Source: a virus. From it: a stretch of 22,921 bases of DNA. The notes beneath the pieces were generated by a model that saw nothing but the letters and a program-made list of their open reading frames with translations, searched no databases and was not told the origin of the DNA. Positions 1-22,921 of this stretch are shown here, in pieces. The stretch is from IMG/VR virus record IMGVR_UViG_3300006903_000126, positions 1-22,921 of that record. One strand, 5' to 3'. A program made the translations under genes and the position numbers. Positions within the stretch are counted from its first letter, which is position 1. Every line of letters begins with the position of its first letter.

Positions 1-340
1 TCTGTCCGCTCCGAGAAGGGTAGGTCGCATCCATCGCCTTGCGGAGCTTGTTGGTCGATGCCTGGAGATCGGTCTGACCCGCCGAGGCCGCGGTCGTGCT
101 GTCACCCACCCCGAGGTAGGCGTTCGCGTTGCTGAAGACGGTTCCGCCCGCACCGATGAGCAGATCCAGCATGAGTGCGATGCCCGCGTTGACGAGGATG
201 TTCCCCTCGCCTTCTACCACCTCGTAGGGCCGGAACTGGCTGAAGAACTGATCTTCGCGGCCAGCCCAGAGGCCGATGTCCTCTCGGTACTTCTCGACCC
301 GCCAGGCGGTGCGGTGCTTCGCGACTTCGACTGCGTCCAT
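1..340 (-). CDS. Hypothetical tail protein, N-terminal 113 codons only (gene runs off the window start). It is the first gene after the tape measure, so it is a candidate distal-tail or baseplate component.
   Basis: ATG at 340..338 lies 2 nt after the TMP stop (343..345), with GAGG 5 nt upstream. I translated the frame by hand and it stays open to position 2 (MDAVEVAKHRTAWRVEKYRED...GNILVNAGIALMLDLLIGAGG...YLGVGDSTTAASAGQTDLQ...). It is absent from the ORF track because it is truncated. Function is inferred from position only. Confidence 0.6.
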   Translation of the reverse strand, partial: MDAVEVAKHRTAWRVEKYREDIGLWAGREDQFFSQFRPYEVVEGEGNILVNAGIALMLDLLIGAGGTVFSNANAYLGVGDSTTAASAGQTDLQASTNKLRKAMDATYPSRSGQ

Positions 341-342
341 GC

Positions 343-3300
343 CTACCTCGTCGTTCTGAAGCCGAACTGCGAGGCTCGGCGTCCCATGTTGGTTTCGACA
401 ATACGCCCGACGCGCGTGGCGAGCTCGTCGAGATCGCGATCATCGCGGACCGAGTTGCCACTGATCGTGATGTAGATCGGCGAGAAGCTTCCACTCGCTC
501 CGCCTCCGCTAGTGCCCATACCCACCGGGTAGGGCCGCGGATTGCGGATGACCGCCACCAGCTCCTTGCCAGCCTCGCCAGCGTAACCGAGCGAGGTCGG
601 CTGCGTGACCTCACCCAGCATGCCAGCCGCATGGCCGCCCTCTCGCTGCTTGGCAGATGTATCACCGGGAATGCCGCTGCCGCCGCCTCCGCCGCCACCA
701 CCACCTCCGAAGAACCACGGCACCGAGGCACGGATCTCATCGAAGACCTTCTTCACCTGGTTGACGATGCCGACCGTGAACTGTCCCGTCTGCGTCATCA
801 GGTCGGTCGCGAACTGTGCCTCGGCCTTGAGGTACTGCTCTTCGGCGGACGCCTGGGCTGAGATGTCCGCCACGAGCTGGTCGCGCTGGGCCGCGATGGC
901 AGACTTGAGCTCCTCGAGCGCGGCCACCTCGACCTGGGTCTGGAACGCCTTCACCATCTCGGCGATCGCCGCAGCCTGGTCCGTGAAGGCCCGAGTATTC
1001 AGCGCATCCTGAAGCGCGACCTGGTTCTCAAACTGCTTCTTCGACAGCTCGTACTGCTGCTTGGCGAGGTCGAACTGCTGCTTCTGGAAGTCGAGCTGCT
1101 TCTGGGAGTAGTCCGCCTCGATCTTGGCCTCTTCGATGCGGGCCGCCCTCTCCTCCGGCGTGACTCCAGGCGCGGTGAAGCCCGCCACCGAGCGCTGGAA
1201 GTTGATCTGGCGCTGCTGGAGCTCGAACTGGAGCGACTGCGCCTGCTGCCCGATGAGCTGGCTCTTGAAGGCGAGCTTCTGGTTCTGGCGGCCCAGCAGC
1301 AGGTCGACGCGCTGGAGCACGCCGATCTCCGTCCCACCGCTGCGACCGATCAGCCCCGCGATGTCGCCCAGCGTGCGCTTGGCGATGAAGAGCTGGTGGT
1401 TGTACTGGCTGTACTGGAGGTCGAGCTGGAGGTTCGCCTGCTTCTGGCTGATCTGGTCGATGCGCTGCCCGAAGCCGCGCAGCTCGTTGATCGTGCCCTG
1501 CGGTACATGAAGCGTGTCGCGCAGGACCTTCTCACCCTCGGCGGCCTTGGCATTGACCGCATCGATGGCGGCCTGGGCTTCGCTCCGGTAGCGGCTGAAC
1601 GAAGCGATCGCCTCTGGCGGCACGCCCTTGAACTGGCCGCCGATCCCCGTGACCTGCCCCGGCACGTTGAGCTCGCCGCGGATTGTCTGAGGCAGGCCGC
1701 CGAATGGCAGCCGATCCGCGAGGTTGTTGAGCGGCACCACGCCACGACCAAAGGCCGCCTGCGGCTGCGCCAGGCTGCTCAGCGCACGCTGGGCGGGCAG
1801 GAAGGTTCGGAGCTGGAGGCCAAGATCGGCGTTGATCCCGGCCCGGATGCCGCGGAGCTGGTCCTGCTGGCCCGCGATGATCTGCTCCGGTGTCCGGCGC
1901 GCGGCAGCCTTGCCGAGCTGTTCGGTGAGCACCGTGACCGCGACGGCATCCTTCTTGACGTCGCCAGTGAGGCCCTGGAGCGCGATGCCGCTGTTCTTGG
2001 CGGCATTGGCAAACTCCTGAAGATCAGCCGCCTGGAGCGCAGCAAAGGTCTTGTCGAGATCGGCGCCTCGGTCTTTTACCGCCCGGAGTCCAAGACCGGC
2101 CGCCTTCACATCATTCTGGAAGGTCTGGAACGCGGTCACATTCGGCTTGAATCCCGGCGTGCCAGCGGGTCCCTTCTCGGGTCCAAAGATGGGCTCCAGA
2201 AGCGCACGTATCTGGGTCTCGATAGGAGACCTAAGCGCCGTTTCCCCCGGTCCTGGGGGCGCTGTCCCGAGCCCCTGCCCCGCAAGATCGAGCTGTCGTG
2301 CGATCGCTTCTTGGGTGCTCTGCACCGGAGCGAACAACGACGTGTTGAAGAGGCCACCGGAGGAGGTGTAAATGTCTGGGTTGGTACTGAACCGCGTCCG
2401 CCCCCCGCCTCGCGGACCGAGGTTGCCCGACTCCGCGTTCTGGATGTTGACGGCAGCGGCCGTTTCTTCCGTCCGCCCCTGGATCGCGAGTGCTCCGGCC
2501 TGCGTCTCAGCTCGACGCTGGAGGGCTGGGGCGAGCAGCGCCGCATTGGCCCTGGTCAGATTCTTGGTGGCGAGCTCCTGCTCGACCAGCATCTTGACGT
2601 TGCCGCCCTGCTGCTTCTGCTGCTCGGCCAGGTTGTTGGTGATGGCGGCGCTGACGTTCTGGTAGCCCAGCGACCGCTCCACGAGCGGCGACAGCGCCTT
2701 GAAAGCGAGGGCCGATGCACCAGCCACGGCGCCCAGCGCCGTGCCGAAGGCAAGCGTGCCTCCGATGGATCCGACGAGGCTCTTGCCGAGGTTGGCAAGC
2801 TTCTCGCCGCCAGTCAGGCGAGCGAGCTGGCTGGCCTGGTTGACGAGGCCCTGCTGAGCCTCCTCGTTGGAGGCAATACGCTTGCCGATCTCCTTCTGGT
2901 CCTCGACCAGGGACGTGAGCAAGCCCTTCTCGACCTTAGTGAGCTTGCCGCCCTTCTCCTTCTTCGCGTTGATGTTGTCGAGCTGGGCGGCGTTGATCGA
3001 CTGGAGCTTGTTGAGCCGCTCGGTGTCGGTGGCGAATCCGCCTGCCTGCGTCAACAGCTCTCCAGCCCGCTGGAAGCGAGCGGTGATCTTGCCCCGGCCA
3101 CCGCCAGCCGCCAACTGCGCGACCGACGTTGCGAATCCGCGGATCGGGAGGCCCTGCCGTGCCTGAGCAAGCTGCTCCTCGACCGCCTGGCGAGCTCGAT
3201 CAAGACCCGTGGGCTCGGCCGCCAACGGCGGGTTGAGAATGCCCTCGGCCTGCTCGGGTGTCAGGGTCCCCGCCTGGATAGCTCGCAGTGCCTCTGTGCG

Positions 3301-5241
3301 CGGCGTACCGGCAAGTCTGGCCTTCGGGGTAGCCGGTTGCTTCTTGCCGCCGCCTGGCGGTGTGACGCCGAGTTTCTGCGCCGCCTCCTGAACATCCTCG
3401 CGCGCCTGCTGGAACATGCGCTCGAAGTCCTTCGAGGTCGGCTGTACCCCTGCGGCGGCCACCGAGCCGCCCTGCTCGAATCCACCGGGCCAGTTCATCA
3501 CCTCGACCGGCACCGGCCCACCGCCATGTCCGCCGAAGAATGGGATACCGCCGCCGCCACCGCCGCCCTCCACGGCTCCGGCCACTGCCAGATGCGGGAA
3601 CTCGAACACCTGACCAGCAGGAGCGGCAGCCACCTCCGCGGGTGCCTCTGGGGCTCCGGCGGCCCATGGCATCGGTTCGGCGGGTCCTAGGGCAGCCGCG
3701 CGCGCGACATCGCGAGCCACACGCTGCCTCTGGCCGCGGCGGGGGCGCCTCGGGCGTGCGGCCGCTGTCGCCTGGGTCTGGCCCTCCATGATCGCGCCTT
3801 GGAGGCTCTGGAGCACCTGCGCCTCGAGGACGAAGGCGGCCTGCGCCTCGGCGTGCGGACCGGGTCGAATCTCCTTGGTCGGATCGAGCGCGTTGGAGAC
3901 GGTCCGCGGCCCAACGCCGGGGATCAGACCTGCCCTACCGCGTGCGAGAAGCTGGTCGAGCGCACCGCGGATCCCGGATCCCGCCTCGCCTGGCCCTACA
4001 TGCCTGCCGAGCGCACCCGCGACGTCGCCCTTCTTGAGCGCAGCAAGCCCCTGCTCGAAGGCATCCCCGAACGTGAATGGCAGGCCCTTGATGGTGCGGA
4101 CCAGCTCGTCCATGGGCGATGCCGTGCGACCGGCTGCCACGCGTTCGACACGCGCTGCACGGCGTCCTTCGATCTCTTCCGGAGTGAGATCGAGGCCCGG
4201 CTGGAGGAAGGACATCTGAGTCCGCTGGCCGCGATCGCGTCCGCGGCGGTTCTCCTGGTAGGCGGTCCGACTGATAAACCGTCCGTTCAGGCCCCGGAAC
4301 CGGCCCGTACCTTGATCGAGCCCCTCCTGCGGGAACTCACCACCAACAAAGGCAGGAGTGCTGAGCTGTCGCCGCGAGACGTTCTGGTAGAAGATCCGAG
4401 CGACCTTCTCCCAGTCAGTCGGACCTGTTGGCAGCCCGACGTTCGGCGAGATGAGCCCACCGCGGTTGGGTCGAGTGGGAGCCTCGGCAGTCGACGTAGC
4501 CGTGCCTCCCGCAGTGCGGGGCGCACCAATGACGCTGACGAACGGCATCGCGCCAAGCTGCTTGTCGATCTCCGCGAGTGCCTTGGCGGCCTTGGTCCGC
4601 GTCTGCTGCTTGTTCGCAGTGTTTGCACGCTGAAGCAGGACAACGCGGCTGTTCAGTAGCCGGTTCTCCCACTCGGTCTGTGCCTCGTCAGCTTGGCGCT
4701 GGAAGCTCGCCAGCCGGGTGCTGACGCCGCTCCGCACCCCCGCAGCCGTCCTGGGTGCCGAAGGGGGCGCAGCGGCCCGCGCAGGGCCTCCTGCGACGCT
4801 TCCACCGGGGGTGCCGCCGTGTCCGCCGAAAATCCCCGCTGCGGAGCCACCACCTGCCCATTGCGGGTTGAGGATGACCGTGATCTCCGGCGTGCCGATC
4901 GAGTCGACGATGGCCTGCCTGATCCGCTTCCCCTCGGCCTGGGTAATGGCCTTGATGGAGATTGGGACCGGCAGGCCACCCTCGCGGGCCATGGCGTCCT
5001 TGAAGTCGCGCCGGATGGTGCGGATCGTGTCGCGGGTGGGATGCAGGGCAACGTCGACCGAGACCCTGGTCTGCCGGATCTCCTTCAAGACCCGATCGAC
5101 CGAAGCGTCCTTGACGACGGACAGCTTCATCTGAAGGGTCTTGTTCTCAAGACCCTTCACTGCCGTGTTGAACGCGTTCTTGATCTCGGAGGCGTCGGCC
5201 GTGACCTTGACGCCGATGCCCTTGATCTGTTCGCCCGCCAT
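343..5241 (-). CDS. Tail tape measure protein (1632 aa)
   Basis: Largest ORF, directly downstream of the G/GT chaperone pair, with GAGG about 8 nt before ATG 5241. It has long Q/A/L/E-rich helical-looking stretches (e.g. QKQLDFQKQQFDLAKQQYELSKKQFENQ). It also has a Gly/Ala hydrophobic segment (SLVGSIGGTLAFGTALGAVAGASALAF). The C-terminal GYAGEAGKELV resembles the GE.GPE-type motif I recall near TMP C-termini. No lysozyme or peptidase motif recognised. Confidence 0.85.
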   Translation of the reverse strand: MAGEQIKGIGVKVTADASEIKNAFNTAVKGLENKTLQMKLSVVKDASVDRVLKEIRQTRVSVDVALHPTRDTIRTIRRDFKDAMAREGGLPVPISIKAITQAEGKRIRQAIVDSIGTPEITVILNPQWAGGGSAAGIFGGHGGTPGGSVAGGPARAAAPPSAPRTAAGVRSGVSTRLASFQRQADEAQTEWENRLLNSRVVLLQRANTANKQQTRTKAAKALAEIDKQLGAMPFVSVIGAPRTAGGTATSTAEAPTRPNRGGLISPNVGLPTGPTDWEKVARIFYQNVSRRQLSTPAFVGGEFPQEGLDQGTGRFRGLNGRFISRTAYQENRRGRDRGQRTQMSFLQPGLDLTPEEIEGRRAARVERVAAGRTASPMDELVRTIKGLPFTFGDAFEQGLAALKKGDVAGALGRHVGPGEAGSGIRGALDQLLARGRAGLIPGVGPRTVSNALDPTKEIRPGPHAEAQAAFVLEAQVLQSLQGAIMEGQTQATAAARPRRPRRGQRQRVARDVARAAALGPAEPMPWAAGAPEAPAEVAAAPAGQVFEFPHLAVAGAVEGGGGGGGIPFFGGHGGGPVPVEVMNWPGGFEQGGSVAAAGVQPTSKDFERMFQQAREDVQEAAQKLGVTPPGGGKKQPATPKARLAGTPRTEALRAIQAGTLTPEQAEGILNPPLAAEPTGLDRARQAVEEQLAQARQGLPIRGFATSVAQLAAGGGRGKITARFQRAGELLTQAGGFATDTERLNKLQSINAAQLDNINAKKEKGGKLTKVEKGLLTSLVEDQKEIGKRIASNEEAQQGLVNQASQLARLTGGEKLANLGKSLVGSIGGTLAFGTALGAVAGASALAFKALSPLVERSLGYQNVSAAITNNLAEQQKQQGGNVKMLVEQELATKNLTRANAALLAPALQRRAETQAGALAIQGRTEETAAAVNIQNAESGNLGPRGGGRTRFSTNPDIYTSSGGLFNTSLFAPVQSTQEAIARQLDLAGQGLGTAPPGPGETALRSPIETQIRALLEPIFGPEKGPAGTPGFKPNVTAFQTFQNDVKAAGLGLRAVKDRGADLDKTFAALQAADLQEFANAAKNSGIALQGLTGDVKKDAVAVTVLTEQLGKAAARRTPEQIIAGQQDQLRGIRAGINADLGLQLRTFLPAQRALSSLAQPQAAFGRGVVPLNNLADRLPFGGLPQTIRGELNVPGQVTGIGGQFKGVPPEAIASFSRYRSEAQAAIDAVNAKAAEGEKVLRDTLHVPQGTINELRGFGQRIDQISQKQANLQLDLQYSQYNHQLFIAKRTLGDIAGLIGRSGGTEIGVLQRVDLLLGRQNQKLAFKSQLIGQQAQSLQFELQQRQINFQRSVAGFTAPGVTPEERAARIEEAKIEADYSQKQLDFQKQQFDLAKQQYELSKKQFENQVALQDALNTRAFTDQAAAIAEMVKAFQTQVEVAALEELKSAIAAQRDQLVADISAQASAEEQYLKAEAQFATDLMTQTGQFTVGIVNQVKKVFDEIRASVPWFFGGGGGGGGGGSGIPGDTSAKQREGGHAAGMLGEVTQPTSLGYAGEAGKELVAVIRNPRPYPVGMGTSGGGASGSFSPIYITISGNSVRDDRDLDELATRVGRIVETNMGRRASQFGFRTTR
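679..708 (-). repeat. Gly10 run (ten consecutive GGN codons) in the C-terminal part of the tape measure
   Basis: Codons read by hand: GGA GGT GGT GGT GGC GGC GGA GGC GGC GGC, preceded by W-F-F (709..717) and followed by SGIPGD. The codons are mixed, so this is not a pure nucleotide microsatellite. Confidence 0.9.
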
Positions 5242-5246
5242 GGGCT

Positions 5247-5510
5247 TTACCTCACCCGCTCGAACGATTCAGTCTCCCAGGACGGGGTGTCCTCGGAGCC
5301 CTCGACCCACCAGCGCGGTGTGCCGTCGTCTGCCTCTTCTTCGTCCCGAGAGCCGCCATACGACTCCACCTTGCGGATCCAAAGAAGGTAGGCGCGATAT
5401 TTCTTGTACTTCCGGGTGGGCCAGTGCGACACATCGGCCGCGCTGCCCACCTGCGGGAATGCCCGGGCGATCTCCATGAAGAAGATCTGGCCCCAGGTCA
5501 GGAGTTTGGG
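5247..5510 (-). CDS. T-extension of the tail assembly chaperone, expressed only as a G-T fusion after a -1 frameshift
   Basis: The -1 frame relative to the G ORF is open across the last codons of G and continues to TAA at 5247..5249, 5 nt before the TMP start. It contains track ORF 5247..5477. Predicted junction: ...EGPDLPN-LLTWGQIFFMEIARAF... Confidence 0.65.
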   Translation of the reverse strand, partial: PKLLTWGQIFFMEIARAFPQVGSAADVSHWPTRKYKKYRAYLLWIRKVESYGGSRDEEEADDGTPRWWVEGSEDTPSWETESFERVR

Positions 5511-5914
5511 AGGTCTGGTCCCTCCGGCTTCTTCTTCGCGTCAGCAGCCGCGGCCTTGGCCTCGGCCTTCTTGCGATCGGCCTTCTCCTCGTCGGTCTCC
5601 ATCTCGACGTAGTGCAGGCGACGCACGTCGTTCTGGACCCGGTTCACGACGGGGAACTTCTCCTTGCCCCAGGCATCGGGATTCAGCTCCTCACCGTCGA
5701 CCCTGACCGCCTTGAGCGTCAGGAACTTGGTGAGCAGGGCCATGTCCGTGGTGCCCTCTTCCTCGTTGGTCGCCAGGCGCGCGGCGTCTTCGTAGTCGCC
5801 CGCCTCGACCTCGTTGATCTCATACAGCTTGCCGCGGATGTGGTAGCTGATGGTGCCTGGCTGCTCGACCTCTGCGAGCGTGGAGACTTCTTTCAGGTTG
5901 GTTCTACCGGCCAC
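5498..5914 (-). CDS. Tail assembly chaperone (gpG-like), 138 aa, GTG start
   Basis: GTG at 5914 is preceded by GAAGGAG 7 nt upstream. The protein is acidic with a Lys/Ala-rich tail. It sits immediately upstream of the TMP and overlaps a -1 frame ORF, which is the conserved G/GT arrangement of long-tailed phages. Confidence 0.75.
   Translation of the reverse strand: MAGRTNLKEVSTLAEVEQPGTISYHIRGKLYEINEVEAGDYEDAARLATNEEEGTTDMALLTKFLTLKAVRVDGEELNPDAWGKEKFPVVNRVQNDVRRLHYVEMETDEEKADRKKAEAKAAAADAKKKPEGPDLPNS
5504..5510 (-). promoter_or_regulatory. -1 programmed ribosomal frameshift slippery heptamer C_CCA_AAC
   Basis: The plus strand reads gtttggg at 5504..5510, which is CCCAAAC on the coding strand. 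The zero-frame phasing is CTC CCA AAC TCC TGA, giving X_XXY_YYZ two codons before the G stop. A candidate stimulatory stem-loop lies about 10 nt downstream at 5465..5493 (GGGC/GCCC plus GATCT/AGATC with a 2-nt bulge). Confidence 0.7.
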
Positions 5915-6228
5915 AGGTTCACTCCTTCTGACTGTAGGGTCCGACCTGTCAGCACCATTCGCTGGCCTTCGATCGGTTCTACCCGGAACAGCTCTGAGCC
6001 CACCTTGATGGTGAGCCGCTTGGTGAAGCGCGGGTCGTCGTACAGGCCGCGATGCAGGTACGACAAAACGGCATGAAAGTGGTAGACCACAGGCTTGCCC
6101 TGCTGCTGACCACTCTCATGCCGTTTCAGTACCCAATATCCGTCCTTGCCATCGAAACGTCCGACGACGGCGCCCATGGATGGGATCGACACGTCTCCGT
6201 GTTTCCCACGAATCTGCCCGAAGGGCAT
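5893..6228 (-). CDS. Hypothetical protein (111 aa) between the major tail and chaperone genes
   Basis: ATG at 6228 with AGGAGAAGGA just upstream. High GC3. Its 3' end overlaps the G start by 22 nt and contains the G Shine-Dalgarno sequence. No family recognised. Confidence 0.6.
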   Translation of the reverse strand: MPFGQIRGKHGDVSIPSMGAVVGRFDGKDGYWVLKRHESGQQQGKPVVYHFHAVLSYLHRGLYDDPRFTKRLTIKVGSELFRVEPIEGQRMVLTGRTLQSEGVNLWPVEPT

Positions 6229-6256
6229 TGGTCCTTCTCCTGTCGGAGTTGAGGTT

Positions 6257-6290
6257 GGGGGCGGAGACGTCCTGCTTCCCCTCCGCCCCC
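6257..6290 (-). terminator. GC-rich stem-loop after the major tail gene. It could be a leaky terminator, attenuator or mRNA 3' stabiliser. There is no U-tract.
   Basis: Perfect 10-bp inverted repeat gggggcggag (6257..6266) / ctccgccccc (6281..6290) with a 14-nt loop. It starts 14 nt after the MTP stop, inside one of only three intergenic gaps longer than 70 nt. Confidence 0.4.
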
Positions 6291-6304
6291 GTTGGCAGCG
6301 GCTC

Positions 6305-6730
6305 TTACAGGCCGCTCAGCACGGTCCAGGCCGCCGCAGCCCGGAAGTTGCCGCTGCACCGAATCGCGTCCGCGTTGGACGCGTTGATCGAGCTGTCGAA
6401 GAGACCCGGCCCATGCGCGAGCAGGATCTCGAAGCCGTCCCGATCGTCGGCGTACAGGTAGACCGGCGTCTCGTCCTCGTCGGTCAGGTTGACCAGGAGG
6501 TCGCCCGACACATCCATGAGCCCTTCCCAGGTCCCGGAGACGTCCTTCAGGCCCGTGAGGTAGGTCTTGTTCGTGTCGCCAAAGGTGGTGGCCTCGACGT
6601 AGTCGCGGCCCAGGTTCAGGGTGTAGCCCGCCTTGGCTGCCACCTTGACCGCTCCCGGTCCACCCTTGGGGTTGTTCAGATAGATCGCCCCGTTCTTGCC
6701 GTGGATCTTCTTGCCTTCGTTGGCAGCCAT
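6305..6730 (-). CDS. Major tail (tube) protein, 141 aa
   Basis: Lies between the tail terminator and the chaperones. AGGGAG is 5 nt before ATG 6730. The beta-rich sequence GKNGAIYL...LGRDYVEATTFGDTNKTYLTGLKDVSGTWEG matches the pattern I recall for siphovirus tail-tube proteins. A strong hairpin follows, as is common after abundant structural genes. Confidence 0.7.
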   Translation of the reverse strand: MAANEGKKIHGKNGAIYLNNPKGGPGAVKVAAKAGYTLNLGRDYVEATTFGDTNKTYLTGLKDVSGTWEGLMDVSGDLLVNLTDEDETPVYLYADDRDGFEILLAHGPGLFDSSINASNADAIRCSGNFRAAAAWTVLSGL

Positions 6731-6739
6731 GGTATCTCC

Positions 6740-7192
6740 CTACTCGTATTCCGCTTCCAGGTTGTTCTGGTCTACCCAGATGGAATAGGTCGCCCCCTTG
6801 CGAGCAACCTTCTTCCCCTCGGCATTCCGATCAGACGGGAGCGCGAGCTCCTCCGAGCGGCTGACGATTAGGGTGGTAAGCCCAGGGACCGAGAGCTCAC
6901 CGTCATCGAGCTCGTCGGTAATGAGCTGGTCGAGGGTTCTAGCCTCGTCCGGAACCATGGCGTAGGCGATGATGTCCCATCCCCCGACCAACATCGCCGA
7001 GCCCCAGGCCCTCTCGATCGGGAGAAAGGCCGGGGAGTACACGATGTAGGGATAGACGATCGTCTTGCGCGCGTTGACTCCCTCGTGGATGCCGCCGACG
7101 GCTGCGTCACTGATCGCGGTGTTGGCGCGAAGTTTCGCCACGAGGGCTTTCTCGACCGGACCGGAGGTTGGAGCGATGTTCCTCGGTGGCAT
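6740..7192 (-). CDS. Tail terminator / tail completion protein (DUF3168-like), 150 aa
   Basis: Immediately upstream of the major tail gene, with GGAGGG 6 nt before ATG 7192. The N-terminal pattern L..KL.A......AVGG.I..G.......YPYIVY resembles tail-terminator families as I remember them. Confidence 0.5.
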   Translation of the reverse strand: MPPRNIAPTSGPVEKALVAKLRANTAISDAAVGGIHEGVNARKTIVYPYIVYSPAFLPIERAWGSAMLVGGWDIIAYAMVPDEARTLDQLITDELDDGELSVPGLTTLIVSRSEELALPSDRNAEGKKVARKGATYSIWVDQNNLEAEYE

Positions 7193-7195
7193 CGC

Positions 7196-7954
7196 CTACC
7201 CTCCGACCCTTCTCATTTCCAGCTCGATGTTGCGAATCAGCCTCGGCCTCATCGCCTCTCGAGCTGGTCGAATGTATGGCTGCGCCGCAGTTCGCGAGGT
7301 GGGGAACTCGACGTACTGGGCGTATTCGGTGGGGCTCTCCAGGATCCCCTCCGCGATCCCACCCCTCGTCGCGAACGATGTGATCTTCGAGTTGATCTCT
7401 CCCCGCAGTCGACCCCCCAGGGTCGATCGCTCGGCATGTCGGAGGGTGGTTCCCACCATGGCCGTGAGCTGCCGGGTGTAGACCCCGCGGCCGCTCCTGA
7501 GCTCGTAGTTGCCCCTCGAGCTGAGAAGCTGAGCGAACCGCTCGTTCCGCATCTTCGGCTCACCGCTCTCGGTGTACCTGACATCTCGCCCTGTCTCGCC
7601 GCCCAGCTTGTAGGTTTTGCCCCTGATGCGAGCGGTTGGAACCAGCCTCGCTGCTCCGGCAATGCGGGTCGTCGTCCTCGGTAGCTCCCCGGTCCGTATC
7701 GATCTGCCAGTGACCGGATTGAGACCCTTCCGGGCGAAGTCCGGCAGCTCGGCGATCTCTCCCTGGGTGAGCTCCCGTGTCCGTGCGGGCACGCCGCGCC
7801 GTGTGACCTTCCGCACAGGAGCCTTGCGCTTGGCGAACGTCTCACCGTAGGCCAGCGTGTTGCTGACAGCCTCATCAAGCGCATCGTAGATGCCGTTCTC
7901 GATGCTCCTCATCGATTCGGCACTGGCCGTGACCTCGAGAACCACCCGGACCAT
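7196..7954 (-). CDS. HK97 gp10-like neck / tail-attachment protein with a ~130-aa Arg-rich insertion (252 aa)
   Basis: The N-terminal ...AKRKAP and C-terminal YAQYVEFPTSRTAAQPYIRPA match the remembered HK97 gp10-family signature (YA..vEfGt....a.PF..PA). The segment around 7421..7813 is extra. GGGAGAG lies upstream of ATG 7954. Confidence 0.5.
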   Translation of the reverse strand: MVRVVLEVTASAESMRSIENGIYDALDEAVSNTLAYGETFAKRKAPVRKVTRRGVPARTRELTQGEIAELPDFARKGLNPVTGRSIRTGELPRTTTRIAGAARLVPTARIRGKTYKLGGETGRDVRYTESGEPKMRNERFAQLLSSRGNYELRSGRGVYTRQLTAMVGTTLRHAERSTLGGRLRGEINSKITSFATRGGIAEGILESPTEYAQYVEFPTSRTAAQPYIRPAREAMRPRLIRNIELEMRRVGG

Positions 7955-7957
7955 CGG

Positions 7958-8332
7958 TTAGCTCTCCCGACGCAGAGAAGCCCGCAGCAGGACCTTGTAG
8001 GTGCTCTCCTCGCTGGTGTCGATCACCGACCAGGCGTTGCCCTCGATGACCACCTTGTCGCCGCGAGAGATGTCTGTGCCGACAGGCACGAAGAGGCGTC
8101 CATCATCGATCTGTTGCAGTGCCCCCATCTCGTCGGTCAGGTTGAGGTTCGGGGCGTTGCGGAACCAGCCCATCACGACCGCGTCGGGCGTGCTCGAGAA
8201 CGACTCTTCGTCGTCGCCGTAGTCACCCGCCACCGAGACCTTGCGGAAGATCTGGATCTCGGTCTGCATGCCGGTCAGGGCATATTCCCGCAGGCTCTCG
8301 ATCTCGGACTGGGAGACCAGCGGCCCGCTCAC
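7958..8332 (-). CDS. Head closure / head-tail adaptor (SPP1 gp16-like), 124 aa, GTG start
   Basis: Size, position and beta-barrel-like pattern (IQIFRK...GDYG....AVVMGW.....DISRGDKVVIEGNAWSVI) fit the family. GTGA overlap with the upstream stop at 8329..8332. Confidence 0.45.
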   Translation of the reverse strand: MSGPLVSQSEIESLREYALTGMQTEIQIFRKVSVAGDYGDDEESFSSTPDAVVMGWFRNAPNLNLTDEMGALQQIDDGRLFVPVGTDISRGDKVVIEGNAWSVIDTSEESTYKVLLRASLRRES

Positions 8333-9570
8333 CGGGATCCACCCCGGATCGTCATAAAGTTCATGCCGCCCAGGAGGGCTTGCGCCGCAGCGGGCAGCTC
8401 AATCCCTCGCTCGGCCCCGCTACGCGAGCCCACACGCCTCACACGGACCTCTTCGATCTCCAGTGACTCCAGACCCGTCAGGCCCTTTGCAGCGAGGCTG
8501 CGCTCGCCCAGGAAGGCATTCGCGGCGATCCCCGTTGCTTCCTGCACCTCCCATGGCACCTTGTAGACGAACGATGCGGAGAGAAGCGAGGCGGTCGAGA
8601 TCGGATCATCGAGCTTCACGATCCCGCTGTCTGGGTCGATGGTGTAGCCGCCCGAGACGACCACGTCGTCGAGCTTGAGCACGATGTCCTGGTCGGTGTC
8701 CCACCAGCCCACCGAGGCGATGTACTCCGTCGCCTCGTCGCCAGAGGTCGTATCGGTCGCCATGAGCGGCTCGTCCGTCACCGGGAACTGGTGGCCGTAG
8801 GAGTAGTCGATCCGCGCGACCGGGTTGAACAGCCCGAGCTGTGGGACGTTGCCCGCGCCCCAGATGCCGATCTGGCTCAGCGCGAAGTTGATGATCTCGA
8901 TGTAGCCGCCGTGCTTGTTGACGAAGACGTCTTCTGGCTGGAAATCGATGAACGTCGACTCCGTCGCCAGGACCCGCATCGCGGACATCGCCTTCAGCGG
9001 CGTGTGGAACGGGTAGACCCGTGCCGCCTGGTTATTCCGGCCCCACTCGTGCTCTTCGCCGATGATTTCCCCACCCTTGAACGAGTAGCGCTGTGGCGTC
9101 AGAGGCACATTGCAGAACGCGTCGACCGCAGCAGACGAGCGGAGCAGGTTCGCCCTGATCTCGTGGTCCGGAACCCCGTTGAGCCCGATGCCGAAGCCAG
9201 CCTTCTTGAAGCGCTGCGGGGTCATGTAGCCGGGGCTCCGACCCCCGACGATGACCGCTGGCCCCGTGACGGTCCCCGCCACGACAACATCGACGTACTC
9301 TGAGCCACTGACGTCGCCGCCAGCAATCTGCCCCGACCACTCCGCCGACCAGGTTCCGAGCTCCTCGTTCGAGAGCGTCTGCCAGAGGTAGCTGTAGGCG
9401 CCTATGCCGGGCTCGTCGACGATCGGTGGGATGACGAACGGCCCATACACGATGTCGCCGTCCGGGTTGCGGAGCGACATCGTGACGTTGTCCCCGTCGG
9501 CCGGGAGACCAGCTCCATTTCGATAGAGCGCCCTGAGTGTGATCTCTCCACCGCGCGCGACGGTTGCCAT
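8329..9570 (-). CDS. Hypothetical structural protein (413 aa). The central part resembles a gp6/gp15-type head-tail connector, flanked by extra N- and C-terminal domains.
   Basis: CGAGGG is 6 nt before ATG 9570. Residues ~115-230 (TPQRFKKAGFGIGLNGVPDHEIRANLLRSSAAVDAFCNVPL...VYPFHTPLKAMSAMRV...) follow the connector pattern (L..a.....D..i..li.aA...ie.....l). The N-terminal ~110 aa look like a beta-sandwich. Confidence 0.4.
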   Translation of the reverse strand: MATVARGGEITLRALYRNGAGLPADGDNVTMSLRNPDGDIVYGPFVIPPIVDEPGIGAYSYLWQTLSNEELGTWSAEWSGQIAGGDVSGSEYVDVVVAGTVTGPAVIVGGRSPGYMTPQRFKKAGFGIGLNGVPDHEIRANLLRSSAAVDAFCNVPLTPQRYSFKGGEIIGEEHEWGRNNQAARVYPFHTPLKAMSAMRVLATESTFIDFQPEDVFVNKHGGYIEIINFALSQIGIWGAGNVPQLGLFNPVARIDYSYGHQFPVTDEPLMATDTTSGDEATEYIASVGWWDTDQDIVLKLDDVVVSGGYTIDPDSGIVKLDDPISTASLLSASFVYKVPWEVQEATGIAANAFLGERSLAAKGLTGLESLEIEEVRVRRVGSRSGAERGIELPAAAQALLGGMNFMTIRGGSR

Positions 9571-9582
9571 CGGAAACCCTCG

Positions 9583-10065
9583 TTATTCGGGCAGCTTCTC
9601 CACGGCGGGCTGCTCGCCATTCTCGACTGGGGCTTCTGGCTCAACCGCCTTCAGCTCCGGGACCGACGGTGGCACCTGGATTGCCATCCGCATGATCTGT
9701 CCCCGATCCAGATCGCAGTTGAACTCCTCGTTGTCCGAGAGGCCATGCTGCTTGCAGATGTTGCGAATGAAAGCGGTCTTCTCGTTGCCAAGCATCGACA
9801 TGATCCGCGAGTAGTGCTGCTGGAGCGCCGCCAGCTCCTTCAGCTTCTCGCTGACGAAGACGATCTCGTCGTTGCGGGCCTTGATCTCGTTGACCTCGAG
9901 CACGGTCAGATCTGCCGCGTACTCCGGTTCAGGGAGTCGCTGGAGCACGGTACCCACCTGGCGCTCGACCATGCGTGGTTCCCTGGGAGCTCGCATCCGA
10001 CGTCGTTGGGATCGATTCGGGAGGTCGGTCATGGCATCCTCGTGCAGGTTGTTAGAGCTCGCCAC
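9583..10065 (-). CDS. Hypothetical protein (160 aa from GTG 10065, or 149 aa from ATG 10032)
   Basis: Coding-like frame with a helical central segment (NEIKARNDEIVFVSEKLKELAALQQHYSRIM). ATG 10032 has GAGGA 4 nt upstream, while GTG 10065 has no obvious SD. No family recognised. Confidence 0.55.
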   Translation of the reverse strand: MASSNNLHEDAMTDLPNRSQRRRMRAPREPRMVERQVGTVLQRLPEPEYAADLTVLEVNEIKARNDEIVFVSEKLKELAALQQHYSRIMSMLGNEKTAFIRNICKQHGLSDNEEFNCDLDRGQIMRMAIQVPPSVPELKAVEPEAPVENGEQPAVEKLPE

Positions 10066-10097
10066 AGTCTACGCAGTTTGGTGCAGAGCCAGAAGGC

Positions 10098-10985
10098 TCA
10101 TGGGTCCACCGTCACTGCCGCCATCCGCAGCTCGCAGGACGCATCCGAAGGCGGCGGATAGCCCCACGGGAAGCCGATCTTGTCATCGAACAGCACCGCC
10201 AGTGGCGTGGATGGCTCCGCCGCAGTCACCCTGAATACCTCGGTGCCGTCGATCAGGAAGGCGACAAAGCCGCTGCGCCGCTCGGTGCGGAACTCGTGGA
10301 AGGTAGTCCGGATGTCAGATGGGATCGGGAGGCCGTATTTGCTGCCCGCGCCCTGTCCAATGACGTGGGCCGCCAACTGCTGCCGCTCCAGCATTTCCGG
10401 CCAGTCAATCTCGGTCGAGGACCAGGTGGTCGTGTCGTACAGCCACCCCGCCTGCCAGCAGCCGGGATCTGGATTGAAGCTCAGCCAGGTGCGATAGGTG
10501 CCGTAGCCAAAAGTCGGGCCGTTTCCGCTCTGCGACGTGCCCAGCAGGACCGCGTCCCAGAGGCCGTCGCTGCGCTTTGCCGTGGTGAGATCTAGGTAGC
10601 CATCGTGGAAGCTGGCCCGCTGCGCGCCGTTGGCGAAGCGGTTGTAAGCCTCCATCAGGTCCGACGGGTGAGCGTCGGGGTAGGTCAGCACCTTGAAGGG
10701 CGCCAGGCTCCCATCGCTGAACACCTTGCGTAGCAGGGTTCCGTACTGAGGCGGTATCACCGGCAACCCGGTTGGACTCTGGCTCGCTGTCGGAGCAGGG
10801 GTCGGGGTTGGTGTCTGGGTCGGAGTGGGGATCGGGGTCGGGGTCGGCGTTGGGGCAACCGTCGGAGAAGCAGTCGCCGTTGGGTGCGGCCTCGGGGTCC
10901 GGATCGGGCGCTTCGCCTCTGTTGATCCGACCAGCACCATCGCGAATATCAGCGCAGCGGCGAACAGCCGAACACTACGCGGCAT
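10098..10985 (-). CDS. Secreted GH16-like (concanavalin-A-like glucanase fold) glycoside hydrolase with a Sec signal peptide and a Pro/Thr linker, 295 aa
   Basis: N-terminus MPRSVRLFAAALIFAMVLVGSTEA|KRP has the n-, h- and c-regions of a signal peptide (10914..10985). The PT-rich linker is 10770..10898. The catalytic-type motif E-I-D-W-P-E (10395..10412) fits the GH16 ExDxxE signature. Flanking GCWQAGWLYD and TFHEFRTERRSGFVAFLIDGTEVFR match the remembered WPAfWl and fH.Y..eW.p..i.fyvDG blocks. Confidence 0.6.
   Translation of the reverse strand: MPRSVRLFAAALIFAMVLVGSTEAKRPIRTPRPHPTATASPTVAPTPTPTPIPTPTQTPTPTPAPTASQSPTGLPVIPPQYGTLLRKVFSDGSLAPFKVLTYPDAHPSDLMEAYNRFANGAQRASFHDGYLDLTTAKRSDGLWDAVLLGTSQSGNGPTFGYGTYRTWLSFNPDPGCWQAGWLYDTTTWSSTEIDWPEMLERQQLAAHVIGQGAGSKYGLPIPSDIRTTFHEFRTERRSGFVAFLIDGTEVFRVTAAEPSTPLAVLFDDKIGFPWGYPPPSDASCELRMAAVTVDP
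10770..10898 (-). repeat. Pro/Thr-rich low-complexity linker (imperfect ACCCCG-type hexanucleotide repeats)
   Basis: Encodes TPRPHPTATASPTVAPTPTPTPIPTPTQTPTPTPAPTASQSPT. The plus strand shows reiterated ggggtcgg units. Confidence 0.8.
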
Positions 10986-10997
10986 GACGACACCCCC

Positions 10998-12206
10998 TTA
11001 TTCCCAGAGCGTTCTGCGCGAGAAACCTGCCAGCGGAATGATGCGGTTCGTCGTGAGTGCGGTCGGAATGATGTTCGACGGCAGCGGATAGGCCGACGCC
11101 TTCTCGAGCCCCAGCATGCGGCTGCCCCACAGGGCCGGTGAGCTGCGGAACACCGTCGCCGTCGTACCCGAGCAGACCAGCGCCAGCCACAGGCTCGGGT
11201 TACCGGGCCTCGAGGGAGGCAGCACGAACGAGGCGGTGCTGGCCTTGATCTCGACTGCGCAACTTCCCCACGCGGCTGACGTGAACGTGGCGTCGACGGT
11301 CGTATCGTTGCCGACATTCCACTCGGTCTCGAGCGCCTGCGCCGGAGTGGCGGCGGTCTGGTCCGCGGTCTCGGTGAAGCCAGTGCCGGGGGCCGTGGCT
11401 GTCGCCGCGGCGTGGCCGTGGGCACCGAACGTCGCGTTGTTGGCGGAGCCGAAGGCGGCCAGCGTTGCCAGCGCCGTACCGCTGCTCCCGGTACCGACAG
11501 CCTGCTGCACGATTCCGTCGTTGGTCGTCGTATCGACCCCTGAGAACTCCTCGAGCGCCCAGCAGGCGCCCGTCTGGGTGGTCGCGCCGAACGAGATGCT
11601 GATCGTGCCGGTGTAGTCGGCCGTCGGGACGCACGACCAGATGCTTACCCGGTTCAGGTTCGTGTTGTATTGCGTGGTGGAGCGGCTGGCCCACGTGCCA
11701 CCACCCGTGATCGAGCTGACCGCAGTCGCGCTCGATCCGTGCGAGTTCTCGACGCTCATCAGGTACAGGCGGCCCGCCTTGAGCGTCACGCTGGCGGTCG
11801 TGTAGCTCGTCGCGTCAGTCGAATCGTTGCCACTCGTGATGTTGGCGTGTGCCGTTTTCCACGTGCCGCTCGCCTGCACGACGTTGGCATTGGCCGACAC
11901 AATCCCACCAGTCGAGCGGATCAGGTCCATGCGTCCGGTGGTGTAATCGGTCATCTCATAGGCGCCAATGTCGAGCGAGTCAGTGCCGACCGTGGCTCCG
12001 TTGGTCCAGCCTGCCTTCGCCACCACGAACGCTTCGATCAGGTACATCGGGAAGAGCAGCGCGAGGTTCGCCGCAGGCCACGTTCCCGAGGCTGGGGCGG
12101 CAGCCCCTCCCGACGCCATCGTTCCCGCGAACTCGGGATGCCACGGTGTGATGATTGGCGGCGCGACCCGGTGCCTGGGCGGCGGTGTCCAGATCGGAAT
12201 GGTCAT
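10998..12206 (-). CDS. Hypothetical Thr/Ser/Ala-rich beta-type protein (402 aa). It is a paralog of 12203..12754 carrying a ~210-aa inserted domain.
   Basis: ATGA overlap with the upstream stop. It shares WPAANL (12063..12080), FP.Y, LDIGAYE and the C-terminal LALVCSGTTATV...LEKASAYPLPS...RT blocks with the 183-aa neighbour. Confidence 0.6.
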   Translation of the reverse strand: MTIPIWTPPPRHRVAPPIITPWHPEFAGTMASGGAAAPASGTWPAANLALLFPMYLIEAFVVAKAGWTNGATVGTDSLDIGAYEMTDYTTGRMDLIRSTGGIVSANANVVQASGTWKTAHANITSGNDSTDATSYTTASVTLKAGRLYLMSVENSHGSSATAVSSITGGGTWASRSTTQYNTNLNRVSIWSCVPTADYTGTISISFGATTQTGACWALEEFSGVDTTTNDGIVQQAVGTGSSGTALATLAAFGSANNATFGAHGHAAATATAPGTGFTETADQTAATPAQALETEWNVGNDTTVDATFTSAAWGSCAVEIKASTASFVLPPSRPGNPSLWLALVCSGTTATVFRSSPALWGSRMLGLEKASAYPLPSNIIPTALTTNRIIPLAGFSRRTLWE

Positions 12207-12754
12207 GGACCGAAGGTCCGGTAGCCCTGGACGCCCATCATTGGCAGGTACGCTCGCGTGTACTTGGCGAACGTGGCCGGGCTGGCCCCGGTCGACAGCG
12301 GCATCGTGATCCCGGCCTGCTCGAGCAGACCGAACGCCTGGAGGATGCCAGCCGCAGGCGCGACGCTTAGGACTGTTAGCGTCGTCACGGTGTCACACAC
12401 CATCGCCATGTAGTACGTGCCTCGCGCGAGCACGGTATCGGTGACGTCGAGAACCTGGAGATCCGTCGCCCCCGCTGCTGCGGTGGTTCCCTTGGACACC
12501 AGCCGGGTTCCGTCCTCAGCGTAGATCCCCAGATCGATGTTGCCCGAGGCGACGCCGATCGCTGCGAACAGCTTGGTCACGGTCACCGGCTCGGGCACGT
12601 AGAACGGCACGAAGATCACGAGGTTGGCGGCAGGCCACGCCGCTGCCGCCCATCCCGTCATGGAGGCGCGGTAGGCGGCGACCCCGAGAGATTGCTCGGT
12701 TGTCGGCGTGATGATGACTTCGCCGGGTCTGGCGAGCTCCGGGGCGAACAGCAT
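12203..12754 (-). CDS. Hypothetical beta-type protein (183 aa), the compact paralog of 10998..12206
   Basis: TAATG junction with the upstream gene (12752..12756). WPAANL lies at 12620..12637. No family recognised. Confidence 0.6.
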   Translation of the reverse strand: MLFAPELARPGEVIITPTTEQSLGVAAYRASMTGWAAAAWPAANLVIFVPFYVPEPVTVTKLFAAIGVASGNIDLGIYAEDGTRLVSKGTTAAAGATDLQVLDVTDTVLARGTYYMAMVCDTVTTLTVLSVAPAAGILQAFGLLEQAGITMPLSTGASPATFAKYTRAYLPMMGVQGYRTFGP

Positions 12755-14064
12755 TAGTAGATCTCGAGCAGATGGAGCTTCGCGTCGCCCGTCGCCGTGT
12801 AGGCAGCCGATGTGATGCCCGTGATTGCATTCGTCACCGGCAGGAAGATCGAGGCTCCCGGATCGAGCACGTAGTGCGTGGCATAGACCGCGGTGCCGCC
12901 GCTGATGTCGAGCGCCACCCCGACGGTCTGCTTATTCGTAATCAGCACGCCCTTCCGCTGCGATCTGGCAGAGATGACCGTCGTCGACGTGTTGCTGATC
13001 GCCACCTGGCTGGCGGCATTGGTCCCAGCTCCGACCTCGTAGCCGACCTGCGCGCCTGAGCGCAGATACCAGGACTGAACGGCATCGCCGTCGGCGCTGA
13101 CCGCGGACGGTGCAGCGGCGCTCGCGTAGCCACCGATCAGCAGCGGGTTGCTGCCGGTGCCGACCGCATCGTGATCCGCGAGCCCCTGCACGCCTGCGCG
13201 GACGTACCAGGGTGCCTGCGATCCAGAGACCTTGACGGTGGCGGTGCCGGAGGCGTAGACCGCGTTGACCCGGTAGCGGACCTGGCGGATACCCTGGCAC
13301 GGCACCATGTACATGTCGTTCACGGCCGGGACGAACGACCCGCTGATGAACGATGGCGGCAGGCCCATCTTGATGACTCCGGACGCCGTCACCCAGTTGG
13401 TGTCGTCCCCGGTCACCTCAAAGATCATGGAGCCCGGCGTCGTACCGATGGTCGTGACGTGGAAGATCATCGAGGCCGCGCCATCGGTGACCACCGTCAC
13501 GGCGTTGGCGGTGTTCGTAGCGGCCACTCCGGCCGGGTTCGTCTTGCGATCCCAGCCCGGCCCGATGCCTGCCGCTGGAATCCCGGTATCGACGTTCGGC
13601 GCTGCATCGAGCGCGGTGATCGACCGGGAGCGATCCCAGGTCGTGCCGTTGAACACCGAAGACCACGACTGGGTATTCAATCCCGCCGTGGCGGTGAACG
13701 CATCGGTCGGCGTGTTGGCGGTGGCCGCGCCGGTACCGTCGTAGCCGGATGCGATGAACACGCCGAGTCGACCCTTGGAGTCGAAGTGGGCGTCGACCCG
13801 ATCCCCTGCCGACACGCCGGTCGGATTGACGGCGGTGACCTTGCCACCGACCTTCATCGGGTTCCCGCTGTCGACGGAGTCATGCGGCGTGGCTCCGCCG
13901 ACAGCGAGTGCTCCGACCGCGCTGACGCCTGTCTCGAGGACACCGCCAGCCGCGACTCCGCCGCCCGAGGCCGGGAATACGATCCCGCTGACCTCGATCA
14001 GGTCAGTACCGCCTCCAGTGTCGTAGTCGAGCTGGCGCTGTTCCCCAAACTGGGCATCAGCCAT
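12754..14064 (-). CDS. Hypothetical fibre- or decoration-like protein (436 aa), paralog of 14071..15543
   Basis: Starts MAD... and shares the DTGG(G)T N-terminal motif with its neighbour. It carries two copies of the ~45-aa module repeated in that neighbour (13753..13887 and 13033..13176). Gly/Ala/Thr/Ser/Val-rich. Confidence 0.6.
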   Translation of the reverse strand: MADAQFGEQRQLDYDTGGGTDLIEVSGIVFPASGGGVAAGGVLETGVSAVGALAVGGATPHDSVDSGNPMKVGGKVTAVNPTGVSAGDRVDAHFDSKGRLGVFIASGYDGTGAATANTPTDAFTATAGLNTQSWSSVFNGTTWDRSRSITALDAAPNVDTGIPAAGIGPGWDRKTNPAGVAATNTANAVTVVTDGAASMIFHVTTIGTTPGSMIFEVTGDDTNWVTASGVIKMGLPPSFISGSFVPAVNDMYMVPCQGIRQVRYRVNAVYASGTATVKVSGSQAPWYVRAGVQGLADHDAVGTGSNPLLIGGYASAAAPSAVSADGDAVQSWYLRSGAQVGYEVGAGTNAASQVAISNTSTTVISARSQRKGVLITNKQTVGVALDISGGTAVYATHYVLDPGASIFLPVTNAITGITSAAYTATGDAKLHLLEIY

Positions 14065-14070
14065 TGGTCA

Positions 14071-15543
14071 TCAGACCTCGTCCCAGTACCCGGTGCTGTA
14101 GACGTCGGCCGCGACCGATGCGTCCTTGTTGGTGATCCTCACCCCGAAGCCCGTCGTCGCGTCGGAGCTGGCCCGGGTGATGAAGGTGTCATCTGGCGCA
14201 CGCCACTGGAGGAGCTGCCCGGCCAGGGCGAAGGCCACGACCCGAGCCGTGAATGAGCCGGTCAGGATCGTACCGATTTCGATCTTGATCGGGACGGTCG
14301 AAGTGACGTCCGCACCCCAGAGCTGACCCGTCTTGCCGGAGGTGACGTAGTGCGTCAGGGTGACGTTCGCCCCAGCGCCCAGGGCGGCTGAAGTCTGCGT
14401 GCTGAAGAACGCCGAGGTCGGCTTGAGCGTGTAGAACGCCGCACCGTCGGTCAAGCGGACCGGGAGCGGGTTCGTCGCACCTGGCGCCGAGCCGACGATC
14501 TGGTTGACGTTGATCGAGCTGTTCGCTGCCGGAGTGACCGCGACGGACCCCTGGTCCGAGGCAATGACCACCGGGAGGCTGTTCGCCGAGGTCTTCGACC
14601 CGATCGTGATGAGCGTTCCTGCCGAGGCCAGGTTCACCACGGGCGAACCATTCCGCAGCATCCACATGGCGACCGCGTCGTTGTTGGCCGACACGTCTGA
14701 AGGTGCCGCCGCATTGGCGAGGCCCATGCTCATCGTGCCGGTCGGCGTCGACGTCGCTGCGGCGTCTCCGACGTACTGCGTGCCGCTGCCGAACGACGTG
14801 ATCTGGTTGCCCGAGCCATCCACGATGGCGACGTTCAGCGCATCGTTCGCCGCCAGGTCACGGACTGTCGCCAGGGTCGTGCCATCCGAGATGCGGACAT
14901 GCTGGGCCGTGGCGATGGTCTGCCCGATGTTCGTGAGCAGCGTGCCGTTGGCGGCGATGTTCACGACCGGCGACCCGTTGCGAAGCATCCACATCGCAAC
15001 CGCGTCGTTGTTGGCAGAGACGTCGGTCGGTGCCGCCGCATTCGCCAGGCCGACGGCCATCAGGCCAGTCGGAGTGGCTGTCGCCGCCGCATCCCCAACG
15101 TACTGCGCGGCCAGCGCAAGCGCGCTCTGGTCCGAAGCGATGACCACGGGCAAGCTCGAAGCCATGGCCTTCTGGCCGATGGTGATGAGGGTGCCCGCCG
15201 AAGCAAGGTTCACGACAGGTGAACCGTTCCGCAGCATCCACATCGCGACCGCGTCGTTGTTGGCGCTGACATCGGACGGCGCTGCCGCGTTGGCAAGGCC
15301 CGAGATCATCAGCGTGTTCGGAGTCGCCGTCGCCGCAGCATCACCGACGTACTGGCCCAGCAGGTCAGCCGTCAGGGAGCCTGAGTTGTCCGTCACCGGC
15401 ACGGCGACGCCCGAGGCATCGACCGAGAGGCGACCCGCGGCCGAAACCGCGGCCTCGTTCGTCCCGCCCGTATCAATGAGCTTCCCCCGGACGAACTCGG
15501 TAGTAAGTGTCTTGACCGCGAGGCCAGTTGAGTTGTCAGCCAT
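14071..15543 (-). CDS. Hypothetical fibre- or decoration-like protein with three tandem 76-aa-type modules (490 aa)
   Basis: GAAGGAG is 7 nt before ATG 15543. The internal repeats begin QYVGDAAAT... No family recognised. Confidence 0.65.
   Translation of the reverse strand: MADNSTGLAVKTLTTEFVRGKLIDTGGTNEAAVSAAGRLSVDASGVAVPVTDNSGSLTADLLGQYVGDAAATATPNTLMISGLANAAAPSDVSANNDAVAMWMLRNGSPVVNLASAGTLITIGQKAMASSLPVVIASDQSALALAAQYVGDAAATATPTGLMAVGLANAAAPTDVSANNDAVAMWMLRNGSPVVNIAANGTLLTNIGQTIATAQHVRISDGTTLATVRDLAANDALNVAIVDGSGNQITSFGSGTQYVGDAAATSTPTGTMSMGLANAAAPSDVSANNDAVAMWMLRNGSPVVNLASAGTLITIGSKTSANSLPVVIASDQGSVAVTPAANSSINVNQIVGSAPGATNPLPVRLTDGAAFYTLKPTSAFFSTQTSAALGAGANVTLTHYVTSGKTGQLWGADVTSTVPIKIEIGTILTGSFTARVVAFALAGQLLQWRAPDDTFITRASSDATTGFGVRITNKDASVAADVYSTGYWDEV
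14551..15354 (-). repeat. Three tandem protein-level repeats: R1 15127..15354, R2 core 14932..15105 plus a divergent 51-aa spacer, R3 14551..14778
   Basis: R1 and R3 are 66/76 identical at the protein level. All three copies contain an identical NNDAVAMWMLRNGSPVVN. The nucleotide copies are diverged at synonymous sites (see findings). Confidence 0.9.
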
Positions 15544-15814
15544 CGACAGGCTCCTTCGGTGCCTTGACCATCAGTTTCAGGTTGGTGTCGTTCTCGGCGA
15601 TCTTGGCCGTGAGAGCTGCCTCATTGGCGAGAATCTTCCGAGCCTCTTCATCCAGTTCCTCGTTCGCGAGCTCGGCTCGCGCGAGGTTGACCTGCTTCTG
15701 ACCGTCAATCTGGGATAGGCGAGCCTGCCCCTGCTTTATCGTCTGTCGATGCTCGAGCGTTGCGAGCTCGAGGCGACGTCGTTCGATCGTGTAGTTGGGA
15801 CCCGCGTCAGCCAT
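15536..15814 (-). CDS. Small coiled-coil-like protein (92 aa)
   Basis: ATG 15814 with GTGAGGT upstream. Heptad-like charged sequence (RRRLELATLEHRQTIKQGQARLSQIDGQKQVNLARAELANEELDEEARKILANEAALTAKIAEN). 8-nt overlap with the next gene. Confidence 0.55.
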   Translation of the reverse strand: MADAGPNYTIERRRLELATLEHRQTIKQGQARLSQIDGQKQVNLARAELANEELDEEARKILANEAALTAKIAENDTNLKLMVKAPKEPVDG

Positions 15815-15821
15815 CTGAACC

Positions 15822-16181
15822 TCACTCAGCGAAGATGGTGCCTTCGTAGTCGCCGGACACGGGACCCGTGTTCTCGACCCGGAGAGCGATGACTGAACCC
15901 GCCGCGATGACCTCTGGGTTCGGCATGACCAAGTAGCCCTCGTTCACGCGGCTGAAACGAGCCTTGATCCCCTCCAGGGGAGCGTTGTCCACTTCGACCC
16001 ACATCTCGCCGTCAGTGGTTCCATGCACCTTGAAGCCACGCAGCTTCCGGGTGCCAGCCACCGTGCTAACGATGGTCTGCACACCACTCGGCGCCAGACC
16101 AGCGATGGCTCCCCGGACGTTCTGCGCGTTCGGAGCCCCACCGCTGCTGCCACCAGCGACAGGCTGGACGATGGCGGTCAT
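15822..16181 (-). CDS. Hypothetical 119-aa beta-rich protein directly after the capsid gene, a candidate head decoration protein
   Basis: ATG 16181 has GAGGA 5 nt upstream. The track's longer form (to 16358) would overlap the capsid gene by 100 nt and encodes an Arg/Ser/Pro-rich out-of-frame-looking leader. Function is inferred from position only. Confidence 0.55.
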   Translation of the reverse strand: MTAIVQPVAGGSSGGAPNAQNVRGAIAGLAPSGVQTIVSTVAGTRKLRGFKVHGTTDGEMWVEVDNAPLEGIKARFSRVNEGYLVMPNPEVIAAGSVIALRVENTGPVSGDYEGTIFAE

Positions 16182-16203
16182 GGCGATCCTCGTAGAGATG
16201 CGG

Positions 16204-16235
16204 GGGGCCGGGGGCCACCAAGGACCCTCGGCCCC
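16204..16235 (-). terminator. GC-rich stem-loop after the major capsid gene. It could be an attenuator, leaky terminator or mRNA stabiliser. There is no U-tract.
   Basis: Minus-sense fold: GGGGCCG-A-GGGTC-[CTTGGT]-GGCCC-C-CGGCCCC, giving 12 bp. One pair is G.U in the minus-sense RNA but a C.A mismatch in the plus sense, which favours function in the coding-sense transcript. It starts 22 nt after the MCP stop. Confidence 0.4.
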
Positions 16236-16257
16236 TCGTTCAGTGCCAGATCTGCGA

Positions 16258-17559
16258 TCAGGTCTGGAAGACGCGGACCTTGTTGCTGAAGGGCAGAGCC
16301 TTCTCAGCCAAGCCCCACATGCCGAAGACGATGAACATGCGGGTGAGCTGTCCGCCAACGCCGACGGGGATCTCGATGACCGTTGGGGCTGCGGAGCCCA
16401 GGTACGGCAGCGAGATGGTGGCCTCGTCGAGGACGTAGATGTCGCCCACGGTCTCCCCGTTGGCGCCTCCGGTCCCCGTGTAGGTCCCGATCGACGGCCC
16501 AGGCACCGGGATCAGCGGCAGTGCCCCAAACGGGCTGTTGAATGCCTGAGTCCGAACGCCGACCGCGATGTCGACGAGCTCAGACGTCCAACGCACGTTG
16601 GCTTCCTGCTGCTTGTCCAGGAGGTGCTTGTTGAAGGCCGACAGGTAGATCGCCGAGGCAGATCCGCCATCGTCCATGATCGGCACGCATGCCAAGTCGA
16701 GCTTGTCGATGAACTGGTCAGGGGTCCCTGCGAAGGGATCCATGTTCACGACGCGGCTGCCGTTGGTGTCCGTGTTGAGAAGCTGGCGAAGCCCGGTGAA
16801 GCCGTCCGGATCGAACTCGCCCGCCTCGGTGGAGGCGGTTCCGCCCGACTCGGTGTCGTTGGCGTTGCCACCGAAGATGGTCTTCTGCATCTTCGCGGCG
16901 ATCGCCACGAGCGCCGACCGCATCTCGAGCTGCTCGGGGTTGAAACCCGAGCCGGACTGGAGCGCGGCGAACTGCTGCTTCAGGGTGACTCCGCGCCGGG
17001 TGCCGATGATCGCGACGTTCGTGGTCTTCCGGCCGTACGTCCCACGATCGTCAACGACGGTTCCCAGCTCGGAGATGAACTCAGCGCCACCCGGGCTGGT
17101 CTGCTGGGTGAAGGTGTGGACCAGGCCGTTCGCGGGCTCCTTGGTGAAGCGATCCCACGCTGGGAAGGCTCGCACGAAGAGCTCGTACATGAACGGCTCG
17201 AGGTCCTGCCGCACCAGGGCAGAGCCGGAGGTCGTGTCGAGCGCCTTCTTCAGATCCGGGCTGGCTCCGACTGCGTCGATGAGCTGCTGCCCACCGGCTG
17301 CCAGCCAGACCTCGAGAGGAACGCCGGTCCCCCGGACGCGAAGCTGCTTGCTGAGCGCGTGGTAGACGTGCGGGGTCGCGAGCTTCCGCAGCTCCATCTG
17401 CATCTCGAAGATGTCATCTCCGGAGAGCAGCTTGCGTGCGGGTGTCTCGTCTCCCGGCCCTTCCACGATCGGCGTGGAGTGGGGAGTCGCGTTGAGGGCT
17501 TCGAGCTTCTGTCGAAACTCGTCGACGAGCGCGAGCCCTTCTGCGAGATCAGGGTGCAT
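16258..17559 (-). CDS. Major capsid protein, HK97 fold (433 aa from ATG 17559)
   Basis: Directly downstream of the prohead protease. AAGGAG is 6 nt before ATG 17559, whereas the track start at 17595 lacks an SD and lies deeper in the protease gene. Size and the pattern LDTTSGSALVRQDLEPFMYELFVRAFPAWDRFTKEPANGLVHTFTQQTS resemble HK97-type capsid proteins. Confidence 0.8.
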   Translation of the reverse strand: MHPDLAEGLALVDEFRQKLEALNATPHSTPIVEGPGDETPARKLLSGDDIFEMQMELRKLATPHVYHALSKQLRVRGTGVPLEVWLAAGGQQLIDAVGASPDLKKALDTTSGSALVRQDLEPFMYELFVRAFPAWDRFTKEPANGLVHTFTQQTSPGGAEFISELGTVVDDRGTYGRKTTNVAIIGTRRGVTLKQQFAALQSGSGFNPEQLEMRSALVAIAAKMQKTIFGGNANDTESGGTASTEAGEFDPDGFTGLRQLLNTDTNGSRVVNMDPFAGTPDQFIDKLDLACVPIMDDGGSASAIYLSAFNKHLLDKQQEANVRWTSELVDIAVGVRTQAFNSPFGALPLIPVPGPSIGTYTGTGGANGETVGDIYVLDEATISLPYLGSAAPTVIEIPVGVGGQLTRMFIVFGMWGLAEKALPFSNKVRVFQT

Positions 17560-19102
17560 CGGAAGCTCCTTGGTTGTGCTTGGCGATGTAGGCAAGGAGC
17601 TCGCCGCTGTACGGACCGCCCTTCAGGCGCTCCGCGAGGCCAGCGGCCTCACGTCGCACCACGGACTTCCGTCCAACCGGCATGCTCATCAGCCTGTTGA
17701 CGATCTCGACCGCGGTCGCGACATTCTTGTCGGCCTCGGCGAGCTTTGTGGTGAGAGCCTCGTTCTTGGCTGTCAGCTCAGCGGTCTTCGCTCTCTCGGC
17801 GATGAGTGTCGCTAGGGTCTCCCCCAGCACCCTCACGGTCTCGGTGAGACCGTTCAGCACTCCCTCGGCCTGGAGAGCTCGGATCTGAGCCTCGGCCTCC
17901 TTTTCGGCTTCCCCGTCAACCCCTGCGTCGCCTTCAGGGTCGCTCGCGGGTGGAGCTTCCTGATCGTCGGTGGGGTCAGCTTCCTCGCTCGCCGAATCCG
18001 GGGGGTCCGGGGCGGGCTCGGAGTTCAGGATCTCGGAGGCCATGTCCTTCGCAGTTCGACCCTCGAACTCGCTAGCTGCGACGCCATGCTCAAGCGCATA
18101 GTCGATCGAAGCCTGGACGGCCTCCTCCATTGCATCGAGATCGGTCCGACTGGCCTTGCCAGCCTCGACCTGAATCTGGTAGTGGGCGATGATCTGGTCC
18201 GGGCCATCGGCCTGGAAGACCCCGTCCTCGTCGTCGTCGGGCTCAGGCGGCTCGCCCGGCTCGGGAACCTCTGCCACCACGGTGGGTGGCTCTTCGGTCT
18301 CGTCGTCGACCTCTGTGTTGGCGAGGTCGAGATCCTCCTCGGGATCCACGGACGCCTCCTTCTTGCTGAACGACAGCCACTTCTGCCGCATCCGGTTGAA
18401 CTGGTCCTCGCTGGCGCCACGCACGGCGCCCTTCTGGATGAGGCCCTTGGTGGCGTTCTCGACCCAGCTCAGCGGGTTCGCGGGGATCCCGACCATGCTC
18501 GCTTCGAGAAGGATGACTTCGTTGATGATGAGCGGCGCCCAGTAGTCGCCCTCGTAGTCGGGGTCCTCCTCGAAGTCGGTGATTAGCGCCCCGATCGAGA
18601 TTCCAACCGTGACGCCGTTCTCCATCGAGGCGAAGGTGGCCTCGGCACGCGGGTTCGAGGAGTCCTCGAGGACGGTGATGTCCATCAAGGTGATCGGGTC
18701 GTTGGGGGCGCTCTTGTCGATGTAGCCCTGGGCCTTGGCCTCCGCGGCGGACATGGTCCGCGTGCGGGCCTTCTCGGCCACGCCGAAGACATCCTCGGGC
18801 AGCTTGTAGTTGTGGTTCAGGAAGATCGTCTTGCCGACGATCTGCTTCGTCATCGATCGAACGCAGGCGTCCGTCATCCGGTCGCCATGCAGGTCCTTGA
18901 CCGACGAGGAGGCAATGCCTCTGACCCGCTTGCGGCCATCCGAAGAGGCGGACGACTTGACGACCTTCAGCTCCCCCGTGAAGATCTTGAAGTCAGGTCG
19001 CTCGTGCTCCCCTTCGTCGCCGAGCAGCACGGTTCCCACCATTGGCTCGAGGGACTCGAGCAACTCCTGGGTCGACTGCGGCTTGGGCTTCGTGAGCGTC
19101 AT
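17549..19102 (-). CDS. Prohead (capsid maturation) protease of HK97/S78 type fused to an acidic, coiled-coil scaffold-like C-terminal half (517 aa)
   Basis: GAGGTG is 7 nt before ATG 19102. The N-terminal ~215 aa carry remembered S78 blocks: GIASSSVKDLHGDRM (candidate His72), FLNHN, GISIGA (candidate Ser169) and LLEASMVGIPANP. The C-terminal half has Asp/Glu/Pro-rich linkers followed by a helical region (IRALQAEGV...LTAKNEALTTKLAEADKNV). Confidence 0.8.
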   Translation of the reverse strand: MTLTKPKPQSTQELLESLEPMVGTVLLGDEGEHERPDFKIFTGELKVVKSSASSDGRKRVRGIASSSVKDLHGDRMTDACVRSMTKQIVGKTIFLNHNYKLPEDVFGVAEKARTRTMSAAEAKAQGYIDKSAPNDPITLMDITVLEDSSNPRAEATFASMENGVTVGISIGALITDFEEDPDYEGDYWAPLIINEVILLEASMVGIPANPLSWVENATKGLIQKGAVRGASEDQFNRMRQKWLSFSKKEASVDPEEDLDLANTEVDDETEEPPTVVAEVPEPGEPPEPDDDEDGVFQADGPDQIIAHYQIQVEAGKASRTDLDAMEEAVQASIDYALEHGVAASEFEGRTAKDMASEILNSEPAPDPPDSASEEADPTDDQEAPPASDPEGDAGVDGEAEKEAEAQIRALQAEGVLNGLTETVRVLGETLATLIAERAKTAELTAKNEALTTKLAEADKNVATAVEIVNRLMSMPVGRKSVVRREAAGLAERLKGGPYSGELLAYIAKHNQGASDAP

Positions 19103-20285
19103 GCGCTAGCACCTCGATGTACTCGTTGAACCTTGCCGCTGCCTCGTCCCAGACGAACGAGCGGGTGACGTGCTCCAGACCTGCCTGCTCGGCATCCCGA
19201 CGCCAGCGCCGCGATGCGTAGGCACGTTCGATGGCTTCGGAGAAGGCGCCGATGTCGGCGAGCCAATGGTCCTGTCCGAAGGGGACCGTGATCTCTCGCC
19301 CGGGTTCGATCAGCTCGCCACCAGGACCCACGACCTCGGGGATCGCAGATACGTTCTGGGCGATGACTGGAACGGCGCAGGCCAACGATTCGGCCAGCGT
19401 GAGCCCGAAGCCCTCACCTCGGCTTGTCGACACGAACAAGTCGAAGGCGTTGTAGATGGCGTTGAGATCCTGCTGGCTGTACCCCTGGTTGGTGATGAAC
19501 CGGCTCGGCACGCGGAACCGATCCAGCAGGTCGAGCTCGCGGCTGAAGAGCGCCGGGAGGTTGACACCCGATCGCTCGTCCTTGGGCTTGCAGTGGAAGT
19601 AGGTGACGACGTCTGAATGGCGACGCATCACCGGCAGCACGGCTTTCCAGGTGGATGCGAAGTCCTTGCGGCCGGTGTTGCGATCGACCCTGCCGATCAA
19701 GAACGAGTCCGGATCGAAACCGAAGGCCCGCTTGCAGTCCCTCTTGGTCCGAAGCACATCGCCGCGGCTGATGGTGATCGGCCGCTCCCCGGAGACCGGC
19801 CAGAAGAGATCCGTGTCGACGCCGTGGTAGACGAGCTTCGCCTCCGGCATGGCCTCCAGGCCGAACTTGCTCATCGCGACTCGGTTCGTGACCTGACCCA
19901 ACGGGTCGTACATCTTTGGGTTGTTGTACCCATCGATCGGGATGTAGGCCAAGACCGGAAACCGCTTGATGATGAGCCGCTCGGGATCGAAGCGGTTGTT
20001 CAGCAACCAGGCGTAGAGCACCTGCGGGTCGTTGAGCGTGACGATCACGTCAGGCATGACGTTGGCGGCCAGCTCGATGAACCGGCTCATCCCGTAGGTG
20101 TCCCCTGCATCATGGATGGTGGGGACGTACATCTGGACCTTGGTCGGGTAGGGGTCGCCTTTGTAGTTGGTCGCTAGGAGATGGACCTCGTGTCCGTACT
20201 GCTCGACCAGGCGATCTCCCAGGGCATGAGCAACTCGAGCGAAGCCGGTGGCGCTGCCACCGTCACCGATCCATAGGACGCGCAT
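18993..20285 (-). CDS. GT-B fold glycosyltransferase (family 1 / GT4-like), 430 aa
   Basis: GGAGGA lies upstream of ATG 20285. The N-terminus MRVLWIGDGGSATGFARVAHALGDRL is a typical GT-B start. The C-terminal domain has STSRGEGFGLTLAESLACAVPVIA, i.e. the E-x7-E motif. The last ~37 codons overlap the protease gene. Confidence 0.75.
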   Translation of the reverse strand: MRVLWIGDGGSATGFARVAHALGDRLVEQYGHEVHLLATNYKGDPYPTKVQMYVPTIHDAGDTYGMSRFIELAANVMPDVIVTLNDPQVLYAWLLNNRFDPERLIIKRFPVLAYIPIDGYNNPKMYDPLGQVTNRVAMSKFGLEAMPEAKLVYHGVDTDLFWPVSGERPITISRGDVLRTKRDCKRAFGFDPDSFLIGRVDRNTGRKDFASTWKAVLPVMRRHSDVVTYFHCKPKDERSGVNLPALFSRELDLLDRFRVPSRFITNQGYSQQDLNAIYNAFDLFVSTSRGEGFGLTLAESLACAVPVIAQNVSAIPEVVGPGGELIEPGREITVPFGQDHWLADIGAFSEAIERAYASRRWRRDAEQAGLEHVTRSFVWDEAAARFNEYIEVLAHDAHEAQAAVDPGVARVPRANGGNRAARRRRGARAT

Positions 20286-20400
20286 CGTTCCTCCACGCCA
20301 GGCAGCGAAACGCTGCGGGCTGATGGTGAAAGGCGAACAAGCGTGCTACGCTTGTGCGGGCGGACCCTGGGTCAGGGCTGAATGGCAGCTCGGGGGTCCG

Positions 20401-20466
20401 CCTCTCCTATTCCGGGGATGGCACGGCTAGCGTTTGACCGCTAGCCGTCCATTCGGCACGGAGAGG
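20401..20466. promoter_or_regulatory. Long imperfect palindrome or extended hairpin (~24 bp in total), a candidate operator or RNA processing/regulatory structure
   Basis: The inner repeat is a perfect 10-bp inverted repeat, acggctagcg (20423..20432) / cgctagccgt (20439..20448), with a 6-nt loop. It is flanked by ggatgg/ccattc (20416..20421 / 20449..20454). The outer arms are cctctcc/ggagagg (20401..20407 / 20460..20466). Confidence 0.5.
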
Positions 20467-20494
20467 AGATTCGTGAGGCGCACGATAACAGATG

Positions 20495-20514
20495 CCCTGT
20501 CGACTTGAACAGGG
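20495..20514 (-). terminator. Short hairpin immediately after the stop of the 103-aa gene, a weak intrinsic-terminator candidate
   Basis: ccctgt (20495..20500) / acaggg (20509..20514) with an 8-nt loop. In the minus sense it is followed by CAUCUGUUAUCG, which is only moderately U-rich. Confidence 0.3.
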
Positions 20515-20515
20515 T

Positions 20516-20827
20516 CTAGCTCACGGTGAGCGCCTGCGCCGCAACCTGGGAATCGTTGCTCGCATCACGCAGGACGAGGTTCCAGCTCCCTGGCTCGTCG
20601 AAGATGACGCTGAGCCAGTCGTGAAGTCCGCCGTGCGAGACGTCGAAGACGTGGCTCTTCAGGTTCTTGGCGATGTCCGACCCGGAGGGCCGCTCTGCCT
20701 CGATGTAGTAGCGGAACTCGCCCCCCGTCTTGTGGGGGCCACGAGCGTAATCGGCTCCGCTGACCGACACCTTGCAGATGTCGATGGTCGCGCGGGGAGC
20801 CGCTGGGTCGACTGCGATCGCCACCAT
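20516..20827 (-). CDS. Hypothetical small beta-sandwich-like protein (103 aa from ATG 20827)
   Basis: AGGAG is 6 nt before ATG 20827, right after the upstream TAG (20839..20841). The track's longer start (20887) overlaps the previous gene. The sequence alternates in a beta pattern (TIDICKVSVSG...EFRYYIEAE...SHVFDVS...WNLVLRDASN). Confidence 0.55.
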   Translation of the reverse strand: MVAIAVDPAAPRATIDICKVSVSGADYARGPHKTGGEFRYYIEAERPSGSDIAKNLKSHVFDVSHGGLHDWLSVIFDEPGSWNLVLRDASNDSQVAAQALTVS

Positions 20828-20838
20828 GAGCTTCTCCT

Positions 20839-21168
20839 CTACTCCGCCGCGACCTCGAAGTCGCGCTCGGCCTTGACGCCGCCGCATGAGATTGCGACGT
20901 GATGATTCCCGTCCACGACGGGCATGAACGATACCTGGACCTCACCGAAGGGATCGGTCATCAGCTCCAGCGCTCCGCGCGGGTCGGGCCAGATAGTAAT
21001 GACCGCAGGCTCCGAGGGCGGGAACTTGCTTCCTGTCACCGTGATCCCCTGGTGGATGACCAGCGGCTTCGGTCCGATGTCGATGGCTCCGCCGCTGGCG
21101 GCGGGAGCTGCCTTGGCGGGTGCCTTCTTCGCTGCTGGCTTCTTCGCGAGGGCCGTCTTGCTAGCCAT
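20839..21168 (-). CDS. Hypothetical small protein (109 aa) with a Lys/Ala/Pro-rich N-terminal tail and an Ig-like beta domain
   Basis: AAAGGAG is 4 nt before ATG 21168. The N-terminus is MASKTALAKKPAAKKAPAKAAPAASGG. This is followed by ITVTGSKFPPSEPAVITIW...GEVQVSF...HHVAISCGGVKAERDFEV. Confidence 0.6.
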   Translation of the reverse strand: MASKTALAKKPAAKKAPAKAAPAASGGAIDIGPKPLVIHQGITVTGSKFPPSEPAVITIWPDPRGALELMTDPFGEVQVSFMPVVDGNHHVAISCGGVKAERDFEVAAE

Positions 21169-21958
21169 CTGGCTCCTTTCCCTCGAATGCGAGGTCTCTC
21201 ACGGCTGACCACCATGCAAATGATTGCACGTAAGGCCAGCCCTTCTCTGCGGCAACACCAACACAGGCGTCATGCATCATCAGGATGTTGTGAGCCTCCC
21301 AGCCGCGATTGCCCTTTCCGATCTGGAAGTATCGCAGGTAGTCCTGCATCATCTCGTCGAGGCTGCGTACATGGTCGATGCGGCCGTACGGCCACCACAG
21401 CTCGATCCTGGCGCTCGGCCGGGAATGCAGGGTCTTCGGCCAGCCGAGGCTCCTGCGAAAGAGCCGTAGGTGCCCAGATGACATCGGATCCTGCTGCTCG
21501 CTGACCGATTCGACTCCGTCAACCAGCGTGTGAAACGGGATCCAGACTCCCTCTGCACCGACCGATTCCGCGTAGGCTGTCGCGGTCCACATCGACTCGA
21601 GCAGCTCCTTGCTCGGCATCTCATCCAAGGCGATGTCGAATAGCCACGGAGTCCGCACCGCAGACACGATCCGATCCATCGACGCGTCGCCATAGCCCAG
21701 GTGCGGCTCGCGGAGCACCTGGTCTCCGGGGCGGTTCGCCAAAGATTCGGCAATCTTGAGCGTCGAATCGGTCGATTCCTGCACACCGACGACAAGATTC
21801 GAGAACCAGCGCTTCATCAGCTTGAGGAGTGCGGGCATCCGCGCCTCCTCATTCCAGGCGACCATGACTCCGGTGCAGTCGGTGTATGGACCCCGGTTCG
21901 GAAGGCTGGTGCCGGTCTTGGCCGCGATCTCCTCGATTGGTTCCTCGACCCGGATCAT
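21161..21958 (-). CDS. GT-A fold (GT2-like) glycosyltransferase, 265 aa
   Basis: ATGA overlap with the upstream acyltransferase. GVMVAWNEEARMPALLKLM....LVVGVQESTDSTLKIAESL resembles the GT2 N-terminal nucleotide-sugar binding block. WLFDIALDEMP is a DxD-like motif, and HLRLFRRSLGWPKTLHSRP resembles the RlFr...vHE block of some GT2 members. Confidence 0.6.
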   Translation of the reverse strand: MIRVEEPIEEIAAKTGTSLPNRGPYTDCTGVMVAWNEEARMPALLKLMKRWFSNLVVGVQESTDSTLKIAESLANRPGDQVLREPHLGYGDASMDRIVSAVRTPWLFDIALDEMPSKELLESMWTATAYAESVGAEGVWIPFHTLVDGVESVSEQQDPMSSGHLRLFRRSLGWPKTLHSRPSARIELWWPYGRIDHVRSLDEMMQDYLRYFQIGKGNRGWEAHNILMMHDACVGVAAEKGWPYVQSFAWWSAVRDLAFEGKEPDG

Positions 21959-22734
21959 TCCTGCGGCCAGGGCTCCGCCCGAGGCATCTCAAAGAACTCG
22001 CCGAACAGGTCGGGAGCTACCGGACGATTCGCGGGCACCCGAGCGGGGATCCCCATCACCGTCGACCCTGGCAGAACGTCCTTCGTCACCACGGCCCCTG
22101 CCGCGATGATGGCGTCGTTGCCGATCCGGATCCCCGGCAGCAGCAGCGCCCCACCGCCTATCCGTACTCGCTGGCCGATCTTCGGCCCGACGACCTCGCC
22201 TCCGCGCTGCATGGAGTTGTCGTTCATCATGTAGACGCCGACCGAGATGAAGCACTCGTCGCCGATCACCGCGTCGTTGCAGATGTGCGAGAGGTCGACG
22301 ATCTTGCAGCGGCGCCCGATCCTGGCTCCATTCTGGATCGTGCTGTTGTTGCCGACCACGGTCTCCGACCCGATCTCGGTGTCCTCTCGGATCGTGACCC
22401 CTTCGCCGATCAGCACCTTGGGCTCGATCACGACGCCTGCGTAGATGACAACGTGCGTCCCGATCACGGATCCGTCCTCGATCCGGGTCTGCCCGTTCTG
22501 CACGTGCGGCATCCTGGCGATGACGCCCGCCACCTTCGGCTGCTTGCCCAGGTAGGCACCCGGGAAGATCGTCACATCGTCCCCGATCCAGACACCCTCC
22601 TCCACCACGACGCCGGGATAGAGGTGTGTCCTGCGACCCACGGTCGCTCCGCGCCGCACGATGGCGAACTCGTCGATGATGGCTCCGCTCCGGATGTCGG
22701 TATCGAGCTCGATGATCGCCATCTCTGAGATCAC
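21955..22734 (-). CDS. Hexapeptide-repeat (left-handed beta-helix) acyl/acetyltransferase, 259 aa, GTG start
   Basis: AAGGAG is 5 nt before GTG 22734. There are many [LIV]-G-x4 hexapeptide turns (IGDDVTIFPGAYLG, IEDGSVIGTHVVIYAGVVIEPKVLIGEGVTIREDTEIGSETVVGNNSTIQNGARIG, IGGGALLLPGIRIGNDAIIAAGAVVTKDV). These are typical of sugar-nucleotide N/O-acyltransferases. Confidence 0.8.
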   Translation of the reverse strand: MISEMAIIELDTDIRSGAIIDEFAIVRRGATVGRRTHLYPGVVVEEGVWIGDDVTIFPGAYLGKQPKVAGVIARMPHVQNGQTRIEDGSVIGTHVVIYAGVVIEPKVLIGEGVTIREDTEIGSETVVGNNSTIQNGARIGRRCKIVDLSHICNDAVIGDECFISVGVYMMNDNSMQRGGEVVGPKIGQRVRIGGGALLLPGIRIGNDAIIAAGAVVTKDVLPGSTVMGIPARVPANRPVAPDLFGEFFEMPRAEPWPQE

Positions 22735-22736
22735 GA

Positions 22737-22921
22737 TTACTCCTTCGAGGCTTTGATCGCCTGCGCGATGTCTCCCACGGCCCCCGCCACCATGGCTCCG
22801 ACCGACTCTGGCACCTCGAACCGCACGACGTTCTCGGTGGCGGCTGGCTGACCGTCGGTAGACGGCGCTCCGGCCGGAGGCTTGGCCTCCTTCGATTCCA
22901 TCATCTCGCGGGCGGTAGGAA
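22737..22921 (-). CDS. Small ORF (55 aa from ATG 22904), or the 3' end of a longer gene entering from beyond the window
   Basis: The frame is open from the window edge to TAA at 22737..22739 (…MMESKEAKPPAGAPSTDGQPAATENVVRFEVPESVGAMVAGAVGDIAQAIKASKE). Its last codons contain the SD of the next gene. I cannot decide between the two options without upstream sequence. Confidence 0.35.
   Translation of the reverse strand, partial: PTAREMMESKEAKPPAGAPSTDGQPAATENVVRFEVPESVGAMVAGAVGDIAQAIKASKE

Follow-up and report, generated by a model that had tools for sequence, protein, structure and literature searches.

The head fibre gp8.5 of phage phi29 and the fibritin (wac) of T4 are dispensable, and their genes adjoin head or neck genes. 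The fibres possess coiled-coil or helical shaft elements, with fibritin attached at the neck. Lactococcal neck passage structures (NPS) are accessory collar fibres with carbohydrate-binding modules at their tips. They occur in 73 of 113 phages of the 936 group, and TP901-1 can do without them (PMC6669499). The multi-protein turrets of HFTV1 both bind and degrade glycans and have been proposed to mediate a reversible first binding (10.1101/2024.12.09.627619).

An add-on block of ~7 kb in an uncultured, high-GC soil phage was compared with these systems. The block (~9229-16181) is interpreted here, with a probability of about one half, as an accessory, horizontally exchangeable cassette that adds host-surface-binding fibres to the virion, with docking proposed at the neck. 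It would share with the collar-whisker NPS of 936 and P335 siphophages, such as TP901-1, the character of an accessory adhesion device of the head-tail junction that is present or absent among close relatives. However, an NPS is one protein of 500-900 aa comprising a BppU-like N-terminal beta-sandwich, a trimeric coiled coil and a BppA-type binding module, whereas the cassette consists of eight genes plus an adaptor domain and its neck location is deduced from genes, not observed. No sequence relation between NPS and the cassette was found. The HFTV1 turrets (base gp30 and head gp31) resemble the cassette in combining a small jelly-roll subunit with carbohydrate functions, and there is a weak fold match to one cassette protein. 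Nevertheless, the turrets stand on capsid hexamers and include a deacetylase built into the virion, in contrast to the signal-peptide-bearing GH16 enzyme here, and the two systems show no sequence homology. The phi29 and T4 fibres differ in being single-gene products with known folds, and Pfam, PHROG and PDB searches revealed no similarity between them and the cassette.

Organization of the gene block

The window is the whole stretch of DNA analysed, 22,921 nucleotides of IMG/VR record IMGVR_UViG_3300006903_000126. A sequence-only reading had placed seven co-oriented ORFs of 119, 92, 490, 436, 183, 402 and 295 aa at 10098-16181, in the interval that separates the major capsid gene from the connector genes. 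The ORFs, their coordinates on the minus strand and their slot were confirmed (Table 1), and independent gene callers predicted the same genes (14 metagenomic contigs). The gene upstream of the block encodes the major head protein (phrog_752, 8.9e-8) and those downstream code for connector and tail proteins (Hc1, Neck1/tail completion, major tail protein). On the minus strand the junctions were found precisely as quoted, with ATGGCTGA at 15536-15543, where g92 overlaps g490 by 8 nt, TAATG at 12752-12756 and ATGA at 12203-12206; the remaining intergenic gaps are 7, 6 and 12 nt. Neither a sigma-70-like promoter nor a minus-strand terminator was found within the block, in agreement with a single co-transcribed late unit devoid of its own promoters. 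The G+C content and GC3 of the block equal those of the surrounding operon. The proposed richness in Ala, Gly, Thr, Ser and Val also held, as these residues constitute 51-57% of five block proteins compared to 41-43% of the capsid, adaptor and tail-tube proteins.

Table 1. Positions of the block elements and flanking features in the window, in order from the capsid gene.
Feature	Positions	Strand	Remarks
G+C-rich hairpin	16204..16235	-	directly after capsid gene stop
g119, beta-rich protein, 119 aa	15822..16181	-	first of conserved triplet; GAGGA ribosome-binding site supports start
g92, charged, coiled-coil-like protein, 92 aa	15536..15814	-	second of triplet; conserved in every cassette locus
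g490, repeat fibre-like protein	14071..15543	-	conserved N-terminal ~45 aa, repeats, C-terminal jelly roll
g490 repeats, three of ~85-110 aa	~14509-15354	-	starts at residues 64, 147, 256
g490 C-terminal 8-stranded jelly roll	14074-14412	-	residues 378-489; AlphaFold2
g436, second fibre-like protein	12754..14064	-	two repeats (~residues 60-105, 297-348), middle beta domain, small C-terminal beta domain
g183, small protein	12203..12754	-	counterpart of the outer, non-inserted part of g402; BLASTP and alignment to g402
g402, all-beta two-domain protein	10998..12206	-	AlphaFold2 pLDDT 91.6, pTM 0.90
g402 insert, ~210-aa beta-sandwich	11247-11879	-	residues ~110-320; receptor-binding or lectin type
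g295, GH16-type glycoside hydrolase	10098..10985	-	signal peptide 1-24, Pro/Thr linker ~30-75, GH16 domain
EIDWPE catalytic motif of g295, intact	10395-10412	-	residues 192-197; GH16
g149, helical-looking, Arg-rich N-terminus	9583..10032	-	149 aa, or 129 aa per gene finders; ATG at 10032 with GAGGA ribosome-binding site
Ig/MG2-like N-terminal domain (~114 aa) of g413	9229..9570	-	last cassette element; g413 is the 413-aa putative head-tail adaptor
Putative head-tail adaptor core	8329..9228	-	weak collinear phrog_442 'head-tail adaptor' matches; upstream of Hc1, Neck1

The block is an indel that includes an adaptor domain

Synteny with the close IMG/VR relatives L018 and L019 reveals directly that the block is an indel. 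The capsid proteins of the relatives are 80% identical to that of the window, and the portal, glycosyltransferase, protease, connector, tail-tube and tape measure genes are shared. The capsid gene in L018 and L019 is followed immediately by that for a 301-aa adaptor; all seven ORFs, g149 and adaptor residues 1-114 are missing. DNA collinearity with L018 stops at 16256 and resumes at 9141. The hairpin, with a stem GGGGCCG...CGGCCCC in the folded 76-nt spacer after the capsid gene (z-score only -1.3), has a counterpart at the equivalent place in L018 and delimits the insertion on its upstream side. The block behaves as one unit that is larger than the span proposed originally: instead of seven genes it contains nine elements, namely eight genes and the domain added to the adaptor.

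The g149 protein looks helical from its sequence. In L005, L006, L007, L013, L015 and L020, a homologous gene immediately precedes that of the adaptor, whereas L018 and L019 have none; g149 is the conserved penultimate cassette element. The 301-aa adaptor of L018 and L019 begins at g413 residue 115 and is missing the Ig-like domain, which in L006, L007, L013, L015 and L020 is the only conserved part of g413; the adaptor core and capsid families of these loci differ. The adaptor core belongs to the backbone and not to the cassette. Its identity as an adaptor is putative, based on weak PHROG matches (E 1e-4 to 0.045) and gene position. Weak evidence suggests the Ig-like fold, comprising MG2 matches in three of five members (best 1.1e-4, below the cut-off) and a match to the YfhM MG domain (0.015). 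The putative adaptor is the only virion protein that changes with the block, gaining the Ig-like domain, which points to the neck and not to the capsid-surface attachment envisaged in the sequence-only reading. The domain may accompany the cassette merely through adjacency, and could be an independent adhesin.

Glycosyltransferases had been thought tied to the block. Such a link to glycosylation found no support: the block-less relative retains them (GT4, E 7.6e-202), and none was found nearby in five other cassette-bearing loci. The window proteins encoded after the tape measure gene are 169, 274, 917 and 601 aa in length, of which the 274-aa and 601-aa proteins match tail-fibre PHROGs. Thus, an ordinary tail-tip and fibre module is located downstream of the tape measure gene and the block is extra.

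Gene order is conserved behind unrelated capsid genes

Seven loci span both boundaries of the cassette (the window, L005, L006, L007, L013, L015 and L020), and their order is directly seen to be the same: capsid gene, g119-like, g92-like, g490-like and g436-like genes, variable genes, g149-like gene and Ig-adaptor gene. The g119-like, g92-like and g149-like products measure ~120, ~90 and ~130 aa, respectively, and the variable genes encode proteins of lectin-like character. Three unrelated capsid families precede the cassette, the window's own type, phrog_3922 and Mu gpT/Phage_capsid_4, and triplet identity is 40-60% among phages that show no detectable relationship between their capsid proteins. 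The variable slot contains genes for LamG or ConA-type proteins in L005, L007 and L001. In more distant homologues the repeat-protein gene is positioned differently, after the portal gene in MW202554.1 and before it in L014.

Apart from GH16, none of the proteins could be assigned to a family previously, which is borne out as the other six lack a Pfam, PHROG or NCBIfam family. The PDB contained no relatives of these families, 50,697 GenBank phage records yielded no match except for one repeat motif, and pattern scans of GTDB disclosed no relatives in bacterial genomes. The cassette members are all metagenome-derived. Judged by these searches, the cassette is made up of uncharacterized protein families. 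The suggestion that the products resemble fibre or adhesin parts is supported by repeats, knob or jelly-roll domains and domains common to tail proteins.

Homologues of g119 in L005, L006 and L007 have E-values of 1e-26 to 1e-44, and the family comprises 78 clusters at 90% identity and 227 representatives at 50% identity. At least 24 of 30 g119-family contigs >5 kb are also among the g490 matches, when contigs of the two sets are paired by length. The g119 domain recurs as a C-terminal 'knob' of the longer proteins P0326, P0333, P0405, P0410 and P0456; P0333 joins an apparent coiled coil to the knob and P0456 joins it to g436-type repeats. Thus, as these fusions display directly, cassette parts also occur within single fibre-like proteins. 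The g92 protein (homologues across cassette loci at E 1e-19 to 1e-37) is 33% Lys, Arg, Asp and Glu and looks like a coiled coil, as suggested by the sequence pattern and a weak CCDC-167 match.

Fibre-like proteins and the case for the capsid surface

The 490/436 and 183/402 proteins had been viewed as two paralogous pairs. Shared domains were verified in both, whereas full-length paralogy was not: g490 and g436 have only a repeat unit of ~50-90 aa in common (E 1e-4). Genes for g436 homologues come after a g490-like gene in L005, L006, L007, L013, L016 and L020, and the C-terminal domain of g436 stands alone as a 126-aa protein in L010 (9.2e-21). Almost all of the 268 g490 homologues recovered are without a Pfam domain. 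AlphaFold2 was confident for g490 only at residues 378-489 (pLDDT 90-97, remainder <50); the terminal jelly roll is a direct result, and the repeats are unmodelled as a monomer. The C-terminal domain is the most conserved region of g490, which is unusual for a receptor-binding tip, and the fibre may have either polarity. There is no profile similarity between this domain and g119.

Foldseek returned only generic matches for the g490 jelly roll, including Ena fibres, CBM16, CBM4 and phage tail-fibre domains. The best TM-score was with 8qpg_TD, a 114-residue chain of the HFTV1 turret entry (TM 0.60, E 1e-4). This match accords with the original proposal that the products are capsid-surface fibres or decoration, comparable to phi29 gp8.5; seated on hexamers, pentamers or threefold sites, they would also recall the HFTV1 turrets. 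Moreover, in every locus the triplet follows the capsid gene immediately or with one to three small genes in between, the g436-, g183- and g402-type genes of L010 are near that for a phrog_2647 'head decoration' protein, and HFTV1 demonstrates that head turrets which bind and degrade glycans exist (10.1101/2024.12.09.627619). Nevertheless, the conservation of the triplet behind unrelated capsids is hard to square with specific capsid contact, the generic jelly-roll matches extend to tail-fibre domains, and between cassette-bearing and cassette-less relatives the capsid is unchanged while the adaptor gains a domain. Location on the capsid surface is considered unlikely, and the neck is preferred as the docking site.

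g402 and the case for tail side fibres

The g183 and g402 proteins match in BLASTP at 1e-5 over the WPAANL motif and are collinear once the insert is removed: g402 is a g183-type jelly roll that carries an inserted domain of ~210 aa, in a fold that is among the direct results. In L010, a 176-aa g183 homologue adjoins two g402-like genes. PDB matches to g402 were weak. However, Foldseek against BFVD located a domain of ~210-230 residues in many actinophage 'minor tail proteins' and in a CenC-like carbohydrate-binding protein (E 1e-8 to 1e-5). The insert domain also is found in a 655-aa protein of L017 encoded at the tail-tip position after the tape measure gene. One part of the block, the g402 insert, is thus of the same kind as receptor-binding domains of the tail-tip or minor-tail type, which tells in part against the original proposal. 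The genes for the minor tail and tail-tip proteins of actinobacteriophages follow the tape measure gene, whereas g402 is encoded in the interval from capsid to adaptor gene, with its domain inserted into a second jelly roll and not at a fibre end.

The shared domain raises the question of side fibres along the tail or at the baseplate that are encoded in an atypical order. The cassette slot also harbors genes for very large proteins of 1073, 748 and 846 aa (L006, L007 and MW202554.1), and MW202554.1 encodes a polygalacturonase-like protein typical of tailspikes. Nevertheless, the position between capsid and adaptor genes is constant in all seven complete loci, which include siphovirus-type loci with a separate tail-tip module, the tail proteins of the window and L018 differ only by ordinary divergence, and none of the six non-GH16 proteins gave a tail-fibre PHROG match. 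Tail side fibres are deemed quite improbable compared with fibres at the neck.

g295 and the case for non-virion cargo

The GH16-like domain recognized previously in g295 was confirmed (PF00722, 1.2e-7, with 31.8 bits where the cut-off is 22). Like GH16 beta-1,3-glucanases of the laminarinase type, g295 exceeds the Pfam gathering score and has the motif E-I-D-x-x-E. It aligned over ~155 residues to the beta-1,3-glucanases 9vmv, 9voq and 3atg, with EIDWPE opposite EIDIME, although identity to solved GH16 enzymes is low. What sets g295 apart from these enzymes is its place in the structural operon of a phage, together with its signal peptide and Pro/Thr linker. Among the block proteins, g295 alone has a strongly hydrophobic N-terminus (Kyte-Doolittle 2.58, residues 5-19). 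The motif and the signal peptide are both direct observations. The Sec-type signal peptide denotes exported cargo and not a protein built into a particle assembled in the cytoplasm, and g295 is removed from the fibre system in which it had been included.

The entire block might be non-virion cargo with a role inside the infected cell or at its surface, such as surface remodelling, exclusion or support of lysis. Relatives manage without the block, and besides the exported GH16 protein here, equivalent slots elsewhere encode secreted proteins, a metalloprotease in L005 and a ConA-like protein in L001. However, only g295 has an export signal; the other proteins are large and beta-rich with fibre repeats, knobs and domains common to tail proteins. 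The base composition matching the operon, the absence of an own promoter or terminator, and the lack of bacterial relatives in the GTDB scans also oppose this explanation, and the adaptor change that goes with the block favors a part in virion structure. The possibility that the whole block is cargo is regarded as very remote, and virion fibres at the neck are favored.

Proposed role in adsorption

Extra sugar-binding fibres at the head-tail junction are most likely since the close relative lacks both the block and the extra domain of the neck protein together. The cassette would be transcribed by read-through from the capsid gene within the late operon. The g490 and g436 proteins could form oligomeric fibre shafts via their ~90-aa repeats, with small jelly-roll domains at the ends, and g119, as a knob-type beta-sandwich, and the coiled-coil g92 would be separate subunits or assembly partners of the fibre. 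Lectin-like or receptor-binding-type beta-sandwich heads may be supplied by g183 and g402. A ring of Ig-like domains on the adaptor N-terminus would provide a docking platform at the head-tail junction, and g149 may assist in docking. The g295 enzyme would be exported from the infected cell via its signal peptide and cut a beta-glucan-type surface polymer; that it is a receptor-destroying or release factor is a guess. The fibres would bind glycans of the cell surface reversibly and thereby may enhance adsorption before the ordinary tail-tip proteins commit the phage to infection.

Organization and composition of the seven-gene block

The window (G+C content 62-71%) carries on its minus strand the late structural operon of a siphovirus-type phage, the gene order of which was read from the window and the full 69-kb contig and is compiled in the table. 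Seven ORFs, designated g119, g92, g490, g436, g183, g402 and g295 by the length of their products in amino acids, are located between the genes for the capsid and for a putative head-tail adaptor, rather than among the tail-tip genes that follow the tape measure gene. As tail-tip and fiber proteins are encoded after the tape measure gene, a conventional tail-tip and fiber set is already in its usual place. The tape measure protein itself possesses several poly-glycine runs, the longest comprising 10 consecutive Gly residues near the C-terminus, as well as long Ala/Gly/Pro-rich stretches.

Features of the window and of further loci (L numbers), with the operon genes in order
Contig	Feature	Position	Strand	Size	Remarks
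Window	Large terminase, portal				Start of operon
Window	Hexapeptide acyltransferase, GT2-like protein, 109-aa and 103-aa proteins				After portal
Window	GT4 glycosyltransferase, then protease-scaffold protein				Before major capsid gene
Window	Glycosylation-type block (acyltransferase through GT4)	18993-22734	-		Portal-protease interval
Window	Major capsid protein	16258-17559			phrog_752, 8.9e-8
Window	Hairpin	16204-16235	-		G+C-rich, right after capsid stop
L018	Hairpin	8700-8745			G+C-rich, right after capsid stop
Window	Seven ORFs, g119 to g295	10098-16181	-		After major capsid gene
Window	g295	10098-10985			Sec-type signal peptide
Window	g149, small helical-looking protein	9583-10032			After the seven ORFs
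Window	Putative head-tail adaptor			413 aa	After g149; weak phrog_442 matches
Window	Ig-like domain of adaptor	9229-9570			N-terminal
Window	Hc1 (head closure), Neck1/tail completion, 150-aa protein, major tail protein, two chaperone-sized ORFs				After adaptor
Window	Tape measure protein	343-5241	-	1632 aa
Window	169-, 274-, 917- and 601-aa proteins				After tape measure gene; two of four match tail-fiber PHROGs
Window	Holin-like gene				After tail-tip proteins
Window	Antisense ORF	13171-14256	+	361 aa	No supporting homology
Window	Antisense ORF	14504-15718	+	404 aa	No supporting homology
Window	Antisense ORF	15964-17700	+	578 aa	No supporting homology
L001	Exported protein (MW202554.1)	13513-14304			Sec-type signal peptide; ConA-like lectin/glucanase
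L005	Exported protein	12590-13159		189 aa	Sec-type signal peptide; metalloprotease-like zinc-binding motif
L005	Lectin-like protein	14552-15229			C-terminal GGGYYP or GGGYYG
L007	Lectin-like protein	11861-12649			C-terminal GGGYYP or GGGYYG
L016	Lectin-like protein	17019-17777			C-terminal GGGYYP or GGGYYG
L008	Region beyond tail-tip genes	20883-22567			Holin-like gene; no recognizable endolysin among small ORFs listed
L010	Sub-module (133-kb contig)	8747-12363			g436 C-terminal domain, g183-like and g402-like proteins
L013	Giant ORF	1-3312		5869 aa	Runs off locus; upstream of head genes
L016	Giant ORF	1-3201		6091 aa	Runs off locus; upstream of head genes

The coordinates, lengths and junctions of the seven ORFs in the sequence-only reading were all correct when ORFs and junctions were checked, and the same seven genes were called by gene callers on 14 independent contigs. 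The view that the genes form one unit devoid of promoters of its own also held, as neither a promoter-like site nor a minus-strand terminator was found inside the block. The G+C content of the block (0.63-0.68) is as in the flanks, and its GC3 values (0.71-0.85) are like that of the capsid gene. Thus, the possibility that the genes are morons was rejected, both because promoters and minus-strand terminators are absent from the block and because its composition matches that of the operon. If the genes were instead cargo derived from the host, relatives might be anticipated in cellular genomes; pattern scans of GTDB genomes revealed none for g119 or g402. Long plus-strand ORFs that overlap the region were dismissed as antisense artefacts of high G+C content, as homology supports the minus-strand frames only.

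The start of g149, the gene that follows g295, was considered separately. Gene finders give a product of 129 aa and the longest ORF (9583-10065, minus strand) one of 160 aa from GTG. The ATG at 10032 is preceded by a GAGGA ribosome-binding site and the N-termini of homologues fit a 149-aa protein, which is probably the product that is made from this ATG.

The richness in A, G, T, S and V remarked on in the initial description is evident in five of the proteins, in which these residues constitute 51-57% compared to 41-43% in the capsid, adaptor and tail-tube proteins. The same description treated g490 with g436, and g183 with g402, as paralogous pairs. Each pair does have domains in common, but the proteins are not full-length paralogs. 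Instead, a repeat unit of ~50-90 aa is present in three copies in g490 (starting at residues 64, 147 and 256) and in two copies in g436, and g402 consists of the g183 jelly roll with an inserted domain of ~210 aa.

Related genomes with and without the block

When IMG/VR was scanned with the capsid protein, two contigs, L018 and L019, were identified that encode a capsid protein 80% identical to that of the window and whose collinearity with the window extends from the portal gene through the tape measure gene. The capsid gene in both contigs is followed by a hairpin and then directly by the gene for a 301-aa adaptor, the start of which corresponds to residue 115 of the 413-aa protein. DNA similarity to L018 ends at position 16256 of the window and restarts at 9141, such that 7.1 kb of the window correspond to 164 bp in L018. 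The unit gained or lost thus comprises g119, g92, g490, g436, g183, g402 and g295, the next gene g149, and an N-terminal domain of ~114 aa in the adaptor. The synteny comparison proposed at the outset therefore identifies an indel: the block is absent from L018 and L019 and every flanking gene is kept. This is the distribution of an accessory element, as in the neck passage structure or collar-whisker fibers, as the core virion genes of L018 and L019 are intact. The adaptor domain whose presence follows that of the block is Ig-like; its similarity to Ig-like domains of the macroglobulin type is weak but was seen repeatedly.

A link between the block and the glycosyltransferases of the same operon had been proposed. 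This link was not supported, as the relative L018 which is without the cassette keeps them: the GT2-like, 109-aa, 103-aa and GT4 genes are all present in L018 and L019 (GT4, E 7.6e-202), and the glycosyltransferases were rejected as a part of the cassette. The target of the glycosylation-type block is probably a backbone structural protein. The 109-aa protein of this block has a Lys/Ala-rich N-terminus and the GT4 gene also is kept in L005. Glycosyltransferases encoded in structural operons are already known in mycobacteriophages, for which capsid glycosylation was inferred (PMC11256854).

A hairpin after the capsid stop is found both in the window and in L018. It did not qualify as a significant structure, with a z-score of only -1.3 and a fold energy that is not exceptional, and may adjust expression between the capsid gene and those downstream.

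Conservation of the cassette across phage lineages

The contexts of g490 and g119 homologs were compared in the loci that cover both cassette ends, namely the window, L005, L006, L007, L013, L015 and L020. All seven follow one plan: the capsid gene is followed by a g119-like gene (product ~120 aa), then by genes for a g92-like protein of coiled-coil appearance (85-134 aa), a g490-like protein (520-650 aa) and a g436-like protein, by a variable set, and by a g149-like gene (~120-135 aa) just before an adaptor that starts with an Ig-like domain. The cassette of L016 begins in the same way and the locus ends before the adaptor. Three capsid families accompany the cassette, these being the type in the window, phrog_3922, and Mu gpT/Phage_capsid_4 with a cement protein, and phmmer detected no link between the three. 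Despite the differing capsids, the g119 proteins are 41-61% identical and the g92 proteins 48-65% identical. As the Ig-like domain is the only part of the adaptor that is conserved across these capsid lineages, the cassette appears to move as a unit that brings this domain with it. A set of 227 representatives at 50% identity was obtained for the 119-aa domain, and the 490-aa and 402-aa families number at least 268 and at least 162 clusters, respectively.

The variable slot is occupied by LamG or ConA-type proteins, very large proteins (748-1073 aa) and secreted proteins. Lectin-like proteins in this slot in L005, L007 and L016 share a C-terminal GGGYYP or GGGYYG motif, and two have Laminin_G_3 matches. 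In L010, the C-terminal domain of g436 occurs as a separate protein (126 aa) together with a g183-like protein (176 aa) and two tandem g402-like proteins (393 and 394 aa). They lie near proteins that match phrog_2647 ('head decoration') and tail-fiber PHROGs, and so this part of the cassette can occur without the g119, g92 and g490 triplet. The giant ORFs on the cassette-bearing contigs of L013 and L016 have NUDIX matches together with ADP-ribosyltransferase or kinase-like matches.

Domains and folds of the cassette proteins

The inability of the sequence-only reading to name families for these proteins proved well founded: Pfam, PHROGs and NCBIfam yielded nothing for six of the seven, and PDB sequence searches with single proteins and family profiles revealed no relatives. 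The block had no blastn match among GenBank phages, and tblastn against the same phages with g119, g436, g183, g402 and the capsid protein also was without a match, such that no cultured member was found. The sole match for g490 among GenBank phages was to the metagenomic record MW202554.1, in a repeat motif annotated as 'glycoprotein repeat domain'. Pattern scans with g119 found no relatives in IMG/VR or among GTDB genomes; in JGI metagenomes, they were limited to two short contigs from soil.

The AlphaFold2 model of g402, built with a 35-sequence alignment, is confident, all-beta and two-domain (pLDDT 91.6, pTM 0.90). In BFVD, a domain of ~210-230 residues in this protein has counterparts in numerous actinophage 'minor tail proteins' and in a CenC-like carbohydrate-binding protein. 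The conserved domain also resides within a 655-aa tail-tip protein encoded after a tape measure gene in L017; matches to PDB structures were weak. Thus, by way of the BFVD minor tail proteins and L017, g402 alone has a receptor-binding-type domain in common with tail fiber or receptor-binding proteins. Confidence in the AlphaFold2 monomer of g490 is limited to a C-terminal eight-stranded jelly roll, and does not extend to the N-terminus or the repeats. At the level of a generic fold, this jelly roll resembles carbohydrate-binding modules, Ena fiber subunits, tail-fiber domains and one chain of the HFTV1 turret.

An exhaustive profile search with g119 retrieved the 227 representatives, and many of these are longer proteins that carry the domain at their C-terminus. 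The domain is combined with a region of coiled-coil appearance in P0333, joined to g436-type repeats in P0456 (E 6e-19), and placed after CarboxypepD_reg- or CBM-like domains in P0405 and P0410. Through these fusions, g119, g92 and the repeat proteins are linked to a single fiber-like structure. The possibility that g119 is a stand-alone version of the C-terminal jelly roll of g490 was not supported (hhalign probability 0.2%).

A predicted GH16 enzyme and other exported proteins

The GH16-like domain recognized previously in g295 was substantiated by a PF00722 match of 31.8 bits (E 1.2e-7), which exceeds the gathering threshold of 22. The protein also matches beta-1,3-glucanases in the PDB at 1e-5, and the catalytic motif E-x-D-x(-x)-E is present as EIDWPE at residues 192-197 opposite EIDIME of 9vmv. 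The assignment of g295 as a predicted GH16 member is sound. An export signal was found in g295 only among the block proteins; g295 is thus predicted to be exported and hence cargo-like in function, yet it is translationally packed into the unit. As a guess, it might act as a receptor-destroying or release enzyme. Sec-type signal peptides recur in the cassettes of L005 and L001, and a position reserved for exported enzymes may be a feature of the cassette. As a predicted exported GH16 enzyme encoded within a structural operon, g295 also offers a separate way into the question of how phages remodel the host surface.

Proposed role and docking site of the cassette

An accessory adhesin-fiber cassette is the most plausible reading of the block, and it is quite likely that most of its products are virion-associated fiber or adhesin parts. 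The complete explanation, in which these parts would dock at the neck, is assigned a probability of about 0.5. An alternative is that the products form fibers on the capsid surface, for which the HFTV1 turrets are the closest analog, although not a sequence relative. None of the characterized head decoration or fiber families (phi29 gp8.5, HFTV1 turret, Hoc/Soc and cement proteins) was matched in Pfam, PHROG or NCBIfam searches. Foldseek also produced no decoration-specific match, returning generic jelly rolls (E about 1e-4, best TM 0.6) that included tail-fiber domains and carbohydrate-binding modules. Docking at the neck is favored over the capsid surface because, among the backbone virion proteins, the putative adaptor alone differs between genomes with and without the block, because the Ig-like domain tracks the cassette across unrelated capsids, and because conservation of the cassette proteins far exceeds that of the capsids that accompany them. 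Capsid-surface fibers are considered unlikely. We infer neck docking with an adaptor whose assignment is weak, and the shared travel of the Ig-like domain and the cassette could be explained by adjacency alone.

The closest functional analog of neck-docked fibers is the neck passage structure of lactococcal phages, which is not a sequence relative (PMC6669499). That structure combines a BppU-like N-terminal domain, a trimeric coiled coil and a BppA-type binding module in one protein, whereas the cassette has no such profile matches and a multi-gene architecture; the resemblance is functional only. More tentatively, and with doubt outweighing confidence, the cassette may be a self-contained plug-and-play adhesion module that encodes a multi-protein fiber along with its own docking domain, the Ig-like adaptor extension, and that is therefore mobile among tailed phages with unrelated capsids to which it gives neck fibers. 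The exported glycanase that it brings along would condition the surface of the host. It would then be a previously undescribed and widespread class of appendage with at least six families that lack a Pfam, PHROG or NCBIfam profile.

Overall, the feature is real and of an ordinary kind, accessory phage adhesion gear, with a novel composition and architecture, and is widespread in metagenomes. Accessory adhesion devices set the speed with which phages adsorb and the cells that they target. To our knowledge, almost all such devices have been described from a few cultured model phages. The cassette adds six protein families without a Pfam, PHROG or NCBIfam profile that have hundreds of metagenomic members, and provides a natural pair of otherwise collinear genomes with and without the block, along with a specific structural prediction, that of neck fibers borne by a collar of Ig-like domains. 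If true, this would show how a complete appendage and its docking site move between unrelated phage lineages, and would furnish new modular parts for phage retargeting.

Follow-up and report, generated by a model that had tools for sequence, protein, structure and literature searches.

A recurrent short protein module with saturated silent sites in a probable surface fibre of an uncultivated tailed phage

Introduction

Phage fibres of the lambda Stf type and collagen-like fibres with a C1q/TNF-like jelly-roll combine a repetitive shaft, rich in Ala, Gly, Ser and Thr and unfoldable by monomer AF2, with a compact C-terminal jelly-roll, and their modules are exchanged between phages in a mosaic manner. 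Capsid fibres and decoration proteins, such as phi29 gp8.5, T4 Hoc with its tandem Ig-like domains and the turret of Haloferax tailed virus 1 (HFTV1, 8qpg), are also built from repeated units. Our search of the literature on head fibres found nothing matching the module family described here.

We analysed a window of 22,921 nucleotides, the DNA of IMG/VR virus record IMGVR_UViG_3300006903_000126 from position 1 to 22,921, which is a tailed phage contig. An earlier note, made from the letters alone, had described in its 490-aa protein a triplicated module beginning with QYVGDAAAT, the peptide of which stayed constant while the synonymous sites drifted. The protein shares with the Stf-type and collagen-like fibres the low-complexity shaft, the terminal jelly-roll and the mosaic exchange, and the same classes were returned by structural comparison with viral models (BFVD). 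It differs from them by the lack of a Pfam or NCBIfam fibre-repeat match, with only two marginal PHROG matches, by a gene that is placed between capsid and connector genes and not behind the tape measure, and by conserved termini flanking a variable middle. Features in common with the capsid fibres and decoration proteins are the repeated units and a gene that immediately follows the major capsid gene, where it forms a cassette with the genes of two small proteins. No Ig-like fold was predicted and no Pfam Ig match was found in the 490-aa protein, in contrast to T4 Hoc; the cassette also follows unrelated capsid families in different phages, so specific binding to a capsid lattice is not obvious.

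Results

Organization of the gene and its neighbourhood

QYVGDAAAT begins at aa 64, 147 and 256 of the 490-aa protein (ORF 14071..15543, minus strand), defining three modules, and the module coordinates given in the earlier note proved exact on recheck (Table 1). The module HMM scored 163 bits for R1, 111 for R2 and 162 for R3, and the protein-level repeat is clearly genuine. The module is composite, consisting of a 58-aa core and an optional 18-aa tail (GQK..LPVVIASDQ) that the HMM also found alone. The 51 residues after R2, previously described as a divergent spacer, turned out to be a second recurrent module of the same family, visible in P0002, P0003, P0004, P0008, P0009 and P0012 among the family proteins. 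The 436-aa neighbour is a modular paralogue, and both of its module cores can be aligned with the family modules.

Table 1. Features of the fibre-like gene and its neighbours in the window
Feature	Position	Strand	Basis
p119, first gene of the p119-p92-fibre cassette	15822..16181	-	44-62% identical across L007-L010
p92, small protein, cassette member	15536..15814	-	86-91-aa homologues in equal position in L007-L010, 47-65% identical
N-terminal conserved segment (aa 1-63, MADNSTGLAVKTL...)	15355..15543	-	phmmer: 59/235 family proteins, N-terminal every time
Module R1, A-type (aa 64-139), 58-aa core plus 18-aa GQKAMASSLPVVIASDQ tail	15127..15354	-	Codon comparison and HMM
Module R2 core, A-type (aa 147-204), running on into an N-I-G-Q type tail	14932..15105	-	Codon comparison and HMM
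Second module type (aa 205-255, NIGQ...VRISDGT...NVAIVDGSGNQITSFGSGT)	14779..14931	-	91 stretches in 67/235 family proteins
Module R3, A-type (aa 256-331)	14551..14778	-	Codon comparison and HMM
Linker with recurrent PGATNPLPVRLTDGAAFY motif (aa 332-374)	14422..14550	-	118 stretches in 59/235 family proteins
Predicted C-terminal jelly-roll (beta-sandwich) domain (aa 375-490), last residues YSTGYWDEV	14074..14421	-	AF2, Foldseek; C-terminal in 54/54 homologues
436-aa neighbour, modular paralogue with diverged module-core copies	12754..14064	-	Module HMM, aa 293-369, 33 bits

The gene order starts with terminase, portal, a sugar-modification block that includes a GT4 glycosyltransferase, the prohead protease and the major capsid protein. 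The capsid gene is followed by p119, p92, the 490-aa protein, the 436-aa paralogue and the genes 183, 402 and 295 (GH16-like). Further small genes follow, and then come the genes of a Neck1/tail-completion-like protein and of a protein of 1632 aa. The latter matched no family; its size and position lead us to read it as the tape measure. Between the stop of p92 and the start codon of the 490-aa protein there is an overlap of 8 nt. In four other phages (loci L007-L010), which provided the DNA comparison set, the capsid gene is likewise followed directly by the p119-p92-fibre trio, and two of the four carry a capsid protein of PHROG 3922, as opposed to PHROG 752 in the window.

The module in sequence databases

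The earlier note could not name a repeat family for the module, and Pfam, NCBIfam and PDB searches by sequence and profile bear this out, none giving a significant match. The best Pfam match, RE_AspBHI_N, scored 19.3 bits and so fell short of the cut-off of 27; NCBIfam gave nothing meaningful, and the PDB sequence search gave no match. In PHROGs, two marginal matches (E 8e-4 and 3e-3) to families of unknown function were found, with no stretch of the protein passing alone. Among 15 long module-bearing proteins compared with Pfam, none exceeded a family cut-off (one had a sub-threshold DUF5351 match), and the eight of them compared with PHROGs had no match. The module family itself is new and undescribed.

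The module profile retrieved from the PDB only a sub-significant WD40-like strand-turn-strand motif. The core profile "VSADgDAVaaWaLRNGSqVvnLa" weakly resembles the consensus blade "SASDDKTVKLWNRNGQLLQTLTGH", and this resemblance fits the strand-turn-strand hairpin that AF2 draws for the module. A WD40 beta-propeller was rejected: the match amounts to about 6.5 bits per repeat with individual E values of 60-100, the summed E of 0.005 arises only on designed consensus propellers, and WD40 proteins have at least six blades of about 42 aa, as opposed to three copies 83-109 aa apart in the window protein.

A word-indexed search detected 268 homologues, all of them metagenomic proteins without a name, with lengths of 280-857 aa among the 120 listed. 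A survey of copy number in homologues had been proposed previously, and among these 120 matches it gave 0-7 module HMM matches per protein. When R3 alone was searched exhaustively against 1.84 billion cluster representatives, 416 were detected at E<=1e-3 and 107 at E<=1e-10, and the 150 listed of the 416 are 223-2610 aa long and contain 1-17 stretches each. Species genomes contributed module matches in two MAGs only, one Chloroflexota and one Pseudomonadota, which is uninformative on the host. The sole match in the phage database was an 846-aa protein of a metagenomic podovirus, whose gene has the portal gene on one side and lectin/glucanase and pectate-lyase-type genes on the other.

Divergence between the copies

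R1 and R3 are identical at 66 of 76 residues (87%) and at 77% of the DNA positions. Their codons comprise 35 identical ones, 31 with synonymous differences only and 10 replacements, with 10, 9 and 33 nucleotide differences at codon positions 1, 2 and 3. The 42-aa stretch at aa 82 and aa 274 is the same peptide in both copies, and 21 of its 42 codons differ, all synonymously and including an AGC/TCG serine. The residue identity and the codon counts of the earlier note were thereby reproduced exactly.

The pairwise dN/dS analysis of the three copies that had been recommended was performed with NG86. For R1-R3 over 76 aa it gave dN 0.131, dS 0.93 and ω 0.14; the three 58-aa cores, compared pairwise, gave dN 0.10-0.14, dS 0.98-1.15 and ω 0.10-0.12. 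For the 42-aa stretch of R1 and R3, ω is 0.02-0.04 and the residual dN comes solely from the two-step serine switch. Because dS between the copies, about 0.9-1.2, is saturated at silent sites, all these ω values are upper bounds and the duplications are undatable.

We used synonymous codons drawn independently from the codon usage of the window as the null in a saturation test. Of the 42 codons in the shared stretch, 21 are identical, with 19.8±2.9 expected under random draws, and the 66 residues shared by R1 and R3 have 35 identical codons, with 31.9±3.6 expected. Compared in register, no two copies share an identical run longer than 17-20 nt. The synonymous sites of the module copies are fully saturated, with no signal of common descent left. 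The short identical runs leave no trace of a recent duplication or conversion tract. The view that the copies go back to an old duplication under purifying selection, and to neither recent duplication nor gene conversion, is upheld by the low ω of the module and of its 42-aa stretch, by codon identity at the random level and by the saturated dS. Values of ω near 0.1 are nothing unusual in structural proteins, thus the module pattern is real yet not anomalous; it is the expected look of old, structurally constrained repeats and evolutionarily unsurprising.

Two other sources of the pattern were considered and rejected. The differences are mostly third-position synonymous, are distributed over the whole module and involve all bases, unlike those in a DGR variable region, which occur at adenine-templated positions only and with a reverse transcriptase close by, and no reverse transcriptase match was found among the large ORFs of the window. 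The 404-aa ORF on the plus strand (14504-15718), antisense to the gene, was rejected as coding, since the saturated synonymous sites argue against overlapping constraint.

Agreement between independent assemblies

The earlier note had named collapsed or expanded reads as a possible source of the repeat. The exact 490-aa protein occurs on contigs from at least five independent samples, and the gene was recovered from five independent assemblies (SRR5689906, SRR5584873, SRR5585387, ERZ27257998 and ERZ27257709), all of them identical to the window at 1473/1473 bases, with flanks differing by at most one base. The copies within the gene are 75-79% identical in DNA, with differences spread over their whole length, and repeats of this identity are not of the type that short-read assemblers collapse or expand. 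An origin of the repeat as an assembly artefact, a recent duplication or a product of gene conversion conflicts with the five identical genes and with the saturated dS; we found nothing in its support and consider it extremely improbable.

Constraint across the family

The module pairs in the window and L007-L010 DNA have a mean dS of 1.11 within a protein and 1.21 between phages, both saturated. Ten module copies from the five phages, compared pairwise at sites with the same residue, have a mean codon identity of 0.498 with 0.494 expected, which indicates that there is no nucleotide-level constraint on the modules. The two modules of P0006 show dS 0.34 and 85% nucleotide identity, and the family therefore still duplicates or converts modules.

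These data bear on the proposal that synonymous divergence was actively favoured, long identical runs being lost by homologous recombination so that codon-scrambled arrays survive. Efficient homologous recombination usually needs identical runs longer than 17-20 nt, the longest in-register run observed here, and the copy number in the family is labile, both of which agree with the proposal. However, codon identity is not below the random expectation in the 42-aa stretch, at the 66 shared residues or across the five phages, and plain saturation explains everything. In addition, modules of different phages cannot recombine intramolecularly and are equally diverged, within-array codon identity being equal to between-genome codon identity in the five genes examined, and the P0006 pair persists despite its nucleotide identity. 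Selection for scrambling appears very unlikely to us.

The 490-aa protein and its L007-L010 homologues are 72-84% identical in the module, 52-79% in the C-terminal domain and 55-70% in the N-terminus, compared with 44-65% for p119 and p92; similarity of the capsid proteins to their L007-L010 counterparts was not detectable. The module is the best-conserved piece of the protein in each of these comparisons. A-type modules of other phages reach 84-86% identity to R1 and R3, close to the level between R1 and R3 themselves. Judged by these alignments, the constraint is a property of the module family and not of the 490-aa protein alone. Of the 235 family proteins examined, only roughly one in four contains the N- or the C-terminal segment of the window protein, and the module is thus a mobile building block that serves in more than one fibre context.

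Variable positions within the module

Column entropy was computed over 47 A-type modules. The mean is 0.49 bits at positions 1-12 and 0.53 bits at positions 19-58, rising to 1.31 bits at positions 13-18 and to 1.4-1.65 bits at positions 59-76. The two variable patches noticed before in R1 and R3, at the start of the module and near its end, correspond to these family-wide high-entropy positions. Within the conserved part, positions 38, 40 and 46 form a covarying triad (M-M-P, Q-M-A or L/V-A-Q) that flanks an invariant Trp inside the segment drawn as a hairpin by AF2, which suggests packed side chains. R1, R2 and R3 are all of the M-M-P type, and other family proteins mix the triad variants.

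History of the three copies

In the maximum-likelihood tree of 47 modules and 76 columns, where supports are only 0.81-0.89, R1 and R3 form a group with a single P0010 module (0.81), and R2 joins modules of P0028, P0057 and P0069 that, like it, continue with the N-I/L-G-Q type (0.89). In P0005, the closest relative, there are two A modules only, with a different insert between them and a different module order. Of the tandem triplication proposed earlier, the old duplication stands, and a single in-place triplication does not, given the grouping of R2 with modules of other phages. The split between R2 and R1-R3 in the tree, and the identity of the former spacer as a module, point to an array formed by old duplication and module shuffling, not by a clean triplication.

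It is possible, though on balance rather doubtful, that the copies were acquired separately by recombination with the fibre genes of other phages, and that the synonymous divergence reflects divergence of lineages, not the age of a duplication. The highly mosaic family, with P0005 as an example of altered order and spacer, the relationship of R2 to modules of three other proteins, the P0010 module nested with R1 and R3, and a within-protein dS no lower than the between-phage dS are all in line with separate acquisition. Against it, the triad is M-M-P in all three copies, unlike the mixture of variants in other proteins, and R1 finds its best protein match in R3 and vice versa (87%); separate acquisition also overlaps with the explanation by old duplication and shuffling rather than replacing it, as the histories are inseparable at saturation. 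With 76 columns and saturated DNA, duplication and shuffling cannot be separated further.

Structure predictions

AF2 modelled the full-length protein (26-row alignment) with a mean pLDDT of 55 and the modules below 50. From about aa 381 to the C-terminus the 10-residue blocks have mean pLDDT values of 72-94, mostly 88-94, and DSSP assigned eight or nine strands from aa 378 on. The C-terminal domain is confidently predicted to be a jelly-roll beta-sandwich. Foldseek against the PDB retrieved generic jelly rolls with target-normalised TM-scores of 0.34-0.60, including Ena fibres, plant-virus coats, CBM4/16, the A-1(L) short-tail-fibre CBD and the HFTV1 turret chain (0.60, a generic match like the others). 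Compared with C1q/TNF-like domains, which are trimeric, and with CBM-like domains, which have a groove for sugar binding, the predicted domain belongs to the same jelly-roll fold class, and its matches are generic across the subclasses. The BFVD matches were collagen-like, Stf-repeat and tail-fibre proteins with the look of an unfoldable shaft plus a terminal knob. Both Foldseek comparisons were informative on the C-terminal jelly-roll and the overall fibre-like architecture only.

One module with its flanks (54-row alignment) was modelled at pLDDT 61 and pTM 0.25 as a single hairpin. The suggestion that each module might be an Ig-like or lectin-like unit is not borne out by this monomer model, in which the module is not predicted as an autonomous domain. 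Tandem Ig-like domains, in which every unit is a self-standing beta-sandwich of seven to nine strands, were rejected on the low module pLDDT (below 50 in the full-length model, 61 alone), the single hairpin and the lack of an Ig Pfam match, these being monomer predictions that leave room for an oligomer-dependent fold. For a beta-solenoid or triple beta-helix shaft, whose short strands coil regularly and in most cases come from three chains, the low AF2 monomer confidence is compatible with an inter-chain fold without demonstrating one. The most economical reading of the models is that the module fold would depend on other chains.

Discussion

We consider it probable that the 490-aa protein serves an uncultivated tailed phage as a modular surface fibre, with copies that arose by old duplication and shuffling and a module that is kept by purifying selection. 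Its architecture and gene position make an oligomeric virion fibre the most likely identity, and the BFVD matches and the genes next to the podovirus relative point the same way. The N-terminal segment, probably the part attached to the virion, would be followed by a shaft of interchangeable short modules, of which the QYVGDAAAT module would be one building block, and by a conserved C-terminal jelly-roll knob. The three copies go back to old duplications, to module shuffling or to both; afterwards the synonymous sites were fully randomised, and purifying selection has kept the peptide nearly constant wherever the module occurs. We infer a structural cause for this constraint, most residues probably being needed for tight packing, presumably between chains, and patches 13-18 and 59-68 would be free to vary and are probably exposed.

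The fibre may sit on the head, the neck or the tail of the virion. The position of the gene between the capsid and connector genes in a siphovirus-type operon favours a head or neck fibre, and the podovirus context of the 846-aa relative favours a tail fibre. The usual receptor-binding proteins show the opposite pattern to a conserved C-terminus with a variable middle, and a role of the predicted knob in host recognition is thus not evident.

The results add an undescribed repeat module, with 416 cluster representatives at E<=1e-3, to the building blocks of phage fibres, and no Pfam or PDB match was obtained for the window protein or for any of the 15 long module-bearing proteins tested. They also provide a clean case of a mosaic protein with one module whose evolution is much slower than that of its neighbours and of the capsid genes. 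The module profile would label several hundred metagenomic phage proteins now called "hypothetical" as fibre-like.

A more specific function is conceivable, in which the 58-aa core would be an autonomous ligand-binding or self-clamping trimer node for an invariant target, with patch 13-18 tuning specificity and the copy number (1-7) setting avidity; we regard this as speculative and unlikely. Candidate invariant targets for such a node would be a conserved glycan of the cell envelope or glycans of the phage itself, for which the neighbouring sugar cassette would be responsible. In the phages that carry it, the 58-aa core is better conserved than the capsid proteins.

Modules of the fibre and of its neighbour

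The stretch between the second and third fibre modules, described in the earlier note as a divergent spacer, was found to be a second recurrent module type, with 91 such stretches in 67 of the 235 family proteins. In the module itself, positions 38, 40 and 46 lie around the invariant Trp and covary among family members, the combinations being M-M-P, Q-M-A and L/V-A-Q; the fibre has M-M-P in each of its three copies, and the types are mixed within other proteins. The protein encoded adjacent to the fibre, with a similar N-terminus (MAD...), carries diverged module cores, so that the phage has five cores across two adjacent genes. The third positions of the sense frame are fully randomised, which speaks for the long antisense ORF being a by-product of high G+C rather than a gene.

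P0006, a fibre homologue from another phage, has two A-type modules that share 85% DNA identity with dS of 0.34, whereas the module copies in the window are saturated. The P0006 pair is a much younger duplication, or conversion.

Coordinates of the features discussed
Feature	Sequence	Position	Strand	Remark
Fibre gene	window	14071-15543	-	490 aa
Fibre modules	window	14551-15354		three copies
Second module type	window	14779-14931		aa 205-255
p119-p92	window	15536-16181	-	two small genes
Adjoining protein	window	12754-14064		436 aa; cores at aa ~55-105 and ~293-369
Antisense ORF	window	14504-15718	+	404 aa; covers entire repeat region
P0006	L009	4458-6266
Phage-database relative	L001 (MW202554.1)	7399-9939		846 aa
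Module pattern	L011	6045-6161		MAG contig
Module pattern	L012	5340-5513		MAG contig

Genomic context and relatives

The major capsid gene is followed each time by the p119-p92-fibre trio, in the window and in four other phages (L007-L010). The capsid genes belong to unrelated PHROG families (752 in the window, 3922 in L009 and L010), and no similarity was detectable between the capsid proteins of these five phages. It seems that the cassette moves separately from the capsid gene.

A survey of 185,579 species genomes confirmed the module pattern in only two MAG contigs (one Chloroflexota, one Pseudomonadota) and in no isolate genome; the module is therefore apparently uncommon in prophages. The sole relative in the phage database, from a metagenomic podovirus, is annotated as 'glycoprotein repeat domain-containing protein', and its gene directly follows the portal gene and precedes genes of the concanavalin-like glucanase and polygalacturonase types. 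These latter neighbours recall the window's own GH16-like gene, which lies four genes downstream of its fibre gene.

Follow-up and report, generated by a model that had tools for sequence, protein, structure and literature searches.

The phage DNA analysed here appears to encode a cytoplasmic glycosylation system within its head-morphogenesis module, and it is our view, held with moderate confidence, that this system most likely decorates the proteins of the virion. The DNA (hereafter, the window) is a stretch of 22,921 nucleotides from IMG/VR record IMGVR_UViG_3300006903_000126, which derives from a 69-kb uncultivated, siphovirus-like phage with an apparently lytic lifestyle, whose host is probably an actinobacterium. 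On the minus strand, the order of genes is: portal, acetyltransferase, GT-A glycosyltransferase, two small open reading frames (ORFs; 109 and 103 amino acids), a 230-nt gap, GT4 glycosyltransferase, protease, and capsid (Table 1). The three enzyme ORFs lie where the first-pass annotation had placed them, and the ORFs of this cassette are genuine genes and did not arise by chance, because there are more than 900 GT4 homologues and the synteny is conserved. That annotation had also recommended looking upstream of 22921 for portal and terminase: the ORF there is the C-terminus of a portal protein (PF04860, Phage_portal, matches the full gene in loci L004 and L005), its stop codon lies 2 nt ahead of the acetyltransferase start, and the terminase gene precedes it. 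A PTPS/QueD-like gene is located near the terminase gene.

Table 1. Features of the head-module region, in order of position in the window
Feature	Position	Strand	Remarks
Major capsid protein, 433 aa	16258..17559	-	phrog_752 E=9e-8, family alignment
Prohead serine protease (S78/HK97-like) with acidic coiled-coil, scaffold-like C-terminal part	17549..19102	-	start 19102 or 19042
GT-B/GT4 glycosyltransferase, 430 aa, head-module core gene	18993..20285	-	Pfam, phrog, profile
Conserved hairpin, ACCAUCAGCC-loop-GGCGUGGAGG	20290..20327	-	fold and covariation
Structured non-coding leader, 103-aa gene to GT4	20286..20515	-	230 nt, RNA fold z=-5.33
Stand-alone Ig/FN3/MG2-like beta-sandwich protein, ~103 aa	20516..20827	-	AlphaFold2 and Foldseek
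109-aa protein, Lys/Ala-rich N-terminus, beta-rich body	20839..21168	-	8-nt overlap with GT-A gene
GT-A (GT2) glycosyltransferase, 265 aa, SunS/ThuS/GmaR-like subgroup	21161..21958	-	profile search
Hexapeptide acetyltransferase, left-handed beta-helix, 259 aa	21955..22734	-	QdtC/WlbB-like nucleotide-sugar 3-N-acetyltransferase
Portal protein, C-terminal 61 codons	22738..22921	-	471 aa in full contig

The GT-B fold assigned to the GT4 enzyme is borne out by Pfam (Glyco_trans_1_4, E=4e-14; Glycos_transf_1, E=3e-12) and by phrog_2170 (E=2e-31), and its E-x7-E motif (E291...E299) is invariant across 17 homologues. The phosphate-binding residues are also invariant; because of this invariance of catalytic and phosphate-binding residues, GT4 is taken to be an active enzyme and not a relic. 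The order GT4, protease, capsid was found in all of the approximately 60 loci selected by GT4, and in 40 of 40 loci chosen by capsid alone, counting only those with sufficient upstream DNA. The best, and the sole full-length, solved relative of the GT4 profile (A1) is chlorovirus B736L (3oy2, E=1.4e-20, residues 9-401), which is likewise a virus-encoded, soluble GT-B enzyme, but which comes from a eukaryotic giant virus, has low identity with the phage GT4 and is not syntenic with capsid genes. Chloroviruses encode cytoplasmic enzymes that attach glycans to the viral major capsid protein; B736L is not known to have an established acceptor.

The protease was identified by matches to Pfam S78 (E=0.0046), phrog_80 and TIGR01543 (E=5e-5), and PF04586 is present on the proteases of relatives. 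As its N-terminus is not conserved, its start is ambiguous. The 110-nt overlap between the GT4 and protease genes that had been described holds if translation begins at the ATG at 19102 (with GAGGT upstream), but is 50 nt if it begins at 19042, where metagenome gene callers place the start; if the longest ORF is taken for each gene, the overlap in many relatives is a mere 4 nt. GT4 is translationally coupled to the protease and not to the enzymes upstream of it.

The first-pass annotation regarded the three enzymes as one translationally coupled unit. This has to be abandoned, because a 230-nt structured stretch between the small ORFs and GT4 splits off the latter. The ATGA overlap between the GT-A and acetyltransferase genes (21955-21958) is seen in the sequence; the 8-nt overlap at 21161-21168 also exists, but its partner is not an enzyme but the 109-aa ORF, both small ORFs having been overlooked in the earlier list of genes. 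The structured stretch, for which no Rfam family was found, contains a terminator-like hairpin (20495-20514), a TANNNT -10-like hexamer (20482-20487), and blocks of sequence that are kept in alignments of diverged relatives. A covarying RNA hairpin sits ahead of the ribosome-binding site of GT4, its 3' arm extending into the Shine-Dalgarno sequence (GGAGG, 20290-20294; the GT4 ATG is at 20283-20285). Of 51 distinct family loci, 17 have this motif no more than 70 nt from the start of GT4, compared with 0.0065 expected, and the fold is identical in 16 of 16. Compensatory changes leave 89.6% of cells paired, versus 36-54% when slid, and the observed covariation score was reached by none of 500 shuffles.

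As a single sequence, the GT-A enzyme scores E=0.0067 (16.8 bits, cut-off 23.3) against Pfam Glycos_transf_2; its identity was established by a profile of 14 homologues (A2), seven of which match PF00535, and the GT-A motifs QESTD and D112-E113 are conserved in the alignment. The three best solved relatives of this profile in the PDB are SunS (7msp, E=1.6e-11), ThuS (E=3.8e-8) and GmaR (E=5e-7), all three of which are protein or peptide glycosyltransferases: SunS (itself prophage-encoded) and ThuS are glycocin S-/O-glycosyltransferases, GmaR is the Listeria flagellin O-GlcNAc transferase, and their acceptors are cytoplasmic polypeptides, either folded or unfolded. The phage enzyme has the GT-A core in common with them, including the motifs for nucleotide binding and the DxD-like motif. 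The alignment is limited to the N-terminal ~150 residues, and the C-terminal half of the phage protein (HLRLF...HSRP...SLDEMMQDYLRY), which has no solved relative, stands in for their TPR/helical peptide-binding parts. In contrast to SunS and ThuS, the phage has no glycocin precursor peptide, the conserved neighbour being the gene for the 103-aa Ig-like protein. In 50,697 records of isolated phages, tblastn revealed no homologue of the GT-A enzyme.

The AlphaFold2 model of the 103-aa protein (pLDDT 88.4) has as its best Foldseek match the MG2 domain of alpha2-macroglobulin (2p9r, E=1.2e-3, TM 0.63). The gene is present in 21 related loci, usually directly 3' of a glycosyltransferase gene, and Ser58 is invariant. 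Possibly, this is a surface-decoration protein or an acceptor of glycosylation. The 109-aa protein has one homologue (in locus L025) and no matches in family databases.

The third enzyme (start codon GTG, ribosome-binding site AAGGAG) was confirmed as a hexapeptide-repeat transferase by Pfam Hexapep (E=5e-33). In the PDB it matches QdtC over its full length (3fs8, E=1.3e-22, residues 20-246) and WlbB (3mqg, E=9e-11), and its match to the NCBIfam NeuD/PglB/VioB sugar acetyltransferases (E=9e-33) is under the cut-off. It occurs in only two other related loci (three genomes in all), and is an accessory gene. About 25 kb from the cassette, on the opposite strand and in a separate operon, are genes for an oxidoreductase of the Gfo/Idh/MocA family (the NCBIfam match is to UDP-GlcNAc 3-dehydrogenase, E=3.6e-68, under the curated cut-off; PDB match 7bvj) and a DegT aminotransferase (WbpE, E=5e-73, and QdtB, E=5e-69, are among its top matches). 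The WbpB/WbpE/WbpD logic consists of a dehydrogenase, an aminotransferase and an N-acetyltransferase (PMC10622841), and these three chemistries, identical to those of WbpB/WbpE/WbpD (WlbA/WlbC/WlbB) and QdtB/QdtC, are encoded in the phage, where they are predicted to form a route of this type to a 3-acetamido sugar. As the dehydrogenase and acetyltransferase score under the NCBIfam curated cut-offs, the substrate and the exact sugar are uncertain. Unlike WbpB/WbpE/WbpD, the phage genes are unclustered, being divided over two operons; there is no visible 6-dehydrogenase (WbpA) or 2-epimerase (WbpI), and there are no O-antigen assembly genes. The cassette is not self-contained, given that two partner enzymes are encoded so far from it.

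Glycosylation of virion proteins, with a cytoplasmic acceptor, had been proposed in the first-pass annotation. It is favoured by the relatives of the GT-A enzyme, by the linkage of GT4 to head genes, by the likeness of GT4 to a viral enzyme, by the donor-sugar genes in the phage genome, by further sugar-related genes in the portal-to-GT4 interval of relatives, by the mycobacteriophage precedent, and by the lack of genes for membrane proteins and DNA modification. Within the cassette there is no membrane-spanning protein, as had been noticed (the maximum Kyte-Doolittle 19-residue mean is at most 1.56), and in the ~68 of 69 kb inspected there is no gene for a membrane protein, a flippase or a polyprenyl-phosphate transferase, which argues against classic O-antigen or serotype conversion, as the annotation had held. 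The proposal is weakened by the capsid protein: comparison of C-termini (conserved as FSNKVRVFQT) revealed no Ser/Thr-rich extension, which might be expected from mycobacteriophages, where glycosylation of the C-termini of capsid and tail-tube subunits has been reported. Other points against it are that teichoic acids, lipids or small molecules are the acceptors of some GT4 and GT2 enzymes, that the cassette enzymes lack detectable homology to the validated mycobacteriophage glycosyltransferases, that the dehydrogenase and acetyltransferase score under the curated cut-offs, that the acetyltransferase is accessory, and that the pathway genes are scattered. The identities of the genes, their folds and families, the synteny and the lack of membrane or DNA-modification partners are shown by the data; on balance, we infer from them the kind of sugar, a protein as its acceptor, and the modification of one or other virion protein.

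Enzymes of the envelope dominate the GT4 and GT2 families, and “glycosyltransferase involved in cell wall biosynthesis” is the name that JGI gives to the homologues of GT4. Perhaps, then, the enzymes alter a host envelope glycopolymer (wall teichoic acid, lipoglycan, arabinogalactan or S-layer glycan precursor) from the cytoplasmic side, which could keep competing or progeny phages from adsorbing, in the manner of prophage TarP/TarM-type enzymes. The lack of a flippase is compatible with this, since lipid-linked wall polymers can be modified in the cytoplasm without one; the GT-A profile weakly matches TarS (E=0.0045), and diacetamido sugars are classic parts of surface polysaccharides (PMC10622841). 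We nevertheless consider it unlikely: it is hard to square with the strict, coupled linkage of GT4 to protease and capsid family-wide, the closest GT-A relatives work on proteins or peptides, and the cassette has no membrane proteins. In addition, the ~68 of 69 kb inspected showed neither an integrase gene nor a lysogeny module, so serotype conversion would have no obvious beneficiary.

The portal-to-GT4 interval is highly variable among relatives, in which it holds extra methyltransferase, epimerase and several GT2 genes. This variability, the presence of the acetyltransferase in three genomes only, and MshA and BshA among the PDB matches of GT4 would suit independent accessory genes (“morons”) in a permissive site of the head operon, with no common pathway or target; the product of GT4 might, for example, be a small-molecule glycoside, such as a mycothiol/bacillithiol-type precursor. 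However, almost all of the variable genes have to do with sugars, the phage genome also encodes a dehydrogenase and an aminotransferase that match the acetyltransferase, and GT4 is invariant, in every relative, overlapping the protease gene, rendering such independence quite improbable. Hypermodification of phage DNA on hydroxymethylated bases to evade restriction (as in T4 and 5hmC-glycan phages) is very improbable indeed: phage glycosyltransferases are classically DNA-modifying (see bioRxiv 10.1101/2023.12.21.572611), PF20706 (“GT4 in conflict systems”) is matched and the PTPS/QueD-like gene is close to the terminase gene, but the stretch that PF20706 matches is matched by generic GT1 families as well, PADLOC gave no matches, the cassette is in the late head operon apart from replication genes, and ~68 of 69 kb (precomputed Pfam) contain no dCMP/dUMP hydroxymethylase, TET/JBP dioxygenase, DpdA, QueC/QueE, DNA polymerase or nucleotide-metabolism gene.

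The sugar- or acetyl-transfer enzymes of other phages offer comparisons. GtrABC and O-antigen acetylases require integral membrane proteins and lysogeny, neither of which is seen here, and the T4 alpha/beta-GTs need hydroxymethylated bases and sit among nucleotide-metabolism genes, neither of which was found. The placement between portal and protease, which had been thought unusual, has a precedent: Cluster O mycobacteriophages (Corndog) fill this slot with an O-methyltransferase and three glycosyltransferases (PMC4351075). In Corndog (gp35-gp38) the order is also portal, modification enzymes, capsid maturation protease, capsid (PMC4351075, Corndog map); the host is an actinobacterium, as it probably is here, both genomes are ~70 kb, and both have several soluble glycosyltransferases and one glycan-tailoring enzyme. 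The Corndog modification enzymes are not found in virions. Here, by contrast, the tailoring enzyme is an N-acetyltransferase (methyltransferases do occur in relatives of this phage), GT4 is a conserved core gene coupled to the protease, and a donor-sugar pathway is encoded elsewhere in the genome. According to papers that cite Freeman et al. (2023), the virions of Che8, Corndog and Myrna are O-glycosylated, whereas here virion glycosylation is predicted from the genes. No homology of the cassette enzymes to the validated mycobacteriophage glycosyltransferases was detected by blastp, tblastn or hhalign; thus, a cassette in this slot is already known, while the one described here appears to be a new form of it.

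If virion proteins are the target, the dehydrogenase-like and DegT/WbpE-like enzymes would start from a UDP-sugar of the host, probably UDP-GlcNAc, and produce a 3-amino sugar nucleotide, which the portal-adjacent hexapeptide enzyme would N-acetylate to a UDP-2,3-diacetamido-type donor. The SunS/GmaR-like GT-A and the virus-type GT4 may then pass diacetamido or host sugars to proteins during head assembly, GT4 being translated off one message with the prohead protease and capsid, with the conserved hairpin at its ribosome-binding site.

The GT-B glycosyltransferase gene (GT4) lies at the distal end of the cassette, i.e., the acetyltransferase, GT-A, 109-aa, 103-aa and GT4 genes between the portal and prohead protease genes. 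The protein was above cut-off for two Pfam GT1 models (PF13692 and PF00534), its profile matches 3oy2 over the full length, and E291 and E299 (E-x7-E) as well as the phosphate-binding R206 and K207 are invariant across 17 homologues of 54-76% identity. These features place it among the GT-B, CAZy GT4-like retaining glycosyltransferases, and the GT-B assignment with its E-x7-E motif in the first-pass annotation held on both the Pfam models and the invariant motif. A scan of IMG/VR with the single GT4 protein gave no match; an alignment-based scan retrieved relatives. GT4 has 912 homologues at E<=1e-5 among 8,000 candidates scored, many of them on contigs of 65-77 kb. For 100 fetched loci, each window protein was compared with all ORFs, and the order GT4, protease, capsid, ~295-aa protein was found in every locus with a GT4 of at least 38% identity and with downstream DNA. 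Since these loci had been picked by GT4, the synteny test was redone from the capsid: among the best 80 of 269 IMG/VR capsid relatives, 40 had at least 3.1 kb upstream, and GT4 preceded the protease in all 40. Thus, the order is invariant in both GT4-selected and capsid-selected loci, and GT4 is a core gene of the head module. One relative (L007) lies on a 230.8-kb contig (ENA ERZ25039576) with a fragmented portal gene. Rather than a jumbo phage or prophage, this looks like a product of indel errors in long reads and possibly a concatemer.

Features of the window and of the related sugar operon
Feature	Position	Strand	Remark
413-aa protein	8329-9570	-	~295-aa post-capsid protein extended at the N-terminus by a ~114-aa domain
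Inserted block, ~6.6 kb	9583-16181	-	separates the capsid gene from a neighbour that is invariant elsewhere
GH16-domain protein, 295 aa	10098-10985	-	Pfam E=1e-7; in the 6.6-kb block
Major capsid protein	16258-17559	-	
Prohead protease / scaffold	17549-19102 or 19042	-	
GT4, 430 aa	18993-20285	-	
Non-coding leader, 230 nt	20286-20515	-	
Conserved RNA hairpin, ACCAUCAGCC-variable stem-loop-GGCGUGGAGG	20290-20327	-	directly 5' of the GT4 ribosome-binding site
~103-aa ORF	20516-20827	-	
109-aa ORF	20839-21168	-	
GT-A-like protein, 265 aa	21161-21958	-	
Hexapeptide-repeat transferase, 259 aa	21955-22734	-	
Portal C-terminus	22738-22921	-	
DegT aminotransferase and Gfo/Idh/MocA oxidoreductase operon	L107 7987-10004	opposite to the cassette	outside the window

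The window has a G+C content of 65% and all of its genes lie on the minus strand. An identical GT4 protein is present on a metagenomic contig of 69,235 bp. Different samples gave this contig in two circular permutations, so it is a complete phage genome, and the permutations indicate a free genome that is circularly permuted or circular. The source samples are ENA ERZ27257700 and ERZ27257952. The walk along this contig covered ~68 of 69 kb, with gene content read from precomputed Pfam matches (L004 and L106-L109, the loci that make up the phage's own genome). Both portal and terminase were found upstream of position 22921: a ParB-like gene, a possible small terminase, the large terminase and a 66-aa gene precede the portal, the stop codon of which is 2 nt from the acetyltransferase start, placing the insertion point directly after the portal. 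Beyond the capsid gene are unassigned proteins, connector and tail genes, and a 1632-aa tape measure protein. A lone PTPS/QueD-like gene (L004 2997-3365) sits beside the ParB-like gene, upstream of the terminase and outside the window; other genes of the 7-deazaguanine pathway were not detected in the genome. The Pfam matches for the ~68 kb included no DNA polymerase, hydroxymethylase, TET/JBP, DpdA, QueC/QueE or integrase, and a link to defence systems was discarded when PADLOC returned no match. The phage is apparently lytic. Four contigs with GT4 homologues had been binned with actinobacterial MAGs (Solirubrobacterales, Lysinibacter, Actinomycetes) or a 'Thermotogae' bin; as three of the four are of whole-phage size (66-77 kb), this evidence for the host is weak, and the hosts of the family are probably Actinobacteria. 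Megablast of positions 16000-22921 and tblastn of the capsid gave no match among isolated phages.

The three enzymes had been described as translationally coupled. The ATGA overlap between the first two is real, as is the 8-nt overlap at 21161-21168, although the partner in the latter is a 109-aa ORF that had not been reported; a second ORF, of 103 aa, had also been missed, and the 230-nt non-coding region splits off GT4. Because of the 109-aa overlap and this region, the three enzymes are not one coupled unit: the coupled units are acetyltransferase, GT-A and the 109-aa gene on one side, and GT4 and protease on the other. The reported GT4-protease overlap of 110 nt applies with one ATG but becomes 50 nt with the other, and in many loci the longest GT4 and protease ORFs overlap by only 4 nt.

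The 230-nt leader has an RNA fold z-score of -5.3 and contains a terminator-like hairpin. At 20328-20515 (minus strand), the blocks CCGAACGGACGGCTA and AGCGTAGCACnCTTGT have been kept among phages whose proteins are only 55-70% identical. A conserved TANNNT hexamer at about 20482-20487, just after the terminator-like hairpin, was read from the leader alignment itself (the window with L025, L012, L010, L007 and L030) rather than called by a tool; a sigma-70 promoter scan of 18900-22921 gave no match. The structured leader, its conserved blocks and the position of the hexamer suggest an internal late promoter followed by a long 5' UTR. The conserved hairpin next to GT4 occurs at most 70 nt from the GT4 start in 17 of 51 distinct family loci, versus 0.0065 expected per window (among them L007, L008, L010, L012, L015, L027, L030, L037, L041, L042, L046, L050, L054, L070 and L076). 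Its fold is identical in 16 of 16 distinct sequences, and the inner stem covaries, with 89.6% of cells paired versus 36-54% with slid partners; none of 500 shuffles attained the observed score. The overlap of its 3' arm with the Shine-Dalgarno sequence of GT4 points to control of translation, or to an operator bound by a protein, for the GT4-protease-capsid message; within the head operon, the element may be a translational operator or may stabilize the mRNA. Rfam matched no family anywhere in the window, the hairpin included. A second exact copy of ACCATCAGCC at 19766-19775 (minus strand), inside the GT4 coding sequence, is probably due to chance; with at most one mismatch, ACCATCAGCC has 4 matches in the window versus 1.9 expected.

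The single GT-A sequence fails the Pfam threshold. A profile of 14 homologues matched SunS (1.6e-11), ThuS (3.8e-8) and GmaR (5e-7), half of its members (7/14) matched PF00535 or PF13704, and the motifs QESTD and D112-E113 are conserved. On its core, acidic motif and profile similarity, the protein has a GT-A fold and belongs to the SunS/ThuS/GmaR-like group of GT2, so the GT-A/GT2-like transferase proposed earlier was confirmed through the profile; tblastn found no relative among 50,697 isolated-phage records. For the 259-aa hexapeptide protein, likewise, the proposed acyl/acetyltransferase was supported by Pfam (Hexapep E=5e-33, six Hexapep stretches) and by an end-to-end alignment with QdtC, a nucleotide-sugar 3-N-acetyltransferase (3fs8, E=1.3e-22); WlbB was also matched. 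It scored 113.6 against TIGR03570, below the cut-off of 160.8. Its repeats and closest similarities would assign it to the left-handed beta-helix nucleotide-sugar N-acetyltransferases of the QdtC/WlbB/PglD subgroup.

WbpB, WbpE and WbpD carry out the dehydrogenase, aminotransferase and N-acetyltransferase steps by which 2,3-diacetamido sugars are made (PMC10622841). All three types of enzyme are encoded in the 69-kb genome, in two separate operons and with scores below equivalog cut-offs, the two further genes being ~25 kb from the acetyltransferase. The aminotransferase is a 355-aa DegT/DnrJ/EryC1 protein, with top PDB match 7b0d (deposited as 'Glutamine--scyllo-inositol transaminase', E=7e-86), followed by WbpE (5e-73), perosamine synthetase (1e-71) and QdtB (5e-69). 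The 317-aa oxidoreductase has UDP-N-acetylglucosamine 3-dehydrogenase as its top NCBIfam model (E=3.6e-68, below cut-off) and 7bvj as its top PDB match. An HNH endonuclease gene adjoins the operon. From these similarities, we infer synthesis of a 3-acetamido sugar nucleotide by the phage itself, the aminotransferase and dehydrogenase being the putative missing partners of the acetyltransferase. In relatives, no homologue of either was found within 10 kb of GT4, and the IMG/VR matches to the aminotransferase sit on unrelated contigs.

Among the fetched loci, the SunS-like GT-A occurs in 18 and the 103-aa protein in 21, mostly next to a glycosyltransferase gene; the acetyltransferase recurs in no more than two other phages, and the 109-aa protein in a single one. 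In other members of the family, the portal-to-GT4 interval holds a methyltransferase, an NAD-dependent epimerase/dehydratase, up to three further GT2 genes and a ~1400-aa protein. Isolated phages have more distant relatives of GT4. In those of Pontimonas and Synechococcus, they adjoin head and packaging genes or lie close to them; in Tetrasphaera phage TJE1, the large terminase follows ~2.6 kb downstream. Methyltransferase, GT2 or epimerase genes accompany them. The literature on the glycosyltransferases of phiPsal1, TJE1 and S-CBS4 yielded nothing of use.

On account of its persistent adjacency to glycosyltransferase genes, the 103-aa protein is a candidate for a decoration protein or an acceptor. 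It is predicted to be an Ig/FN3/MG2-like beta-sandwich (pLDDT 88; top Foldseek match, an MG2 domain), with Ser58 invariant and Cys18 mostly conserved. In the 413-aa protein, residues 115-413 are homologous to the family's conserved ~295-aa post-capsid protein, and the ~114-aa domain, with weak MG2 and phrog_33358 matches, is of the same fold class as the 103-aa protein. The 6.6-kb block, an arrangement seen in this phage only among the fetched loci, has eight genes (119, 92, 490, 436, 183, 402, 295 and 129 aa). Within the block, the 490-aa protein, a paralogue of the 436-aa protein, contains three ~100-aa internal repeats; genes like that of the 436-aa protein lie upstream of GT4 in some relatives (L008, L012, L054). 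The Ser/Thr-rich proteins at 10998-15543, which are part of the block and for which no family assignment was found, had been put forward as acceptors; they are still possible ones, but no tie to the enzymes was found. In the GH16 protein, a segment resembling a signal peptide at the N-terminus is combined with a long Pro/Thr linker (TPTPTPIPTPTQTPTPTP), a hallmark of secreted actinobacterial enzymes that is odd in a structural operon; a role as lysis or depolymerase accessory protein is possible.

The central proposal of the first-pass annotation, that the cassette glycosylates virion proteins, stands at about an even chance of being right. Four observations favour phage proteins as the target during head assembly: the closest GT-A relatives act on proteins or peptides, GT4 is coupled obligatorily to protease and capsid, membrane and DNA-modification partners are absent, and the lifestyle is apparently lytic. 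Against this, a Ser/Thr-rich tail, looked for as an acceptor signature, is absent from the capsid C-terminus, which has a conserved FSNKVRV. That the enzymes modify the host envelope instead is unlikely. No membrane, flippase or polyprenyl-phosphate transferase gene occurs in the cassette or among the Pfam matches for the ~68 of 69 kb, as had been claimed for the window; the cassette proteins have no hydrophobic segment, and the Pfam families of serotype conversion (GtrABC, Oac, Wzx/Wzy) were not found. A prophage or serotype-conversion reading was rejected, as no integrase was found in the ~68 kb and the identical 69,235-bp contigs are permuted. It is quite unlikely that these are unlinked accessory genes, as the varied content of the portal-to-GT4 interval might be read; GT4 is obligatorily coupled to protease and capsid. 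Modification of DNA is highly improbable, with no hydroxymethylase, TET or thymidylate-synthase-like Pfam match in L004 and L106-L109, a search in which divergent enzymes could be missed.

Glycosylation of phage proteins has precedents. Papers that cite Freeman et al. (2023) state that phage enzymes glycosylate the capsid and tail-tube subunits of Che8, Corndog and Myrna, which shields these particles from antibodies; systems of this type are characterized by O-linked, C-terminal glycans on the two subunits. In Cluster O mycobacteriophages, the portal and capsid maturation protease genes are separated by genes for an O-methyltransferase, two glycosyltransferases and a putative N-acetylglucosaminyltransferase (PMC4351075), and the Corndog map, when checked, had its modification genes in that slot. 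As both the idea and the slot are precedented, the claim that an enzyme set in this position is unusual fails. As in systems of the Che8/Corndog/Myrna type, the glycosyltransferases are soluble; in this phage their genes lie between portal and protease on the structural-gene strand, and from this position we infer late, structural expression. The enzymes have no detectable homology to those of Corndog. Homology to validated enzymes was tested with the Corndog proteins directly: blastp of Corndog gp35-38 against all ORFs of 104 loci gave no match, and hhalign of the GT-A profile against gp36, gp37 and gp38 gave probabilities below 1%. Tblastn of the window enzymes against the 50,697 phage records found no mycobacteriophage, and the only isolated-phage relatives of GT4 are non-mycobacterial. 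The lack of homology and these relatives point to an independent, differently built version of the mycobacteriophage-type system.

Taken as a whole, the following reading is possible though doubtful. Head-protein glycosylation would be an obligatory step of capsid morphogenesis in a large, widely sampled and wholly uncultivated family of ~70-kb phages, probably of Actinobacteria; a virus-specific GT4 would perform it, its translation being coupled to that of the prohead protease and controlled by a conserved RNA hairpin operator; individual phages would vary the glycan through swappable enzyme sets; and this phage would make its own rare 2,3-diacetamido sugar, attached by the SunS-like GT-A, possibly to the 103-aa Ig-like protein. 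The cassette is a credible and widespread second instance, built independently, of a phenomenon discovered recently; its donor pathway is plausible and its regulatory element can be tested. If it does the same job as the mycobacteriophage systems, the cassette would provide a compact set of soluble protein glycosyltransferases for glyco-engineering, a case of a phage producing its own unusual donor sugar, and a link between glycosylation and capsid maturation that could be tested by way of the GT4-protease coupling and the ribosome-binding-site hairpin. Virion glycosylation would then be no mycobacteriophage curiosity but would belong to the conserved core of head assembly in a large family of environmental phages, a trait built independently with unrelated enzymes in the same portal-to-protease slot.
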